Source: Pseudomonas aeruginosa PAO1
GTDB lineage: Bacteria; Pseudomonadota; Gammaproteobacteria; Pseudomonadales; Pseudomonadaceae
Length of the DNA stretch: 64,000 bases
NCBI RefSeq assembly: GCF_000006765.1
Contig: NC_002516.2
Reading direction: 5' to 3' (one strand)
Shown: piece by piece, positions 1 through 64,000 of the stretch
Position numbering within the stretch: position 1 is the stretch's first letter
Layout: each line of letters starts with the position of its first letter
The notes under the pieces: model-generated
What the model was told of the DNA's origin: nothing
Databases searched by the model: none
What the model saw: the letters and a program-made list of their open reading frames with translations, nothing else
Position numbers and translations under genes: made by a program

Positions 1-444
<444 letters not shown>

Positions 445-448
<4 letters not shown>

Positions 449-1851
449 GACAGCTCGCTCCGCAGTCGCGGCAACTGGGCGAGGAACGCCGGCTCGTCGT
501 CGAGCTGGCGCAGATCGAGCCAGAGGGCGTCGTCGTCGAGCCGACCGATCACCGGCAGCGGCAGCCCGCGCAGGGCTTCCTCGAGGTTGCGCAGGGCGCG
601 TCCGCGCAGGCGCCTGGGCTGCCGCGGACGCAGGCACAGCGCGGCGCTGGCCAGCCGCGCCACCGGCTGCGCGCCGCTGCCGATCATGCCCAGGGCGTCG
701 ACCACAGCGACCTCCCAGCCCTCGCCGAGCGCCTCGCCCAGCGCCGGCGCCAGACGCTCGGCCTGGGCGCGGATCTCCGCCGCCGGGCGGCTGAGCAGGC
801 GCAGGGTGGTCAGGCGTTCGGCGAGGCGGTCCGGATCGCGGTACAGGCCGAGCACCGCCTCGAGGGCGGCGAGGGTCAGCTTGTCGACGCGCAGAGCGCG
901 CTTGAGCGGGTTCTTCTTGATCCGCCCGATCAGTTCGCGGTTGCCGAGGATCAGCCCGGCCTGGGGCCCGCCGAGCAATTTGTCGCCGCTGAAGGTAACG
1001 ATGTCGGCGCCGTCGGCCAGGGCTTCCTGCACCGTCGGTTCCTTGGGCAAGCCCCAGCGGGTCAGGTCCACCAGGGTGCCGCTGCCGAGGTCTTCCAGCA
1101 GCGGCAGGCCGTGGCCATGGGCGATGGCCGCCAGTTGCGCGGTGGGCACGCTGGCGGTGAAGCCCTGGACGCTGTAGTTGCTGGTGTGCACGCGCATCAG
1201 CAGGCCGCTGCGCGGGCCGATGGCGGCTTCGTAGTCCTTGGCGTGGGTGCGGTTGGTGGTGCCCACCTCGTGCAAGCGCACGCCGGCGCGGGCCATGATG
1301 TCGGGAATGCGGAAGGCGCCGCCGATCTCGATCAGCTCGCCGCGCGAGATGATCCCTTCCTTGCGCGCCCCCAGGCTGTTCAGCGCCAGCAGCACCGCCG
1401 CCGCGTTGTTGTTGACCACGGTGACCGCCTCGGCGCCGGTGAGTTCGCGGATCAGCCCGGCGATCAGGTCGTCGCGGTCGCCGCGCTTGCCGCTGGCCAG
1501 GTCGAACTCCAGGTTCAGCGGGTAGCGCGCGGCCAGGGTGATCGCCTCGATGGCTTCGTCCGGCAGCAGGGCGCGGCCGAGGTTGGTATGCAACACCGTG
1601 CCGGTCAGGTTGAACACCCGCCGCACGCGGCTGGCATGCTGCGCGGCGAGGCGTTCGCCGGCGCGCCCGGCGAGCACCGCCTCGCTCAGTTCGATCTCGG
1701 CGAGGGCACCGTGTCGGGCCGGCTCGCGCAGTTCGTCGAGCAGGTCGCGGAGGGTCGCCAGCAACGCCTCGCGGCCATAGCGCTGGTGCAGGGGAGCGGC
1801 CGCCGCGCTGCGCAGCAGGCGGTCGACCGAAGGCAAGCGAACGGAACTCAT
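445..1851 (-). CDS. selA: L-seryl-tRNA(Sec) selenium transferase
   Basis: 468 aa; [16 protein letters not shown] and [14 protein letters not shown] (PLP lysine) motifs; adjacent to selB. Confidence 0.97.
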
Positions 1852-1929
1852 GGAGAAACCTTATCCACAGGGTAGGGTCACCGACACGCCCATCATAGAC
1901 GCGTCGGCGCATGCCCGCAGCGTCTTCGG

Positions 1930-2859
1930 CTATTCGCCGCCGGGGGCCAGCAACAGGTTCGGCGAACGCCGCAGGTAGCCGTCCTCGGCCAGGCGCATGT
2001 CCAGCGCCAGGCTGGCCAGGTCGTCGGCAAGGGCATCGGCGTGGCGGTCGAACTCCAGGTAGAACTGCTTCAGGTAGCCCTGGCAACTGGGGCAGGTCTC
2101 GGCGCGCAGCACGGCTTTTTCCGCCGGCTGCCCGTCATGCTCCAGGGACAGGTAGGCCAGGTGCTTGCTTTCCTCGCAGTGGCTGCACTTGATTCGCACG
2201 TAGTGCCATTCGCAGGCGCACAGCGAGCAGCTCAGGTAGCGCAGGCCGGTTTCCTTGCCGCCCTGGCGGATCATCCCGGCCATCGGCGGCGAGCCGCAGG
2301 CGGGGCACAAGGTCCGGCTCTCGGTCTCGACCACCGCGCCCTCCTCCAGTCCCAGCAGCCAATGGCTCCAGGCTACTTGCAGGGCGGCGCCGAGGAACGG
2401 CACCAGGGCCGCCGGCAGGAGGTCGAACTGACCGCTGAGCAGGGCGATGGCCCAGGCCTTGCGCTGGCCTTCCTCGGCTTCGCGCAATTGTTCGAGTGCC
2501 GCGCCGACGGCGGCGTTGGCCGGCGCCGGGTAGCCCGCGAGCAGGGCATCCAGCCAGGGCAGCCAGGCGCCTTCGCGCACCAGCAGGTCGTAGGCCAGCG
2601 GCGGCATGCCGTGCTCGCGGCTCTTGCGCAGGCGCTCGGGGTCGAGCGGGGCCAGCGCCGGCGGGTTGTCCAGCAGCGCCTGCTGGAGCCGGCAGAGACC
2701 GGCGACCAGCCGCAGGTAGTCGCCCATCGGGTGCCCCTCGGCCAGTTGCAGCAGGCGCTCGCCGCGGCGGGCGAACAGGTCGCGCGACGGCTGGTGCAGG
2801 TGCGGGGGAATGTTGGCGGCGGCTTCGATCTGCCCCGGCTGAAGAATGGTGCGTGACAC
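1930..2859 (-). CDS. fdhE: Formate dehydrogenase maturation protein FdhE
   Basis: 309 aa; CPACGS, CSLCACEW, CSHC and CPSC Cys pairs; downstream of fdnI. Confidence 0.95.
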   Translation of the reverse strand: MSRTILQPGQIEAAANIPPHLHQPSRDLFARRGERLLQLAEGHPMGDYLRLVAGLCRLQQALLDNPPALAPLDPERLRKSREHGMPPLAYDLLVREGAWLPWLDALLAGYPAPANAAVGAALEQLREAEEGQRKAWAIALLSGQFDLLPAALVPFLGAALQVAWSHWLLGLEEGAVVETESRTLCPACGSPPMAGMIRQGGKETGLRYLSCSLCACEWHYVRIKCSHCEESKHLAYLSLEHDGQPAEKAVLRAETCPSCQGYLKQFYLEFDRHADALADDLASLALDMRLAEDGYLRRSPNLLLAPGGE

Positions 2860-2991
2860 GGGAACTCCTCGGGTCTGCGCCGGCGGGCCGGTGGGCCGCG
2901 CCGCAACGATCGGGCGCCCGGAGGGGCGCGGAATGAATGCAAAGGCCCCATCGCTGGGGCCTCCGGTCGGGCGATGGCGACACTATACGCG

Positions 2992-3618
2992 TCAGTGCTC
3001 CTCGCCCTTGCCGACTTCCTTCAGCCAGCCGTTATGGTGCTTGCGCGCCCAGGCGCGGCTGACCTTGCCGTAGAGCATCGCGCCCATCGAGCCCTTGACC
3101 CAGATGCCGGCGTAGATGTGCACGATGATGCTGGCGATCAGGACGAAGGCGGCGAAGGCGTGCAGGAGCGCCGACAGGCGGATCGCCTCGATGCCGAACC
3201 AGGCACTGAAGTACTGGCGCCAGATCACGATGCCGGTGACCAGCAGGGTCAGCATGCTCAGCAGCAGCACCCAGAACAGCAGCTTCTGCCCGGCGTTGTA
3301 GCGGCCGACTTCCGGGAGGTTCTCCTCGCGGTTGCTGACCACGTCGCGCCACTGCTTGAGCCACTGGATATCGCTCTTCTGCACCCGGTTGTGGTGGGCG
3401 AAGCGCACCACCAGGCCGAGGAAGAAGACGAACATCGCCAGCCCCAGGAAGGGGTGCAGGATACGCGTCCAGGGACCGCCGCCGAACAGGTTGGTCAGCC
3501 AGAACAGCGCCGGGTGGAACAGCGCCAGCCCGGACAGCCCGGCCATGAAGAACAGGATCGCCACGGCCCAGTGGTTGCTGCGCTCGTTGGCGTTGTAGCG
3601 CTGGATTTCATTTTTCAT
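2992..3618 (-). CDS. fdnI: Formate dehydrogenase-N gamma (cytochrome b556) subunit
   Basis: ATG at 3618 (MKNEIQRYNANERSNHW), 208 aa; four TM helices with haem His residues; GRYNAGQKLLFW motif. Confidence 0.95.
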   Translation of the reverse strand: MKNEIQRYNANERSNHWAVAILFFMAGLSGLALFHPALFWLTNLFGGGPWTRILHPFLGLAMFVFFLGLVVRFAHHNRVQKSDIQWLKQWRDVVSNREENLPEVGRYNAGQKLLFWVLLLSMLTLLVTGIVIWRQYFSAWFGIEAIRLSALLHAFAAFVLIASIIVHIYAGIWVKGSMGAMLYGKVSRAWARKHHNGWLKEVGKGEEH

Positions 3619-3689
3619 TTCCGACTCCTCGAGAGCGCCGCCGCTGCCGCCGGGTCGCGGAGGACCGCCGGCAACGCCCGCGCGCAGGC

Positions 3690-4619
3690 TCAACGACGCT
3701 CGTGCGGGTCAAAGGTGTGTACCGACGGATCGACCTGGTGCACCGGTGCCTCGGCTTGCCCGTGGTCTTCCTCGTCGTCCGCGCGGTTGGGACCGACGCG
3801 CACATAGTGGAAGAACCCGGCGAGCACCGTGGCGCCCATGGCCAGCAGCGCCAGCGGCTTGGTCACGCCCTTCCACAGGCTGACCAGCGGGCTGACGCTC
3901 GGCTGGTCGGCCAGGCCGGCATAGAGCGACGGCTTGTCGGCGTGGTGCAGCACGTACATCACGTGGGTGCCGCCCACCCCTTCGGGGTCGTACAGGCCGG
4001 CGTTCTCGTAACCGCGGCTCTTCAGGTCGACGATGCGTTCGGCGGCGTGTTCCTTCATGTCCTCCTTGCTGCCGAAGACGATGGCGCCGGTCGGGCAGGT
4101 CTTCACGCAGGCCGGCTCCATGCCCACCGAGACGCGGTCGGAACACAGGCTGCACTTGTAGGCCTTGTGGTCCTTCTGCGAGATCCGTGGGATGTCGAAC
4201 GGGCAACCGGTGATGCAGTAGCCGCAACCGATGCACTTGTCCTGGTTGAAGTCGACGATGCCGTTGGCGTACTTCACGATCGCTCCCGGGCTCGGGCAGG
4301 CCTTCAGGCAGCCCGGCTCGGCGCAGTGCATGCAGCCATCCTTGCGGATCAGCCACTCGAGGTTGCCGGCCTCGTTCTCGTGCTCGGTGAAACGCATCAC
4401 CGTCCACGAGTCGGCCGTCAGGTCCATGGGGTTGTCGTAGGTGCCGTGGTTGTGGCCGACCTCGTCGCGCAGCTCGTTCCATTCCGAGCAGGCGACCTGG
4501 CAGGCCTTGCAACCGATGCACTTGGACACGTCGATCAGTTTCGCCACTTCCTCCTGGTTCCGCACCGAGGGCATCGGCGTGGTGGTCGCGGAGCGGGCGT
4601 GGATGTCCTGACTACTCAT
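3690..4619 (-). CDS. fdnH: Formate dehydrogenase-N beta (Fe-S) subunit
   Basis: 309 aa; four 4Fe-4S Cys motifs ([34 protein letters not shown]) and a C-terminal TM anchor. Confidence 0.97.
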
Positions 4620-4627
4620 GTTTCACC

Positions 4628-7600
4628 TCACGCCTTTTCCACGTTGACCAGGAACGACTTGAACTCCGGCGTCTGGGTATTCCCGTCGCCCACGAAGGGG
4701 GTCAGGGTGTTGGCCAGGAAGCCGTTGCGCGCCATGCCGGCGAAGCCCCAGTGGATCGGGATGCCGACGTGGTGCACGGTCTTACCGTCCACCTGCAGCG
4801 GGCGGATGCGCTTGGTCACCACCGCCACCGCCTTGATGTAGCCGCGGTTGGAGGAGACCTTGACCTTGTCGCCGGCATTGATGCCCAGCTCCTTGGCCAG
4901 CGCCTCGCCGATCTCGACGAACTGCTCGGGCTGGGTGATCGCATTCAGCCGGCAGTGCTTGGTCCAGTAGTGGAAGTGCTCGGTGAGCCGGTAGGTGGTC
5001 GCCGCGTAGGGGAACTCGTCGGCCGTGCCGAACAGTTCCATGTCGTTCTTGAACACCCGTGCCGCCGGGTTGCTGATCGCCTTGCGGTTGTCGCGGTGCA
5101 AGGGGTTCACCCCGATCGGCGTCTCGAACGGCTCGTAGTGCTCGGGGAACGGGCCTTCGGCCATCTTGTCGACGGCGAACAGGCGGGCCACCCCTTCGGG
5201 GTTCATGATGAACGGGTTCATCCCGGCTTCCGGCGGTACGTCGGCCTTGTAGTCGGGCACGTCGGTGCCGCCCCAGGACTTGCCGTTCCACCACACCAGG
5301 CGCTTCTTCTCCGGGTCCCACGGCTTGCCGCTGACGTCGGCCGAGGCGCGGTTGTAGAGAATCCGCCGGTTCGCCGGCCAGGCCCAGGCCCAGCCGAGGG
5401 TCTGGCCCATGCCGTAGGGGTCGCTGTTGTCGCGGCGGCCCATCTGGTTGCCCTGCTGGGTCCAGGAGCCGGCGAAGATCCAGCAGCCGCTCGCCGTGCT
5501 GCCGTCGTCGCGCAGCAGGGCAAAGCCCGGCAACTGCTCGCCGGCCTTGGCCAGGATCATGCCGTTGGCCGGGTCGACCAGGTCGCTCAGGGCCTTGCCG
5601 TTGAACTCCCGGGCCAGTTCGTCCGGGCCCGGTTCGTCGGGCTTGAGGTAGGACCAGTCGAGGCCGAGGATCGGGTCGGGGAAGGCCCCGCCGTCCTTGC
5701 GGTACATCTCGCGCAGGCGGTGGAACAGCCCGGCCATGATGGCGATGTCCGGACGCGCCTGGCCCGGCGGCTCGGCGCCCTTCCAGTGCCACTGCAACCA
5801 GCGGCCGCTGTTGACGATCGAGCCGTCTTCCTCGGCGAAGCAGGAGGTGGGCAGGCGGAACACCGTGGTCTTGATGCTGGCGGTGTCGACGTCGTTGTAC
5901 TCGCCGACGTTGCGCCAGAACTCCGAGGTCTCGGTCACCAGCGGGTCCATCACCACCATCCACTTCAGGCGCGCCAGCGCGGCGCCGACCTTGGCCTTGT
6001 TGGGGAACGAGGCGATGGGGTTGAAGCCCTGGCAGAAGTAACCGTTGACCTTGCCCTGGTACATCATGTCGAAGTAGCGCAGCACGTCGTAGCCGGCGCC
6101 CGGCATGTCGAGCTTGGGCAGCCAGTCGTAGCACCAGTTGTTTTCCTTGGTCGCCGACTTGCCGAACCAGGCCTTCATCAGGCTGACGTGGAACTTGCCG
6201 TAGTTCTGCCAGTAGGACAGCTGTCCCGGGCGCAGCGGCTTGGCCGTGCGCTTGGCGATGTAGGCGTCGTAGTCCTGCTCGGCGTCCATCGCCAGGGTCA
6301 GGTAGCCCGGCAGCGAGTTGGACAGCAGGCCGAGGTCGGTCAGGCCCTGGATGTTGGAGTGGCCGCGCAGGGCGTTCATGCCGCCGCCGGGCATGCCGAT
6401 GTTGCCCAGCAGCAGCTGGACCATCGCGCCGGTGCGGATCATCTGCGCGCCTACCGAGTGCTGGGTCCAGCCCAGGGCGTACATGATGGTCATGACCTTG
6501 CCCGGCTTGGAGGTCTCGGCGATTTCCGCCCAGACCTTGAGCATCATGTCCTTCGGCGTACCGCAGATGTTGCTCACCACGTCCGGGGTGTAGCGGCTGT
6601 AGTGCTGCTTGAGCAGGTTGAACACGCAGCGCGGGTGGGTCAGGGTCGGGTCGACCTTGGCATAGCCGTCCTCACCGATCTCGTAGCCCCAGGAGGACTT
6701 GTCCGGGTAGGTCCGCTTCTCGGCATCGTAGCCGTTGAACAGGCCGTCCTCGAAGCTGAAGCCTTCCTTCACGATGAACGAGACATCGGTGTAGTTGCGC
6801 ACGTATTCGTGCTGGATCTTGTCGTTTTCCAGCAGGTAGTTGATCAGGCCGCCGAGGAAGGCGATGTCGGTGCCGGTCCGGATCGGCGCGTAGTAGTCGG
6901 CGACCGAGGCGGAACGGGTGAAACGCGGATCGACCACCAGCAGCCGCGCCTTGTTGTGCGCCTTGGCTTCGGTGACCCATTTGAATCCGCACGGGTGGGC
7001 TTCGGCGGCGTTGCCGCCCATGATCAGCACCAAATCGGCATTCTTGATGTCGGTCCAGTGGTTGGTCATGGCTCCACGGCCAAACGTCGGGGCAAGACTT
7101 GCCACCGTCGGGCCGTGTCAGACACGCGCCTGGTTGTCGAATCCCAGGATGCCGAGGGAGCGCATCACCTTGTGGGTGATGTAGCCGGCCTCGTTGGACG
7201 AGGCGGACGCGGCGAGGAAGCCGGTGGTCAACCAGCGGTTGACGGTCTGGCCCTGCTCGTTCTTCTCGACGAAGTTGGCGTCGCGGTCTTCCTTCATCAG
7301 CTTGGCGATGCGCTCGAGGGCTTCGTCCCACTCGATGCGCTTCCACTCGCTGGAGCCGGCCTCGCGCACTTCCGGATACTTCAGGCGGTTCGGGCTGTGG
7401 ATGTAGTCCAGCAGGCCGGCGCCTTTCGGGCAGAGGGTGCCGCGGTTGACCGGATGGTCGGCGTCGCCCTCGATATGGATGATGTTCTGCGCGACGTTCT
7501 TGGCGCCGTCGCCCTGGCTGTACATGATCAGGCCGCAACCGACCGAACAGTAGGTACAGGTGTTGCGGGTCTCGACCGTGTGCGCCAGCTTGAAGTGGCG

Positions 7601-7708
7601 GACCTGGTCGGCGAAGGCCTCCGTGGGGGCCATCCCGAGCGCCGCAAGGCTCGATCCTCCAAGGCCTATACCGCAGACCTTGAAGAATTGCCGACGGTTC
7701 ATATCCAT
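4628..7708 (-). CDS. fdnG: Formate dehydrogenase-N alpha subunit, selenoprotein (1026 aa; Sec at codon 197)
   Basis: Track ORFs 7118-7708 and 4628-7105 are in frame and joined by TGA (7118-7120) in the context ARV-U-HGPTVASL. Tat signal MDMNRRQFFK; CTYCSVGC cluster; SECIS follows. Confidence 0.97.
7089..7106 (-). promoter_or_regulatory. Bacterial SECIS hairpin of fdnG
   Basis: GGUGGCAAGUCUUGCCCC starts 11 nt after the UGA: GG/CC base, bulged U, GGCAA/UUGCC stem. Same geometry as the E. coli fdhF/fdnG SECIS. Confidence 0.92.
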
Positions 7709-7977
7709 CGTGCATCTCCTGCATCAGGCAAAGGACACCCGGGACATGGCCGGATGTCTCTGGTTAAAAGATAGCCAGCCTGGCGAGGTACGCCAGCCGG
7801 GCATGGCTACGGGGCAGCGAACCCTACACGAACGCTGGGTTTTTCTGCCTTGACCGGAGTCATTACACGGCGGCGCAAACCTTGTCCAGCAAGGTGCGCG
7901 GAATCGGGACAGGTCCGAACGCCGCGAGGCGCGCGAACAGGAGGTGATATCCAGGTGCCATTAGACCAAAGACTAAT

Positions 7978-8008
7978 GCCGGGTCGCCTAGGGCTGCGGC
8001 GACCCGGC
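7978..8008 (-). terminator. Probable terminator hairpin of lipC
   Basis: 11-bp perfect stem GCCGGGTCGCC/GGCGACCCGGC just after the lipC stop; the U-tract is weak. Confidence 0.55.
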
Positions 8009-8015
8009 GAGCGGA

Positions 8016-8945
8016 TCAGAGTCCGACGTTCCTGAGGCGATTGGCATGCTGCCTATAGACCTGGGTCGGGTCGCTCTCGAACAGGCTGACCAGGCCGAGC
8101 AACTGGTTGACTTCGTCCAGATGGTCCATCCGGTAGTTGTCCTTCACCACGCTGCCCAGGTGGCTGGAGCATTGGCCGACCAGACCGTCGTTGGCCTCGC
8201 CGAACAGCAGCCCGGTCACCGCCAGGCCGGCGGAGCTCGGGTCGAGCGCATTGGTCAGGGAGCCGGTGCCGCTCATCGAGTAGTAGCGCACCCCGGCTAC
8301 CGTCTCCGCGCCCTGGCCACAGGCGCTGGCCGGGATCGCCTGCGGGAAGCGCTGGTTGAACCGCGCGGTGCCGGGAGTGTTGAGACTGTTCAGGGCAGCC
8401 AGCGCGTCGCCCTTGACCCACTCGCCGCCGTCGACGATGTCGACCACCGAGAACAGCGCCTCCACCGCCGAGGCGATCACCTCGGTGCCGATCGGCCCGA
8501 GGAACTCGCTGAAGCCGGTCACCGCGTCGGCTACCGGCGTGCCCTTGTGCGGCGTGCCCATGGTGGTGACCGAGGCCACCAGTTGCGGCGCCACCCCGGC
8601 GACGTAGCGCACGGTCATGCCGCCCTGGCTGTGGCCGATCAGGTTGACTTTCTCCGCGCCGGTCAGGGCCAGGACTTCCTCCACCTGCGCCAGTAGCTGT
8701 TCGCCGCGCACCTCGTTGCTGTTCACCGGCGACTGCGAGGTGGCGAAGACCTTCGCGCCGTCCTTCTCCAGGGCCGGCACGATAGCGTGCCAGTAGTCCA
8801 CCGGGCCGACGCTCTTGAAGCCGAACAGACCGTGGGACAGCACGATGGGATAGCGCGTGCGGGTGTAGTCGGTCGCAGCGTGCACGGGAAAGCTGGCGGC
8901 CAGCGCTACCAGCGCCGCCGCGAGGAACGTCTTGTTCTTGTTCAT
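8016..8945 (-). CDS. lipC: Secreted lipase LipC (family I.1)
   Basis: ATG at 8945 (MNKNKTFLAAALVAL signal peptide), 309 aa; YPIVLSHG oxyanion motif, GHSQG nucleophile, DHLDEVNQ catalytic His. Confidence 0.92.
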   Translation of the reverse strand: MNKNKTFLAAALVALAASFPVHAATDYTRTRYPIVLSHGLFGFKSVGPVDYWHAIVPALEKDGAKVFATSQSPVNSNEVRGEQLLAQVEEVLALTGAEKVNLIGHSQGGMTVRYVAGVAPQLVASVTTMGTPHKGTPVADAVTGFSEFLGPIGTEVIASAVEALFSVVDIVDGGEWVKGDALAALNSLNTPGTARFNQRFPQAIPASACGQGAETVAGVRYYSMSGTGSLTNALDPSSAGLAVTGLLFGEANDGLVGQCSSHLGSVVKDNYRMDHLDEVNQLLGLVSLFESDPTQVYRQHANRLRNVGL

Positions 8946-9277
8946 CGTCGAGACTCCGTTCGGATTGGACAGGCAGTTGGCAAGGCACGTGCTGAGCGGG
9001 CCGGAACCCCAGCCTGACAGCGCCGCCAAAGGCGTCGAGCCGTGCTTAAGTTGGGCTCCCGGCGCACGCCATTACCCCGGGTAACAGCGCCGCCGTTCCC
9101 ATTCCGCCCGCCGCGCCGCAAGTGCTGTCGGAGAGCTTTCGACGCCTGTCACCCGGGGCCACAGCGGTGCAGCGCAGCGAGCACCTATCCGATCAGCCAG
9201 TCCGCCGGCTTGACCGAAATGCCTGGCGGTTCCGGCAAGCGGGCCGCATTCGGCGGCGGCGCAACTTCCTATGGTGA

Positions 9278-11412
<2,135 letters not shown>

Positions 11413-11558
11413 GGGCGGAATCCGAGGGCGTGCGATGGGGTCTCGCGTTTTCCTCCTCCGCCCCCGCCTGGTGCATACTGTGCGACTCCCCGTACCACTC
11501 CGGCCCGTCCCTCGCCATGCGCGGGGCGCGCTCGCCGTCATCGTTCCAGGAGTCTTGC

Positions 11559-12008
11559 ATGCCCACTCCACCCTGGTGGCTGTTCGTCCTGCCCCTGCTC
11601 GCCGGCGCCTGCCTGCCGCTGCAGGCGGGGATCAACGGCCAGTTGGCCAAGCAGGTGTCCAGCGTCCTCGCCGCGGCACTGATCTCGTTCTTCGTCGGCA
11701 CCCTCGGGTTGCTCGCCCTGACCCTCTCGCAGCGCGAGTTTCCCGGCCTGGCGGCATTGCGCGGGCTGAGCTGGTGGCACTGGTGCGGCGGTTTCCTCGG
11801 CATGTTCTTCATCTTCATCGCCGCCTTCGCCGCACCGCGCATCGGCGCGCTGATGTTCATGGTGCTGGTGCTTGCCGGCCAGCTGGGCATGGCCATGAGC
11901 CTCGACCACTTCGGTTGGGCCGGCTTCCGCGAGGCACCGATCAGCGCGCTGAAGCTGGGCGGGTTGGCACTGATCGGCGCCGGCATCTGGATGATCCGCA
12001 AGGGCTGA
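11559..12008 (+). CDS. DMT-superfamily small membrane transporter (YdcZ/DUF606-like)
   Basis: ATG at 11559, 149 aa; hydrophobic; LPLQAGINGQL, WWHWCGGFLG and GQLGMAMSLDHFG motifs. Confidence 0.85.
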   Translation: MPTPPWWLFVLPLLAGACLPLQAGINGQLAKQVSSVLAAALISFFVGTLGLLALTLSQREFPGLAALRGLSWWHWCGGFLGMFFIFIAAFAAPRIGALMFMVLVLAGQLGMAMSLDHFGWAGFREAPISALKLGGLALIGAGIWMIRKG

Positions 12009-12164
12009 GTGCGTCTTGCCGCGGACGCGTCGGCCGGCCTATAGTCGGCCTCGGCGTTCTCCACGCCTCCCGTCCGCGGAAAGGGCAGCGCCCAGGCGAT
12101 CCACCCCAAGCATCGCGCATGCGACTCCAGGCCTGATGGCGGACAAGGCTGCAGAGGAGATCGT

Positions 12165-13400
12165 ATGTCCTTTTCCCGCACTCTCGGCGACGGCCGGATC
12201 AATCTCGAACAGCAACGCAAGCGCGCCAAGGAGCTGTTGCGCCAGTGGCGCCGCGACCCGGCCAGCCGTACAGGGCTTCCGGGGCAGGCGCCGCGCCTGG
12301 CCGACGCCCAGTGGCAGGTGGCGCGCGAACTGGGCTTCGCCAGTTGGCCGCGACTCAAGGCGCATGTCGACGCCATCGCCTTCGCCAGCCGCCACCCCGA
12401 TCTGGTCGGCGGCGATGAGGCCGCGACCCTGCACCTGCGCTGCGGCAACGACATCGCCCACGGCCTGAAGCTCGCCGGCTTTCGCGGCGACTTCCGGATG
12501 TTCGCCGACCCGCTGACCATGGGACCGGTGCCGAACCTGCCGTTGCCCGAGTTCCTCGCCCTGCGCAGCGACTACCTGAGCCGCGCCTTCGACCTCGACC
12601 CGGCCGACGCCCAGGCCCGCCAGCGCCAGGAATACGCCGGGCTCGAGCGGCTCGGCGAATACTCGCGGGTGGCGCTCTGGTGCGAGGCGGATGCCTACGA
12701 CCAGTTGTTCCTGGTCCGGGTGCTGGCAGGAATGCAGACGCCGCCGGAGCACCTGGAACTGATCGAGATCGACCGCGTGCCAGGCGTCGAGCGCTTCGTC
12801 GGCATCGGCCAACTGGCGCCTGAGCTGCTCGCCTGGCTATGGACCCAGCGTCGCCCGCTGGACGCCGAAGCCCTGGCGCTGGCCCGCGCGGCCTGGGACG
12901 CCTACCGCGATCCGGCGCCACTGCGCTGGGCGCAACTGGCCGCCGCGCCGACCCCGGCGCTACCGTTGCTGGGGCCGGCGCTGCGTCGGCAACTGCATGA
13001 ACTGCCGGCCCTGCGCGACGGCCTGTCGCTGAGCGAACGGCTGACCCTGGAGATCGTCCGCGACGGCGAGCGGCCGAGCGCCGGCCAGGTCTTCGCCGAG
13101 CTGACCGCACGGCGCGAGCCGCTGCCCTATCTCGGCGACCTGATGTTCCGCGTCCTGCTCCGCGCGCTGCTGGAAGAGCCCGGCGCGCTGCTGCGCACGC
13201 CGGCGCCGGAACTGCCCTGGGAACGCCAGCCGCTGGCCCTGACCGCTGCGGGCCGCGAGGTCCTGGCCGGGCGGCGCTACCGCCTCGACCTCGGCGCCCC
13301 CGAACGCTGGGTCGGCGGCGTATGCCTGCGCGCCGGCACCGCGCACTGGGCGCTGGACGAGCAGGACCGGCCGGTATGGCGGGAGGACCCTCGGCACTGA
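12165..13400 (+). CDS. DUF1835-like protein with an N-terminal helical module
   Basis: 411 aa; NLEQQRKRAKELL...ADAQWQVARELGFASWPRLK, then DPLTMGPVP, LWCEADAYDQL and C-terminal RWVGGV. Confidence 0.75.
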   Translation: MSFSRTLGDGRINLEQQRKRAKELLRQWRRDPASRTGLPGQAPRLADAQWQVARELGFASWPRLKAHVDAIAFASRHPDLVGGDEAATLHLRCGNDIAHGLKLAGFRGDFRMFADPLTMGPVPNLPLPEFLALRSDYLSRAFDLDPADAQARQRQEYAGLERLGEYSRVALWCEADAYDQLFLVRVLAGMQTPPEHLELIEIDRVPGVERFVGIGQLAPELLAWLWTQRRPLDAEALALARAAWDAYRDPAPLRWAQLAAAPTPALPLLGPALRRQLHELPALRDGLSLSERLTLEIVRDGERPSAGQVFAELTARREPLPYLGDLMFRVLLRALLEEPGALLRTPAPELPWERQPLALTAAGREVLAGRRYRLDLGAPERWVGGVCLRAGTAHWALDEQDRPVWREDPRH

Positions 13401-13477
13401 CGCTCATCGCCCGGACGAGCGCAACGGGCGCGCAGCCACTATCATTGCGCGCCCGTTTTCCCCGCACCCGCCCGCCG

Positions 13478-13870
13478 ATGAAGAAAATCCCGCTCGCCGC
13501 CGCCGACCCCGACCGCCTGGATACCTGGGTGAAATACCGCGAAGGCCTGTGCGGCGAGTGCAACGCGACCTGCTGCACGCTGCCGGTGGAAGTGCGCATC
13601 GACGACCTGATCCGCATGCGACTGGTCGACGAGTTCGAGCGCGAGGAGCCGGCCAAGCGAATCGCCAAGCGACTGGAAAAGGATGGCGTGATCGAGCACT
13701 TCAACCACAAGCGCGAGATCTTCACCCTCACCCGCATGGCCAACGGCGACTGCCTGTACCTCGACCGCAAGACCCGCCTGTGCACCATCTATGCCCGCCG
13801 CCCGGACACCTGCCGCAACCACCCGCGCATCGGCCCGCGTCCCGGCTACTGCGCCTACCGGCCGAGGTAG
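13478..13870 (+). CDS. YkgJ-family cysteine-cluster (putative Zn/Fe-S) protein
   Basis: ATG at 13478, 130 aa; CGECNATCC, CLYLD and CTIYARRPDTCR motifs. Confidence 0.85.
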   Translation: MKKIPLAAADPDRLDTWVKYREGLCGECNATCCTLPVEVRIDDLIRMRLVDEFEREEPAKRIAKRLEKDGVIEHFNHKREIFTLTRMANGDCLYLDRKTRLCTIYARRPDTCRNHPRIGPRPGYCAYRPR

Positions 13871-13872
13871 TC

Positions 13873-15309
13873 TCAGCCAGGCGGCGCCACGCCCTGGCAT
13901 AGCTGGTACTGTCCCACCGGCGGCCGGCAGCGCAAGCGCTGGCGCACCTCGTCGGGCAAGGCGCCGAACGAACGCGAGCGGATCGCCAGCAGGGCGTCGC
14001 GACGCAACCAGCCGGCCAGCTCGCTGTCCTCCGCCCGTTGCGCCCGCCCGCCGCTGTAGAACACTGCCGAGTACGGCCGCTTCGGCCAGAACACCAGCGG
14101 CCGCTCGCGCCAGCCGGCGTCGCTGGCCAGCAGCGCGGCGGTGGACTTCTGCTCGGCGCGCGAGCCCAGCAGCAGGGAGCCGAGGAACAGCGCGAACAGC
14201 AATGGGGTCAGTGCCAGGCAAGCCAACCCACCACGCCGCAGCCAGGCGCTGCGCGCCAGCGGCGCGCGCAGCAGGTCGGCGGCGAGCAACGCCAGGGCCG
14301 GCAGGCCGGGCAGCACGTAGGTCCAGAGGACGTTGCCGGCGAAGGTGAAGAACAGGCACGGCGCCAGTCCCCAGAACAGCCAGTAGCGCCTGCGCGAGGC
14401 GACGCCATCGACCACCTCCCCGCGCTGGCGCCAGCCCAGCCAGAGCAGCAGCGGCAGCCAGAGGCTCCAGGGAAACGCGGCGGCCAGCAGGAACAGCCAG
14501 ACGCTGCCGTAGGGATAGGCGTGGGCATTGCCGTAGCGGTCGCCGTCCCAGCCGGCGGTGACGAAGCGCTGCCAATGCTCGCCGAGCAGGAAGTACTCGA
14601 GGAAGCCCGGCGTCTTCAACTCCGCCAGCAGGTACCAGGGCGCGGCCACCAGGAGCATCAGCAGGCTTCCGCGGATCCATGGCAGGCCCCGCCAGAGCGC
14701 GCGCCAGCGCCACTCCAGCAAGGCCCACAGGCCGATCGGCAGTCCGGCGAGGATCAGCGTCAGCGGCCCCTTCGCCAGCAGCCCGAGGCCGAGGCCGAGG
14801 AACATCAGCCAGCCCTCGCGGCGCCGGATTCCCTCCGCGCCATGCAGGCCCAGCCAGAAGCCGCGCATGGCCAGGACCAGCGCCAGGGCCAGGGCCATGT
14901 CGGTCATTACCGCCCCGGAGGCGACGAAGAACAGCGCCGAACTGCCCAGCAGGACGCAGGCGATCCGCGCCTGCCGACGATCTTCGCGAGCCTGCCAGTC
15001 CCATACCAGCCACAGCACCAGCACGCCCAGCAACCAGTGCGGCAGGCGGCTGGCGAACTCGTTGGCGCCGAGCAGAAGCTGGCCGCCGGCGCTGAGCCAG
15101 AAGGCCAGCGGCGGCTTGCCCCAGAACGGCACGCCGACGTCGTACCAGGGCGTGATCCAGTCGCCCAGTTCGGCCATCTTCCGCGCCACCTCGCCATAGC
15201 GGGCCTCGGTGGTGTCCATCAGCGGATAGCTGCCCAGGCTCAGCAGGCGGATGGCGAAGGCCAGGGCGAGCAGGAACCAGGCCAGCGGCCAGCCGCGCAG
15301 CGCCCTCAC
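13873..15309 (-). CDS. ArnT/PMT-like (GT83/GT-C) polyprenol-phosphate-sugar glycosyltransferase
   Basis: 478 aa multi-TM; DTTEARYGEVARKM, WITP, FWGKPPLAFW, LAKGP and KLWTY-like (VLWTYVLP) ArnT motifs. Confidence 0.85.
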   Translation of the reverse strand: MRALRGWPLAWFLLALAFAIRLLSLGSYPLMDTTEARYGEVARKMAELGDWITPWYDVGVPFWGKPPLAFWLSAGGQLLLGANEFASRLPHWLLGVLVLWLVWDWQAREDRRQARIACVLLGSSALFFVASGAVMTDMALALALVLAMRGFWLGLHGAEGIRRREGWLMFLGLGLGLLAKGPLTLILAGLPIGLWALLEWRWRALWRGLPWIRGSLLMLLVAAPWYLLAELKTPGFLEYFLLGEHWQRFVTAGWDGDRYGNAHAYPYGSVWLFLLAAAFPWSLWLPLLLWLGWRQRGEVVDGVASRRRYWLFWGLAPCLFFTFAGNVLWTYVLPGLPALALLAADLLRAPLARSAWLRRGGLACLALTPLLFALFLGSLLLGSRAEQKSTAALLASDAGWRERPLVFWPKRPYSAVFYSGGRAQRAEDSELAGWLRRDALLAIRSRSFGALPDEVRQRLRCRPPVGQYQLCQGVAPPG

Positions 15310-16280
15310 GGATTGGCCCCGCCGACCTGAGCCGGCAGGTAGCGGTCGATCAGGTAGAGCGGGCGGCGCCGCGCTTCCATGGTCATCCGCCCGAGGTATT
15401 CGCTACACACGCCGATGGCCAGCAGTTGCAGGCCGCCGATCAGGAACAGCGCGGCGATCACCGGCCAGTGTTCGTGGATCTCCTGCTGGCCGAAGATCCC
15501 GGCGAGCAGGGTCGCCAGGGCCGCCAACAGGCTGAGCAGGCCGAGGTAGCCGGCGACCTTCAGCGGCGCGGTGGAAAACCCGGTGATGCCTTCCAGGGCG
15601 AAGTTCCACAGCCGCCAGTAGCGCCACTTGCTGTGGCCGGCGACGCGGGCGGCGCGGCTATAGGCGATATCGACCTGGCGGAAACCGACCCAGGCGAACA
15701 GTCCCTTCATGAAGCGATTGCCTTCCGGCAGCTCGCAAAGGGCATCGACCACCCGCCGGTCGAGCAGGCGGAAGTCGCCGACGTCGCGCGGGATCGGCAC
15801 CTCGCTGAGGCGGTTGATCAGCCGGTAGAAGGCGCTCGCCGAGGCGCGCTTCAGCCAGCTTTCGCCGGCCCGGCTGCGGCGGCGCATGTTGACCATTTCG
15901 GCGCCGCCGATCCAGGCGTCGAGCATCTGCGGGATCAGTTCCGGGGGATCCTGCAGGTCGGCATCGATGACGATCACCGCGGCGCCGCGCGACAGCTTGA
16001 GCCCGGCGCTCATCGCCTGTTCCTTGCCGAAGTTGCGGGTGAAGCGGGCCACGCCCACCCGGCGGTCGGCGGCCTGTAGCTGAGCGAGGATCGCCGCGCT
16101 GCGGTCGGTGCTGCCGTCGTCGACATAGAGCACCTCGCAATCGTCGCCAAGGTCGCCGAGCACGGCGCCCAGGCGCTGGTGGAAGGCCGGCAGCACCGCC
16201 TCCTCGTTGAACACCGGCACTACCACGCTGAGCAGGCAGGGGGCCTCGAGCTTCGACGCCAGGGAAGGTTCGATCATCAT
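15306..16280 (-). CDS. GtrB/ArnC-like GT2 bactoprenol-phosphate glycosyltransferase
   Basis: ATG at 16280 (ATGA overlap), 324 aa; SVVVPVFNEE, VDDGSTD, RNFGKE, IDADLQDPPE, GDFRLLDR; two C-terminal TM helices. Confidence 0.9.
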   Translation of the reverse strand: MMIEPSLASKLEAPCLLSVVVPVFNEEAVLPAFHQRLGAVLGDLGDDCEVLYVDDGSTDRSAAILAQLQAADRRVGVARFTRNFGKEQAMSAGLKLSRGAAVIVIDADLQDPPELIPQMLDAWIGGAEMVNMRRRSRAGESWLKRASASAFYRLINRLSEVPIPRDVGDFRLLDRRVVDALCELPEGNRFMKGLFAWVGFRQVDIAYSRAARVAGHSKWRYWRLWNFALEGITGFSTAPLKVAGYLGLLSLLAALATLLAGIFGQQEIHEHWPVIAALFLIGGLQLLAIGVCSEYLGRMTMEARRRPLYLIDRYLPAQVGGANP

Positions 16281-16639
16281 GAGAAGGTCCAGAGTCGATG
16301 AAGGTGATAGGTCGCCAACAGCAGTGCGCCGGTCGCGGCGAGCTGGGCCAGGCGGTAGTCGAGTCCGGCGAGGTCGCCGAGCAGCAACACCAGGACGGCG
16401 TTGCCGAGTACGCAAAGCAGGCTGACGGCGAAGAAGCGCGGCAGCGAACGGAACACCGGCCCACGGTGGCGGAAAGTCTTCCGGCGATGCCCCAGGTAGG
16501 CAGCCAGAGCCCCGCAGCCTGCTCCCGTCGCGGCGGCCACGGCGGCGCCGACGGCGAAGCCCTCGACCAGGAGGGTCAGCACCAGGTAATGAACGGCGGT
16601 GGCACCGGCGCCGACCGAGACGAAACGCCCCAGGAGCAT
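16277..16639 (-). CDS. GtrA-family putative Und-P-sugar flippase
   Basis: 120 aa, four TM; RFVSVGAGAT and KTFR..FRSLPRFF pattern; translationally coupled to the GT2 gene. Confidence 0.85.
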   Translation of the reverse strand: MLLGRFVSVGAGATAVHYLVLTLLVEGFAVGAAVAAATGAGCGALAAYLGHRRKTFRHRGPVFRSLPRFFAVSLLCVLGNAVLVLLLGDLAGLDYRLAQLAATGALLLATYHLHRLWTFS

Positions 16640-16875
16640 GCATGGCTTCCTCTGGAAACAACCGACGCCGGCATTCTAGGAAGGTGCGCAAAGCCCCGCG
16701 GTTAGCGCTGCGCAAGCTTCCTGACAGGTTTTCGCAGGGTTCCCCGCGGCAGGCCTGGAAGCCGCGTCGGACAAGGAATACACGGCAGGCAGAGGTCTGT
16801 TACCGGATATGAAAAACGGGTTTTCCGCAGGCCTCGCCGCCGTCGCTATACTGCCCGGCCGATCCGGAGGACCCC

Positions 16876-18237
16876 ATGAGCCTGTTGCGCGATGCCTGGC
16901 GCCACGCCCCGACCCACCACAGGGTCTGGGCGCTGGCCGGGCCGATGATTCTGTCGAACGTTTCCGTTCCCCTGGTGCACCTGGTGGACAGCACGGTGGT
17001 CGGCCACCTGCCGCACGCCTACCAGCTCGGCGCGGTAGCCGTGGGCGGCAGCCTGTACACCCTGATGGTCGGCGTGCTCGGCTTCCTGCGCATGGGCACC
17101 ACCGGCTTCGCCGCCCAGGCCGCCGGCCGCGACGATGGCGGCGCGCTGCGCCTGATCCTCGCCCAGGGCCTGGGCATGGCGCTGCTCCTGGCCCTGCTGC
17201 TCGGCGCGCTGGCCCTGCCCCTGAGCGGCTGGGCCCTGCAACTGATGCAACCTTCGGCGGAACTGACCGGCGAGGCCCGCGCCTTCTTCCATACCCGCCT
17301 GCTCGGCCTGCCGGCGGCCCTGGCCAGCTACGCACTGGTCGGCTGGTTCCTCGGCACGCAGAACGCACGGGCGCCATTGGCGATCCTGTTGACCACCAAC
17401 CTGAGCAACATCGCCCTGGTGCTCTGGTTCGTCCACGGCCTCGACTGGGGCGTGCAAGGCGCGGCCCGCGCCTCGGTGCTGGCGGAATGGAGCGGCGCCC
17501 TGCTCGGCCTGGCCCTGACCCGCCGCGACCTGGCCCGGCGCCCCGGGCGGGCGCAGTGGCAACGCCTGCGCCACTGGCTGTCGTGGCTGCCGCTGCTGAT
17601 GGTCAACCGGGATATCTTCATCCGCAGCCTGGCCCTGCAACTGGTGTTCTTCCTGCTCACCGTACAGGGCACTCGCCTCGGCGACACCACGGTAGCCGCC
17701 AACGCCCTGCTGCTCAACGGCCTGCTCCTGACGTCCTACGCCCTCGACGGTCTCGCCCACGCGGTGGAGGCGCTCTGCGGCCACGCCATCGGCGCCCGCG
17801 ACCGAGCCGCCCTGCGCCGCGCGCTGGTGGTAGCCGGTGGTTGGTCGCTGCTGGCAAGCCTGGCGTTCGCCGCGCTGTTCGCCTTGTTCGGCCACCTGTT
17901 CATCGACCTGCAGAGCGACATCGCCGGCGTCCGCGAAGTCGCCTACGCCTATCTGCCGTACCTGGCCTGCCTGCCGCTGCTGGGGATGTGGAGCTATCTG
18001 CTCGACGGCCTGTTCATCGGCGCCACCCGCGCCCGCGAGATGCGTAACGCGATGCTCGTCGCGGTGGCCGCCAGCCTGCCCCTCGGCTGGCTGTTGCAGG
18101 GGCTGGGCAACCACGGGCTATGGCTGGCGTTCCTCGCCTTCATGCTGCTGCGCGGGCTGGTCCTGGCCGCCTACGGCTGGCGCCTGACCCGCCGCGATGG
18201 CTGGTTCCCCGCTCAGGGCGCCGACAGCGGACGATAG
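16876..18237 (+). CDS. dinF: MATE-family efflux protein, DinF-like
   Basis: 453 aa; LAGPMILSNVSVPL...VDSTVVGHL, FLRMGTTG and LDGLAHAVE motifs. Confidence 0.88.
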   Translation: MSLLRDAWRHAPTHHRVWALAGPMILSNVSVPLVHLVDSTVVGHLPHAYQLGAVAVGGSLYTLMVGVLGFLRMGTTGFAAQAAGRDDGGALRLILAQGLGMALLLALLLGALALPLSGWALQLMQPSAELTGEARAFFHTRLLGLPAALASYALVGWFLGTQNARAPLAILLTTNLSNIALVLWFVHGLDWGVQGAARASVLAEWSGALLGLALTRRDLARRPGRAQWQRLRHWLSWLPLLMVNRDIFIRSLALQLVFFLLTVQGTRLGDTTVAANALLLNGLLLTSYALDGLAHAVEALCGHAIGARDRAALRRALVVAGGWSLLASLAFAALFALFGHLFIDLQSDIAGVREVAYAYLPYLACLPLLGMWSYLLDGLFIGATRAREMRNAMLVAVAASLPLGWLLQGLGNHGLWLAFLAFMLLRGLVLAAYGWRLTRRDGWFPAQGADSGR

Positions 18238-18581
18238 GCGAGCATCAGCGGGACGTCGGCAGCGTGCGCGACCTGTACCAGTTCGCTGGCCAGGCGCCCA
18301 CCGGGAAACACCAGCACCAGGTCCGGCGCGGCATCGCCGAAGACGGCCTCGCCATACTCGCGCAGGGCGTTGTCGCTGCCACTGCGCTCCGGATAATCGT
18401 AGGCGCGCGAATCCGCGCCACGCTCGCGGCACCAGCGCTCGGCCTCGTCCGGCAGGCCGCTGCCGGCATGCAGCAGGTGGCCGAGCAGCGCCACCGGTTG
18501 CAGGCCGTGGCACTGGTCGAGCGCCAGGCGCAGGCGTTCGGCGTCCTTGAAATGGCGTCCGGCGCAGATCAGGAGGCGCAT
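18213..18581 (-). CDS. Small SLOG-superfamily (YspA/DUF2493-like) protein, divergent
   Basis: 122 aa; MRLLICAGRHF.D...PDLVLVFPGG..V..A..ADVP matches the recalled DUF2493 pattern; the start overlaps the upstream transporter stop by 13 nt. Confidence 0.7.
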   Translation of the reverse strand: MRLLICAGRHFKDAERLRLALDQCHGLQPVALLGHLLHAGSGLPDEAERWCRERGADSRAYDYPERSGSDNALREYGEAVFGDAAPDLVLVFPGGRLASELVQVAHAADVPLMLAYRPLSAP

Positions 18582-20236
18582 GCCGATCCCTCCCCTTGCC
18601 CTGGCTCATCCGGCCGCTTCGCCATCGGATCGATGCCGCTGCGTTCGAGCAGCGGATAGGCCAGGGCGGTGACATGATGGTGGATGCGTCGGTAGTCGCG
18701 GAGAATGCGCTGGAACACGTCACCGGACTCCACCCAGGCACCACGATCGTCGCGCAGGCGACGGAAGCGCTCGCGACTGGCATCGGCCTCCAGTCGCTGC
18801 AGCAACTTCTTGCGCGCCACCAGACGCAGCGCGGCGTCCAGGTCTTCGCGAAGGAACGCGCTGATCGCCAGGTGCAGGCTCTCCTCGATCACCGCCTGCA
18901 ACGGCAGCATGCGGCCCAGCTCGAACTCGCTGCCGGCGCGGCTGCGCCCGGCCCAGCGCATCGCCAGGGGCAGCAGGCTGTTGGCGACGAGATCGCCGAT
19001 GTGCTCGATGTTGATGGCGAACAGGAGGATTTCCTGGGCACGATCGGCGTCGCTGTCGCCGAGGCCGTCCTGGCCGAGGTCTGCCAGGTAGGCGCGGATC
19101 GCCGCACTCAACTGGTCGAGGGCCTGGTCCTGGCGACGGATTTCCGCCGCCACCTTCGCCTCCGGTCGCTGCAACAGGCCGCTGGTGGCGCGCAGCATCA
19201 GACTGGCCATGTCGGCCAGCCGCAGGACTTCGCGAGTAGCGTTGGCCAGGCCGATGTTGGCCACCTCCAGCCCGGCTTCGTCGAGGTAGCGCGGCATGCC
19301 CGGCTCGTCGGACTGTGCCTCTTCCGGCAACAGGCGCGCGAGCAGCGCCGCAAGGGTTCCGGTGAAGCCGATCGCCAGCAGTGCCAGGGCCAGGTTGAAA
19401 TCACTGTGGAACCAGACCGCCGCCGCACCGCCGAGTGCGTTGGCCGGTTGCGCCAGCGCCGTCAGCCAGGGCAGCACCAGCAGGCAACCGAGCAGGCGCA
19501 CCAGCAGGTTGCCCAACGGCAGGCGCCGCGCCACCCGGCTACCGGCCACCCCTAGCGCCGGCAAGGCGCCGCCGAGGTTGGCACCGAGCACTAGGGCCAG
19601 GGCGATGGGCAGCGAGACCAGTCCGGCCTGGGCCAGGGACGCCACCAGCAGTACCACCGCGACACTGGAATGGCAGGCCCAGGTCAGCAGCGCGGCGAGC
19701 AGCAGGGCGATCAGCGGATCGCCTTCGAGGCCGTGGATCACCGCGACAAAGGCTGGCGAGGCCTCGATCTGCTGCAGGGAATGGCCGAGCAACGCCAGCG
19801 CCAGGAGCATCAGGCCGAGTCCGATCAGGCACTGGCCAAGGCTCTCCAGGCGTGGACCGTCGCCCAGGCGGAACAGCAGCAGGCCGGACAGCAGGGCCAG
19901 CGGCGCCAGCAACGAGGTGTCGAAGCTGAGCAGTTGCACCACCAGGGTGGTGCCGACGTTGGCGCCGAGCATCACTGCCAGCGCCGGCGCCAGGCCCAGG
20001 GTGCCACTGGCAGTGAAGGACGCTGCCATCAGGCTGGTGGCGGTGCTGCTCTGCAGCAGGCCGGTGATGCCGAGCCCGGCGAGCAGGGCCAGCCAGCGGT
20101 TGCCCAGGTGGCGGCCGAGCCAGTTGCGCAGCACAGTGCCGAAACCGCGCAGCACGCCGCTGGAGACCATGTGCGTGCCCCACAACAGGAGGGCCACGGC
20201 ACCGGCCAGGTTGATCAGGAGGATGGTTCCCAGCAT
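18569..20236 (-). CDS. Na+/Pi cotransporter family protein with C-terminal PhoU-like domain (YjbB-like)
   Basis: 555 aa; LQSSTAT and CHSSVAV repeat motifs, two LGANxG motifs, helical C-terminal domain (INIEHIGDL). Confidence 0.9.
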   Translation of the reverse strand: MLGTILLINLAGAVALLLWGTHMVSSGVLRGFGTVLRNWLGRHLGNRWLALLAGLGITGLLQSSTATSLMAASFTASGTLGLAPALAVMLGANVGTTLVVQLLSFDTSLLAPLALLSGLLLFRLGDGPRLESLGQCLIGLGLMLLALALLGHSLQQIEASPAFVAVIHGLEGDPLIALLLAALLTWACHSSVAVVLLVASLAQAGLVSLPIALALVLGANLGGALPALGVAGSRVARRLPLGNLLVRLLGCLLVLPWLTALAQPANALGGAAAVWFHSDFNLALALLAIGFTGTLAALLARLLPEEAQSDEPGMPRYLDEAGLEVANIGLANATREVLRLADMASLMLRATSGLLQRPEAKVAAEIRRQDQALDQLSAAIRAYLADLGQDGLGDSDADRAQEILLFAINIEHIGDLVANSLLPLAMRWAGRSRAGSEFELGRMLPLQAVIEESLHLAISAFLREDLDAALRLVARKKLLQRLEADASRERFRRLRDDRGAWVESGDVFQRILRDYRRIHHHVTALAYPLLERSGIDPMAKRPDEPGQGEGSACAS

Positions 20237-20278
20237 GGCGGAACTCCCGGTTCGGAATGGATCGTGAAGGGAACGGGC

Positions 20279-20488
20279 TCATTGACCCATGGCCAGCCTG
20301 AGCGATGCACGGTTGAGCGCGCTCGAGCAGTCCAGCAGGTATTTCACTTCGACCTGGCTCAGGCGGCCGCTGGCGTATGCGCGCACGCTGACCACCATCA
20401 GCAGGTGCGCGGCCTTCGCCAGCAGCCGTGCTGCCAGGCCACAGAGCGCGCGGCGAGACGCGCCCAGGCATTTGCGTACGACGTTCAT
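20279..20488 (-). CDS. Small hypothetical protein, 69 aa (MNVVRKCLGASRR...)
   Basis: GAGGA SD 7 nt upstream of ATG 20488; fills the gap between operon genes. Confidence 0.65.
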   Translation of the reverse strand: MNVVRKCLGASRRALCGLAARLLAKAAHLLMVVSVRAYASGRLSQVEVKYLLDCSSALNRASLRLAMGQ

Positions 20489-20538
20489 GGCTGCTTCCTC
20501 GGTGGAGGAGCGCGCCGCAGCGCGGCACGCCCTTGGGC

Positions 20539-21315
20539 TCAGAAACGCAAGGTCGCTCCCGAGACCAGCCATCGCTCGCGCTCGCCGCGCAGGTGGCCGC
20601 CGACCAGCAGATCGAGGTCCAGCCGTTCGCCCAGGTGCAGCCGCGGTCCGGCCTGCCAGCCGCTGTCGCCGGCCGACTCGCCGAAGCGTTCGGCGATCAG
20701 GGTCAACGGCTGGCCAACGCGGTATTCCATGCCCATGCCCCAGTTCCAGCGATGCCGGCGCTCGCCCTCGGCGTAGGCATGCCCCAGGCCGACCCCGGCG
20801 TTCAGGCGCAGGGCCTCGAACGGCTGGTAGCTCAGCGGCAGGTTGAAGCCGGCGCCTTCGAAGGCGTGCCGGCGGTCCAGGTAGAGATCCGCCGAGAGCG
20901 CGAAGGCCAACGCCAGGCCGAGGTCGTCGCGGGCCAGCAGCGGTGTCTTCAGCTCGGGGCTGAGGCGGCTGTGCCGATCGCCTGCGTCGCCCTCGCGCAC
21001 CAGCGCCGCGCCGAGCTGCACCGATGGTAGGGCGGAGAAGGTGCAGGCTGGCGACAGCACCGACTGGTAGCGGTTGCCGTGGTGGCGTTCGCGCTGGTGC
21101 CAGGCGTCCAGGTTGCATTCGCCGACGGGGTCGATCTCGCCGTCGTCGACCCGGTAGGCGCCGCCCGCGGCGCGAGCCTCGGACAGCAGCGCCAGCAGCA
21201 GGACGCAGGCGAGCGCGGCGGCGACGAAGCCCAGGCGCCAGGACAGGGCGCGTCGCAGCGCGGCCGGCAGCGGTTGGAAAAGGGGCGCCCGCGGGCGCCG
21301 GTCGTGCAGGGTCAT
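20539..21315 (-). CDS. Putative outer-membrane beta-barrel protein (~258 aa)
   Basis: Signal-like segment ending AXA (ARA|AGGAYRVDD); alternating amphipathic strands; C-terminal beta-signal WLVSGATLRF. Alternative start at 21330. Confidence 0.75.
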   Translation of the reverse strand: MTLHDRRPRAPLFQPLPAALRRALSWRLGFVAAALACVLLLALLSEARAAGGAYRVDDGEIDPVGECNLDAWHQRERHHGNRYQSVLSPACTFSALPSVQLGAALVREGDAGDRHSRLSPELKTPLLARDDLGLALAFALSADLYLDRRHAFEGAGFNLPLSYQPFEALRLNAGVGLGHAYAEGERRHRWNWGMGMEYRVGQPLTLIAERFGESAGDSGWQAGPRLHLGERLDLDLLVGGHLRGERERWLVSGATLRF

Positions 21316-21412
21316 GATGCGTCTCTCCATGCGTGGGTCCGGTGTGCGTTGCGCGGCGCGGCGAGGCTTGCCGACGCGCCGGGAAAGGCCGGGACGAAGC
21401 CCGGCCGATCGC

Positions 21413-24124
21413 TCAGAACCACTGGCCGAAGCGGCGGATGTAGAGGGTCTTCATGGTCTGCGCGGTGACGCAGTAGCAGAGCAGCGTGCCCACCAGCCAG
21501 GGGAAGTACTCCCACGGCAGCGGCTGCAGGCCGACCACCGCTCCCAGCGGCGAGAACGGCACGTAGATGCCCAGCGCCATCACCAGCCCGGTCATCAGCA
21601 TCACCGGCAGCGCCGCGGTGCTCTGGATGAAGGGAATCTTCTGGGTACGCAGCATGTGCACCACCAGGGTCTGCGAGAGCAGGCCCTCGATGAACCAGCC
21701 GGACTGGAACAGCGACTGCATTTCCGGGCTGTTGGCGGCGAACACGAACCACATCAGCGCGTAGGTGGTGATGTCGAAGATCGACGAGGTCGGGCCGATC
21801 CAGACCATGAAGCGGCCGATGTTCTTCGAGTCCCACTTGCGCGGCTTGGCGAGGAATTCCTTGTCCATCTTGTCCCACGGCAGCGACAGCTGGGAGATGT
21901 CGTACATCAGGTTCTGCAGCAGCAGGTGGATCGCCAGCATCGGCAGGAAGGGGATGAAGGCGCTGGCCACCAGTACCGAGAACACGTTGCCGAAGTTGGA
22001 GCTGGCAGTCATGTTCAGGTACTTCATGATGTTGCCGAAGGTCTCGCGGCCCTTGATAACGCCCTCCTCCAGGACCATCAGGCTTTTTTCCAGGAGGATG
22101 ATGTCGGCCGATTCCTTGGCGATGTCGGTGCCGCTGTCCACCGAGATGCCGACATCGGCATCTCGCAGCGCGGGGGCGTCGTTGATGCCGTCGCCGAGGA
22201 AGCCAACGGTGTGTCCGTTGCCCTGCAGGGCCTTGAGCACCCGCGACTTCTGCAGCGGCGTCAGCTTGGCGAACACCGTGCGCTCCTCGGCCAGGCGTTG
22301 CAGGGTGGCATCGTCCATCAGGTCGATGTCGCGACCGAGCAGCGGCTCGCCGACGTCCAGGCCGACCTCGCGGCAGATCTTCGCGCTGACCACCGGGTTG
22401 TCGCCGGTGAGCACCTTCACTGCCACGCCGTTCTCGCGCAACGCGGCGATGGCCGGGCCGGCGGTTTCCTTCGGTGGATCGAGGAAGGTCAGCAGGCCGG
22501 CGATCACCAGGTCGCGCTCGTCGCTGGCGCCGTACTGGGCCTGGGACTCCGTGCGCGAGAGGCTGCGGGTGCCGAGCAGGAGCACGCGGAAGCCGTCGCG
22601 GTTGTATTGCTCGGCCAGCGCCAGCAGGGCCCGGCGGCGTTCCTCGTCGAGCGGCAGGTCGACACCGTCCTGGTGCACGCGGGTGGCGATCTCGAGCATT
22701 TCCTCGACCGCGCCCTTGCACACCAGCAGCTGTTCGCCGTCCTTGCCCTCGAGGATCACCGAGAGACGCCGACGGACGAAATCGAAGGGCAGTTCGTCGA
22801 CCTTGCGCCAGGCATCCGACGGCGTGATGCGCGGGTTCTGTTCGACGAAGGCGACCACCGCGCGGTCCATCAGGTTCTTCATCCCGGACTGGTGGAAGCT
22901 GTTCAGCCAGGCCATTTGCAGGACCCGGTCGCAGCGCCGGCCGGCAACGTCGACGTGATGCTCGAGGATGATCCGGTCCTGGGTCAGGGTGCCGGTCTTG
23001 TCGGTGCAGAGCACGTCCATGGCGCCGAAGTTCTGGATCGCGTTGAGGCGCTTGACCACCACCTTGCGCCGCGACATCGCCACCGCGCCCTTGGCCAGGT
23101 TGGCGCTGACGATCATCGGCAGCATTTCCGGGGTCAGGCCGACCGCCACGGCGAGAGCGAACATGAACGCCTCGGTCCAGTCGCCCTTGGTGAAACCGTT
23201 GATCAGCAGCACGATCGGCACCATCACCAGCATGAAGCGGATCAGCAGCCAACTGACGCTGTTCACCCCACGGTCGAAGGCGGTCTGCGCCCGCGAACCG
23301 ACGATGGAACGGGCCAGCGAACCGAAATAGGTGCGCGCACCGGTGGCAACCACCACCGCGGTGGCCGTGCCGCTGACCACGTTGGTGCCCATGAAGCAGA
23401 TGTTCGGCAGTTCGAGCAGGTCCTGCTGGTCGGCGGCGATCCGCTTGGCGGACTTCTCGCGGACCGCGCCGAGGGTGTCGTATTTCTCCACCGGCAGCGC
23501 CTCGCCGGTGAGTACGGCCTGGCTGATGAACAGGTCGCGCGATTCGATCAGGCGGATGTCGGCGGGGATCATGTCGCCGGCGGACAGGCGCACGATGTCG
23601 CCGACCACCAGTTCGCCCATGGGGATTTCCCGCAGCTCGCCGCGCATCCCGCGCTCGTCGCGGCGCAGCACGGTGGCGGTGTTCCGCACCATGGCCTTGA
23701 GCGCCTCGGCGGCCTTGCCCGAACGGTATTCCTGCCAGAAGCGCATCAGGCCGCTGACCAGGACCATGCAGAGGACGATGATGACGCCGGTGAGATCGGT
23801 TTCCTCACCGTCCTGCAGGGGCAGCCAGAAGTCGGTGAAGAAGCTGATCGCAGAGAGCGTCATCAGCACGTAGATGAAGGGGTTGTTGAACGCCTGCAGC
23901 AGTTGCACCAGGACGTGTGGCGGACGGTCGTGGGCCACTTCGTTGGGGCCGTCGGCGTGCAGCCGGGCGGCGGCCTCGGCCTGGTCGAGGCCGTCCTGGC
24001 GACCGCGGACATTGGTGAGGGTGGTTTCCAGGCTGTTCTGCGCTTCGCGGGCGGCGCGCATGGACAGTCGGTCGTTGCGGCGCTCGGTATCGAGCTGGGT
24101 ATTGCGTTGGGTCGCTACGCTCAT
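21413..24124 (-). CDS. mgtA: Mg2+-importing P-type ATPase
   Basis: 903 aa; TGEALP, PEMLP, DKTGTLT, KGAVEE, TGDN and GDGINDAPAL motifs; AGGAG SD. Confidence 0.97.
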   Translation of the reverse strand: MSVATQRNTQLDTERRNDRLSMRAAREAQNSLETTLTNVRGRQDGLDQAEAAARLHADGPNEVAHDRPPHVLVQLLQAFNNPFIYVLMTLSAISFFTDFWLPLQDGEETDLTGVIIVLCMVLVSGLMRFWQEYRSGKAAEALKAMVRNTATVLRRDERGMRGELREIPMGELVVGDIVRLSAGDMIPADIRLIESRDLFISQAVLTGEALPVEKYDTLGAVREKSAKRIAADQQDLLELPNICFMGTNVVSGTATAVVVATGARTYFGSLARSIVGSRAQTAFDRGVNSVSWLLIRFMLVMVPIVLLINGFTKGDWTEAFMFALAVAVGLTPEMLPMIVSANLAKGAVAMSRRKVVVKRLNAIQNFGAMDVLCTDKTGTLTQDRIILEHHVDVAGRRCDRVLQMAWLNSFHQSGMKNLMDRAVVAFVEQNPRITPSDAWRKVDELPFDFVRRRLSVILEGKDGEQLLVCKGAVEEMLEIATRVHQDGVDLPLDEERRRALLALAEQYNRDGFRVLLLGTRSLSRTESQAQYGASDERDLVIAGLLTFLDPPKETAGPAIAALRENGVAVKVLTGDNPVVSAKICREVGLDVGEPLLGRDIDLMDDATLQRLAEERTVFAKLTPLQKSRVLKALQGNGHTVGFLGDGINDAPALRDADVGISVDSGTDIAKESADIILLEKSLMVLEEGVIKGRETFGNIMKYLNMTASSNFGNVFSVLVASAFIPFLPMLAIHLLLQNLMYDISQLSLPWDKMDKEFLAKPRKWDSKNIGRFMVWIGPTSSIFDITTYALMWFVFAANSPEMQSLFQSGWFIEGLLSQTLVVHMLRTQKIPFIQSTAALPVMLMTGLVMALGIYVPFSPLGAVVGLQPLPWEYFPWLVGTLLCYCVTAQTMKTLYIRRFGQWF

Positions 24125-24176
24125 GACTCGGTCTCCTGTCGCGAGCTGCGCGACGGCGACACGAGTCGGTTGCCGG

Positions 24177-24311
24177 TCAGGTGACAGGCAAAGGCGTGCC
24201 GGGTCGCGATGTTCGCGATCGGTGGGAAGAATGTTCGGCTTGTCCGGGTGAGGCCCACTGCGCGCGGCCGCTCAGGCGGCACGCAGCAGGCCGACTTGGT
24301 GGTTCGTCCAT
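24177..24311 (-). CDS. Candidate mgtA leader peptide, 44 aa (MDEPPSRPAACRLSGRAQWASPGQAEHSSHRSRTSRPGTPLPVT)
   Basis: AAGGAG SD (24318-24323) 6 nt before ATG 24311; TGA at 24177-24179, 52 nt before the mgtA ATG. Translated by hand. Confidence 0.55.
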   Translation of the reverse strand: MDEPPSRPAACRLSGRAQWASPGQAEHSSHRSRTSRPGTPLPVT

Positions 24312-24350
24312 GGCAGGCTCCTTGTGCGAAGGGTTAGGCAGGAGAAAGGG

Positions 24351-24569
24351 TCAGCCGCGCATCGGGCGGCGACCGCTCTCAGGGTTCTCTTCGACCTGCG
24401 TCTCCAGGCGGCGATACTCCAGGCGACCGCCGGCCGGGTCGACACGCCAGGCGAGGCTCGCAGGATGGCCGTGGCCGGGAAGGATCGCGCCGGGGGACTG
24501 CGCGGCGCGCACGCGCATCTTCGCCACGAAGGCGGATACGCCGGGGGATACCGAATTCTCGAAGTTCAT
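24351..24569 (-). CDS. Small hypothetical protein, 72 aa, upstream of mgtA
   Basis: AGGTG SD upstream of ATG 24569; sequence MNFENSVSPG...WRVDPAGGRLEYRRL. Confidence 0.6.
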   Translation of the reverse strand: MNFENSVSPGVSAFVAKMRVRAAQSPGAILPGHGHPASLAWRVDPAGGRLEYRRLETQVEENPESGRRPMRG

Positions 24570-24615
24570 GACTCACCTGTACCCGGCGTGCCGGACACGG
24601 GTGAGAAGCAGTGGG

Positions 24616-24735
24616 TCAGCCCAGGATGCCGCTCAACCGACCGACCCGTTGCGGGTTCCGTCGTGCGTTGGTTTGGGTCATCGCACCAGCCGGCATCTGC
24701 TGGGCCGGGCGACGACTACTGGGAATACTGTCCAT
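24616..24735 (-). CDS. Candidate upstream ORF, 39 aa (MDSIPSSRRPAQQMP...)
   Basis: First ATG after the predicted TSS; weak GAAGAGAG SD. Confidence 0.3.
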   Translation of the reverse strand: MDSIPSSRRPAQQMPAGAMTQTNARRNPQRVGRLSGILG

Positions 24736-24784
24736 GGCTCTCTTCGTAGGGGGAAAGAAAGTGCCCGGCTCTGCGGGCGGGGGT

Positions 24785-24813
24785 TTTATAGACCTCTTGC
24801 CAGACGAGGTCAA
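24785..24813 (-). promoter_or_regulatory. sigma70 promoter of the mgtA unit with an internal inverted repeat
   Basis: TTGACC-N17-TATAAA on the minus strand; GACCTC-N9-GAGGTC at 24791-24811. Confidence 0.75.
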
Positions 24814-24898
24814 CCGAAAAAGCCGTTTCGTTCAGGCTTCTATGGAACATCGGAAAATTCCCGCAGGAGTCCGGCGAAAAGACACCGGCCAAAAGCGC

Positions 24899-25738
24899 TC
24901 AGGCGGAGATCAGTCCCGCCAGCCGTCGCGCCAGCGCCGGCACTTCGGAGGCCGGGTCGAGGCGCAGGCGAAAACGGGTCTGCAGGATGTCCAGCAGTTC
25001 CTCGACGTCGCGCAGTTGGCGCTGCAGCGTCTCGCCGTTGCCGGCGCGCTGGCCGAACAGCCCGTCGGCCAGGGTCAGGCGCAGGTCGCCCTCGGTTATG
25101 GCGGCCTTCAGGCCCTGGCGGAATACGCTGTGCGGGTGGGTCGAGGTGTACCAGTTGCGCGGGATGTAATCGATCCACAACTGCGGGCGCAGGTCGAAGC
25201 GGTACAGCGGCAGCCAGCCGCTGCGACCGCGCACGGCGCTTTCGTAGAGACCGGCGTGCGGGTCGACCAGGCGCACGCAATGCACCTGTCCGGCGTCCGC
25301 CTCGTCGCCCGGCAAAGGCAGTGCTCGCGGCGGATTGGCCGAGCCGAAGCCGACATCCACCAGGAACTCGCCCTCCGCCAGGTACAGACGCAGCATCAGA
25401 TGCGATTGCTGGGTCAGCGGCGCGTCGTCCGGGAGTCCCCAGCGTACCCGTGCCACCAGCAGTTCCAGCTCGTAGCCGAGGGCCAGCAGCAGGCGGGCGA
25501 ACAGCGAGTTGAGTTCGAAGCAATAACCGCCGCGGCTGCCCTCGACGACCTTGGCGAAAACCTTGTCGGCGTCGATCTCGATGGGACGGTCGAGCAGCAC
25601 GTCGAGGTTCTCGAAGGCGACCCGGCGCAGATGCGCGTCGATCAGTCGGTCGAGATTCGCCAGACTCGGCGGACCGGGATCGTCGATGCCGATATGGTGC
25701 AGGTAGGCATGGGTCTGCTCGGGCGTCAGCGGGGTCAT
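24899..25738 (-). CDS. nat: Arylamine N-acetyltransferase
   Basis: 279 aa; FENLDV, RGGYCFELN (catalytic Cys), HLML and VDVGFG (Cys-His-Asp triad). Confidence 0.95.
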   Translation of the reverse strand: MTPLTPEQTHAYLHHIGIDDPGPPSLANLDRLIDAHLRRVAFENLDVLLDRPIEIDADKVFAKVVEGSRGGYCFELNSLFARLLLALGYELELLVARVRWGLPDDAPLTQQSHLMLRLYLAEGEFLVDVGFGSANPPRALPLPGDEADAGQVHCVRLVDPHAGLYESAVRGRSGWLPLYRFDLRPQLWIDYIPRNWYTSTHPHSVFRQGLKAAITEGDLRLTLADGLFGQRAGNGETLQRQLRDVEELLDILQTRFRLRLDPASEVPALARRLAGLISA

Positions 25739-25862
25739 GGCGGGCTCCGGAAAATGGCCAGCTCGATTCTAGACGCATTCTCGGGGAATACCGGAAGCGC
25801 CGTCAGGCACATTGGCCCGGGGTCTGCTTGACTGTGCCCATCCCACCCCGAGGAGCGCCGCC

Positions 25863-26318
25863 ATGGCCCAGGCAATCGTCGCCTACCTGCACTACCTGTC
25901 GATCTTCCTGCTGTTCGCCCTGCTGGTGTTGCAGCACCGCCTGCTGCGCCTGCCGCTGGACCTGGAGCGCGCCCGCAGCCTGGCGGCGATCGACCGCGGC
26001 TACGGCCTCTGCGCCCTGGCGGTACTGGCCAGCGGGTTGGCGCGGGTGCTGTGGTACGGCAAGGGCGTCGACTATTACCTGCACAATGGTCTGTTCCACG
26101 CCAAGGTCGGGCTATTCGTCCTCGCTGCCCTGGTCTCGCTGTTGCCGACCGTTACCTTCCTTGGCTGGCGCGGCGCCCTCAAGGCCGGCGAAGTGCCGGC
26201 GGTGACGCCGGCCCGGGGCCGGCGGGTGGTCATGGCGGTGCGCCTGCAACTGCTCCTGCTGCTGGTCATTCCGTTGCTGGCTACGCTGATGGCGCGCGGC
26301 TTCGGCATGCGCGGCTGA
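25863..26318 (+). CDS. DUF2214-like inner-membrane protein
   Basis: ATG at 25863, 151 aa; AYLHYL, IDRGYG, KGVDYY..N..FHAK and ARGFG motifs. Confidence 0.8.
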   Translation: MAQAIVAYLHYLSIFLLFALLVLQHRLLRLPLDLERARSLAAIDRGYGLCALAVLASGLARVLWYGKGVDYYLHNGLFHAKVGLFVLAALVSLLPTVTFLGWRGALKAGEVPAVTPARGRRVVMAVRLQLLLLLVIPLLATLMARGFGMRG

Positions 26319-26322
26319 GCCC

Positions 26323-27726
26323 TCAGTTCTGCATGGCCCGGCCATGCACGTCCATCGCCGCCTGGCGCAGCGCCTCGGAGCGGGTCGGATGCGGATGGCA
26401 GGTCAGCGCGAGGTCCTCCGCCGAGGCGCTGAACTCCATGGCCACGCAGGCTTCGCCGATCATCTCGCTGACGCCCGGCCCGATCATGTGCACGCCGAGC
26501 ACCTGGTCGCTGCGGGCATCGGAGAGGATCTTGATGAAGCCTTCGCTCTCGTGGTTGATCTTCGCCCGGCTGTTGGCGCTGAACGGGAAGCGTCCGACCT
26601 TGTACTCGCGCCTCGCCGCCTGCAGCTGCTCCTCGCCGAGGCCGACGCTGGCCACTTCCGGCTGGGTGTAGATGACCGACGGAATCACCTCGGCGTTCAT
26701 CTCCGCCGCATGCCCGGCGATCCGCTCGATGCAGACGATCGCCTCTTCCTCGGCCTTGTGCGCCAGCATCGGTCCCGAGGTCACGTCGCCGATCACCCAG
26801 ACGCCCGGCGCCGCGCTGCGCTGTCCCTGGTTCTCCAGCATGCCGCGACGATCGCTGGCCAGGCCGACCGTCTCCAGCCCCAGTCCTTCGGTATAGGGGC
26901 GCCGGCCGATGGCCACCAGCACGTAGTCCGCCTGCAGCGATTCCGTAGCGCCGCCGGCGGCCGGTTGCAGGTCGAGTTCGACGCCCTGCTCGCCACTGCG
27001 CGCGGCGACCACGCGGGTGCCGAGGCGAAACCGCATGCCCTGGCGGGTCAGGGCGCGCTGCAGGGTCCTTGCGGTTTCCCCATCCAGCCCCGGGCAGATC
27101 CGCTCGAGGTACTCCAGCACCGTGACCTGTGCGCCCAGCCGGCGCCAGACCGAACCAAGCTCCAGGCCGATCACGCCGGCGCCGATCACCACCAGGTGGC
27201 GAGGCACTTCGACCAACTCCAGGGCGCCGGTGGAGTCGAGGATGCGCTGGTTGTCCACAGGCACGCCGGGCAGCGGCGCCGGTTCCGAACCGGTGGCGAT
27301 AACGATGTCGCGCGCCTCCAGTTGCGCGTGGCCGCCGTCGGCAAGGGCCACGCCGACCCGGCCCTCGCCTTGCAAGCGCGCCCAGCCCTTGATCCACTGC
27401 ACCTTGTGCTTGCGGAAGAGGAATTCGACGCCACGGGTCAGGGCGGCGACGCTCTCGTCCTTCTGCTTCATCATCTGCGCCAGGTCCAGTTCCGGGCTGA
27501 CCCGGATGCCGAGCCGGGCGAACTCGCCGCCGCTCGCCGCGGCGTATAGCTCCGAGGCGTGCAACAGGGCCTTGGACGGCATGCAGCCGACGTTCAGGCA
27601 AGTCCCGCCGAGGGTTTCGCGACCCTCCACGCAGGCCACCTTCAGGCCCAGCTGGCCGGCGCGAATGGCAGCGTTGTAGCCCCCCGGACCGGCGCCGATC
27701 ACGATCACGTCATAGCTTTCCATCAT
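26323..27726 (-). CDS. lpd3: Dihydrolipoamide dehydrogenase 3 (orphan E3)
   Basis: 467 aa; GAGPGG, GGTCLNVGCMPSK redox disulfide, HPTRSE. Confidence 0.93.
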   Translation of the reverse strand: MMESYDVIVIGAGPGGYNAAIRAGQLGLKVACVEGRETLGGTCLNVGCMPSKALLHASELYAAASGGEFARLGIRVSPELDLAQMMKQKDESVAALTRGVEFLFRKHKVQWIKGWARLQGEGRVGVALADGGHAQLEARDIVIATGSEPAPLPGVPVDNQRILDSTGALELVEVPRHLVVIGAGVIGLELGSVWRRLGAQVTVLEYLERICPGLDGETARTLQRALTRQGMRFRLGTRVVAARSGEQGVELDLQPAAGGATESLQADYVLVAIGRRPYTEGLGLETVGLASDRRGMLENQGQRSAAPGVWVIGDVTSGPMLAHKAEEEAIVCIERIAGHAAEMNAEVIPSVIYTQPEVASVGLGEEQLQAARREYKVGRFPFSANSRAKINHESEGFIKILSDARSDQVLGVHMIGPGVSEMIGEACVAMEFSASAEDLALTCHPHPTRSEALRQAAMDVHGRAMQN

Positions 27727-27843
27727 CCTGCTCCTCGGTTGTCCCGCCACGGCCCCCTCAGCGTAGGCGACGCCGGCGCAAATAGAGGAAACGCCGCGTA
27801 GAGGGACCGAAAGCGATTGTATTTCGCTCGTCATGCAAAACTT

Positions 27844-27860
27844 ATATGATGACCGTAATT
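27844..27860. promoter_or_regulatory. Candidate TetR operator 1 (between lpd3 and the thioesterase)
   Basis: ATATGATGACCGTAATT; 15/17 identical to the box at 29929. Confidence 0.6.
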
Positions 27861-27898
27861 TTCCTGCAACCCTTTCCCACCACGACAGGAGCACTACC

Positions 27899-28438
27899 AT
27901 GGAACAGCCCGGCCGCGAAGATCGCCTGAACGCCTGGATCGCCACCGAACGGGCCGCCCGCGCCCGCCTCGGCGCCAGCGGAACCCTGGAGCTGGCGCAA
28001 GTCGCCGCGCTCTCCCCGCAGGAGTTCTTCGACCGCATCGGCAGCGGCCAACTGCCCTGTCCGCCCTACGGCGAACTGGTCGACTTCGTTCCCATCGAGT
28101 GGTCCGAAGGGCGCTTCCTGTTCCAGGGCACCCCGGACCGCCGCCACTACAATCCGCTGGGTAGCGTGCACGGCGGCTACGCCGCGTCGCTGCTGGACTC
28201 CTGCATGGGCTGCGCGATCCATACCCGGCTCCAGGCCGGCCAGGGCTATACCACCACCGACCTGCGGATCAGCTACCTGCGCGCGCTGACCGACAAGGTC
28301 GGCCCGGTGCGTGCCGAAGGCCGGGTGGTGCACCTCGGCCGCTCGACGGCGGTCGCCGAGGGCCGGTTGTACGATGTCGACGACCGTCTCTACGCCGTCG
28401 GCTCGACCACCTGCCTGGTCCTGCACATGGCCGGATGA
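27899..28438 (+). CDS. PaaI-family hotdog thioesterase
   Basis: ATG at 27899 with AGGAG SD, 179 aa; HYNPLGSVHGG..ASLLDSCMGCA motif. Confidence 0.88.
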   Translation: MEQPGREDRLNAWIATERAARARLGASGTLELAQVAALSPQEFFDRIGSGQLPCPPYGELVDFVPIEWSEGRFLFQGTPDRRHYNPLGSVHGGYAASLLDSCMGCAIHTRLQAGQGYTTTDLRISYLRALTDKVGPVRAEGRVVHLGRSTAVAEGRLYDVDDRLYAVGSTTCLVLHMAG

Positions 28439-28472
28439 ACGCGGCTTCGCCAGGGAAGGCCGCCAGGCGTTA

Positions 28473-28489
28473 AGATGACGACCTGCATT
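28473..28489. promoter_or_regulatory. Candidate TetR operator 2 (autoregulatory)
   Basis: AGATGACGACCTGCATT; 12/17 identical to box 1; overlaps a TAAGAT -10-like hexamer. Confidence 0.4.
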
Positions 28490-28505
28490 CCAAGGTATCG
28501 AAGCC

Positions 28506-29066
28506 ATGCGTTATCCCGAAGACCACAAGCAGAAGACCCGCCGGCGTATCGTCGAGGAGGCTGCCCGGCTGTTCCGCCAGGACGGCGTCGGCGCCACCGG
28601 GCTGCAACCGCTGATGAAGGCCCTGGGCCTGACCCATGGCGGCTTCTACGCGCACTTCAAGTCCAAGGACGACCTGGTGGAAACCGCGTTGCGGCATGCC
28701 GCGGCGCAACTCGACGAAATCACCGCGCCCCTGGCGGAGGCGGAACGACCGCTGGCGCTGCTGATAGAGCAGTACCTGTCGCCGCGTCACCGCGATAACC
28801 CCGGCGCCGGCTGCCCGTTGCCGACCCTGTCGGCGGAACTCGGCCAGCGCGGCACGCCGAGCCCGACCACCGACAGCATCGTGCGCAAGCGCCTGGCGAT
28901 GATCGAAGCGGCCCTGGAGGGCGAGGACGCAGGCGAGCGCGCCGTGCTGCTGCTCGCTTCGCTGGTCGGCGCGCTGCAACTGTCGCGCAGCGTGCAGGAT
29001 GAGGCGCTGTCGCAACGGATACTGGAAGCGACGCGCAAGAAGCTGCTGGAGCAGATGGAGCGCTAG
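28506..29066 (+). CDS. TetR/AcrR-family transcriptional regulator
   Basis: 186 aa; N-terminal HTH LFRQDGVGATGLQPLMKALGLTHGGFYAHFKSKDDL. Confidence 0.93.
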   Translation: MRYPEDHKQKTRRRIVEEAARLFRQDGVGATGLQPLMKALGLTHGGFYAHFKSKDDLVETALRHAAAQLDEITAPLAEAERPLALLIEQYLSPRHRDNPGAGCPLPTLSAELGQRGTPSPTTDSIVRKRLAMIEAALEGEDAGERAVLLLASLVGALQLSRSVQDEALSQRILEATRKKLLEQMER

Positions 29067-29070
29067 GGCC

Positions 29071-29868
29071 TCAGCCGAGGTAGCGCTCGGCCGGCCGCTG
29101 CCGCGACAGATTGGGCGCGAGCCTGGCCCGCGCCGTCATCAGCGCCTGCCAATCGGCCGCATCCGGCAACGACGGGATGGTCACCGCTTCACGCCGATCG
29201 AAACCGACCAGCGCCGCCTCCACCAAGTCCTCGACCTCCATCACCATCTCCGCGGGAATCCCGGCGATTCCGGTGCCGCTGCGCTCCCAGATCTCGGTAC
29301 GGGTGACGCCGGGCAGCACCGCCTGGACGTAAACGCCGCTGCCGGCCAGCTCGTGCTGCAGCGACTGGCTCAGGCTCAGCACGTAGGCCTTGGTCGCGCT
29401 ATAGACGGCATTGAACAACTCCGGCGCCAGCGCCACCACCGAACCAAGGTTGACGATGGCGCCGCCGCCACGCCGGCGGAACCCCTCCGCCGCGCCGGCA
29501 GCCAGGCGGGTCAGGGCCACCACGTTGAGGGCGATCATCCGCTCCGCCCGGTCCATGTCGGCATCGGCCAGCGGACCGTTCATCGCCACGCCGGCGTTGT
29601 TCACCAGCAACGCGATCGAGGCGTCGTCGCGCAACCGTCGCTCGACCCGCAACCTATCGTCGCGCTCGGACAGGTCGGCGCGCAGGATCTCCACCCTGAC
29701 CCCGTGGGCTTGGCGAAGTCGATCCGCCAGGGCTTCCAGGCGTTGCCGGTCGCGCGCCACCAGCAACAGGTCGTGGCCACGGCGGGCCAAGTGCTCGGCG
29801 TAGGTCGCGCCGATTCCGGAAGAGGCGCCGGTGACCAGGGCGACGCCATTGCCAATCTGTTCGTTCAT
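29071..29868 (-). CDS. Short-chain dehydrogenase/reductase
   Basis: ATG at 29868, 265 aa; TGASSGIG, NNAG and YSATK motifs. Confidence 0.92.
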   Translation of the reverse strand: MNEQIGNGVALVTGASSGIGATYAEHLARRGHDLLLVARDRQRLEALADRLRQAHGVRVEILRADLSERDDRLRVERRLRDDASIALLVNNAGVAMNGPLADADMDRAERMIALNVVALTRLAAGAAEGFRRRGGGAIVNLGSVVALAPELFNAVYSATKAYVLSLSQSLQHELAGSGVYVQAVLPGVTRTEIWERSGTGIAGIPAEMVMEVEDLVEAALVGFDRREAVTIPSLPDAADWQALMTARARLAPNLSRQRPAERYLG

Positions 29869-29928
29869 GTGGGTTCTCGCTGGAAAAAAGCCTGACCGCT
29901 GACAGCGGCTGTTTATATTACACACTTA

Positions 29929-29956
29929 ATATTATGACCATAATTAAAACCGTCAA
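29929..29956 (-). promoter_or_regulatory. SDR promoter with candidate TetR operator 3
   Basis: TTGACG-N16-TAATAT on the minus strand; perfect palindrome ATTATG-AC-CATAAT at 29931-29944. Confidence 0.65.
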
Positions 29957-30098
29957 GCCTTTATCCGTTCCAACGAGCAGGGAGGGATGAGGAAAACCTT
30001 CATGCAACCGTCACGGAAAACGCCAATAAAAGGTCAGGACCCACACCACCCCGACATGCCCTACCATGGCGTTGTCTATCGCGGGAGGATCATGCGTC

Positions 30099-30716
30099 AT
30101 GTATCACGGTGAAAGACTCAATGCCTGGACCCACCTGATCGGTGCGGTCGCCGCCTGTACCGGCGCCGTCTGGCTGACGGTCCAGGCGAGCCTCAACGGC
30201 AGTCCGTGGAAGATCGTCGGGGTCGGCGTCTACGGCGTCACCCTGACGCTGCTCTACAGCATCTCGACCGCCTACCACAGCGTGCGCGGGCGAGCGAAGG
30301 TGGTGATGCGCAAGCTCGACCACCTGTCCATCTACCTGCTGATCGCCGGCAGCTACACGCCTTTCTGCCTGGTCACGCTGCGCGGTCCCTGGGGCTGGAC
30401 GCTGTTCGGCATCGTCTGGGGCCTGGCGGTACTCGGCATGCTCCAGGAGATCAAGCCACGCTCCGAGGCGCGAGTGCTGTCGGTGGTGATCTACGCGGTG
30501 ATGGGCTGGATCGTGCTGATCGCGGTGAAACCGCTGCTCGCCGCCCTCGGCAGCGCCGGCTTCACCTGGCTGGCGGCCGGCGGCGTGCTCTATACCGTAG
30601 GGATCGTCTTCTATGCCTATGACCACCGCTTCCGCCACTGGCATGGCATCTGGCACCTGTTCGTGATCGCCGGCAGCCTCCTCCACTTCGTGGCGATCTG
30701 GCGCTACGTACTCTAG
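30099..30716 (+). CDS. Hemolysin III / PAQR-family membrane protein
   Basis: ATG at 30099, 205 aa; ERLNAWTH, STAYH, DHLSIYLLIAGSYTP and HGIWHLFV motifs. Confidence 0.92.
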   Translation: MYHGERLNAWTHLIGAVAACTGAVWLTVQASLNGSPWKIVGVGVYGVTLTLLYSISTAYHSVRGRAKVVMRKLDHLSIYLLIAGSYTPFCLVTLRGPWGWTLFGIVWGLAVLGMLQEIKPRSEARVLSVVIYAVMGWIVLIAVKPLLAALGSAGFTWLAAGGVLYTVGIVFYAYDHRFRHWHGIWHLFVIAGSLLHFVAIWRYVL

Positions 30717-30760
30717 GCGCGGTCCGGCGCGAAGCAGCGGGAGCTGGTCGCGCCGGAGGC

Positions 30761-31615
30761 TCAGCCCTTCTTCGTCCGCGACAGCGCGATGCACGCCACC
30801 ACGATCAGCACGCCGCCGGCGATGGTCAGCGCGTCCGGCACCTCGCTCCAGAACAGCCAGCCCCAGCCGGCGTTGAAGACGATGCCGATATAGCGGGTCA
30901 CCGCAACGATGGTCGCGCTCTCGTGACTGAAGGCGCGGGTTAGGAACACCTGGCCGAGTAGCGATACCACCCCGATGGCCAGCAGCAGCCCCCACTCGCG
31001 CAGCGTCGCCGGCACCACGAAGTCGTTCCACATCAGCGGGATGGCCACCAGGGTGGCCACCGCCAGGAAGTAGAAGACGATCTCGTAGGTATGGTGCCGC
31101 GCGCTCAGTTGGCGGATCGCCACCGAGGCACCGGCGGCGAACACCGCACTGAGCAGGCCGACCACGGCGTATACCGAGTAGCTGGAATAGCTGAACGGCT
31201 TGACGATCATCAGCGCGCCGAGCACCACCACCAGCAACAGCCAATAGACCGCCCGGGGAATCCGCTCGCCGAGGAACAGCGCGGAGAAGAGGATGACGAA
31301 GAACGGCGACATGTGCGCCAGGATGCTCGCGTCCGCCAGCGGGATATGGGCGATGGCGTAGAAATAGCAGACCAGGTACAGCGCCCCCATCACCCCGCGC
31401 ACCAGCAGCATCGGCACGCCCTGGCGCGACAGGGCGACACCGGCCTGGCGCATCAGCAGATAGATCAGCAGGGTACCGATGGCGCTGCGGAAGAACACGA
31501 TCTCGGCAGCCGGCAGGGTGGCGCTGGCTTCCTTGACCAGGGCGTTCATCACGCTGAAGGTGAAGGACGCCAGCACCGCCAGCAGCACCCCGCTCTTCAG
31601 CAGGTCGAGCACCAT
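30761..31615 (-). CDS. cntI: Pseudopaline exporter (EamA/DMT family)
   Basis: ATG at 31615, 284 aa, about 10 TM; last gene of the cnt cluster. Confidence 0.9.
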
Positions 31616-32898
31616 TGGCGATAGATGGCGTCCGCCGCCGGACGGCTGTCGATCGGATACAGGCTTGGATGGCACTGGCTCGCTCCTTGGCAATCGATGA
31701 ATCGGGACACGGCGTTCTCGTAGCTCGCCAACAGGCTGCGCGCCTGCGGCATGGCCAGGTCGAAGTGGGCGGCCAGCGCGACGATCAGCGCCAGCTTGCG
31801 ATAGTCCTCCAGCGGCACCCGCGGGAGCCGCCAGAGTCCGTCTTCGTCGCGACTGACGCGGCGGAACGGCACGGCGGAAAAGTCGAAGTGGCGACCCTGC
31901 TCGTCGGCCGGAGAGAACGGATCGACCAGCAACGCCGCATAGCGCACGAACAGCAGGTATTCCTGGCGCTCGGCGCCCGCCTCGGCGAAGCCGTCGATGG
32001 ACGCGCGCGGCAGCATCGTCTCGTGCACCGGGTAGTTGTCGTCGTTGAGGAACCGCAGCAGGTTCAACGGCTCGGCGCCCATCCGCCGCAACAGTTCGCT
32101 CAGCTCGCACCACAGCCGCCGCATGGCGCCAATGGCCCCGGGGGTGATAGGTCCCTCCGGGTAGAGCTTGTACATGAAACCGGGCGGCCCCTGCTCGGAA
32201 AGTATCCGGGCGAGGGCGAACTCGCCGAGAAAGAACGGACTGTGCACGTAGGTGGTGACGTTGCGGCCCTCCGCCGCTTCCGGCGTCGCCAGGGGTACCA
32301 CCTCCACCCCGCTGCCGGCCAGGACTCGCCGCCAGGTCTCCCGCGCCGGGCAGTCCGGCCGGCTGGAACCCAGGTAGACCCTGCGCTTGACCGCCTTGGT
32401 CAGGGCCCGCAGCGGTTGTGTCTCGTCGATCACCTTGGTCGCCGCGTAGTAGCTGGACAGGCTCAGCACGGTCGCCTGGCACCCCGCCGGCAGGGCGCTG
32501 CGCACCAGCAGGTTGGCGCCGATGAAGGCGGACACCAGCAGCAGCGTGCGCACCCCGCCGAGTCGCTCCCAGGGCAACCCGCGGACCACGTCCAGGTAAC
32601 TGTCGGCCGGCACGCAGAGCACCAGGGTCTGCCAATCGTCGCGAAGCTCAGCGGGGTCCTGGTGGAAGACGTCCAGCGCGGCGTTGCCGGACAGCCAGCG
32701 ATGCTGCCCCTGCCCTTCCAGCTGCAGGCAGGCGCCGCGCGCCAGGGCCTCGGCGATCCGCTGGCTGCGCCGGCCGGGATGGTTCAGCGCGCCGAGGCGA
32801 CCGGCACCGTGGCGGCGCAGGTCCAGCGCGACCTGGATCGCCACCGCGCCCAGACCGACCAGCAGGACGTTGCCCAGGCTCTCATCAGCGGCATTCAT
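31597..32898 (-). CDS. cntM: Pseudopaline synthase (opine dehydrogenase)
   Basis: ATG at 32898 (ATGA overlap with cntL), 433 aa; VGLGAVA Rossmann start, [26 protein letters not shown]. Confidence 0.93.
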
Positions 32899-33686
32899 CG
32901 ACCGGCCTTCTCCAGGATCAGGGTGTCGTACAGCGGCTGGCTGACCCGCTCCGCGCAAACCCGCCAGCCATCCAGTTCGGCCGGCTCCACCGGATAGTTG
33001 AACAGTCCCTTGATGCCGCTGCCGTGACGCAGCAGGACCTTGGCGTCGGCGCGCATGACCTGGCGGATCTGCGCCAGCACCGCGCTTTTCTGCTGCACCA
33101 GCGAAGCGATCAGGAAATGCGTGGCATCGCGGGAAAACGCCAGTTCCGCCGGCGGCAGCGAGGAAAACTGCATGCGCGCCTCCAGCCCCTGGCAGCGGGC
33201 GATCTCGCGGGCACAGCCCAGGGCCTCCTCGTCGATGTCCAGGCAGCACAAATGTGCGCCGACCTCCCGCGCCAGCACCAGGGCCGAGGTCGGCAGGGCA
33301 CCGGAGCCGACGAACAGGACCCGTGCATCGGCATCTATCCCGGCGCTGTCGAGTTCGCCGCGGATGGATTCCAGCAGGCTACCCAGGTAGCGGCCCATCT
33401 CGCCGGGCTCATGCAGCACGCCCTGGCAAAGGTGCTTCTCCAGTTCGCAGAGGGCCTGCACCGCCGCGTCGCGCAGGCGCAGGCCGAGCGCCTGCAACGC
33501 AGGGTCGTCCGAATCGGCCTGCCACTGCGCCCGGCTGCAATCCTCCCCGATCAGTCCGCTCAGACGGTCGAGCTTGCGCCTGAGGATCTCGTAGCAGCCG
33601 CAACACTCGCGGGCATAGACGGTGAGCAGGCGAATCTCGCATTCCAGTTCGCGGAGGGTTTCCAGCAGCGGTGTGCGTCCTTGCAT
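32895..33686 (-). CDS. cntL: Nicotianamine-synthase-like SAM-dependent aminobutyryl transferase
   Basis: 263 aa; [16 protein letters not shown]-binding loop, [16 protein letters not shown]. Confidence 0.93.
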
Positions 33687-33715
33687 GGCATGGCTTCCTG
33701 GCGGCGGTAGAGGGC

Positions 33716-35842
33716 TCAGTAGTTCAGGGTCAGGCTCATGGTCAGGTTGCGCGGCTCGCCGGGGGCGACCCAGACGTTGTTATAGGAACGCTCGTAGTAG
33801 CGACGATCGAAGAGGTTGTTGACGTTCACCCCGAGGGTGGCATTGCTCGCCAGCGGATAGCGCGCGAGCAGGTCGACGGTGGTGTAGGCCGGCAGTTCGA
33901 AGCCGCTGTCGCTGCTGTCGCCGGCGCGCTCGCCGACATAGTTGACCGCCGCGCCGGCATCGGCGCCGTGCAGCCAGCCTTCGCGGAACTCGTAGACGCC
34001 CATCAGGCTGCCGCTGTGCTTCGGCACGTTGAGCAGGCGGCTGCCGCGAGCGATGTTCTCATCCTTGGTCACTTCGGCGTCGATATAGGCGTAGGCGCCG
34101 ATCAGCCGCAACTGCTCGGTGAGCTGGCCGCTGAACTGCAGGTCGAAGCCCTGGCTGCGCGCCTCGCCGGCGGTCTGCTGGTAACCGGGATTGCTCGGGT
34201 CGGCGGTGAGCACGTTCTTCTTTTTCAGGTGGAACGCGGCGAGGGTCATGCCCAGCCGGCCATCGAGCAGGTCGAGCTTCACCCCCGCCTCGTAGCCGCG
34301 CCCCTCCTCCGGGTCGAAGGCCTTGCCGGCCATGTCGGTACCGCCATTGGGCTTGAAGGATTTCGAGGCGTTGGCGAACAGGCCGACCTCCGGGGTCGCC
34401 TGGTACAGCACGCCGATGCGCGGGGTGGCGGCACGCTGGGTCTGCTGCGAGCTGGTTTCGCGGAAGCGGCCATTGTTCAGGCGCGTGGCGTTCATGTCCT
34501 GGCGGTAGCGGTCGAAGCGCACGCCGAGCAGGCCGCGCCATTTCTCGCTGAACTCGATCTGGTCCTGCAGGTTGAGGGCCATCGCGTCGACTTCCTCGTG
34601 GTTGCGGTCGTCGCGTCCGAAGGGTGGTTTCGGCTGGCCGTAGACCGGCCGGCGGATGTCGATGGCATAGGGGTTGCGCGACGGGATGCTACGCAGGATC
34701 AGTTCGTCGTTGTGGTAGCGCTCGTACTCGAGGCCCATCAGCAACTGGTGGCGGATCGAGCCGGTATGGAGGTCGCCGAGCAGGTCGAGCTGGGTGATGC
34801 TGTCGTGCCACTCGAAGTCGCGGTAGCGGTACTCCCGGCGCAGGCTGTAGCCGTCGGCGGCGAGGCTGGAGTTCTCCGAGGCGTAGCCGTCCAGGTGGCC
34901 ATGCTTGTAGTGGCTGGCCAGGCGCAGGCTCCACTGCTCGTTGAAGTGATGGCGCAGGGTGGCCTGGAGGGTTTCGTTGTTGTTGTCGATCTTGCCGTCG
35001 TCCGGTTCGCCGAAGAACCGCGAGCGCGGCAGGCTGCCCAGGTGGTTGTGCGGCGCCACGGTGCCGCGGTCGAAGACCTGGCGGTTGCGCACCACCTCGG
35101 CTTCCACCAGCAACGAGGTGTCCGGGTCCAGTTGCCAGCTGATCGATGGCGCCACCAGCAGGCGCTGGCCGTCGGCGTAGTCGCGGAAGCCCTTGCTGTC
35201 CTCCACCGCCAGGTTCATCCGGTAGAGCAGGTCGCCCTCTTCGTCCAGCGGCGTGTTCAGGTCCAGGGTCGAGCGGTAGCGGTCCCAACTGCCGGCGCTG
35301 GCATGCAGGCGGGCGAAGCGCTCGGCCTGGGGCTTCTTGGTCACCAGGTTCACCGTGCCGCCGGGATCGCCGCGCCCGTACAGGCTGGAGGCCGGTCCCT
35401 TGAGGATTTCCACGCGCTCGATGGTGGCGCTGTCCGGGGCGTTCATATAGCCGCGGTTGGCGCTGAAGCCGTCGCGGTAGAACTCCGAAGTGGTGAAGCC
35501 ACGGACGTTGTACTCGAACATCGTCAGGCCGCCGAAGTTGTTCTGCCGCGAGACCCCGCCGGCGAAGTCCAGCGCCCGTTCGATACGAGCGCTGTCAAGG
35601 TCGTCGAGCACCTGGCGCGGCACCACGCTGATGGCTTGCGGGATGTCCTCGATACGGGTGTCGGTGCGCGTCGCGCTGGCCGTCCGATTGGCCCGGTAGC
35701 CCTGCACCGGGCCCTCCGCGCGCTCCGCTTCGGCGGTGACAGTGAGGACCTCCAGCTCCGCGGGACTTTCCGTTTCCGCCCAGAGCGCCGGACTGCTGCA
35801 ACCGAGGCCGACACCGAGGACAAGCGACACACTGACTCTCAT
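33716..35842 (-). CDS. cntO: TonB-dependent pseudopaline receptor
   Basis: ATG at 35842, 708 aa (alternative GTG at 35854); plug motif ERVEILKGPASSLYG..PGGTVN; C-terminal PGEPRNLTMSLTLNY. Confidence 0.93.
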   Translation of the reverse strand: MRVSVSLVLGVGLGCSSPALWAETESPAELEVLTVTAEAERAEGPVQGYRANRTASATRTDTRIEDIPQAISVVPRQVLDDLDSARIERALDFAGGVSRQNNFGGLTMFEYNVRGFTTSEFYRDGFSANRGYMNAPDSATIERVEILKGPASSLYGRGDPGGTVNLVTKKPQAERFARLHASAGSWDRYRSTLDLNTPLDEEGDLLYRMNLAVEDSKGFRDYADGQRLLVAPSISWQLDPDTSLLVEAEVVRNRQVFDRGTVAPHNHLGSLPRSRFFGEPDDGKIDNNNETLQATLRHHFNEQWSLRLASHYKHGHLDGYASENSSLAADGYSLRREYRYRDFEWHDSITQLDLLGDLHTGSIRHQLLMGLEYERYHNDELILRSIPSRNPYAIDIRRPVYGQPKPPFGRDDRNHEEVDAMALNLQDQIEFSEKWRGLLGVRFDRYRQDMNATRLNNGRFRETSSQQTQRAATPRIGVLYQATPEVGLFANASKSFKPNGGTDMAGKAFDPEEGRGYEAGVKLDLLDGRLGMTLAAFHLKKKNVLTADPSNPGYQQTAGEARSQGFDLQFSGQLTEQLRLIGAYAYIDAEVTKDENIARGSRLLNVPKHSGSLMGVYEFREGWLHGADAGAAVNYVGERAGDSSDSGFELPAYTTVDLLARYPLASNATLGVNVNNLFDRRYYERSYNNVWVAPGEPRNLTMSLTLNY

Positions 35843-35861
35843 GGGAAATCGCACCAGAAAA

Positions 35862-35884
35862 GAAATGATATACTATAACGCTAC
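35862..35884. promoter_or_regulatory. Zur box shared by cntO and the divergent gene
   Basis: GAAATGATATA-C-TATAACGCTAC versus consensus GAAATGTTATA-N-TATAACATTTC (4 mismatches). Confidence 0.8.
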
Positions 35885-35983
35885 CAGTTCGATTCCGGCC
35901 TCGCAATACAATGCCCGGCTCTATCTCGCTTCTCGCCGCCAGGCTGTGATACTCATCCCTCTTTTCCGACGACCAGCCCAGCC

Positions 35984-37138
35984 ATGCCCAACTCCATCTC
36001 CAATTCCTCCCGCCTGCACAGCATCGACGCCCTGCGCGGCCTGGTGATGCTGTTCATGCTGCTCGACCATGTCCGCGAGACCTTTTTCCTGCACCGCCAG
36101 GTCGGCGACCCGATGGACGTCGCCAGCACCGAGCCGGCGCTGTTCCTCAGCCGCACCCTGGCGCACCTGTGCGCGCCGGTGTTCGTCTTCCTCACCGGCC
36201 TGTCGGCATTCCTCTACGGCGAGAAGCACCAGGGACGCCGGGCGGTCTCGGCGTTCCTGTTCAAGCGCGGGTTGTTCCTGGTGGCGCTGGAACTGACCCT
36301 GGTGAACTTCGCCTGGACCTTCCAGTTGCCGCCGACGGTGATCTACCTCCAGGTGATCTGGGCGATCGGCCTGAGCATGCTCGCCCTGGCCGCCCTGCTC
36401 TGGTTGCCGCGCCCTCTGCTCGCGGCGCTCGGCGTGCTGCTGGTGGCCGGCCACAACCTGCTCGATCCGCTGCATTTCGCTCCCGGCTCGGCCTGGCACC
36501 TGCCGTGGGCGGTGCTCCACGACCGCGGCTGGATCGAAGCGGGCGACGCCCTGCGCCTGCGCACCTCCTACCCCCTGCTGCCGTGGATCGGTGTGATCGC
36601 CCTGGGCTATGCCGCAGGCAACTGGTTCAGCGGCGCCACGCCGGCAACCACGCGCCGACGCTACCTCCTGGCGGGCGGTGGCGGGCTGCTGCTCGGCTTC
36701 ATCCTGCTGCGCCTGCTCAACGGCTATGGCGAGAAACCCTGGGCCTTCGGCGAGACGCCGGCGATCACCCTGATGGGCTTCTTCAACGTCACCAAGTATC
36801 CGCCGTCGCTGCTGTTCCTCGCCCTCACCCTGGGAATCGGCCTGCTGCTCCTGGCCTGGTTCGAACGCCTGGACTGGAGCGGTCGCGGCAAGGCCCTGGT
36901 GGCGTTCGGCGGAGCGCCGATGTTCTTCTACCTGCTGCATCTCTACCTACTGAAGCTGCTGTACCTGCTGGCGCTGGCGATCTGGGGCGCCAACCGGGGC
37001 GACTACTTCGGTTTCTCCTCGGTGCCGGCGCTATGGCTGTGCAGCATCCTGCTGGCCGTGGCGCTGTACCCGGCGGTGCACTGGTTCGCCGGTTTCAAGG
37101 CGCGGCGGCGGGATATCGCCTGGTTGAAATACTTCTGA
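35984..37138 (+). CDS. DUF1624 / HGSNAT-like membrane acyltransferase-family protein
   Basis: 384 aa multi-TM; RLHSIDALRG..MLLDH, HLCAPVFVFLTG and KYPPSL motifs. Confidence 0.82.
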   Translation: MPNSISNSSRLHSIDALRGLVMLFMLLDHVRETFFLHRQVGDPMDVASTEPALFLSRTLAHLCAPVFVFLTGLSAFLYGEKHQGRRAVSAFLFKRGLFLVALELTLVNFAWTFQLPPTVIYLQVIWAIGLSMLALAALLWLPRPLLAALGVLLVAGHNLLDPLHFAPGSAWHLPWAVLHDRGWIEAGDALRLRTSYPLLPWIGVIALGYAAGNWFSGATPATTRRRYLLAGGGGLLLGFILLRLLNGYGEKPWAFGETPAITLMGFFNVTKYPPSLLFLALTLGIGLLLLAWFERLDWSGRGKALVAFGGAPMFFYLLHLYLLKLLYLLALAIWGANRGDYFGFSSVPALWLCSILLAVALYPAVHWFAGFKARRRDIAWLKYF

Positions 37139-37190
37139 GGCGCGGAGCATCCAGGAGCCGCTGGAAACGTCCGGCCCTTCCCCCCCACGG

Positions 37191-37221
37191 GTAGGACGAA
37201 TGCTGCGAAGCGTTATCCGCC
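37191..37221 (+). repeat. Single degenerate GTAG-type REP
   Basis: GTAGGACGAATGCTGCGAAGCGTTATCCGCC; shares the GTTATCCGCC arm with the 61-kb REPs. Confidence 0.5.
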
Positions 37222-37312
37222 GGACACAGCAGGCAACCACGCCGACGTCCACCGCCGGCAGGGAAGTAGAAATGAAGGGTTGCGCGGAACTCCCAGACAA
37301 CGGAAACGAAAC

Positions 37313-37341
37313 GGCCGGCGGGCGCCTCGCGCCCGCCGGCC
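37313..37341 (-). terminator. Intrinsic terminator of speA
   Basis: 13-bp perfect stem GGCCGGCGGGCGC/GCGCCCGCCGGCC followed on the minus strand by GTTTCGTTT. Confidence 0.7.
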
Positions 37342-37380
37342 ATTGCCTGGTTCGCTTCCCGTCGCCGACGGGCTAGCCAG

Positions 37381-39291
37381 TCAGGACAGGTACGCCGAGC
37401 GGGTCAGCCCCAGGCGCAGCGCATCCAGGTACTGGTTGCGCTCGCGGGCGGTGAGCTTGGCCCCGGCGACCTTGTCGCGGTAGAGGGTCATCAGTTCCTC
37501 CGGCGACAGGTGCACGTAGCGCAGCATGTCCTCGATGGTGTCGTGGGTCTCGATGCCGGCGTGATAGATGCCGCCGTCTGCGCGCTGGTAGACGTTCACC
37601 GAGTCGGTGTCGCCGAACAGGTTGTGCATGTCGCCGAGGATCTCCTGGTAGGCGCCGACCAGGAATACCCCGATCAGGTAGTCCTCGCCCTCCTTCACCT
37701 CGTGCACCGGCAGGCTGGTCTCGATGCTCTGCTCGTCGACGTACTGGGTGATCTTGCCGTCGGAGTCGCAGGTCAGGTCCTGCAGTACCGCGCGCCGATC
37801 CGGCTCCTCGCCCAGGCGGTGCAGCGGCAGGATCGGCAGCACCTGGCCGATGGCCCAGGTATCCGGCAGGCTCTGGAACACCGAGAAGTTGCAGATGTAC
37901 TTGTCGGCGAGCTTGTCGTTGAGTTCGTCGAGGACCTGCCGGTGGGAGCGCTGGCGGGCCTTGAGCTGGTTGTGCAGGCGCCGGCAGATAGCGAAGTAGC
38001 ACTGCTCGGCGAGGGCTTTCTGCGCCAGGCTGATCTTGCCGTCGGCATACTGCGCGGCGGCGTCGCCGATGTAGTGGGTGGCGCGCCAGTAGGTCTCGGT
38101 GACCATCTCGGCATCGGTCGGGCCGAGCAGTTCGGCCAGCCAGCGGACGATCTCCGGCTGCTCGTCGAGATCGACGATCTTCGGCACGTCGTCGTTGTGC
38201 CGCTCGACGTCGGTGACCTGGGTGATCAGCACCGCATGGTGCGCGGTCAGCGCCCGGCCGCTCTCCGAGAAGATGTGCGGATGCGGCAGGCCCTGGGCGT
38301 CGCAGAACTCCTTGAGCATGCCGACCACCACGCCGGCATAGTCATCGATGTCGTAGTTGATCGAGCTGGCGTTGCGCGAATGGGTGCCGTCGTAGTCGAC
38401 GCCGAGGCCGCCGCCAACGTCGATGTGATCCACCGGCAGGCCGAGCGCGCGCAGCTCGCCGTAGTAGCGGATGGCTTCCTTGAAGCCGTGCTGGTAGTCG
38501 GCCAGGTTGGCGATCTGCGAGCCCATGTGGAAATGCAGCAGGCGCACGCCCTGGTCGAGACCGGCCTGGCGGAAGCGCTCGACCACCGACAGCAGCTGGG
38601 CGGCGGAAAGGCCGAACTTGGCCTTCTCGCCACCGGTGTCTGCCCACTTCGACGAAGCCAGCGAGGACAGCCGCACGCGCAGGCCGACCTGGGGCTGCAC
38701 GCCGACGTTGGCGGCCTCCTCGATCACCAGCTGCACCTCGGATTCCTTCTCGATCACGATGAACACGTTGTGCCCGAGCTTCTGCCCCATCAGCGCCAGC
38801 TTGATGAACTCGCGGTCCTTGTAGCCGTTGCAGACGATGGTGCCGCCCTTCGGGGCCAGCGCCAGCACCGCCATGAGTTCCGGCTTGGAGCCTGCCTCCA
38901 GGCCGATGGAGACGTTCTCGGTGGCGATGATGTTCTCCACCACCGCTTCCTGCTGGTTGACCTTGATCGGATACAGCGCGGTATAGCGGCTCTGGTATTC
39001 GAGGCGCTCGATGTTCGCGTCGAAGGCGCCGGTGAGCTTGCGCACGCGGTCCTGCAGGATATCCGGGAAGCGCACCAGCAGCGGCAGGCTCAGGCCCGCC
39101 TCGCGCAGCTGGCCGACCAGCTCGTAGAGATCGATGGGCGTCGAGTCGGCACCCTGCGGACGCACTTCGACATTGCCGCCATCGTTGATGGCGAAATAAC
39201 CCGCACCCCAGTGGCGGATGCCGTATACGCCGCGGCTGTCGGCCACGGTCCAGTTGCTGCCATCGTCTTTGCGAGTCCGTCGAGCGGCCAT
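37381..39291 (-). CDS. speA: Biosynthetic arginine decarboxylase
   Basis: ATG at 39291 with GAGGAG SD, 636 aa; YPIKVNQ (PLP Lys), [30 protein letters not shown]. Confidence 0.97.
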
Positions 39292-39540
39292 GCGCGGTGA
39301 TCTCCTCAATGTTCGGGGTCGGGCGGGCGCCGGGATCTCCGGATGGCCCTGGGCCGGCACGCCTGTGGTGGAGGCTAGCCGGAGGATGTGACGTTGCCGT
39401 GTTGACCGCCACACTGGGCGGTAGTTTAGGAAAGCCGAGAAAATCCGCTCATGCGGGTATCCGCAGTCTCCCATCTAGGGAAAGGGCTGGCGCGGCCTCG
39501 CGGTGCCGGACCTGCCCGCTCTCTGCAGGGGAGAACGCGG

Positions 39541-39912
39541 TCAGCCGCCGGACTTCTTCGCCTTGAAACCGCGCTTGAGGAGTTCGTCGATCAGCAGTTC
39601 GACATGCTCGCCCTGGATCTCCACCACGCCGTCCTTGAGACTGCCGCCGGTGCCGCAGCGCCGCTTCAGCGCGCTGGCCAGCTCCTTGAGCGCATCGCCG
39701 GCGAGCGACAGGCCACTGATGGTGGTCACCGTCTTGCCGCCGCGGCCCTTGGTCTCGCGGCGCACGCGCGCGATCCCGTCGCCGACAGGCGCTACGGCCT
39801 GCCCGCAGATGCAGGCGTCTTTGGGTTGCTGGCAGTCCGGGCAATGCCGGCCGCCATCCGTGGAATACACCAGCCCGCCGAGGGCGGACAGGGACGAAGC
39901 TTTTTTGACCAC
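39541..39912 (-). CDS. yciH: SUI1/YciH translation-initiation-factor-like protein
   Basis: 123 aa; RRETKGRGGKTVT, LKRRCGTGG and IQGEH motifs. Confidence 0.9.
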   Translation of the reverse strand: MVKKASSLSALGGLVYSTDGGRHCPDCQQPKDACICGQAVAPVGDGIARVRRETKGRGGKTVTTISGLSLAGDALKELASALKRRCGTGGSLKDGVVEIQGEHVELLIDELLKRGFKAKKSGG

Positions 39913-40115
39913 CGGGCGTTTCCCCCAGAATGGCCTCGACGGGCCAGGTCAACAACGATGGCCGGCGGGAGCCGACCGCGACGCCCCACTCAGGCAGGGG
40001 CTGCGCAGGGGCGGCATGGGGACCGCCCGAAAAGGTCGCGCAATTTAGCAGCATTGCGAGCAAATGCTAAGAGCGAAAATGCGCCATTGATCGGTGAAAT
40101 GGCGACATCCGCGGC

Positions 40116-40652
40116 TCAGGCGTCCAGGTACAGGCGCAACGCCTGCAGGGAATCGGGGCAGTACGGCAGGCTGCGAGCCTCCTCCAGCGCCAGTTCGGGA
40201 CGGATGAAGCGGGCCTCGGAGATTTCCTCCGCCTGCAGGCGCAAGGGCGCATCGGAGACGGCGGAAAACACCGCGCACCAGAGCCGGTTGCCCGGTTCGT
40301 CGAAGAAGAAGCGACCATGTTCGCGCAGGACCGCGTCGCGGATTCCCAGCTCTTCCTCCAGTTCGCGGGCGGCGGAGTCGGCGTAGGGCTCGCCGGCCTG
40401 GACCATGCCGCCGGCGGCGAGGTCCCAGTACCCGGGATAGACCGCCTTGCTCAGGGTCCGGCGCTGCACGCACAGCTCGCCGGCGGAGTTGAACAGCAGG
40501 ATGAAGGTGCCGCGACCGATCAGCCCGCGCTCGCGCAGCTCCGCGCGCGGCAGGCTACCGAGCGGGCGGTCCTGCTCGTCGACCCAGGCGATGAGTTCGG
40601 CGTCGGAGGCGGCCCGGTGGGCCACCTCTTCGGCGCTGATCGGCGCGGCCAT
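40116..40652 (-). CDS. NUDIX hydrolase (YfcD-like)
   Basis: 178 aa; GGMVQAGEPYADSAARELEEELG Nudix box. Confidence 0.9.
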   Translation of the reverse strand: MAAPISAEEVAHRAASDAELIAWVDEQDRPLGSLPRAELRERGLIGRGTFILLFNSAGELCVQRRTLSKAVYPGYWDLAAGGMVQAGEPYADSAARELEEELGIRDAVLREHGRFFFDEPGNRLWCAVFSAVSDAPLRLQAEEISEARFIRPELALEEARSLPYCPDSLQALRLYLDA

Positions 40653-40655
40653 GGG

Positions 40656-41726
40656 TCAGCCCTGGGAAAGCAGCTGGCGCAGGTCGATCACCGCGGCGTT
40701 GGCGCGGGAAATGTAGTTGGCCATCACCAGCGAGTGGTTGGCCAGGATGCCGTAGCCGCTGCCGTTCAGCACCATCGGGCTCCACAACGGCTCCTGCGCG
40801 GCCTCCAGTTCGCGGATGATCTGCCGCACGCTGACCGTGGCGTTCTTCTTCGCCAGCACGTCGGCGAAGTCGACCTCGATGGCGCGCAGCAGGTGCGACA
40901 GCGCCCAGGCCTGGCCCCGGGCCTCGTAGAAGACGTTGTCGATCTGCAGCCAGGGGGTTTCCTGGACCACTTCCTCGACCTTGGGCGCCTCGCCCGGCTG
41001 TACCTCTTCGGGGTTCTTGATGTTGGTGTTCAGCTTGACCCGGCCGACGCTCGCCGACAGGCGCTGGGACAGCGAGCCCAGGCGGGTGGCGACGTCGCCC
41101 AGCCAGTTGTTCAGGTTGTCGGCGCGGGCATAGAACTGCGCGTTGGGCTGGTTCGGGTCGGACAGACGGGCCAGGTAGCGATCCAGCGACTTGATGCCTT
41201 CCTGGTACTCCGACTCGGACGCCGGCAGCGCCCAGCTCTTGTTGTCGAAGTTGAAACGCGGCTCGGCGCGAGCCAGGTCGGCGTCCTCGGTGGACTGCGA
41301 CTGCGAACGGGCGAAATCCTTGCGCAGCGCCCGGCTGATGTCGCGCACCTGGACCAGCACGCCATACTCCCAGCTGGGCATGTTGTCCATCCAGATGCCC
41401 GGCGGGAAGATGTCGTTGGAGATGTAGCCGCCCGGCTTGGTCAGCAGGGTATCGACTACTTCCTTGAGGGTCTCCACCGTGGTGTAGCCGGTGACCATCT
41501 GCCGCCCGGCGCGCTCGGCGGCGGCCTGGGCGTCCTGCTGCACGGGGAACAGGTCGGGTTCCTGGCTCCAGTACCAGCCAACCAGCATCGCCACCAGCAG
41601 GTAGATGCCCAGCAGGCCTCCCACCACGCGCACCAGCCAGGGGCCGCCGAAGTAGGTACGCACATCATCCACGGAATTGTCCACGCGATCGCGCATGGTC
41701 CCACGACGCTTCTTCCAGTCCAGCAT
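40656..41726 (-). CDS. DUF2333-like single-TM periplasmic protein
   Basis: ATG at 41726, 356 aa; one N-terminal TM; KPGGYISND, DNMPSWEYG and IDNVFYEARG motifs. Confidence 0.8.
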   Translation of the reverse strand: MLDWKKRRGTMRDRVDNSVDDVRTYFGGPWLVRVVGGLLGIYLLVAMLVGWYWSQEPDLFPVQQDAQAAAERAGRQMVTGYTTVETLKEVVDTLLTKPGGYISNDIFPPGIWMDNMPSWEYGVLVQVRDISRALRKDFARSQSQSTEDADLARAEPRFNFDNKSWALPASESEYQEGIKSLDRYLARLSDPNQPNAQFYARADNLNNWLGDVATRLGSLSQRLSASVGRVKLNTNIKNPEEVQPGEAPKVEEVVQETPWLQIDNVFYEARGQAWALSHLLRAIEVDFADVLAKKNATVSVRQIIRELEAAQEPLWSPMVLNGSGYGILANHSLVMANYISRANAAVIDLRQLLSQG

Positions 41727-42078
41727 GGCAAGGGTCCTTAAAACAGCTCGATAGATGGGGGATTGGACCATGGCGAACGCGTTCCGTGCCAAGCGCCAAC
41801 CCTTCCAGGACGCCGAAAACCTCGGCATCGTCGGCTTTCAGCGTAGTGGAAGCCGGTTTTGTGCCGGAATGCTCAGTGAGAATTTTCCGAAACAGGCATA
41901 AGCATGCCGTAGTCCGTCGCACAAAGGCACCCACCAACAGGTGGGGATGACATTTGGAAAAGAAAAGGCTCCTCTCGTCAGCCGCCCAACGGCCGCTGGC
42001 TTTCATGGCGATAGGTGATAGCATAGAGCCATCATTCGCAGCGACGCTCTGCCGCGAAGACCACGAAAGAAGCGCGTC

Positions 42079-43707
42079 ATGATGACCGAGCACGATGACC
42101 CGACCCTGGACCGCCTGAAGCACCACTTCGCCCAGCGAGTGATCAACCAGGCGCGCCAGGTTCTGGAGGTCTGGCAACGCCTGACCCGCGCGGAGTGGAA
42201 CAGCGACGGCATGGAAGAACTGGCCGACGCCACCCTGCGCCTGCAGCGCTACGCCGAACGCTTCGAGCAAGCCGAGCATGCCCAGTTGGCCGGTGCCATC
42301 GACCGTACCCTGGACGTCGTCGAGGCCAACCGCGGCCGGCTTTCCAGCGAGTCGATCAGCGAACTCAACCAGTTGATGCAGCGCCTGTCGCGCACAGGCC
42401 TGCGGCATGGCGACCAGCTCGAGCACACCGTCCTGCCGCCGTTGCGCAAACCGGTCTACCTGGCACTGAAGGACCGCGAACGCGCCGAGCGCCTGGCCCA
42501 GCAACTGGAGTTCTTCGGTCTGCAGGCGCTGAGCTGCGAGACCGCCGACGCCTTCCGCGCCAGCATGCGCGAACGCTACCCGGCGGCGATCGTCATGGAA
42601 GTCGACTTCGCCGGCCCCGACATGGGCCTGCGACTGGCCAGCGAGGCCCAGGCCGGCCTCGAACACAAGCTGCCGGTGCTGTTCTTCAGCGACAGCGAAA
42701 CCGACACACCGACCCGCCTGGCCGCGGCCCGCGCCGGCGGCCAGGAATTCTTCACCGGCACCCTGGACGCCTCCAGCGTGCTGGAAAAGATCGAGACCCT
42801 CAGCCGCCTGAGCTTCTACGAGCCCTACCGGGTACTGATCGTCGACGACTCCCGGGCCCAGGCGCTGCACACCGAGATGGTCCTCAACAGCGCCGGGATC
42901 ATCACCCGCGCACTCACCGAGCCACTGTCGGTGATGGCCGAGCTGAGCGACTTCCAGCCCGACCTGATCATCCTCGACATGTACATGCCCGAATGCCTGG
43001 GCACCGAATTGGCCAAGGTGATCCGCCAGCACGAGCGCCACGTCAGCGTGCCGATCATCTACCTGTCCGCCGAGGACGACCTGGACAAGCAGCTGGACGC
43101 CATGAGCGAAGGCGGCGACGACTTCCTCACCAAGCCGATCCGCCCGCGCCACCTGATCGCCACCGTGCGCACCCGCGCCAGCCGCGCGCGCAGCCTGAAG
43201 GCGCGGATGGTGCGCGACAGCCTGACCGGCCTGTACAACCACACCCATACCCTGCAACTGCTCGAGGACGCCCGTCTGCGCGCACGTCGCGATGGCCGTC
43301 CGCTGAGCTTCGCGATGCTCGACATCGACCACTTCAAGCAGGTCAACGACCGTTTCGGCCACCCCATGGGCGACCGGGTGATCAAGGGCCTGGCGCTGTT
43401 CCTCAAGCAACGCCTGCGCAAGACCGACCACATCGGCCGCTATGGCGGCGAAGAGTTCGCCGTGGTCCTTCCGGACACCGACCTGGACGCCGCGCGCCTG
43501 GTGCTCGACGAGATTCGCCAGCGCTTCGCCGAGATCCACTACCCGGCGCAACCGACCGACCTGCGCTGCACCTTCAGTTGCGGCATCGCCGAGCTGACCC
43601 CGGACCTCGATATCAAGAGCATGGCCAAGCAGGCCGACGAAGCGCTGTACCGGGCCAAGCACGGCGGGCGCAACCGGATCGAGGTATATCGTCCCGACGC
43701 TCGATAA
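42079..43707 (+). CDS. gcbA: Diguanylate cyclase GcbA (helical N-domain, two REC domains, GGDEF)
   Basis: 542 aa; degenerate REC1, intact REC2 (LDMYMP), RKTD I-site, GGEEF active site. Confidence 0.88.
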   Translation: MMTEHDDPTLDRLKHHFAQRVINQARQVLEVWQRLTRAEWNSDGMEELADATLRLQRYAERFEQAEHAQLAGAIDRTLDVVEANRGRLSSESISELNQLMQRLSRTGLRHGDQLEHTVLPPLRKPVYLALKDRERAERLAQQLEFFGLQALSCETADAFRASMRERYPAAIVMEVDFAGPDMGLRLASEAQAGLEHKLPVLFFSDSETDTPTRLAAARAGGQEFFTGTLDASSVLEKIETLSRLSFYEPYRVLIVDDSRAQALHTEMVLNSAGIITRALTEPLSVMAELSDFQPDLIILDMYMPECLGTELAKVIRQHERHVSVPIIYLSAEDDLDKQLDAMSEGGDDFLTKPIRPRHLIATVRTRASRARSLKARMVRDSLTGLYNHTHTLQLLEDARLRARRDGRPLSFAMLDIDHFKQVNDRFGHPMGDRVIKGLALFLKQRLRKTDHIGRYGGEEFAVVLPDTDLDAARLVLDEIRQRFAEIHYPAQPTDLRCTFSCGIAELTPDLDIKSMAKQADEALYRAKHGGRNRIEVYRPDAR

Positions 43708-43714
43708 TGGCCTT

Positions 43715-43732
43715 TTGTCATCAACCGGTAAC
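43715..43732 (+). promoter_or_regulatory. Pho box upstream of ctpL
   Basis: TTGTCAT-CAAC-CGGTAAC, an 11-nt-period match to CTGTCAT-N4-CTGTCAT; CtpL is a known phosphate-starvation chemoreceptor. Confidence 0.7.
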
Positions 43733-43784
43733 CGAACGGAAATAACCTGCGGTCTCGCCGTTCCGTAGTCGGACGAGACTCGCC

Positions 43785-45758
43785 ATGCGCCTCAAGCAAC
43801 TCACCAACCTCAACACCCTGCTCCTGCTCACCGTCTGCCTCGCCCTGGGAATCACCCTGTGGTGGTCGCAACGCGCCATGGAGCGGCCCTTCCAGTTGCT
43901 CGACCAGTACCTGGAGCTGTCGCAGCGCTTCGACGAACAGGTCGCGCGCAACATCCGCCAGTACCTCGGCAGCGGCGACGCCGTGCGCCAGCAGGCCGCG
44001 CTGCAAGCCCTGGAAAGCCTCGCCGAGGCCTTGCCGGAGCTACCGCCGGACCTCGCCCGGACCCTCGCGCCAAGCCTCGCGGAGTTGCGCGAATTCAGCG
44101 CCGGCGACCTGCTCGCCGCCGGCAAGCTCGCCGGCGACCCGCAGGGCCTGCTGCTACAGGCCGAGCGCGACCTCACCGGCAACCTGGAACAATGGTCCGC
44201 CTACCTGGACGCCGCGGCGGGGCAGCCCCAGGCCGGCGCCTACCGCACCCCGCTGCTGCTCGCCAGCCTGCACCTGACCCGCCTCAGCCTGGCCCGCGCC
44301 AAGCTGGTGGAAAGCGCCAACCCGGCCCTGGCCGGCGACGTCGAGCGCGAATTGGCCAACCTGCGCGAGCAGGCCGGGCGGATCGAGGCCTTGCCGCTGC
44401 TCGGCGTGCTCGACGAGCAACGCTCGGCCAGCGACGACTTCGCCGCCATGATGGGGCTGGCCGGCGACGCCGAGGCTGGCGCCGGCAATGCCGAAGACCG
44501 CGGCGTGGCGCTGCGGCGCGAACTCGCCAGCCTGCTGCAACGCTATCCGGACGAGTTGCGCCGCACCCGCGACCTGATCGAGCGTCGCCAGCAACTGTCC
44601 GCCGACACCGGCGCCAGACTGGACGCGGTGCGCCAGGCCCTGGCCACCCTGGAACCGCAGGTGCGCGGCGAACGCCAGCGCCTGCAAGGCCAGGTACGCC
44701 TGATCCAGGGTGGGATGATCGCCCTGATCCTGCTCATCGCCCTCGCCATCGACAGCCTGCAAAGACGCCTGGCGCGGGTCCTCGGGCAACTGGTGCCGGC
44801 GCTCTCGGCCTGGGCCGACGGCGACTTCTCGCGCCCCATATCCCTGCGTACCCGCACCGAGGACCTGCGCAACCTGGAAGATTCGCTGAACCGCCTGCGC
44901 AGCTTCCTCGCCGAGCTGGTCGGCGCGATCCACCGCCGCGCCGAACAGGTCGCCGGCAGCAGCCAGACCCTGGCCGAGGTCAGCAGCGGCCTGCACGCCG
45001 GGGTCGAGCGCCAGGCCGGCGATACCGGGCAGATCCGCGACGCCCTCGGCGACATGGAAGCGGCGATCCAGCAGGTCGCCGGAGACGCCAGCCAGACCGC
45101 CGACGCCAGTCGCAGCGCAGGCCAGGCAGTGGAGCATGGCCAGCGGGTGATCGGCGAGAGCCTGGGCGGCCTGCGCGAGCTGGTCGACGAGGTGCAAGGC
45201 AACGCCCAGTCGATCGAGCGCCTAGCCGAGGAGTCGGCGACCATCGGCAGCGTGCTGACGGTGATCCGCTCGATCGCCGAACAGACCAACCTGCTCGCCC
45301 TCAATGCCGCCATCGAGGCCGCCCGCGCCGGCGACCAGGGCCGCGGCTTCGCCGTGGTCGCCGAGGAAGTCCGCTCGCTGGCCCAGCGCACCGCCGGCGC
45401 CACCGAGGAGATCCAGCAGCTCATCGGCCGCCTGCAACAGGCCGCGCGGCAATCGGTGGAGGCCATGCGCAGCCAGGTCGAGCATGCCGAACGCACCGCC
45501 GAACAGGCCGGCGCGGCGGAAGGCGCGCTGGACGAAGTGGTCGCCGCGATCCATACCATCGGCGTGATGGCCGAACGCATCGCCGAAGGCTCGACCCAGC
45601 AGAGCCAGGCGGTCGGCGAGATTCGCTCGCACAGCGAACGCATCCACGCCCTGGGCGGGGAAAACCTGCGGCTGATCGGCCATAGCCGCGAACAGGGCGA
45701 GCAACTGCGGCAACTGGGCGGCGACCTGCGCACCACGGTGCAGGCCTTCCGCCTGTGA
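43785..45758 (+). CDS. ctpL: Methyl-accepting chemotaxis protein (low-Pi chemoreceptor)
   Basis: 657 aa; two TM, HAMP, MCP signature [28 protein letters not shown]. Confidence 0.88.
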
Positions 45759-45917
45759 CCCTGCGGCGACGTGCCGCAAGGCGCCAGGGGAACCGTCTGG
45801 CTTCGGACCGGTCGGATACCGCTCAGCGGAACCGGGGCAGGACCTGATCAGCCGCACGGGGCTCGATCGGGCCCGGCTTTCCGCTATCATTCCGGCTTTT
45901 GATCCGACGAGATATCC

Positions 45918-47693
45918 ATGCGCCGCCTGCTGACCCTGATCCTCCTGCTGGTCGCCCTGCCCGCCGGCGCGGGCCTGTTCGACAGCCGTCCCGGCGCCTC
46001 CCTCGGCGGCGGCCTCGATGGCGGTGGCTTCCTCAAGGTCGACCAGGCGTTCAAGCCCAGCGTCGAGCGCAGCGACGCGCAGCACGTGCTGCTGCGCTTC
46101 GTCAACGCCGAGGGCTACTACCTCTACCGCCACCGCTTCCAGTTCAAGGTCGAGCCAGCCCAGGTCAGCCTCGGCCAGGTGCAGCTGCCGGCGGGCAAGC
46201 AGCACCACGACGAGTACTTCGGCGATACCGAGGTCTACTACAACATCGTCGACCTGGAGATTCCCCTGAACAACCCGGCCCGGCAGCCCTATACCCTCGT
46301 GGTGACGTACCAGGGCTGCGCCGACAAGGGCCTCTGCTACCCCCCGGAAACCAGGCGCTTCGACATCGACGGCGGTGCCGCGACGCCAGCCGCGAGCGAC
46401 GCGGCCGGCAAGGGCCCGCTCGAGCACAAGGGCAAGCGCAGCCTGCTGTTCTTCTTCCTCGCCGGCCTGACCCTGACCTTCACCCCCTGCGTGCTGCCGA
46501 TGCTGCCGATCCTCTCCGGAGTGGTCCTGCGCGGCCGGCCGGGCGGTGGTCGCGGCTTCGTCCTGTCGCTCGCCTACGTGCTGCCGATGGCGCTCTGCTT
46601 CGCCCTGCTCGGCGCGCTGATGGGCATGTTCGGCGCCAGCCTCAATCTCCAGGCGCAATTGCAGTCGCCCTGGGTACTGGTGCCATTCGCGGCGTTCTTC
46701 GCGCTGTTCGCCGTGGCCATGTTCGGCTTCTTCGAGCTGCGCCTGCCCGGCTTCATCCGCGAACCGCTCGACCGCCTGGCCGGCGATGCGCGCGGCGGCT
46801 CGATCCTCGGCGCGGCCACCCTCGGCGTGCTTTCCAGCCTGCTGGTCTCGCCCTGCGTCTCCGCCCCGCTGGCCGCCTCGCTGCTCTATATCAGCGCCAG
46901 CGGCGATGCCTGGGGGGGCGGCCTGCAACTGTTCGCCCTCGGCCTGGGCATGGGTACGCCGCTGGTGGTGTTCGGCGCCGGCGGCGGCGCCCTGCTGCCC
47001 AAGAGCGGAGCCTGGATGAACGGCGTGCGCAACGCCTTCGGCGTGCTGTTGCTGGCGGTCGCCGTGTGGCTGCTGGAGCGGGTGGTGTCCGGCCCGGTGG
47101 CGCTGATGCTCTGGGGCATGCTCGCCGGCGGCGCCGGCCTGGCCCTGGGCGCCCTCGAATTCACCCCGAAGAGCGCCGCACGCCGCCTGCTGCAACTGCT
47201 TGGCCTGATGTTCCTGACCTACGCGGTGGCCGCCTGGATCGGCGCCCTGCAGGGCGAGTCGGACCCGATCCATCCGCTGGGCCGCTCGGTGCCGTCGATC
47301 CATGCCGGGCCGCCGAGCACGCCCGGCGAATGGCAGAACCTGACCACCCCGGCGCAGTTGGACGCCGCCCTGGCCGAGGCACGTCAGGCCGGCAAGCCGG
47401 TGCTGCTGGACTGGTATGCGGACTGGTGCATCAGTTGCAAGGTCATCGAGCGCCAGGTTCTCACCGATCCCACGGTGCAGGCACGACTGCCGGCCTACCG
47501 CCTGCTGCGCTTCGACATCACCGAAAGCAACCCGGCCCAGCGCGGCCTGCTGGACCGCTACAACCTGTTCGGTCCGCCGGCGATCCTGTTCTTCGCCCCG
47601 GGCGGTGACGAATGGAGCGACTTGCGCGTCATCGGAGAGATCGACGCCGCCGGGCTCGCCGAACGACTGCGCCGGGCCGCTACCCGGCAGTGA
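45918..47693 (+). CDS. dipZ: Thiol:disulfide interchange protein DsbD/DipZ
   Basis: 591 aa; QGCADKGLCYPP, TPCVLPM, PCVSAPL and WCISC motifs. Confidence 0.93.
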   Translation: MRRLLTLILLLVALPAGAGLFDSRPGASLGGGLDGGGFLKVDQAFKPSVERSDAQHVLLRFVNAEGYYLYRHRFQFKVEPAQVSLGQVQLPAGKQHHDEYFGDTEVYYNIVDLEIPLNNPARQPYTLVVTYQGCADKGLCYPPETRRFDIDGGAATPAASDAAGKGPLEHKGKRSLLFFFLAGLTLTFTPCVLPMLPILSGVVLRGRPGGGRGFVLSLAYVLPMALCFALLGALMGMFGASLNLQAQLQSPWVLVPFAAFFALFAVAMFGFFELRLPGFIREPLDRLAGDARGGSILGAATLGVLSSLLVSPCVSAPLAASLLYISASGDAWGGGLQLFALGLGMGTPLVVFGAGGGALLPKSGAWMNGVRNAFGVLLLAVAVWLLERVVSGPVALMLWGMLAGGAGLALGALEFTPKSAARRLLQLLGLMFLTYAVAAWIGALQGESDPIHPLGRSVPSIHAGPPSTPGEWQNLTTPAQLDAALAEARQAGKPVLLDWYADWCISCKVIERQVLTDPTVQARLPAYRLLRFDITESNPAQRGLLDRYNLFGPPAILFFAPGGDEWSDLRVIGEIDAAGLAERLRRAATRQ

Positions 47694-47836
47694 CATGCGC
47701 TGACATACTTCTGCCGCAATTGCCGGTCAACATGCGGCGATCTACTGCAATCTAACAGTGACTGGACAGTCATACGGAAATTCCGGCATAGTGCCCGCTT
47801 GCCGTTTGCAGCCTGTACAGGACAATCAACAAGACA

Positions 47837-48280
47837 ATGGCGACCCTCCTCGTATTGCACGGGCCGAATCTGAACCTGCTGGGCACCCGCGAGCCCGGCA
47901 CCTACGGTTCGACCACCCTCGGGCAGATCAACCAGGACCTCGAGCGCCGCGCCCGCGAAGCCGGCCACCACCTGCTGCATCTGCAGAGCAACGCCGAATA
48001 CGAACTGATCGACCGGATCCATGCCGCGCGCGACGAAGGCGTGGACTTCATCATCATCAATCCGGCGGCATTCACCCATACCAGCGTCGCGTTACGTGAC
48101 GCGCTGCTTGCGGTGAGCATCCCATTCATCGAAGTGCACCTGTCGAACGTGCACAAACGTGAACCTTTCCGGCATCACTCCTACTTCTCCGACGTGGCGG
48201 TAGGGGTGATCTGCGGTCTCGGCGCCACAGGCTACCGCCTGGCCCTGGAATCCGCCCTTGAACAACTTCAACGCCCCTGA
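47837..48280 (+). CDS. aroQ: Type II 3-dehydroquinate dehydratase
   Basis: 147 aa; [24 protein letters not shown] and EVHLSN motifs. Confidence 0.97.
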
Positions 48281-48303
48281 CCTCACTGGGAGTGCTAGCG
48301 CTA

Positions 48304-48774
48304 ATGGACATTCGTAAAGTCAAGAAACTGATCGAGCTGCTGGAAGAGTCCGGTATCGACGAGCTGGAAATCCGCGAAGGCGAAGAGTCGGTACGCATCA
48401 GCCGCCACAGCAAGACCGCCGCCCAGCCGGTGTACGCACAGGCTCCGGCCTTCGCCGCTCCGGTCGCCGCGCCGGCGCCGGCAGCCGCCGCTCCGGCCGC
48501 CGCTGCCGCGGAAAGCGCCCCGGCCGCTCCGAAGCTGAACGGCAACGTGGTTCGCTCGCCGATGGTCGGCACCTTCTACCGCGCCGCCTCGCCGACCTCG
48601 GCCAACTTCGTCGAAGTCGGCCAGAGCGTGAAGAAAGGCGACATCCTGTGCATCGTCGAAGCCATGAAGATGATGAACCACATCGAAGCCGAAGTTAGCG
48701 GCACCATCGAGTCGATCCTGGTGGAGAACGGCCAGCCGGTTGAGTTCGACCAGCCGCTGTTCACCATCGTCTAA
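48304..48774 (+). CDS. accB: Biotin carboxyl carrier protein
   Basis: ATG at 48304, 156 aa; Ala/Pro linker; EAMKM biotinylation site. Confidence 0.97.
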
Positions 48775-48791
48775 GCCGCGGGGAACCTGCG

Positions 48792-50141
48792 ATGTTGGAA
48801 AAAGTGCTGATCGCCAACCGCGGCGAAATCGCCTTGCGCATCCTTCGCGCATGCAAGGAGCTGGGGATCAAGACGGTGGCGGTACACTCCACCGCCGACC
48901 GCGAGTTGATGCACCTGTCGCTCGCCGACGAATCGGTGTGCATCGGTCCGGCCCCGGCCACCCAGTCGTACCTGCAGATCCCGGCGATCATCGCCGCGGC
49001 CGAGGTCACCGGCGCCACCGCGATCCACCCCGGCTACGGCTTCCTCGCCGAGAACGCCGACTTCGCCGAGCAGATCGAACGCTCCGGCTTCACCTTCGTC
49101 GGCCCGACCGCCGAGGTGATCCGCCTGATGGGCGACAAGGTTTCGGCCAAGGACGCCATGAAGCGCGCCGGCGTCCCCACCGTGCCGGGCTCCGACGGCC
49201 CGCTGCCGGAAGATGAAGAGACCGCCCTGGCGATCGCCCGCGAGGTCGGCTACCCGGTGATCATCAAGGCCGCCGGCGGCGGCGGTGGGCGCGGCATGCG
49301 CGTGGTCTACGACGAGTCCGAGCTGATCAAGTCGGCCAAGCTGACCCGCACCGAGGCCGGCGCGGCGTTCGGCAACCCGATGGTCTACCTGGAGAAGTTC
49401 CTGACCAACCCGCGCCACGTGGAAGTCCAGGTGCTTTCCGACGGCCAGGGCAACGCCATCCACCTCGGCGACCGCGACTGCTCCCTGCAGCGCCGCCACC
49501 AGAAGGTGATCGAAGAGGCGCCGGCCCCCGGCATCGACGAGAAGGCTCGCCAGGAAGTCTTCGCCCGCTGCGTCCAGGCCTGCATCGAGATCGGCTACCG
49601 CGGCGCCGGCACCTTCGAGTTCCTCTACGAGAACGGCCGCTTCTACTTCATCGAGATGAACACTCGCGTGCAGGTGGAGCACCCGGTATCTGAGATGGTC
49701 ACCGGTGTCGACATCGTCAAGGAGATGCTGCGCATCGCCTCCGGCGAGAAGCTCTCGATCCGCCAGGAGGACGTGGTCATCCGCGGCCATGCGCTGGAAT
49801 GCCGGATCAACGCCGAAGACCCGAAGACCTTCATGCCCAGCCCGGGCAAGGTCAAGCACTTCCACGCCCCCGGCGGCAACGGCGTGCGCGTCGACTCGCA
49901 CCTCTACAGCGGCTACAGCGTGCCGCCGAACTACGACTCGCTGGTCGGCAAGGTCATCACCTACGGTGCCGACCGCGACGAGGCGCTGGCGCGGATGCGC
50001 AATGCCCTGGACGAGTTGATCGTCGACGGTATCAAGACCAATACCGAACTGCACAAGGACCTGGTGCGCGACGCCGCCTTCTGCAAGGGCGGGGTGAACA
50101 TCCATTACCTGGAGAAGAAACTGGGTATGGACAAGCACTGA
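48792..50141 (+). CDS. accC: Biotin carboxylase
   Basis: 449 aa; [24 protein letters not shown] and [10 protein letters not shown] motifs. Confidence 0.98.
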
Positions 50142-50160
50142 TCCGTCAGTCGCTGCGCAC

Positions 50161-50191
50161 AAGGGCTGCCTCCGGGCGGCCCTTGTCGTTT
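50161..50191 (+). terminator. Terminator after accC
   Basis: AAGGGCTGCC-TCCG-GGCGGCCCTT stem followed by GTCGTTT. Confidence 0.65.
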
Positions 50192-50251
50192 CCGCCTGCC
50201 GGCCGCCCCAACGGTGCTATCCTCGTCGCCCCTCCACCACCGGACTCCTGC

Positions 50252-51118
50252 ATGGAACGCATCCGCCGCTGGTACCGCCAATCGCTGGCCGCCGCGACCG
50301 AGGCCGCGACCTGCTTCGCCCTGGGTTTCAGGGAAAGCCTGCAACCCGCCGCACTCTTCCGCTCCGCGAGCCTGTGCATTCTCGTCAGCGTGCTGTGCAC
50401 CTGGCTGTTCGTGCATTTCTTCGAACCGATCATCCGCCTCTGCGGCTGGGCCGCGCTGTACACGGCATTCAGCGTGGCCAACTTCGCCCTGATCCCCAGC
50501 GGCTCGCTGATCGAGGCCGGCAGCGGTGGCCCGTACTTCGATCCGCTGGCGGCCTTCAACGGCCTGGCGGGACTGGCGCAACTGGCGTTCTATTTCGTCG
50601 GCTATGCCGCGCTGTTCTTCGTCGCCCTGTACGCCGCCAGCATCGTCTTCGGCATCCGCCTGGGCCTGCGCATCGGCCTGCTCGGACAACTGAAGGAACA
50701 GGTCCGCCAACGCTACCCGCGATTGGCACCTGCCTCCGGCGAAAGGATCTCGCTGTGGCGTGCCGCCGGCTTCCGCCTGGCACCCTGGCTGGGCGTTTCC
50801 GGATCGATCCTGGTCGGCCTGCTGGTTCCGCTCTACAACGGTGTACTCCTGCTGCTGGCGCTGGCCTACCTGAACATCCGCTTCCTGCTGCCCGCCACGC
50901 TGGCCGGGCTGGCCGATGCCGGCGAGCAGCTCGCCGTGCTTCGTGCTCGCCGCGGCAGCCTGTTGCTGTTCGGCCTGCTGATACTGCTCCTGGCGCTGGT
51001 GCCGCTGCTCAACCTGCTGCTGCCGGCGGTGCTCGGCGGCGGTACCTGCCACCTGGCCAATCGCGGCCTGGCGCAACTGCGCGGCGAGGCCACGGCAGAG
51101 AGTGGCAGCGCCGGCTAG
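50252..51118 (+). CDS. EI24/CysZ-like inner-membrane protein
   Basis: ATG at 50252, 288 aa; multi-TM; C-terminal [12 protein letters not shown] pattern. Confidence 0.7.
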
Positions 51119-51142
51119 CCTCAAGTAAGCTTGCGCGGTGGA

Positions 51143-51175
51143 AAACGGGTCGCCCCTGGGCGGCCCGTTTCGTTT
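51143..51175 (+). terminator. Terminator before prmA
   Basis: AAACGGGTCGCC/GGCGGCCCGTTT stem followed by CGTTT. Confidence 0.65.
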
Positions 51176-51198
51176 ACAGCCGCAACAGAGGTCGCCCC

Positions 51199-52083
51199 AT
51201 GCCCTGGTTACAAGTTCGCCTGGCCATCACCCCGGAACAGGCCGAAACCTACGAAGACGCCCTGCTCGAAGTCGGCGCCGTCTCCGTGACCTTCATGGAC
51301 GCCGAAGACCAGCCGATCTTCGAGCCGGACCTCGGCACCACCCCGCTGTGGTCGCGCACCCACCTGCTGGCGCTGTTCGAAGCGGACACCGATGAGACCG
51401 CCCTGCTCGCCCACCTCGCCTTGCTTACCGGCGGCGACCTGCCCGAGCACCATGTCGAGGAAATCGCCGACCAGGATTGGGAACGCAGCTGGATGGACAA
51501 CTTCCAGCCGATGCGTTTCGGCCGCCGCCTGTGGATCGTGCCGAGCTGGCACGCCGCCCCCGAGCCGGACGCGGTCAACCTGCTGCTCGATCCGGGCCTG
51601 GCCTTCGGCACCGGCACCCACCCGACCACCGCGCTGTGCCTGGAATGGCTCGACGGCCAGGAACTGGCCGGCCGGCAGGTGCTCGACTTCGGCTGCGGCT
51701 CGGGAATCCTCGCCATCGCCGCGCTGCTGCTCGGCGCCGAACGGGCGGTCGGCACCGACATCGATCCACAGGCCCTGGAAGCCTCGCGCGACAATGCCTC
51801 GCGCAACGGTATCGAGCCCGCGCGGTTCCCTGTCTACCTGCCGGCGGACCTGCCGCAGCGACAGGCCGACGTGCTGGTCGCCAATATCCTCGCCGGCCCG
51901 CTGGTTTCCCTCGCCCCGCAACTGACCGGCCTGGTACGTCCCGGCGGCCTGCTGGCGTTGTCCGGCATCCTCGCCGAGCAGGCCGAGGAGGTCCGCGCGG
52001 CCTACTCCGCACACTTCGATCTCGACCCGACCGCCGAGCGCGAAGGCTGGATCCGCATCAGCGGCCGCCGCCGCGCCGATTGA
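51199..52083 (+). CDS. prmA: Ribosomal protein L11 methyltransferase
   Basis: ATG at 51199, 294 aa; [23 protein letters not shown] and VANILA motifs. Confidence 0.97.
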
Positions 52084-52178
52084 TGGCGCGCCGCCAGCCA
52101 CCACTGATCCCGCCCCACTGCCTTCGTGCAAGAAGCTTGGGGTAGACTAGCCGCCGGATTTTCCCTACGGATCGCCGC

Positions 52179-53444
52179 ATGAGCGAAAGCGTCATCACCC
52201 AATGTCCCCATTGCAGCACCAGTTTCCGCGTCAACGACGCGCAACTGGGCGCCGCCAATGGCGCGGTCCGCTGCGGCACCTGCCTGAAAGTCTTCAACGC
52301 CCTGCAACACCAGGTCGGTGGCGCGCCGCGCGCGAACGCTCCTTCGGCAGCCGAAGCGAAGCCGGTCGCCGCTCCGCCACCCGCGCCCAGCGTCGCGGCC
52401 GCGCCCCCGGCAGCGCGCCCGCGCGACGAAACCCTGTGGATCCATGACGACCTCGACCTGGACAGCCTCAACCTCGACGAGGAACTGGCCAAGCTCGACG
52501 AATTCGAGCTGAACCAGGAGTTCTCCAGCATCGAGAAGGCCCCGCGACCGGCGGAGAGCCTGCTGGCGCGCCGCGACGACGAACGCGATCCACACGACGA
52601 ACGCTGGGCCGAGGCGCTGATCGCCGATGCCGAACCGGCCCAGCCGGCGCGCGGCAACCCGCGCCAGGAACCGAGCCTCGGCGAACCGCTGGCGGAAGAG
52701 CGGGTATCCTTCGTGCCGCTGCGCCGCGCCGAGGATCCGCCGGAACTTCGCCTCAGCCTCGATGACGACGATGACGACGAGCCCAGCCTCGGCAAGCGCC
52801 GCCACGGCCTGAGCGCCCTGGATGAAGACGACGAGGAAAGCGCCGAGGAACAGTCCGTCGCGCCCCTGGGCAGCGCCCGCAAACCGGACGAGGCGCCGGT
52901 CGAGAGTCTCGACCAGTTGCGCGACGAGCCGCTGCAACTGGCCTGGGAGAAGCCCCGGCGCCAATGGCCGCGGCGTCTCGGCTGGCTGCTGCTGATCCTG
53001 CTGGCGCTGGGCGGTCTCGCCGCTCAGTACATCGCCTACCATTTCGACGAACTGGCGCGCCAGGACGCCTATCGCCCCTGGTTCGCCCAGCTCTGCCCGG
53101 AAATCGGCTGCACCCTTCCCTCCAAGGTCGACGTGGAGCAGATCAGGAGCAGCAACCTGGTGGTCCGCAGCCATCCCGAATTCAGCGGCGCGCTGGTGGT
53201 CGACGCGATCATCTACAATCGCGCCAGCTTCTCGCAGCCGTTCCCGCTGCTGGAACTGCGCTTCGCCGACCTCAACGGCCACCTCATCGCCAATCGCCGC
53301 TTCAAGCCCGGCGAGTACCTCGGCGGCGAGCTGGCCGGACGAACGGAAATGCCACCGCAGGTACCGATCCACGTGTCGCTGGACATCCTCGACCCGGGTC
53401 CGAAGGCGGTGAACTACAGCCTGAGCTTCCATTCCCCGGAGTGA
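52179..53444 (+). CDS. Zinc-ribbon (MJ0042-type) / acidic linker / TM / DUF3426-like protein
   Basis: 421 aa; CPHC..CGTC N-terminus, D/E-rich linker, single TM, periplasmic domain. Confidence 0.82.
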   Translation: MSESVITQCPHCSTSFRVNDAQLGAANGAVRCGTCLKVFNALQHQVGGAPRANAPSAAEAKPVAAPPPAPSVAAAPPAARPRDETLWIHDDLDLDSLNLDEELAKLDEFELNQEFSSIEKAPRPAESLLARRDDERDPHDERWAEALIADAEPAQPARGNPRQEPSLGEPLAEERVSFVPLRRAEDPPELRLSLDDDDDDEPSLGKRRHGLSALDEDDEESAEEQSVAPLGSARKPDEAPVESLDQLRDEPLQLAWEKPRRQWPRRLGWLLLILLALGGLAAQYIAYHFDELARQDAYRPWFAQLCPEIGCTLPSKVDVEQIRSSNLVVRSHPEFSGALVVDAIIYNRASFSQPFPLLELRFADLNGHLIANRRFKPGEYLGGELAGRTEMPPQVPIHVSLDILDPGPKAVNYSLSFHSPE

Positions 53445-53647
53445 CCGGAAAGACCTCGCCGGTCGCCGCCGGGCCGCTACGCCCACCCGCTCGCGCGGAG
53501 CGCCAGGCGCAAGTGCCGCTCGTCTTCCAACTGTAAGAACTAAGGAATCGGCTGTTCAGAATTTATCCAAAACAGCCTTTATCCGGTCATCCAGAGCGGG
53601 TATCATGCCCTCCCTTTTTTCGCAGCACCGCAAGACAGGGAAGCCCC

Positions 53648-54646
53648 ATGTCGGTGGTACGCATCGGCCCATATACACTGCCCAACAGACTGATCCTCGC
53701 GCCGATGGCCGGGGTGACCGATCGTCCGTTCCGTCAGCTTTGCCGTCGCCTTGGCGCCGGGATGGTGGTATCGGAGATGGTGACCAGCGACGTCCGCCTG
53801 TGGAACAGCCGCAAGTCGCGCCTGCGCCTGATCCACGATGGCGAGGACGAGCCGCGCTCGGTGCAGATCGCCGGCGGCGATCCGGCCATGCTGGCCGAGG
53901 CCGCGCAGCGCAATGTGGAACTCGGTGCGCAGATCATCGACATCAACATGGGCTGCCCGGCGAAGAAGGTATGCAACAAGGCAGCGGGGTCCGCCCTGCT
54001 GCGGGACGAGGCGCTGGTCGCCGAGATCCTCGATGCCGTGGTCAGGGCGGTCGACGTACCGGTCACCCTGAAGATCCGGACCGGCTGGGACCGGGACAAC
54101 CGTAACGGCGTCACCGTCGCGAAGCTCGCCGAACAGGCGGGGATCCAGGCTCTTGCGGTGCATGGCCGGACCCGCGCCGACCTGTACACCGGGGAGGCGG
54201 AGTACGAGACCATCGCGGCGATCAAGCAGGCCGTGTCGATACCGGTGTTCGCCAATGGCGACATCGATTCGCCGGAAAAGGCCAGGAAAGTCATCGAGCA
54301 GACCGGGGTGGATGCCCTGCTGATCGGTCGGGCCGCCCAGGGAAGACCGTGGATTTTCCGCGAGATCGACCATTACCTGCGGACCGGCGAGCACCTGCCG
54401 GCGGCGCCGCTTCCCGAAGTGCAGAGCATCCTGCTCGAACACCTCGCGGAGCTGCACCTTTTTTATGGGGAAGAAATGGGTGTGCGGATCGCCCGCAAGC
54501 ATGTGGGGTGGTATCTCGCGACTCTGCCGGGCGCAAGGGAATTCCGCGCCCAGTTCAATCGTTTGCAGGACACGGATGCGCAGTGCGCCAGCGTCAGGCA
54601 GTTCTTCGCCGAGCGCCAGAACAACGGAACAGGGGTGGCCGCATGA
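53648..54646 (+). CDS. dusB: tRNA-dihydrouridine synthase B
   Basis: 332 aa; [25 protein letters not shown] and NGDI motifs. Confidence 0.97.
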
Positions 54647-54966
54647 CAACGATGACGACCGAGACTTTAGTGAGTGGAACAACGCCCGTGAGCGACAACG
54701 CCAACCTGAAACAGCACCTCACCACGCCGACGCAAGAAGGGCAGACCCTGCGCGACAGCGTGGAGAAGGCATTGCACAACTACTTCGCCCACCTCGAAGG
54801 GCAGCCGGTCACGGACGTTTACAACATGGTGCTCTGCGAAGTCGAAGCGCCGCTGCTGGAAACCGTCATGAACCACGTCAAGGGGAACCAGACCAAGGCC
54901 TCCGAGCTACTCGGCCTGAACCGCGGGACCCTGCGCAAGAAACTCAAGCAATACGATCTTCTTTAA
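54643..54966 (+). CDS. fis: Nucleoid-associated protein Fis
   Basis: ATGA overlap with dusB (alternative ATG at 54652); [27 protein letters not shown]. Confidence 0.97.
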
Positions 54967-55045
54967 GAGCGGCGGCGGGCTCCGGCCAAGGGCGCGCGTC
55001 CCGGCCGGCACCCGCGGCCGGAAGCCAGCCCTCAGGACCCTTGCA

Positions 55046-56653
55046 ATGACCGACCAAACCACCCGCCTGCCCATCCGCCGCGCGCTGATCAGCGTTTCCG
55101 ACAAGACCGGCGTCGTCGACTTCGCCCGTGAGCTGGTCGCCCTCGGCGTGGAAATCCTTTCCACCGGCGGCACCTACAAGCTGCTCCGGGACAACGGCAT
55201 CTCTGCCGTGGAAGTGGCCGACTACACCGGCTTCCCGGAAATGATGGACGGTCGGGTGAAGACCCTGCACCCGAAGGTGCATGGCGGTATCCTCGGTCGC
55301 CGCGACCTGGACGGCGCGGTCATGGAGCAGCACGGCATCAAGCCGATCGACCTGGTGGCGGTCAACCTGTATCCCTTCGAGGCCACGGTGGCCAGGCCCG
55401 ACTGCGACCTGCCTACCGCCATCGAGAACATCGATATCGGCGGGCCGACCATGGTCCGTTCGGCGGCGAAGAACCACAAGGATGTCGCCATCGTGGTCAA
55501 TGCCGGCGACTACGCCGCCGTGATCGAATCCCTCAAGGCCGGCGGCCTGACCTACGCCCAGCGTTTCGACCTGGCCCTCAAGGCGTTCGAGCACACCTCC
55601 GCCTACGACGGCATGATCGCCAACTACCTGGGTACCATCGACCAGACCCGCGATACCCTAGGCACCGCCGACCGCGGCGCCTTCCCGCGCACCTTCAACA
55701 GTCAGTTCGTCAAGGCCCAGGAAATGCGCTACGGCGAGAACCCGCACCAGAGCGCGGCGTTCTACGTCGAGGCGAAGAAGGGCGAGGCCAGCGTCTCCAC
55801 CGCCATCCAGTTGCAGGGCAAGGAACTGTCGTTCAACAACGTCGCCGACACCGACGCCGCCCTGGAATGCGTGAAGAGCTTCCTCAAGCCGGCCTGCGTG
55901 ATCGTCAAGCATGCCAACCCCTGCGGCGTCGCCGTGGTGCCGGAAGACGAAGGCGGCATCCGCAAGGCCTACGACCTGGCCTACGCCACCGATAGCGAAT
56001 CGGCGTTCGGCGGCATCATCGCCTTCAACCGCGAGCTGGACGGCGAAACCGCCAAGGCCATCGTCGAGCGCCAGTTCGTCGAGGTGATCATCGCGCCGAA
56101 GATTTCCGCCGCCGCCCGCGAGGTGGTCGCCGCCAAGGCCAACGTACGCCTGCTCGAATGCGGCGAATGGCCAGCCGAGCGCGCCCCGGGCTGGGACTTC
56201 AAGCGGGTCAACGGCGGCCTGCTGGTACAGAGCCGCGACATCGGCATGATCAAGGCCGAGGACCTGAAGATCGTCACTCGCCGCGCGCCCACCGAGCAGG
56301 AGATCCACGACCTGATCTTCGCCTGGAAGGTGGCCAAGTTCGTCAAGTCCAACGCCATCGTCTACGCCAGGAACCGCCAGACCGTCGGCGTCGGCGCCGG
56401 CCAGATGAGCCGGGTCAACTCCGCACGGATCGCCGCGATCAAGGCCGAGCACGCCGGCCTGGAAGTGAAAGGCGCGGTGATGGCTTCCGACGCCTTCTTC
56501 CCGTTCCGCGACGGCATCGACAACGCGGCCAAGGCCGGCATCACCGCGGTGATCCAGCCGGGCGGCTCGATGCGCGACAACGAAGTGATCGCGGCGGCCG
56601 ACGAGGCGGATATCGCGATGGTGTTCACTGGCATGCGCCATTTCCGCCATTGA
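55046..56653 (+). CDS. purH: Bifunctional AICAR transformylase / IMP cyclohydrolase
   Basis: 535 aa; [24 protein letters not shown] and SDAFFPF motifs. Confidence 0.98.
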
Positions 56654-56660
56654 GTATCAC

Positions 56661-56737
56661 GGCGGCTGAGCGCGATGCGGTCAGCCGCCCTACCCACGAA
56701 TTTCACGCAGGGCGGATAACGCGGCGCGTTACCCGCC
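56661..56737. repeat. Divergent REP pair (single BIME-like unit) between purH and purD
   Basis: GGCGGCTGA..TCAGCCGCC-CTAC, then GCAG-GGCGGATAAC..GTTACCCGCC. Confidence 0.7.
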
Positions 56738-56756
56738 GTTGCGCCAGGAGAACCCC

Positions 56757-58046
56757 ATGAACGTACTCATCATCGGCAGCGGCGGTCGTGAACATGCCCT
56801 GGCCTGGAAAGTCGCCCAGGACCCGCGCGTGGCGAAGGTCTTCGTCGCCCCGGGCAACGCCGGCACCGCCACCGAAGCCAAGTGCGAGAACGTCGCCATC
56901 GACGTGCTGGCCCTGGAGCAACTGGCCGACTTCGCCGCGAAGAACGTCCAGTTGACCATCGTCGGTCCCGAGGCGCCGCTGGTGGCAGGCGTGGTCGACC
57001 TGTTCCGCGAGCGCGGCCTGGATATCTTCGGCCCGACCGCCGGCGCCGCCCAGCTGGAAGGCTCGAAGGCCTTCACCAAGGACTTCCTCGCCCGCCACCG
57101 GATCCCCACCGCCGCCTATCGCAACTTCACCGAGGTCGAGCCGGCCCTGGCCTACCTGCACGAGCAGGGCGCGCCCATCGTCATCAAGGCCGATGGCCTG
57201 GCCGCGGGCAAGGGCGTGATCGTCGCCATGAACCTGGACGAAGCCGAAGCCGCCGTGCGCGACATGCTCGCCGGCAATGCCTTCGGCGACGCCGGCTCGC
57301 GCGTGGTGATCGAGGAGTTCCTCGATGGCGAGGAGGCCAGCTTCATCGTCATGGTCGACGGCCAGAACGTGCTGCCGATGGCCACCAGCCAGGACCACAA
57401 GCGCGTCGGCGATGGCGACAGCGGGCCGAACACCGGCGGCATGGGCGCCTACTCGCCGGCCCCGGTGGTCACCGCCGAGGTCCACCAGCGGGTGCTGGAC
57501 GAAGTGATCTACCCGACCGTGCGCGGCATGGCCGAGGAAGGCAACGTCTATACCGGCTTCCTCTATGCCGGCCTGATGATCGACAAGAGCGGCGCGCCCA
57601 AGGTCATCGAATTCAACTGCCGCTTCGGCGATCCGGAAACCCAGCCGATCATGGTCCGCCTGGAGTCCTCCCTGGTCCTGCTGGTCGAGGCCGCCCTGGC
57701 CAAGGCGCTGGACAAGGTCGAGGCGACCTGGGACCCGCGTCCGACCGTGGGCGTGGTACTGGCCGCCGGCGGCTATCCGGGCGACTACGCCAAGGGCGAG
57801 GTCATCGAAGGCCTGGCCGAGGCCGCCGCGCTGGACGGCAAGGTGTTCCACGCCGGCACCGCGCTGAAGGATGGCCAGGTGGTCACCTCCGGCGGCCGCG
57901 TGCTCTGTGCCACCGCCATCGGCGAGAGCGTGTCCGCCGCCCAGCAACAGGCCTATCGCCTGGCCGAGAAGATCCGCTGGAACGGCTGCTTCTACCGCAA
58001 GGACATCGGCTACCGTGCCATCGCCCGCGAGCGCGGCGAGTCCTGA
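56757..58046 (+). CDS. purD: Phosphoribosylamine-glycine ligase
   Basis: ATG at 56757, 429 aa; [23 protein letters not shown] and NTGGMGAY motifs. Confidence 0.98.
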
Positions 58047-58149
58047 CCGGGCCCGAAGCCGCGGGCGCCGCACGGCGCTTCCGCGGCCTATGCCGTTGCC
58101 ACGGCCACTTGGCTATAATCCGGCCATTCACCTTCGAAGGGACTTCGCC

Positions 58150-60978
<2,829 letters not shown>

Positions 60979-61011
60979 GGGCAGCGACGTGCTCCGGCGC
61001 TGCACCCGGCC

Positions 61012-61319
61012 TCCGCCACGGCGGATAACCGCACGCGGCTATTCGCCCTACGCCCCGGTGGTCCCGGCTCCCGTAGGGCGCATGACGCCAACGGCGTTAT
61101 CCGCCGATACCGCCACTTCCGCCACGGCGGATAACCGCACGCGGTTATTCGCCCTACGCCCCGGTGGTCCCGCCTCCCGTAGGGCGCATAACGCCAACGG
61201 CGTTATCCGCCGATACCGCCACTTCCGCCACGGCGGATAACCGCACGCGGTTATTCGCCCTACGCCCCGGTGGTCCCGGCTCCCGTAGGGCGCATGACGC
61301 CAACGGCGTTATCCGCCGA
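61012..61319. repeat. 106-bp tandem array (~2.9 units) of paired GTAG REPs (BIME / VNTR)
   Basis: Units start at 61012, 61118 and 61224. Each has an inverted REP ending CTAC, a 21-nt spacer, a GTAG REP and a linker; units differ by a few substitutions. Confidence 0.93.
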
Positions 61320-61433
61320 CATCCGGCCTCGTTGTCACATGCCACGCGAACCGGCATATTGCCAACCCGCCGGACATCGCGCCGGCCCGTCGCACGCTAT
61401 GCTCATGCCCACACCCGGACCGGAAGCGCCTCC

Positions 61434-62027
61434 ATGCATTTGCTGTTCAGCGTCTACCTGAAGATGCTGGTGCTCTATAGCCCCTTCTTCGTGCTGTCCT
61501 GCTTCATCAGCCTCAGCCGCGGCTTCGGCCCGCGCGACCGCAAGCGCATGGCCTGGCGGGTGGCCCTGGCGGCGCTGATCGCCAGCGTCGCGCTGTACCT
61601 GTTCGGCCGCTACATCTTCATCCTCTTCGGTATCACCGCCGACGCCTTCCGCATCGGCGCCGGCAGCGTGCTGTTCATCTCCGCGCTGGGCATGGCCCAG
61701 GGTCGCGCGGCGGTGCAGAGCGACAACGTGCAGCAGGACGTGACCATCGTCCCGCTGACCATTCCTCTCACCGTCGGCCCCGGCACCATCGGCGCGCTGC
61801 TGGTGATGGGCGTCGGCCAGGGCTGGGAGGCCAAGCTGATCTCCCTGGTGGCGATCTTCCTCGCCTGCCTGACCCTCGGCACCACGCTCTATCTTTCCGA
61901 CCGCATCGAACGCCTGCTTGGCGACCAGGGACTACAGATCGTCAGTCGCCTGATGGGCCTGTTCGTCTGCGCACTGGCGGCGCAGATCATCGTCACCGGC
62001 CTGAAGGGTTCGCTGTTCCCAGGCTGA
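61434..62027 (+). CDS. tspR: MarC-family membrane protein
   Basis: ATG at 61434, 197 aa; FRIGAGSVLF, VPLTIPLTVGPGTI and SRLMGL motifs. Symbol assigned from recalled position after retS. Confidence 0.85.
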   Translation: MHLLFSVYLKMLVLYSPFFVLSCFISLSRGFGPRDRKRMAWRVALAALIASVALYLFGRYIFILFGITADAFRIGAGSVLFISALGMAQGRAAVQSDNVQQDVTIVPLTIPLTVGPGTIGALLVMGVGQGWEAKLISLVAIFLACLTLGTTLYLSDRIERLLGDQGLQIVSRLMGLFVCALAAQIIVTGLKGSLFPG

Positions 62028-62070
62028 GCGCACCAGCCTGAGGCGGACGCCCTGGATGCCGCGCCCTGAC

Positions 62071-62085
62071 GCACCGCGGTGGTGC
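62071..62085. promoter_or_regulatory. Candidate NtrC enhancer site
   Basis: GCACCGCGGTGGTGC = GCAC-N7-GTGC, about 220 bp upstream of a sigma54 site. Confidence 0.6.
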
Positions 62086-62306
62086 CAGGACGGAGCGACG
62101 GCGTTCCCATGGACGCGCCGCCGGCTGCAAGGAGGGAGGTCAGCGCGACGCCTCCCCTTCCGGAGCCCACGGCGCCTTCTCCGTCGATATCCGGCGAAAA
62201 CCCGTTGAAAACGCAGCCTTCCCCGGCATAGCCAGACCTGCTCGGCATGCTTCCCCGGCGACTCGCGGCGCCTTTTCGCCGACCGATACCGGCCAGCGCC
62301 AAGAAG

Positions 62307-62322
62307 AGGCACAGCCTTTGCT
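62307..62322 (+). promoter_or_regulatory. sigma54 (-24/-12) promoter of the urea transporter operon
   Basis: AGGCAC-AGCCT-TTGCT matches TGGCAC-N5-TTGCW. Confidence 0.75.
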
Positions 62323-62451
62323 CTGGAGCCTCGACGAAGAGATCCAGGCCGCAGTGCGCACCCCGCCGTCCACCGGACGGATGCCCGACGACAAGCACGA
62401 CGCCTCCTGAAAACTGCCGCCCCGACCGCTGGTGAATGGAGAACAACACCA

Positions 62452-63717
62452 ATGAAACGTCGCAGTCTGCTCAAGGCCTTCACGCTGTCCGCGTTCATCG
62501 CTTCCATGGGCCTGTCCTGGTCCATCCAGGCCGCCGAAACCATCAAGGTCGGCATCCTCCACTCGCTGTCCGGGACCATGGCGATCTCCGAGACCTCGCT
62601 GAAGGACATGGCCCTGATGACCATCGACGAGATCAACGCCAAGGGCGGGGTCAACGGCAGGAAGCTGGAGGCGGTGGTGGTCGATCCCGCGTCGAACTGG
62701 CCGCTGTTCGCGGAAAAGGCCCGCCAGTTGCTGACCCAGGACAAGGTCGCGGTGGTCTTCGGTTGCTGGACCTCGGTGTCGCGCAAATCGGTGTTGCCGG
62801 TGTTCGAGGAACTCAACGGATTGCTGTTCTACCCGGTCCAGTACGAGGGCGAGGAACTCTCGCCGAACGTCTTCTATACCGGCGCGGCGCCGAACCAGCA
62901 GGCGATCCCGGCGGTGGAGTACCTGATGAGCGAGGACGGCGGCGGCGCCAGGCGCTTCTTCCTGCTCGGCACCGACTATGTCTACCCGCGCACCACCAAC
63001 AAGATCCTGCGCGCCTTCCTGCACAGCAAGGGCGTGGACGACAAGGACATCCAGGAGGTCTACACGCCGTTCGGCCACAGCGACTACCAGACCATCGTCG
63101 CCGACATCAAGAAGTTCGCCGCAGGCGGCAAGACCGCGGTGGTCTCCACCGTCAATGGCGACTCCAACGTGCCCTTCTACAAGGAACTGGCCAACCAGGG
63201 CCTGGAAGCCACCGAGGTACCGGTGGTGGCCTTCTCCGTAGGCGAGGAAGAACTGCGCGGCATCGACACCAAGCCGCTGGTCGGCAACCTCGCGGCATGG
63301 AACTACTTCGAGTCGGTGAGCAATCCGGTCAACGAGAAGTTCGTCGCCGACTGGAAAGCCTACGCCAAGGCGAAGAACCTGCCGAACTACGGCACCGCGG
63401 TGACCAACGACCCCATGGAAGCCACCTACGTCGGCATCCACATGTGGGCGCAGGCCGTGGAAAAGGCCGGCAGCACCGAGGTCGACAAGGTTCGCGAGGC
63501 GATGGCCGGGCAAAGCTTCAAGGCGCCATCCGGCTACACGCTGGTCATGGACAAGAGCAACCACCACCTGCACAAGCCGGTGATGATCGGCGAGATCCAG
63601 GACGACGGCCAGTTCGAAGTGGTCTGGAAGACCCCCGAGCCGCTTCGCGCGCAACCCTGGAGCCCGTTCATCCCGGGCAACGAGAAGAAGCCGGAGCATG
63701 CGCTGAAGAGCAACTGA
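62452..63717 (+). CDS. urtA: Urea ABC transporter substrate-binding protein
   Basis: 421 aa; IKVGILHSLSGTMAISE, FGCWTSVSRK and FYPVQYEG motifs. Confidence 0.93.
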   Translation: MKRRSLLKAFTLSAFIASMGLSWSIQAAETIKVGILHSLSGTMAISETSLKDMALMTIDEINAKGGVNGRKLEAVVVDPASNWPLFAEKARQLLTQDKVAVVFGCWTSVSRKSVLPVFEELNGLLFYPVQYEGEELSPNVFYTGAAPNQQAIPAVEYLMSEDGGGARRFFLLGTDYVYPRTTNKILRAFLHSKGVDDKDIQEVYTPFGHSDYQTIVADIKKFAAGGKTAVVSTVNGDSNVPFYKELANQGLEATEVPVVAFSVGEEELRGIDTKPLVGNLAAWNYFESVSNPVNEKFVADWKAYAKAKNLPNYGTAVTNDPMEATYVGIHMWAQAVEKAGSTEVDKVREAMAGQSFKAPSGYTLVMDKSNHHLHKPVMIGEIQDDGQFEVVWKTPEPLRAQPWSPFIPGNEKKPEHALKSN

Positions 63718-63863
63718 GTTCTGCCGTGAAGAACCCTGCCCCCCTGACCAGGCGTTCCCCTGAACGGAACGGGAACGCCCCGGTCGCGCGCCTAACGGCC
63801 CCCTCGTCCTTCAGGGAGAGGGCGGGGGACCGGCCATACCGCACGTCGCCCAGGAACCCCAGC

Positions 63864-64000
63864 ATGCCCCTTGCCCTCCTCACCCGCCCGCTCCATGCCT
63901 GTGTCCTGGTCCTGGCCGCCCTTCTCGCGGTGACGGCCTACGCCGGACCGGCGCAGGACTTCGCCGCTGCCGACAACGGCGGTCGCGCCCACCTGCTCGA
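63864..64000 (+). CDS. urtB: Urea ABC transporter permease, 5' end (runs off window end)
   Basis: MPLALLTRPLHACVLVLAALLAVTAYA|GPAQDF signal-like start directly after urtA; assigned from context only. Confidence 0.6.
   Translation, partial: MPLALLTRPLHACVLVLAALLAVTAYAGPAQDFAAADNGGRAHLL

What the first reader, a model, noticed from the sequence alone, without database searches (positions are those of the whole stretch)
18213..24813. Extended mgtA operon: possible coupled Mg2+-uptake / phosphate-handling system
Seen: one minus-strand run with short gaps and one strong promoter: leader ORFs, mgtA, OM beta-barrel, 69-aa protein, Na+/Pi-PhoU transporter, SLOG protein. Established: in enterobacteria low cytoplasmic Mg2+ is tied to ATP/Pi pools because ATP and rRNA chelate Mg2+, and E. 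coli YjbB has been linked to Pi export. Inference: the operon imports Mg2+ (barrel plus ATPase) while lowering or sensing Pi or nucleotides (transporter plus SLOG). I know of no mechanistic description of the accessory genes.
Basis: partly seen in the sequence, partly recalled or inferred. Interest (0 to 1): 0.78.

Follow-up and report, generated by a model that had tools for sequence, protein, structure and literature searches.

The report
Extended magnesium-starvation operon of Pseudomonas
The Pseudomonas aeruginosa magnesium pump gene mgtA really does sit in one low-magnesium-induced gene string with an outer-membrane channel, a small protein, a phosphate-type transporter and a nucleotide-binding-fold protein. 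These partners and a long unusual leader recur next to magnesium transporter genes in distantly related bacteria, but only the pump and the channel have a tested function.

Summary
The window is P. aeruginosa PA4819-PA4829. On the minus strand lie a near-consensus promoter, a ~660-nt leader with three small ORFs (one is PA4826), mgtA (PA4825), a 12-stranded barrel (PA4824), a 69-aa protein, a YjbB-like Na/Pi-PhoU transporter and a SLOG (YAcAr/DUF2493) protein. The gaps are 97, 50, 42 and -13 nt.

Published RNA-seq shows PA4822-PA4826 induced 11-34-fold when Candida sequesters Mg2+. Deleting PA4824 lowers cellular Mg2+ (PMC11218974).

My synteny work gives three results:
- The SLOG protein is the most persistent partner. 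It follows mgtA in Pseudomonas, Enterobacterales and Rhizobiales, there together with mgtC, and it precedes mgtE in a Rhodobacterales genome.
- The Na/Pi-PhoU gene belongs to a distinct subfamily: 58% identical to the Klebsiella copy but only 35% to E. coli YjbB. It lies directly behind mgtA in 45 of 52 informative metagenome loci, and directly behind the same leader in 7 more.
- The leader RNA and its uORFs are conserved from Pseudomonas to Rhizobiales and match no Rfam family.

Coupling of Mg2+ uptake to phosphate or nucleotide handling is plausible but untested. Transposon hits in PA4822/23 gave no fitness defect. I rate it a new variant of a known kind.

The parts
24784..24812 (-). Promoter TTGACC - 17 nt - TATAAA
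   Evidence: Read directly. The same TTGAC[AT]-N17-TA[AG]ATT promoter was found upstream of 76 of 78 related mgtA loci. The consensus scan picked it up in L007.
24763..24778 (-). 5' hairpin GCCCG-CAGAGC-CGGGC followed by a U-rich run, directly after the -10 hexamer
   Evidence: The terminator-like scan found it. A hairpin at this place occurs in the 78 distinct related leaders as 68 different sequences. Mean energy is -9.8 kcal/mol against -6.9 for shuffles.
24567..24779 (-). Conserved leader RNA element (part 1: transcript start to the uORF2 start codon)
   Evidence: The nhmmer profile of alignment A3 gives a single hit in the window, E 2.7e-22. It also hits Pseudomonas, Enterobacterales, Rhizobiales and Rubellimicrobium loci. 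Of 28 proposed pairs, 88% of cells are paired against 31-46% when slid, and 15 pairs show two-sided changes. There is no Rfam match.
24616..24735 (-). uORF1, 39 aa (MDSIPSSRRPA...)
   Evidence: The start context AAGA..CCAATGGAC and the first codons (MD[TS]xxS) are conserved, with synonymous changes, across gamma- and alpha-proteobacteria. Translation has not been shown.
24351..24569 (-). uORF2 = PA4826, 72 aa
   Evidence: The primers of PMC11218974 map it. The family of 70-100 aa ORFs (M[NT]F..S..PGVRAF..MRVK...WRVxPxxGxLxxRW...DSQDPxSR) is present in nearly all related leaders. The codon-position pattern indicates translation. It is induced 10.7-fold in low Mg2+.
24177..24311 (-). uORF3, 44 aa (MDEPPSRPAACRL...), an mgtL-like proline-rich leader ORF
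   Evidence: A uORF lies at a fixed distance of -183 to -189 nt from the mgtA ATG in P. aeruginosa, many other Pseudomonas, the putida group and Rhizobiales (MDDYPSRPA).
24252..24292 (-). Long hairpin inside uORF3
   Evidence: The leader fold has z = -3.5. An equivalent 17-bp hairpin with a different sequence sits at the same place in L007 and in other loci.
21413..24124 (-). mgtA (PA4825), Mg2+-importing P-type ATPase
   Evidence: Family hits. Published phenotypes.
21387..21406 (-). Hairpin GGCCGGG-CTTCGT-CCCGGCC followed by UUUCCC, just after the mgtA stop; a possible partial terminator
   Evidence: Sequence and fold. Read density falls from 7277 per kb (mgtA) to about 2300-2700 per kb in the three downstream genes while the fold change stays the same. 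This reading is an inference.
20539..21315 (-). PA4824, a 12-stranded outer-membrane beta-barrel with a signal peptide (cleavage ARA|AGG)
   Evidence: Model and fold search. Family. Mg2+ phenotype in PMC11218974.
20279..20488 (-). 69-aa basic two-helix protein ('p69'; probably PA4823)
   Evidence: Conserved 66-78 aa ORF directly upstream of the Na/Pi gene in Pseudomonas and Enterobacterales, and upstream of the SLOG gene in Rhizobiales. The motif is VRLYxRGxLSxxExRxLLxFSxAIxRxSxRL. Codon pattern.
18569..20236 (-). YjbB-like Na/Pi-cotransporter-PhoU protein, 555 aa (probably PA4822)
   Evidence: Family hits. It is 35% identical to E. coli YjbB over the full length and 58% to the mgtA-linked Klebsiella aerogenes copy. 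Metagenome synteny.
18213..18581 (-). SLOG (YAcAr/DUF2493) protein, 122 aa; its start overlaps the Na/Pi stop by 13 nt
   Evidence: Family hits. The model has pLDDT 90 and a Rossmann-like fold whose best PDB matches are CARF domains. Conserved next to mgtA, mgtC and mgtE.

Best explanation
This is one Mg2+-limitation-induced transcription unit of about 6.6 kb.

Shown:
- A near-consensus promoter is followed by a ~660-nt leader. The leader holds a conserved structured RNA and three small ORFs. Then come mgtA, PA4824, a 69-aa protein, a YjbB-like Na/Pi-PhoU transporter and a SLOG protein.
- All the annotated members rise together when Mg2+ is withdrawn.
- MgtA and the PA4824 barrel each raise cellular Mg2+ (published).

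Inferred, leader:
- The leader is the sensor. As with enterobacterial mgtL, translation of the acidic, proline-containing uORFs runs into long hairpins and decides whether transcription reaches mgtA.
- Regulation acts both before uORF2 and between uORF2 and mgtA.
- A weak hairpin after mgtA lets about one third of transcripts continue into the accessory genes.

Inferred, proteins:
- PA4824 is a KdgM/NanC-like 12-stranded channel that lets Mg2+ cross the outer membrane to the ATPase.
- The YjbB-like transporter moves Pi out of the cytoplasm, or at least stops net Pi gain. Less Pi is then fixed into ATP and other Mg2+-chelating phosphates, the same logic as MgtC-mediated limitation of Pi uptake in Salmonella.
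- The 69-aa basic helical protein modulates that transporter or MgtA, as MgtS does with PitA and MgtA in E. coli.
- The SLOG protein is the partner that follows Mg2+ transporters of three different families across two proteobacterial classes. It is proposed to be a small nucleotide-binding regulator, possibly a nucleotide-processing enzyme, that ties Mg2+ transport to the nucleotide pool.
For: Anatomy and family assignments.

Co-induction: log2FC is 4.6-5.1 for PA4822-25 and 3.4 for PA4826. The induction is abolished by Mg2+, and PA4821 on the opposite strand is not induced. Read density is uniform for PA4824, PA4823 and PA4822 (2665, 2291 and 2582 per kb) against 7277 for mgtA. A second paper makes the operon statement, with joint down-regulation in a fprB deletion mutant.

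PA4824: deletion lowers Mg2+ and fitness, the effect adds to that of deleting mgtA, and Mg2+ rescues it. The 12-strand model resembles KdgM, NanC and OmpG.

Conservation:
- Among 80 barrel-anchored Pseudomonas species loci, about 70 carry mgtA nearby. The SLOG gene lies between mgtA (or the Na/Pi gene) and the barrel in nearly all of these. The 13-nt Na/Pi-SLOG overlap is kept in all but one of the Pseudomonas loci that have both genes.
- Outside that set: Kosakonia, Klebsiella aerogenes, Rouxiella and a Rahnella-type plasmid carry uORF2-mgtA-small ORF-Na/Pi-SLOG. P. entomophila carries mgtA-SLOG. Mesorhizobium and L092 carry uORFs-mgtA-small ORF-SLOG-mgtC. Rubellimicrobium carries uORF2-SLOG-mgtE.
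- Of the Na/Pi-anchored metagenome loci, 45 of 52 lie behind mgtA and 7 of 52 lie directly behind the same leader.
- The leader profile hits every locus that has upstream sequence.

Background: limiting Pi assimilation protects cytoplasmic Mg2+, and YjbB is treated as a Pi exporter (PMC7980370). MgtS binds MgtA and PitA.
Against: - No experiment addresses the Na/Pi protein, the 69-aa protein or the SLOG protein.
- PA4822 and PA4823 were not among the genes with a fitness defect in the Mg2+-limited Tn-seq, whereas PA4824-26 were.
- The Na/Pi gene and the small protein are absent from the fluorescens-type loci (mgtA-SLOG-barrel), so they are not needed for MgtA to work.
- The direction of transport cannot be read from sequence. 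The export role of E. coli YjbB rests on over-expression, and this protein is only 35% identical to it.
- The P. aeruginosa SLOG protein has diverged at two motifs kept in all other members: IHGG became LHAG, and PGGxDTxEL became PGGRLASEL.
- Assigning PA4822 to the Na/Pi gene and PA4823 to the 69-aa ORF is inferred from read counts, not read from an annotation. The SLOG ORF seems to have no PAO1 number, so its induction is not documented.
- No transcript mapping shows a single mRNA.
Confidence: 0.55

Rival explanations
1. The Na/Pi-PhoU protein is an importer, not an exporter. It would take up Pi with Na+, or a metal-phosphate or other anion. Its purpose would be to compensate the cytoplasmic Pi shortage that accompanies Mg2+ starvation, or to bring in Mg2+ as a phosphate complex.
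For: The protein belongs to the Na/Pi symporter families (NF037997 at 122 bits, TIGR01013). PMC7980370 itself allowed that YjbB might import Pi. It is always placed under the Mg2+-type leader, which fits either direction.
Against: Excess Pi uptake is harmful in low Mg2+ (PMC7980370). The only functional data for this architecture (two Na_Pi_cotrans repeats plus two PhoU repeats) point to export. PhoU domains are otherwise associated with restraining Pi uptake; that last point rests on established knowledge, not on a test here.
Confidence: 0.2
2. The SLOG protein is an enzyme of the LOG type, a nucleotide phosphoribohydrolase or nucleosidase. It would shrink the nucleotide pool and so release chelated Mg2+. 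It would not be a ligand-sensing regulator of the transporters.
For: PF10686 belongs to the SLOG superfamily, which includes the LOG enzymes. The PGG...E motif and several invariant polar residues (R9, H38, R52, D83, E100) are kept. The gene occurs with three unrelated Mg2+ transporter families, which fits an activity that does not need to contact any one of them.
Against: The protein is a minimal 115-122 aa single domain. The best structural matches are ligand-sensing CARF domains, not LOG enzymes. It is translationally coupled to membrane-protein genes. The motifs have decayed in P. aeruginosa.
Confidence: 0.2
3. The small protein and the SLOG protein are stability or assembly factors for MgtA, like MgtS, MgtR and MgtU. 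They would have no link to phosphate or nucleotides. The Na/Pi gene would be a lineage-specific addition with a separate role.
For: Small proteins that control MgtA or MgtB stability are the rule in enterobacteria (and established knowledge). The SLOG gene starts 1-9 nt after mgtA in the putida group. A p69-like ORF lies between mgtA and the SLOG gene in Rhizobiales, where there is no Na/Pi gene.
Against: The SLOG gene also accompanies mgtE where no mgtA is present, and an OprB porin in Phreatobacter. p69 has no clear transmembrane segment (sequence). The Na/Pi subfamily is tied to the leader in 51 of 52 informative loci.
Confidence: 0.15
4. The downstream genes are merely neighbours. They would be transcribed on their own and be functionally unrelated to Mg2+.
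For: No transcript mapping is available. A hairpin follows mgtA. Gene order differs between P. aeruginosa and other Pseudomonas.
Against: The genes show equal, Mg2+-reversible induction. They are linked in three orders of bacteria despite rearrangement. The overlapping stop and start codons are conserved. The Na/Pi gene sits directly under the same leader where mgtA is absent.
Confidence: 0.05

Closest known systems
Enterobacterial mgtA leader (Mg2+-sensing 5' leader with the proline-rich uORF mgtL; Rfam RF01056 Mg_sensor)
   Same: Both are long 5' leaders in front of mgtA that contain a short acidic, proline-containing uORF running into stem-loops. In both, expression rises in low Mg2+.
   Different: There is no match to RF01056 or to any other Rfam family. 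This leader is 660-810 nt long and has three uORFs, one of them 70-100 aa. A conserved hairpin with a U-run sits at the very 5' end. The element also precedes Na/Pi, SLOG-mgtE and SLOG-porin genes.
Salmonella mgtCBRU operon and MgtC-mediated limitation of Pi assimilation (PMC7980370)
   Same: Both are low-Mg2+ operons that join a P-type Mg2+ importer to accessory proteins that could lower the ATP/Pi burden on free Mg2+. In Rhizobiales the present module even contains mgtC.
   Different: The accessory set in Pseudomonas is a YjbB-like transporter, a SLOG protein, a 69-aa protein and an outer-membrane barrel. mgtC is not in the Pseudomonas operon. None of these accessory proteins resembles MgtC, MgtR or MgtU.
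E. coli YjbB (putative Pi exporter)
   Same: The domain architecture is the same (2 x Na_Pi_cotrans plus 2 x PhoU) and the two proteins align end to end.
   Different: Identity is only 35%. The mgtA-linked proteins form their own group, 58-66% identical between Pseudomonas and Enterobacterales, and always lie behind the Mg2+-type leader. E. coli yjbB lies between metH and pepE with no mgtA nearby.
MgtS-MgtA-PitA circuit of E. coli
   Same: In both, a low-Mg2+-induced small protein is linked to a Mg2+ ATPase and a phosphate transporter.
   Different: p69 is 66-78 aa against 31 aa for MgtS, is basic, has no obvious membrane span, and shows no sequence similarity to MgtS. Its target is unknown.
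KdgM/NanC/OmpG small monomeric outer-membrane channels
   Same: The predicted fold is a 12-stranded barrel. Target-normalised TM-scores are 0.71-0.83 to NanC and KdgM.
   Different: No sequence match to PF06178 or to any local Pfam model. The protein belongs to its own family (PF27733; 802 representatives at E<=1e-3). The published phenotype concerns Mg2+, not acidic sugars.
SLOG/LOG/CARF Rossmann-like nucleotide-ligand domains
   Same: PF10686 membership. The fold is a five-stranded Rossmann-like domain nearest to CARF domains.
   Different: Here it is a stand-alone 115-155 aa protein with no fused effector domain. Its context is Mg2+ transport rather than conflict or defence systems.

Membership tests
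Mg2+-importing P-type ATPase (type IIIB, MgtA/MgtB) | Full-length match above the curated cut-off of the equivalog model; phosphorylation motif DKTGT | tested here: met
   TIGR01524 scores 1425.8 bits against a cut-off of 610.75, and NF011702 scores 1749.5 against 975. The translation contains CTDKTGTLT.
Mg2+-importing P-type ATPase (type IIIB, MgtA/MgtB) | Mg2+ uptake activity and induction by low Mg2+ | not testable with these tools
   Published for PA4825: the deletion mutant has lower intracellular Mg2+, and the gene is induced 32-fold.
YjbB-type Na/Pi-cotransporter-PhoU proteins | Two Na_Pi_cotrans repeats followed by two PhoU repeats in one chain | tested here: met
   PF02690 at 149 bits with 2 stretches, and PF01895 at 51 bits with 2 stretches. 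NF037997 scores 122 against a cut-off of 50. TIGR00704 scores 209.7 against 210.1, just under the cut-off. The protein aligns end to end with E. coli YjbB at 35% identity.
YjbB-type Na/Pi-cotransporter-PhoU proteins | Orthology to E. coli YjbB (same subfamily, same context) | tested here: not met
   The protein is 35% identical to YjbB but 58-66% identical to the mgtA-linked group. The genomic context also differs. It is best treated as a paralogous subfamily.
YjbB-type Na/Pi-cotransporter-PhoU proteins | Pi export | not testable with these tools
   There are no data for this protein. For YjbB the only evidence is from over-expression (cited).
SLOG superfamily, YAcAr / DUF2493 (PF10686) | Score above the Pfam gathering threshold | tested here: met
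   The window protein scores 30.9 bits against 28.2. All 16 aligned relatives also match, the best at E 6.6e-20.
SLOG superfamily, YAcAr / DUF2493 (PF10686) | Rossmann-like fold with glycine-rich ligand loops (xCxGR after strand 1, HGG after strand 2, PGG..E after strand 4) | tested here: inconclusive
   The fold is met: pLDDT 90, five strands and four helices, with CARF domains as the best matches. In the P. aeruginosa protein the motifs are partly decayed: LHAG replaces IHGG, and PGGRLASE replaces PGGxDTxE.
KdgM/NanC porin family (PF06178) | Sequence match to the family model | tested here: not met
   No Pfam-A hit. The resemblance is in fold only.
Enterobacterial Mg2+ sensor leader (RF01056) / M-box (RF00380) | Match to the covariance model | tested here: not met
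   No Rfam match at E<=1 in window 17-27 kb, nor in the leaders of L007, L081 and L088.
Single operon (one transcript from the mgtA promoter) | Same strand, short or overlapping gaps, no strong internal terminator | tested here: met
   Gaps are 97, 50, 42 and -13 nt. The only internal signal is a weak hairpin with UUUCCC after mgtA.
Single operon (one transcript from the mgtA promoter) | Physical continuity of the mRNA | not testable with these tools
   The evidence is indirect only: equal fold change and uniform read density in published RNA-seq.

The most novel reading that the evidence does not exclude
The window shows one instance of an undescribed, widely distributed Mg2+-homeostasis regulon of alpha- and gamma-proteobacteria. 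The regulon would be defined by a cis-acting leader: a conserved promoter, a 5' hairpin, a ~215-nt structured RNA, a 70-100-aa uORF and an mgtL-like uORF running into a long hairpin. This leader is placed in front of MgtA, MgtE, a YjbB-like phosphate transporter, outer-membrane channels and MgtC. The stand-alone SLOG protein would be the constant trans-acting partner, coupling Mg2+ transport to a nucleotide signal. The YjbB-like protein would be the dedicated 'phosphate valve' that Salmonella achieves through MgtC.
Probability: 0.35. Interest if true: 0.85.

Novelty: new variant of a known kind. Interest (0 to 1): 0.66.

Why it matters
How bacteria keep free Mg2+ adequate when ATP, rRNA and phosphate compete for it is an active question. 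In Salmonella the answer involves MgtC and a Pi transporter that has still not been identified.

In this operon a phosphate-type transporter, a nucleotide-fold protein and a small protein are wired by conserved gene order and a conserved leader to Mg2+ importers in several proteobacterial orders. That gives named, deletable candidates for the Mg2+-phosphate-nucleotide link, in a well-studied organism in which the first accessory gene (PA4824) already has a Mg2+ phenotype.

Low Mg2+ also drives polymyxin tolerance and fungal-bacterial competition in P. aeruginosa (PMC11218974). The operon is therefore relevant to physiology during infection.

The leader would add a new family to the short list of Mg2+-responsive RNA and uORF control elements.

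Tried and rejected
1. Rfam scans of the window (17-27 kb) and of three related leaders, run to test for a known Mg2+ riboswitch or leader, found nothing.
2. A PhoP box (GTTCAG-N5-GTTCAG, recalled from memory) was sought by eye upstream of the -35 hexamer. Only one reversed half-site (CTGAAC) is there, and nothing is conserved upstream of -35 apart from A/T-rich sequence. The question was dropped. PhoP dependence could not be settled from the papers held. The McPhee 2006 paper is not held.
3. PDB sequence searches with the SLOG and barrel profiles gave only chance-level hits.
4. BLAST of the 69-aa protein against the 78-aa Klebsiella ORF gave no alignment. The relationship was recognised only from position, length and a shared motif pattern, so homology across orders is probable, not proven.
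5. RNAalifold on short sub-blocks of the leader alignment returned no structure, because the variable hairpins are misaligned. The 5' hairpin was instead checked sequence by sequence.
6. The first word-based search with the P. aeruginosa SLOG protein alone found almost only P. aeruginosa copies. A profile of Pseudomonas orthologues was needed.
7. A literature search for YAcAr/DUF2493 returned only unrelated papers.
8. The idea that the leader promoter is constitutive and that all control is by attenuation was rejected. uORF2 RNA itself changes more than 10-fold.
9. The reading of the first leader ORF as the 65-aa TTG ORF was rejected, because that ORF begins upstream of the -10 hexamer.

Full report
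**What is there.** The window has about 68-70% G+C. Published PAO1 deletion primers for PA4824 and PA4826 match it exactly at the gene borders, so it is P. aeruginosa, region PA4819-PA4829.

On the minus strand between 24812 and 18213 lie, in order:
- A promoter, TTGACC-17 nt-TATAAA, at 24812-24784.
- A hairpin followed by a U-rich run at 24778-24763.
- Three small ORFs: 24616-24735 (39 aa), 24351-24569 (72 aa, = PA4826) and 24177-24311 (44 aa).
- mgtA, 21413-24124.
- A 258-aa secreted protein, 20539-21315 (PA4824).
- A 69-aa ORF, 20279-20488.
- A 555-aa Na_Pi_cotrans/PhoU protein, 18569-20236.
- A 122-aa SLOG protein, 18213-18581.

The gaps are 97, 50 and 42 nt, and the last two genes overlap by 13 nt. 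A convergent DinF-type MATE gene overlaps the 3' end of the SLOG gene by 25 nt.

**The proteins.**
- MgtA is an unambiguous type IIIB Mg2+ ATPase.
- PA4824 has no hit in the local Pfam or NCBIfam copies, but its relatives carry PF27733. A model built on 16 orthologues (pLDDT 70 overall, 70-88 in the barrel) shows a long signal helix and 12 strands. It is closest to NanC, KdgM and the Vibrio GalP porin (target-normalised TM 0.71-0.83) and to OmpG and FapF. A profile search of 1.84 billion representatives finds 802 relatives, mostly 220-250 aa, so the family is wider than Pseudomonas.
- The transporter aligns end to end with E. coli YjbB at 35% identity, but it is 58% identical to a Klebsiella aerogenes protein that also follows mgtA. 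It represents a separate subfamily.
- The SLOG protein passes the PF10686 threshold narrowly (30.9 bits against 28.2). All 16 aligned orthologues match, the best at 6.6e-20. The model (pLDDT 90) is a five-stranded Rossmann-like domain whose nearest solved structures are CARF domains of Cam1 and Csm6 (E 5e-5, TM about 0.6). The P. aeruginosa and P. paraeruginosa proteins have lost parts of two motifs that all other members keep.

**Is it one Mg2+-responsive unit?** The supplementary RNA-seq of Hsieh et al. (PLoS Biol 2024, PMC11218974) compared growth with Candida albicans, which sequesters Mg2+, against monoculture.

| Gene | log2 fold change |
|---|---|
| PA4822 | 4.60 |
| PA4823 | 4.82 |
| PA4824 | 5.09 |
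| PA4825 (mgtA) | 4.98 |
| PA4826 | 3.42 |

- Each of these genes occurs only in that sheet, so none changes 4-fold when 10 mM Mg2+ is added. PA4821 is not listed.
- Mean counts per kb are about 13000 (PA4826), 7300 (mgtA), 2700 (PA4824), 2300 and 2600. The last two figures hold only if PA4823 is the 69-aa ORF and PA4822 is the transporter. The opposite assignment would require a 40-fold difference between two overlapping genes, so I adopt the first. This is an inference.
- The drop after mgtA coincides with a 7-bp G+C hairpin followed by UUUCCC.
- The smaller fold change of PA4826 means that control acts both before uORF2 and between uORF2 and mgtA.
- No transcript mapping was found.

**Function shown by others.** Deleting PA4824 lowers intracellular Mg2+ and fitness in Mg2+-depleted conditions. 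The effect adds to that of deleting mgtA and is rescued by Mg2+. Deleting PA4826 has no effect of its own. PA4822 and PA4823 were not among the Tn-seq fitness genes. A 2026 review of Mg2+ transporters does not mention PA4824, and the other accessory genes did not appear in any of its passages on P. aeruginosa.

**Conservation.** A scan of one genome per species with the barrel profile returned 80 loci, all Pseudomonas. They show three layouts:
- P. aeruginosa and P. paraeruginosa: uORF2-mgtA-barrel-p69-Na/Pi-SLOG.
- About 30 species (chlororaphis, gingeri, mandelii, brassicacearum and related): uORF2-mgtA-(p69)-Na/Pi-SLOG-barrel.
- About 40 species of the fluorescens subgroup: uORF2-mgtA-SLOG-barrel.
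- A few loci have only mgtA-barrel, or the barrel alone.

The 13-nt Na/Pi-SLOG overlap is kept in all but one of the Pseudomonas loci that have both genes. p69 is a genuine conserved ORF of 66-71 aa where the mgtA-Na/Pi gap is at least 330 nt, and it is absent where the gap is 140-223 nt.

A profile of the SLOG orthologues reached other taxa. Their contexts were then read:
- Kosakonia: the Na/Pi gene and the small ORF are decayed.
- Klebsiella aerogenes, Rouxiella, a Rahnella-type megaplasmid and an enterobacterial-like contig: uORF2-mgtA-small ORF-Na/Pi-SLOG.
- P. entomophila and a relative: mgtA-SLOG with a gap of only 1-9 nt.
- Mesorhizobium soli and a second genome with the same layout (L092, taxon not given): two uORFs-mgtA-102-aa p69-like ORF-SLOG-mgtC.
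- A Rubellimicrobium genome: uORF2-SLOG-mgtE.
- Phreatobacter: uORF2-like ORF-SLOG-OprB porin.

Nine of these ten contexts hold a Mg2+ transporter gene.

The metagenome scan anchored on the Na/Pi subfamily gave 52 loci with enough flanking sequence. In 45 the gene follows mgtA and in 38 the SLOG gene follows it. In 7 it stands directly behind the same leader with no mgtA or SLOG gene. Only one locus, the most divergent, lacks the leader.

The module was not found in complete E. coli genomes at megablast sensitivity.

**The leader.** Upstream of uORF2 the sequence is conserved at the nucleotide level from Pseudomonas to Enterobacterales and Rhizobiales.
- The promoter is TTGAC[AT]-N17-TA[AG]ATT, found in 76 of 78 loci.
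- A hairpin follows whose sequence differs between taxa (68 variants). After it comes a U-run that can also pair with the purine-rich tract in front of uORF1.
- The start of uORF1 (ATGGAC...AGT) is invariant.
- Several helices show compensatory changes. Of 28 proposed pairs, 88% of cells are paired against 31-46% when slid. Fifteen pairs show two-sided changes against 5-9 when slid. None of 500 shuffles reached the observed values. The structure was derived from the same alignment, so this is moderate evidence.
- uORF2 shows codon-position periodicity: 64.5k, 57.0k and 93.0k differences at codon positions 1, 2 and 3. Synonymous changes exceed non-synonymous ones, unlike in a shifted-frame control. 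It therefore appears to be translated.
- uORF3 lies at a fixed -183 to -189 nt from the mgtA ATG. It begins MDEPPSRPA in P. aeruginosa, MDEASRRFA in many Pseudomonas, MESASRKFA in the putida group and MDDYPSRPA in Rhizobiales. It always runs into a long hairpin.
- This resembles enterobacterial mgtL in logic; that comparison rests on my own knowledge. No Rfam family matches.

**How it most likely works.**

Shown:
- Co-induction by Mg2+ withdrawal.
- Mg2+ phenotypes of mgtA and PA4824.
- Conserved linkage of the genes.

Inferred:
- The leader senses Mg2+ status through uORF translation and alternative RNA structures.
- The barrel is the outer-membrane entry for Mg2+.
- The YjbB-like transporter relieves the phosphate load. 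This is the logic demonstrated for Salmonella, where limiting Pi assimilation preserves free Mg2+ and YjbB is regarded as an exporter.
- p69 modulates a transporter, by analogy with MgtS acting on MgtA and PitA.
- The SLOG protein binds a nucleotide-type ligand and acts on, or alongside, whichever Mg2+ transporter it accompanies.

The weakest steps are the direction of Pi transport and the role of the SLOG protein.

**Verdict.** Operon membership and the barrel are already in the literature. The cross-order conservation of the SLOG protein, the small protein and the YjbB-like subfamily with Mg2+ transporters did not turn up in the literature I could search. The same is true of the leader family. 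I rate the finding a new variant of a known kind (low-Mg2+ operons with accessory factors), with interest 0.66.

Noticed in passing
window 24567-24779 (-), and L001-L172 upstream of mgtA: A ~215-nt leader RNA element is conserved at the nucleotide level from Pseudomonas to Enterobacterales, Rhizobiales and a Rubellimicrobium genome. It shows compensatory base changes and matches no Rfam family. It also precedes Na/Pi-only, SLOG-mgtE and SLOG-OprB gene sets.
   Followed up: yes
window 24351-24569 (-) (PA4826): PA4826 belongs to a conserved family of 70-100-aa upstream ORFs with the motif WRVxPxxGxLxxRW...DSQDPxSR and a coding-type substitution pattern. The published deletion has no fitness effect, which suggests a cis-regulatory rather than a trans-acting role.
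   Followed up: partly
window 24177-24311 (-) and 24616-24735 (-): In P. aeruginosa uORF1 (MDSIPSSRRPA) and uORF3 (MDEPPSRPA) start with similar peptides and similar nucleotide strings (ATGGAC...CCAGTAG/CAAGTCG). This may be an internal duplication or a shared recognition feature.
   Followed up: no
window 24763-24778 (-): A terminator-like hairpin with a U-run lies only a few bases after the -10 hexamer, so at the very 5' end of the transcript, and it is conserved in all related leaders. The U-run can alternatively pair with the purine-rich Shine-Dalgarno-like tract of uORF1. Its role (early terminator, 5' stabiliser or translational switch) is unexplained.
   Followed up: partly
window 18213-18581 (-): The SLOG proteins of P. 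aeruginosa and P. paraeruginosa are only 32-39% identical to those of other Pseudomonas, and two otherwise invariant motifs have changed (IHGG to LHAG; PGGxDTxEL to PGGRLASEL). This coincides with the barrel gene having moved from the end of the operon to just behind mgtA in these two species.
   Followed up: partly
window 18213-18237: The SLOG gene and the convergent DinF-type MATE gene (16876-18237, +) overlap by 25 nt at their 3' ends, with no terminator between them. The SLOG ORF appears to have no PAO1 locus number, because only PA4822 and PA4823 are available for three ORFs.
   Followed up: partly
L081/L082 about 6850-7240 (Kosakonia arachidis): The small ORF and the Na/Pi gene are broken in this species. 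There are frameshifts and a short tandem TTGCTGC repeat at the 5' end of the transporter gene, yet mgtA and the SLOG gene stay intact.
   Followed up: no
window 15306-16639 (-) and L088 9874-13355: A GT2 glycosyltransferase plus a GtrA-like membrane protein (PA4819/PA4820) lie 1.6 kb beyond the operon. The Mesorhizobium mgtA-SLOG-mgtC locus is likewise flanked by GtrA, GT2, YdjC and an ArnT-like PMT gene. This could be a recurring neighbourhood of envelope-modification genes, or coincidence.
   Followed up: no
L083 8457-9944 and L087 8480-9469: In the P. putida group the SLOG gene is followed by a ComM/Mg-chelatase-like AAA+ gene instead of the barrel.
   Followed up: no
L085 (Klebsiella aerogenes) and plasmid hits H1-H10: In Enterobacterales the module sits next to IS, integrase and group II intron-type genes, or on 0.46-0.62-Mb Rahnella-type megaplasmids. 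This suggests horizontal spread of a second, Pseudomonas-type mgtA locus.
   Followed up: partly

Follow-up and report, generated by a model that had tools for sequence, protein, structure and literature searches.

A conserved short open reading frame in the PA4826-mgtA intergenic leader of Pseudomonas aeruginosa as a probable analog of mgtL

The Mg2+ response of the enterobacterial mgtL leader involves ribosome destabilization on the N-terminal EPDP sequence of the leader peptide at low Mg2+, with a toeprint that places Pro3 in the P site (PMC11282234). Whether a comparable device precedes mgtA in Pseudomonas aeruginosa is the question raised by the DNA analyzed here, a 64,000-nucleotide stretch of the PAO1 genome (hereafter the window) in which a short open reading frame, uORF2, lies immediately upstream of mgtA. 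The initial annotation of this DNA proposed that uORF2 encodes a proline-rich leader peptide analogous to mgtL.

Inspection of the locus bears out the physical description given in that proposal. An AAGGAG Shine-Dalgarno (SD) sequence at 24323-24318 is followed, after a 6-nucleotide spacer, by an ATG at 24311 on the minus strand, which opens a frame of 44 codons (MDEPPSRPAACRLSGRAQWASPGQAEHSSHRSRTSRPGTPLPVT) starting with MDEPPSRP. Prolines occupy residues 4, 5, 8, 22, 37, 40, and 42 (7 of 44), the TGA codon ends at 24177, and the mgtA ATG is found at 24124, leaving the 52-nucleotide gap that had been described. The ORF was indeed called by no gene caller. A 53-amino acid ORF with a GTG start (24282..24121) was considered as an alternative leader and rejected because the GTG is not kept even in the relative BN417, where it is GCG. 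The features of the region are collected in Table 1.

Table 1. Features of the mgtA leader region and its operon, in window coordinates
Feature	Position	Strand	Basis or remark
Promoter-like hexamers TTGACC (24813-24808), N17, TATAAA (24790-24785)	24763..24813	-	Conserved in alignment
5' stem-loop, then U-rich tract	24763-24778	-	Alignment; terminator-like flag in motif scan
uORF1 (MDSIPSSRRPAQQ..., 39 codons)	24616..24735	-	~165 nt 5' of PA4826; N-terminal pattern like uORF2
PA4826-like small protein gene, 72 aa	24351..24569	-	Directly 5' of uORF2, same operon
Shine-Dalgarno of uORF2, AAGGAG	24318..24323	-	6 nt 5' of ATG; sequence inspection
uORF2, 44 codons + stop (MDEPPSRPAA...)	24177..24311	-	Constraint as codons seemingly in about the first 10 only
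Hairpin P1 (GGCCTGCTGCGTGCCGCC ... GGCCGCGCGCAGTGGGCC)	24252..24292	-	Folding and covariation; base +19 from A of uORF2 ATG
C-rich, G-poor spacer, predicted unstructured	24223..24251	-	Unpaired in MFE structures
P2 (CCGATCGCG AACAT CGCGACCCGG), block of highest conservation	24199..24222	-	Alignment and covariation; part of model R1
P3 hairpin, contains uORF2 stop codon (24179-24177)	24160..24198	-	Folding; covariation
Terminal hairpin T, ends at mgtA ATG	24125..24167	-	Folding; encloses mgtA SD AGGAG (24137-24133)
mgtA (PA4825-type), Mg2+-translocating P-type ATPase, MgtB-like clade	21413..24124	-	NCBIfam, 1749 bits

Searches with the peptide itself returned little. The 44-amino acid sequence gave one partial, unnamed match among 5.8 billion protein clusters and gained no homologs, and comparison with Pfam and NCBIfam at E ≤ 1 gave zero matches, in a search for which E. 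coli MgtL, at 17 amino acids, fell below the 20-residue minimum and so provided no positive control. No account of uORF2 was found in the literature on Pseudomonas mgtL, PA4825, leader peptides, ribosome profiling, and EF-P, which also yielded no Ribo-seq, proteomic, 3'-end, or efp/earP results for this locus, and mgtA is not mentioned in a P. aeruginosa 3'-end mapping paper or its 26 supplementary files.

The genomic setting expected from mgtL is not matched. Rather than occupying the 5' end of a transcript, uORF2 lies between PA4826 and mgtA in an operon with the order conserved promoter, uORF1, PA4826, uORF2, mgtA. The 903-residue mgtA product matches the NCBIfam magnesium-translocating P-type ATPase family. 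Orthology of the pump with enterobacterial MgtA is not supported: it shares 54% identity with E. coli MgtA and 70% with an MgtB-type ATPase, the comparison sequence for the latter being the ATPase of an mgtC-mgtB-mgtR-mgtU island. Transposon insertions in PA4826 are polar on mgtA, the expression of the two is co-regulated by Mg2+, and expression across PA4824-PA4826 is Mg2+-responsive (PMC11218974).

The PA4826 frame is intact in at least 33 loci from Pseudomonas and Enterobacterales and carries a coding signature, with variabilities of 0.37/0.32/0.52 at codon positions 1/2/3 and 8359 synonymous differences in frame, a count that falls to 3369 and 2249 when the frame is shifted. Its 72-amino acid product belongs to no family in Pfam or NCBIfam, and the PA4824 product likewise had zero matches in these collections. 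All 33 loci found with a PA4826-like gene also contain uORF1 (MDTVS[S/R]RC...), the first codons of which are nearly invariant (codons 2-9 vary 0.09/0.14/0.23) and precede a hairpin that covaries. Further upstream, the promoter-like pattern TTGAC[A/T]-N17-TA[A/G]ATT, followed by a hairpin and a U tract, emerged when 17 loci belonging to two orders were aligned; a simple scan made no promoter call because the -10 hexamer of the window ends in A. No obvious direct repeat resembling a PhoP box was seen by eye 5' of the -35 hexamer.

Judged from the P. aeruginosa window alone, the length and proline content of uORF2 are no more than chance would produce. Of dinucleotide-shuffled leaders, 59% retained an open frame of at least 44 codons, and 7 prolines in 43 residues correspond to P = 0.12 at the window CCN frequency of 9.8%, in agreement with the original caveat that the enrichment is modest. 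The Pro-Pro pair at residues 4-5 gave P ~0.01 in a test that was post hoc.

Once genomes are compared, the start of uORF2 appears to lie beyond chance. Of 79 mgtA loci, 25 among the matches listed combine an SD, an ATG, and Asp or Glu at residue 2 at the homologous site (L080, counted among these, is a false positive that represents the end of MgtC); the antisense strand gave 0-1, and shuffles predicted 0.3-1.1. This pattern is present in Pseudomonas, Serratia, a Neisseriaceae metagenome-assembled genome (MAG), a proteobacterial MAG, and a Desulfovibrio assembly, and different taxa use different nucleotides to encode its consensus, M-[DE]-[DEH]-x-P. From the SD through hairpin P1, P. aeruginosa and Pseudomonas paraeruginosa are 100% identical, although the neighboring PA4826 protein is only 79% identical. 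L018 and L024 have lost three elements together: the SD, in which GGAG has become GGCG; the ATG, now GCG; and 16 nucleotides of the 5' arm of hairpin T.

Approximately the first 10 codons of uORF2 appear to substitute in a coding-like manner. Variability at codon positions 1/2/3 is 0.16/0.12/0.34 across codons 2-10, where third positions are 2-5 times more variable than first and second positions, and 0.39/0.35/0.44 across codons 11-46. At codons 3, 4, and 8, BN417 departs from P. aeruginosa by synonymous changes alone. Codons 11-44 give no sign of peptide-level constraint: five of the five substitutions between P. aeruginosa and P. paraeruginosa at codons 22-29 are non-synonymous, the reading frame after the N terminus differs between lineages as a result of frame shifts, and the ORF ranges from 12 to 46 codons across taxa. 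In the Pseudomonas fluorescens group, the ORF is a 12-codon version whose stop, located in the P1 loop, is conserved. Group B leaders, which are AT-richer, keep the frame open for 44-46 codons, with no in-frame stops versus 1-5 in each of the other frames, even across a frame-shifting indel.

These comparisons do not favor the proline argument. Most Pseudomonas have Ala-Ser or Ser-Ser in place of Pro4-Pro5, their N termini being MEEAS, MDEAS, or MNTSS; BN417, the closest relative outside the aeruginosa group, has Pro-Phe at this site, and the Pro-Pro pair is restricted to P. aeruginosa and a few distant taxa. Nor does the later PGTPLP motif lend support, as it falls in the region lacking peptide-level constraint and is read in differing frames among lineages. 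Of the conservation across Pseudomonas by which the proposal was to be checked, that of the SD (GGAG is kept at this site in most Pseudomonas leaders) and the ATG was found, and that of the Pro codons was not. Two further observations count against reading uORF2 as a translated leader. The M-N-T-S-S start common in P. fluorescens-group leaders has neither an acidic residue nor a proline at positions 2-5, and an AGT codon with its adjacent bases is invariant, wobble positions included, which indicates a nucleotide-level constraint as well.

The leader RNA is predicted to be strongly folded (z = -3.9), and its helices covary: 92-94% of alignment cells were paired, with compensatory change at 12 pairs, compared with ~35% of cells and 3-5 compensatory pairs in register-shifted controls. 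For P1, 97% of cells were paired on alignment A1, with U-A to C-G compensation at two pairs, and the base of this hairpin is located at +19/+20 from the AUG in every clade. The spacer that follows holds all five of the substitutions relative to P. paraeruginosa described above, none of which adds a G, and is a possible Rho entry site. P2 can form either a local hairpin or a pairing with the SD side of hairpin T, and covariation was observed for both. For P3, ~90% of cells were paired and compensatory pairs were present, and hairpin T covaries between clades (GTGTG../..CACAC versus CTCG.GTC/GAC.CGAG). The conserved P2-P3-T domain, which holds the mgtA ribosome-binding site, is apparently bistable. 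No U tract follows any hairpin of the window leader, which therefore lacks an intrinsic terminator. Alternative pairings between a P1 arm and downstream sequence were noted by eye (AGCGAA/UUCGCU in group B and GCGGGC/GCUCGC in group C) and were dropped because the window has no equivalent.

A covariance model, R1, was built on the 3' domain (P2-P3-T), directly 5' of the ATPase start codon. The window scored 62.3 bits (E ~1e-15), being itself in the training set; among untrained sequences, P. paraeruginosa (L083) scored 55.5 bits and Pseudomonas loci 106-110 bits, and ten Enterobacterales loci scored 20-43 bits. In Rahnella, Enterobacter, Ewingella, and Rouxiella, a P1-like hairpin and P2-P3-T are present with no SD-ATG of the uORF2 type. 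The RNA can therefore exist without uORF2, which again argues against a translated leader. Constrained folding points the same way for P. aeruginosa, in that predicted mgtA SD accessibility stayed at 0.40 with a ribosome at any uORF2 codon. In these calculations the ribosome footprint was forced single-stranded at chosen codons and then at every third codon, with L032-34 and L077, which have a non-canonical SD, left out; across the leaders there was no consistent change in mgtA SD accessibility.

Taken together, the comparative data and the analogy with known leaders suggest, with a confidence somewhat above even, that uORF2, in the intergenic leader between PA4826 and mgtA, is translated and acts in cis as a leader ORF within an operon regulated by Mg2+. 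That a conserved start is embedded in a conserved folded RNA leader makes a translation-based regulatory switch the probable function. Ribosomes would initiate at the strong uORF2 SD and would have to polymerize M-D-E-P-P while their leading edge meets P1, the base of which is 19-20 nucleotides past the AUG, an arrangement with the geometry of E. coli mgtL. The efficiency of passage over the first codons would then decide whether P1 folds and how the downstream leader folds, that is, the C-rich spacer and the bistable P2-P3-T domain in which the mgtA ribosome-binding site is buried, and the resulting fold would set transcription into mgtA and/or mgtA translation. An mgtL-like sign, in which poor early elongation turns mgtA on, is only slightly favored. 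Translation of uORF2, effects of Mg2+, Pro-tRNA, and EF-P, a role for Rho, and the regulatory sign are all points that we infer.

A broader reading can be put forward tentatively, namely that the PA4826-mgtA operon carries a previously unreported, two-tier translation-sensing leader system common to Pseudomonas and several Enterobacterales. Its layout would comprise a promoter that is near consensus and apparently constitutive, then a 5' stem-loop, uORF1 (M-D-T-V-S-S-R...), the small protein gene, uORF2 (M-D-E-[A/P]-[S/P]-S-R...), and the bistable RNA over the mgtA ribosome-binding site. Since each uORF combines a conserved N-terminal peptide with a hairpin ~20 nucleotides on, failure of early elongation at low Mg2+ might be read twice.

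The opposite sign, as in the Salmonella mgtP leader, is a serious though doubtful alternative. Here, translation of uORF2 would be required for mgtA expression: ribosomes traversing the 44 codons would open P2 and P3, protect the spacer from Rho, and finish translation just before T, such that pausing near the 3' Pro codons (37, 40, and 42) would raise expression. Precedent exists in that start-codon and early-stop mutants of mgtP reduce expression, and a ribosome over the left arm of the stem in the mgtP leader releases the sequestered ribosome-binding site (PMC3641672). The ends of uORF2 would also suit such a mechanism, as those in groups A and B fall 5-10 nucleotides 5' of hairpin T, and in group B they coincide with a cluster of stops in all three frames. 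Retention of the group B open frame despite frame shifts has P ~0.2 per lineage, and for several group B leaders, placing a ribosome on codons 27-30 raised predicted SD accessibility from ~0.4 to 0.7-0.8. In addition, the two substitutions relative to P. paraeruginosa at Pro40 and Pro42 are synonymous. Against this, the P. aeruginosa sequence shows no such predicted effect and its open frame matches chance expectation, P. fluorescens-group leaders retain the same 3' domain with an ORF that stops after 12 codons inside P1, and codons 11-44 lack peptide-level constraint, the 3' Pro codons not being kept in other clades.

An RNA-only switch, in which P1, the spacer, and P2-P3-T sense Mg2+ or bind a factor directly and act through occlusion of the mgtA ribosome-binding site or exposure of a Rho site, is considered unlikely. 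In such a switch the SD and ATG would be dispensable or a minor modulator, which would accord with the covariation in both conformations of the 3' domain, the detection of that domain by R1 in Enterobacterales without uORF2, the invariant AGT, and the indifference of SD accessibility to ribosome position in the predicted ensemble of the window. The Salmonella mgtA and mgtCBR leaders, moreover, have been reported to be Mg2+-responsive as RNAs (PMC3641672). What it leaves unexplained is the retention of SD, ATG, and acidic codons in distant taxa with differing nucleotides, the third-position bias of codons 2-10, the conserved P1-loop stop of the 12-codon versions, and the fact that L018 and L024 lost SD, ATG, and part of hairpin T together.

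It is very unlikely that uORF2 is a functionless chance ORF in GC-rich non-coding sequence. The shuffling and proline statistics would accommodate such an ORF, yet the SD, ATG, and first codons keep their position relative to P1 across genera, and the same segment is fully identical between two species whose neighboring gene has diverged. A trans-acting 44-residue small protein, with a strong SD and a frame intact in P. aeruginosa, P. paraeruginosa, and BN417 in its favor, is scarcely credible given the variable length, the different frames of the C-terminal two-thirds among lineages, the uniformly non-synonymous changes at codons 22-29, and the lack of any family match or protein-database homolog.

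P. aeruginosa competes for Mg2+ by means of MgtA, and the study describing this used an imported Salmonella mgtA leader as its Mg2+ reporter. The native leader, with a conserved uORF and a bistable RNA, offers an easily mutated handle on the coupling of Mg2+ to mgtA. The RNA domain, uORF1, and the PA4826-like family are absent from Rfam, Pfam, and NCBIfam. Were the two-tier reading of the operon true, most Mg2+ control of the pump would be exerted once transcription has initiated rather than at the promoter, the leader RNA would constitute a new family, and the PA4826-like protein would be a new component of Mg2+ homeostasis.

Among known systems, the trpL and hisL attenuators resemble the arrangement proposed for uORF2, in that occupancy of a short translated ORF by the ribosome would select between RNA helices ahead of the gene; unlike them, uORF2 has neither a conserved run of regulatory codons for a cognate amino acid nor an intrinsic terminator. 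The M-box (ykoK, RF00380) was not among the Rfam matches with E ≤ 10. The mgtP/mgtM leader of Salmonella mgtCBR (RF02887) likewise places two tandem short ORFs before an MgtB-type ATPase, and the two systems share Pro-containing peptides, sequestration of the downstream ribosome-binding site in a stem-loop, and a proposed selection of alternative structure by the position of the ribosome on the uORF (PMC3641672). They differ in that the Pseudomonas operon has no mgtC, and its PA4826-like gene follows uORF1 and so lies between the two uORFs. The mgtP prolines, furthermore, are at codons 10-12 near the base of the stem, whereas the conserved part of uORF2 is codons 1-10, with acidic residues at 2-3. 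RF02887 gave no match in the window or the Pseudomonas loci, with a control (L082) at 89.3 bits. Intrinsic ribosome destabilization countered by the ABC-F factor EttA is triggered by early acidic residues, alone or interleaved with Pro (PMC11282234), and, of the peptide features of uORF2, Asp or Glu at residues 2-3 is the best conserved; the M-N-T-S-S subgroup, lacking any acidic residue, departs from this pattern, and the likeness is one of mechanism class, not of sequence family.

The closest comparison is with mgtL itself. Rfam scans were permissive on the window leader, at gathering score on 11 loci, and permissive on one group B leader and one Serratia leader, and gave only noise, such as mgtE-motif at 10.7 bits versus a threshold of 200. 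RF01056 (Magnesium-II), which scored 125.8 bits on the E. coli leader as a positive control, had no match in window positions 23900-24900 at E ≤ 10, none in L001, L002, L008, L041, L064, L065, or L079 at gathering score, and none in the L002 and L041 leaders even at E ≤ 10. In other respects the uORF2 leader is unlike that of mgtL: the ORF has 44 codons as opposed to 17, it follows another gene and a second uORF, its pump is of the MgtB-like clade, its Pro codons are not kept within the genus, and the P2-P3-T domain, with the mgtA SD buried in a long terminal hairpin, does not resemble the RNA downstream of mgtL. The resemblances are of arrangement. The ATG of uORF2 is 187 nucleotides from the pump gene and that of annotated E. 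coli mgtL 194 nucleotides, each with its own SD; acidic residues and Pro occur within the first five residues of both (M-D-E-P-P and M-E-P-D-P); and a hairpin inside the leader ORF begins at +19/+20 in uORF2 and at +20 in the curated Rfam structure of E. coli mgtL. A small UGG...CCA hairpin around the start codon is common to the two leaders, and in group B Pseudomonas the +20 hairpin is followed by UUAAAAC, as in E. coli. Neither leader has an intrinsic terminator, and Rho-dependent control is therefore plausible. The claimed analogy is supported for the start, SD, position, acidic and Pro N terminus, and hairpin geometry, and is not supported for the prolines as a conserved feature, homology, pump orthology, and setting. 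The feature common to E. coli and Pseudomonas is an acidic N terminus placed for the ribosome to meet the +20 hairpin, not the prolines, an arrangement that fits the ribosome-destabilization view of Mg2+ sensing and for which MDEPP, MEEAS, and MNTSS are natural variants. uORF2 is, accordingly, probably an analog of mgtL and not a detectable member of the mgtL family.

Re-examination of uORF2, the leader ORF before mgtA, bore out every detail of the initial annotation (SD, spacing, ATG, 44 codons and 52-nt gap), and its absence from the ORF track was matched by the gene callers, which predicted no such gene. By itself, uORF2 is unremarkable at a local G+C content of 68%; when the leader was shuffled with dinucleotides preserved, at least 44 codons stayed open in 59% of cases. 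Its proline content (7 of 43 residues; P = 0.12 at the window CCN frequency of 9.8%) is as modest as had been cautioned. Among 5.8 billion protein clusters searched, a single match was found, partial and unnamed.

Coordinates of features in the mgtA leader region and at comparison loci (L handles)
Feature	Coordinates	Strand	Remarks
Promoter-like hexamers	TTGACC 24813-24808; TATAAA 24790-24785	minus	N17 between
Stem-loop with U-rich tail	24778-24763	minus	directly after the hexamers
uORF1	24735-24616	minus	MDSIPSSRRPAQQ..., 39 codons; about 165 nt upstream of PA4826
PA4826-like ORF	24569-24351	minus	72 aa; directly upstream of uORF2; "hypothetical protein" in P. aeruginosa
EENPESGRR in PA4826	24392-24366	minus	acidic-Pro-x-Ser-Arg copy
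uORF2 SD	24323-24318	minus	AAGGAG; 6-nt gap, then ATG at 24311
uORF2	24311-24177	minus	MDEPPSRPAACRLSGRAQWASPGQAEHSSHRSRTSRPGTPLPVT, 44 codons; TGA ends at 24177; stop to ATPase-gene ATG, 52 nt
P1 hairpin	24292-24252	minus	base at +19/+20 from A of ATG in every clade
Spacer	24251-24223	minus	unstructured; C-rich, G-poor in P. aeruginosa
P2	24222-24199	minus	best conserved block, CCGATCGCG...CGCGnCyCGG
P3	24198-24160	minus	holds uORF2 stop
Hairpin T	24167-24125	minus	encloses mgtA SD (24137-24133); ends at start codon
mgtA	24124-21413	minus	903-aa ORF; NCBIfam NF011702, 1749 bits (magnesium-translocating P-type ATPase)
PA4824-type ORF	20539-21330	minus	263 aa; downstream of mgtA
Degenerate leaders	L018:1316-1494; L024:1317-1494		SD and ATG mutated, in-frame TAA, 16 nt deleted from T 5' arm
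R1-positive Enterobacterales loci	L029, L030, L031, L035, L037-L040, L043, L056		match about 220 nt before ATPase start

Conservation of the start was assessed at 80 loci carrying relatives of the window ATPase (one genome per species; 79 usable). An SD-like sequence followed by ATG, Asp/Glu and then acidic residues, His or Pro, 60-300 nt before the ATPase start, was found on the sense strand at 25 of the 79 loci, against 0-1 on the antisense strand and 0.3-1.1 in shuffles; one of the 25, L080, is a false positive formed by the end of MgtC. The predicted N terminus MDEPPSRPAA of P. aeruginosa becomes MDEPFSRPTA in Pseudomonas sp. BN417, the closest relative outside the aeruginosa group, MEEASSRFAA or MDEASRRFAA in the leader clade termed group B, and MDEASSSPLRAS, MEEASSYPLREY or MNTSSSSPLRAS in the P. 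fluorescens-like group C. Beyond Pseudomonas, the N termini are MDHPPS[RS]PAA (a proteobacterial metagenome-assembled genome and a Desulfovibrio assembly), MDDDPRPLIA (a Neisseriaceae metagenome-assembled genome) and MDGDPETLIA, MDEHPGAFII, MDDHPGF and MEEHPGT (Serratia and relatives). The start is conserved but the proline codons are not, Pro5 being Phe in BN417, and emphasis should shift away from a "proline leader peptide".

Likeness is confined to the first ∼10 residues, the full length ranging from 12 to 46 codons; the 12-codon ORF of group C has a conserved stop within the P1 loop. In P. gessardii and Pseudomonas sp. WMBT8 (L018 and L024), the leader has lost its SD and ATG along with 16 nt of hairpin T. 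The ATPase gene is intact at both loci despite the degenerate leader, making them natural "leader-less" variants. At L026, AAG stands where the ATG is expected. ATPases 72-79% identical to that of P. aeruginosa occur in Alphaproteobacteria, Mycolicibacterium and a Desulfovibrio assembly (L007, L014, L042, L044-L049, L058, L061 and L079), a distribution that points to extensive horizontal transfer of the pump, unless some assemblies are contaminated. The leader peptides nearest to that of P. aeruginosa, at L079 and L065, are yet accompanied by a different 3' RNA domain.

The type of constraint on uORF2 was examined as mean pairwise variability by codon position in a nucleotide alignment of 14 long versions. 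At codons 2-10, values for positions 1, 2 and 3 were 0.16, 0.12 and 0.34 (group B only: 0.06, 0.06 and 0.28), compared with 0.39, 0.35 and 0.44 at codons 11-46. Frame-shifting indels separate the lineages, such that the same conserved nucleotide blocks are read as NRSLTCGSTYF... or KSIACLRLDIH.... Differences from BN417 are synonymous at codons 3, 4 and 8. P. paraeruginosa matches P. aeruginosa at 100% identity over the ∼85 nt that run from the SD through P1, the PA4826 proteins being only 79% identical, and each of the five substitutions between the two species at codons 22-29 changes the residue (P>S, Q>P, H>P, S>Y and S>F). Given these patterns of variability, frame shift and substitution, the start and first ∼10 codons appear to behave like a translated element, and the remainder like RNA that is incidentally open in frame. 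In group B, which is richer in A+T, openness is mildly unusual (P about 0.2 for each sequence): the frame is free of stops, whereas every other frame has 1-5, and it survives a frame-shifting indel.

The RNA itself folds better than every shuffle (z = -3.9), with the same order of elements throughout Pseudomonas. On a 25-sequence alignment, a "local" structure had 91.6% of cells paired and 12 compensatory pairs, compared with about 35% and 3-5 in register-shifted controls. A "nested" alternative, in which the P2 5' arm pairs with the SD-proximal arm of T and the P2 3' arm with the T 5' arm, scored equally (93.7% paired; 12 compensatory pairs). Because both forms score equally and the helices unique to each have their own covariation, the 3' domain looks bistable on comparative grounds; the mgtA SD is paired in both. 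The covariance model of this P2-P3-T domain, R1, matched directly before the ATPase start at 106-110 bits in Pseudomonas loci outside its training set, at 55.5 bits in P. paraeruginosa and at 20-43 bits in ten Rahnella, Ewingella, Enterobacter and Rouxiella loci; Serratia, L064, L065 and L079 gave no match. All ten Enterobacterales loci have uORF1 (the second leader ORF), a PA4826-like gene, a P1-like hairpin and the P2-P3-T domain, and no SD-ATG ORF was found before that hairpin, so the RNA scaffold is more widespread than uORF2.

uORF2 does not lie at the 5' end of the transcript. The 72-aa ORF directly upstream is probably PA4826; ORFs of this type (72-98 aa; MNFKSTVMPGVRAF...WRVxPxxGxL...DSQDPxSR...) occupy the same place at 33 Pseudomonas and Enterobacterales loci, with a clear coding signature (codon-position variability 0.37/0.32/0.52; 8359 synonymous differences in frame versus 3369 and 2249 in the shifted frames) and no Pfam or NCBIfam family. 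Conserved genes of this type precede those for MgtB-type ATPases in both orders. P. aeruginosa with a transposon insertion in PA4826 resembles mutants that lack mgtA, whereas a clean PA4826 deletion does not have this effect, and expression of PA4824-PA4826 shifts together on Mg2+ supplementation (PMC11218974), which points to a single operon transcribed from upstream of PA4826. PA4824 has been placed in the mgtA operon and is independently needed for low-Mg2+ fitness (PMC11218974); the product of the PA4824-type ORF has no Pfam or NCBIfam family.

uORF1 (MDTVS[S/R]RC... in most species; 27-39 codons) was present at all 33 loci with a PA4826-like gene, in both orders, about 165 nt before that gene. 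Hardly any variation is seen in its first codons, most of it at third positions (0.09/0.14/0.23), and the ORF precedes a covarying hairpin. The N-terminal pattern M-D-x-x-[S/P]-S-R is common to uORF1 and uORF2. Three of the operon's translation units contain an acidic-Pro-x-Ser-Arg motif: the C-terminal part of PA4826 (EENPESGRR; DDSQDPPSRR or SDSEEPQSRF in relatives), uORF2 (MDEPPSRP) and uORF1 (MDSIPSSRRP); the underlying nucleotides have no obvious similarity. Upstream of uORF1, a promoter-like TTGAC[A/T]-N17-TA[A/G]ATT, with a stem-loop and U-rich tail directly after it, is common to 17 aligned Pseudomonas and Enterobacterales loci, and no PhoP box was obvious on inspection upstream of the -35 hexamer. 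Given how good this hexamer is, much of the control may act after initiation. The stem-loop that follows could be a 5'-terminal stabilizing hairpin or a very early attenuator.

Taken together, uORF2 is probably a translated cis-acting leader ORF whose first elongation steps are coupled to leader folding and mgtA expression. A ribosome usually covers about 12-15 nt beyond its P site (figure cited in PMC3641672), so a ribosome decoding codons 3-5 would just reach a hairpin based at +19/+20. The efficiency of early elongation (M-D-E-P-P against P1) would set downstream leader folding and, through it, the level of mgtA expression. An mgtL-like sign, in which low Mg2+ would impair early elongation and switch mgtA on, is slightly favored by analogy. 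Almost as likely is the opposite, mgtP-like sign, in which translation through the leader is required for mgtA expression, the ribosome unfolding P2/P3/T or shielding the C-rich spacer from Rho; the stop codon position just before T, conserved in groups A and B, fits this sign. In equilibrium folding with the footprint forced single-stranded, SD accessibility in the window stayed at 0.40 at any codon, reaching 0.7-0.8 only in some group B leaders (codons 27-30); coupling in P. aeruginosa, if present, would be kinetic or act via Rho. A switch made of RNA only is considerably less probable than a translated uORF2 but a serious rival, because the Enterobacterales loci have the scaffold and no uORF2. 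A chance ORF, for which the shuffles leave room, is unlikely beside the recurrent start, and a trans-acting peptide is very improbable.

No account of uORF2, uORF1 or the RNA domain was found in the searchable literature, although early mgtL papers might mention non-enteric homologues, and Rfam, Pfam and NCBIfam have no entry for them. To sense Mg2+, work published in 2024 on P. aeruginosa MgtA relied on the leader from Salmonella.

The P. aeruginosa mgtA product shares 70% identity with the MgtB-type pump encoded by an mgtC-mgtB-mgtR-mgtU island but only 54% with E. coli MgtA; among 5426 complete genomes of E. coli, one (strain Z1323MEC0001) carries such an island as an extra. Annotated E. 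coli mgtL has 17 residues and starts 194 nt before mgtA. Its Mg2+ sensing is ascribed to intrinsic ribosome destabilization on the N-terminal EPDP motif, an effect opposed by the ABC-F factor EttA; the toeprint places Pro3 in the P site, and termination downstream depends on Rho (PMC11282234; PMC12856214). Rfam RF01056 matched the E. coli mgtL leader at 125.8 bits, and the mgtC-leader model RF02887 gave 89.3 bits in its control; neither found anything at gathering score or E<=10 in the window, Pseudomonas, Serratia, L064, L065 or L079 leaders. In the curated RF01056 structure, the AUG lies within a UGG...CCA mini-hairpin, and hairpin UCUCC/GGAGA starts exactly 20 nt after the A of AUG, with UUAAAAC next. 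Similarly, UGG...CCA surrounds the uORF2 start codon, P1 lies at +19 in P. aeruginosa, and UUAAAAC follows P1 in group B. The resemblance is one of layout, with no detectable homology. The initial observation is confirmed and its mgtL-like interpretation supported in part: the geometry stands, and conserved prolines and homology do not. The uORF2 leader is a probable control element for a Mg2+ pump, made up of a leader ORF and an RNA and sharing the geometry of mgtL; its RNA and genomic setting differ from those of mgtL and its prolines are not conserved, and it is a variant of mgtL-like control rather than mgtL itself.
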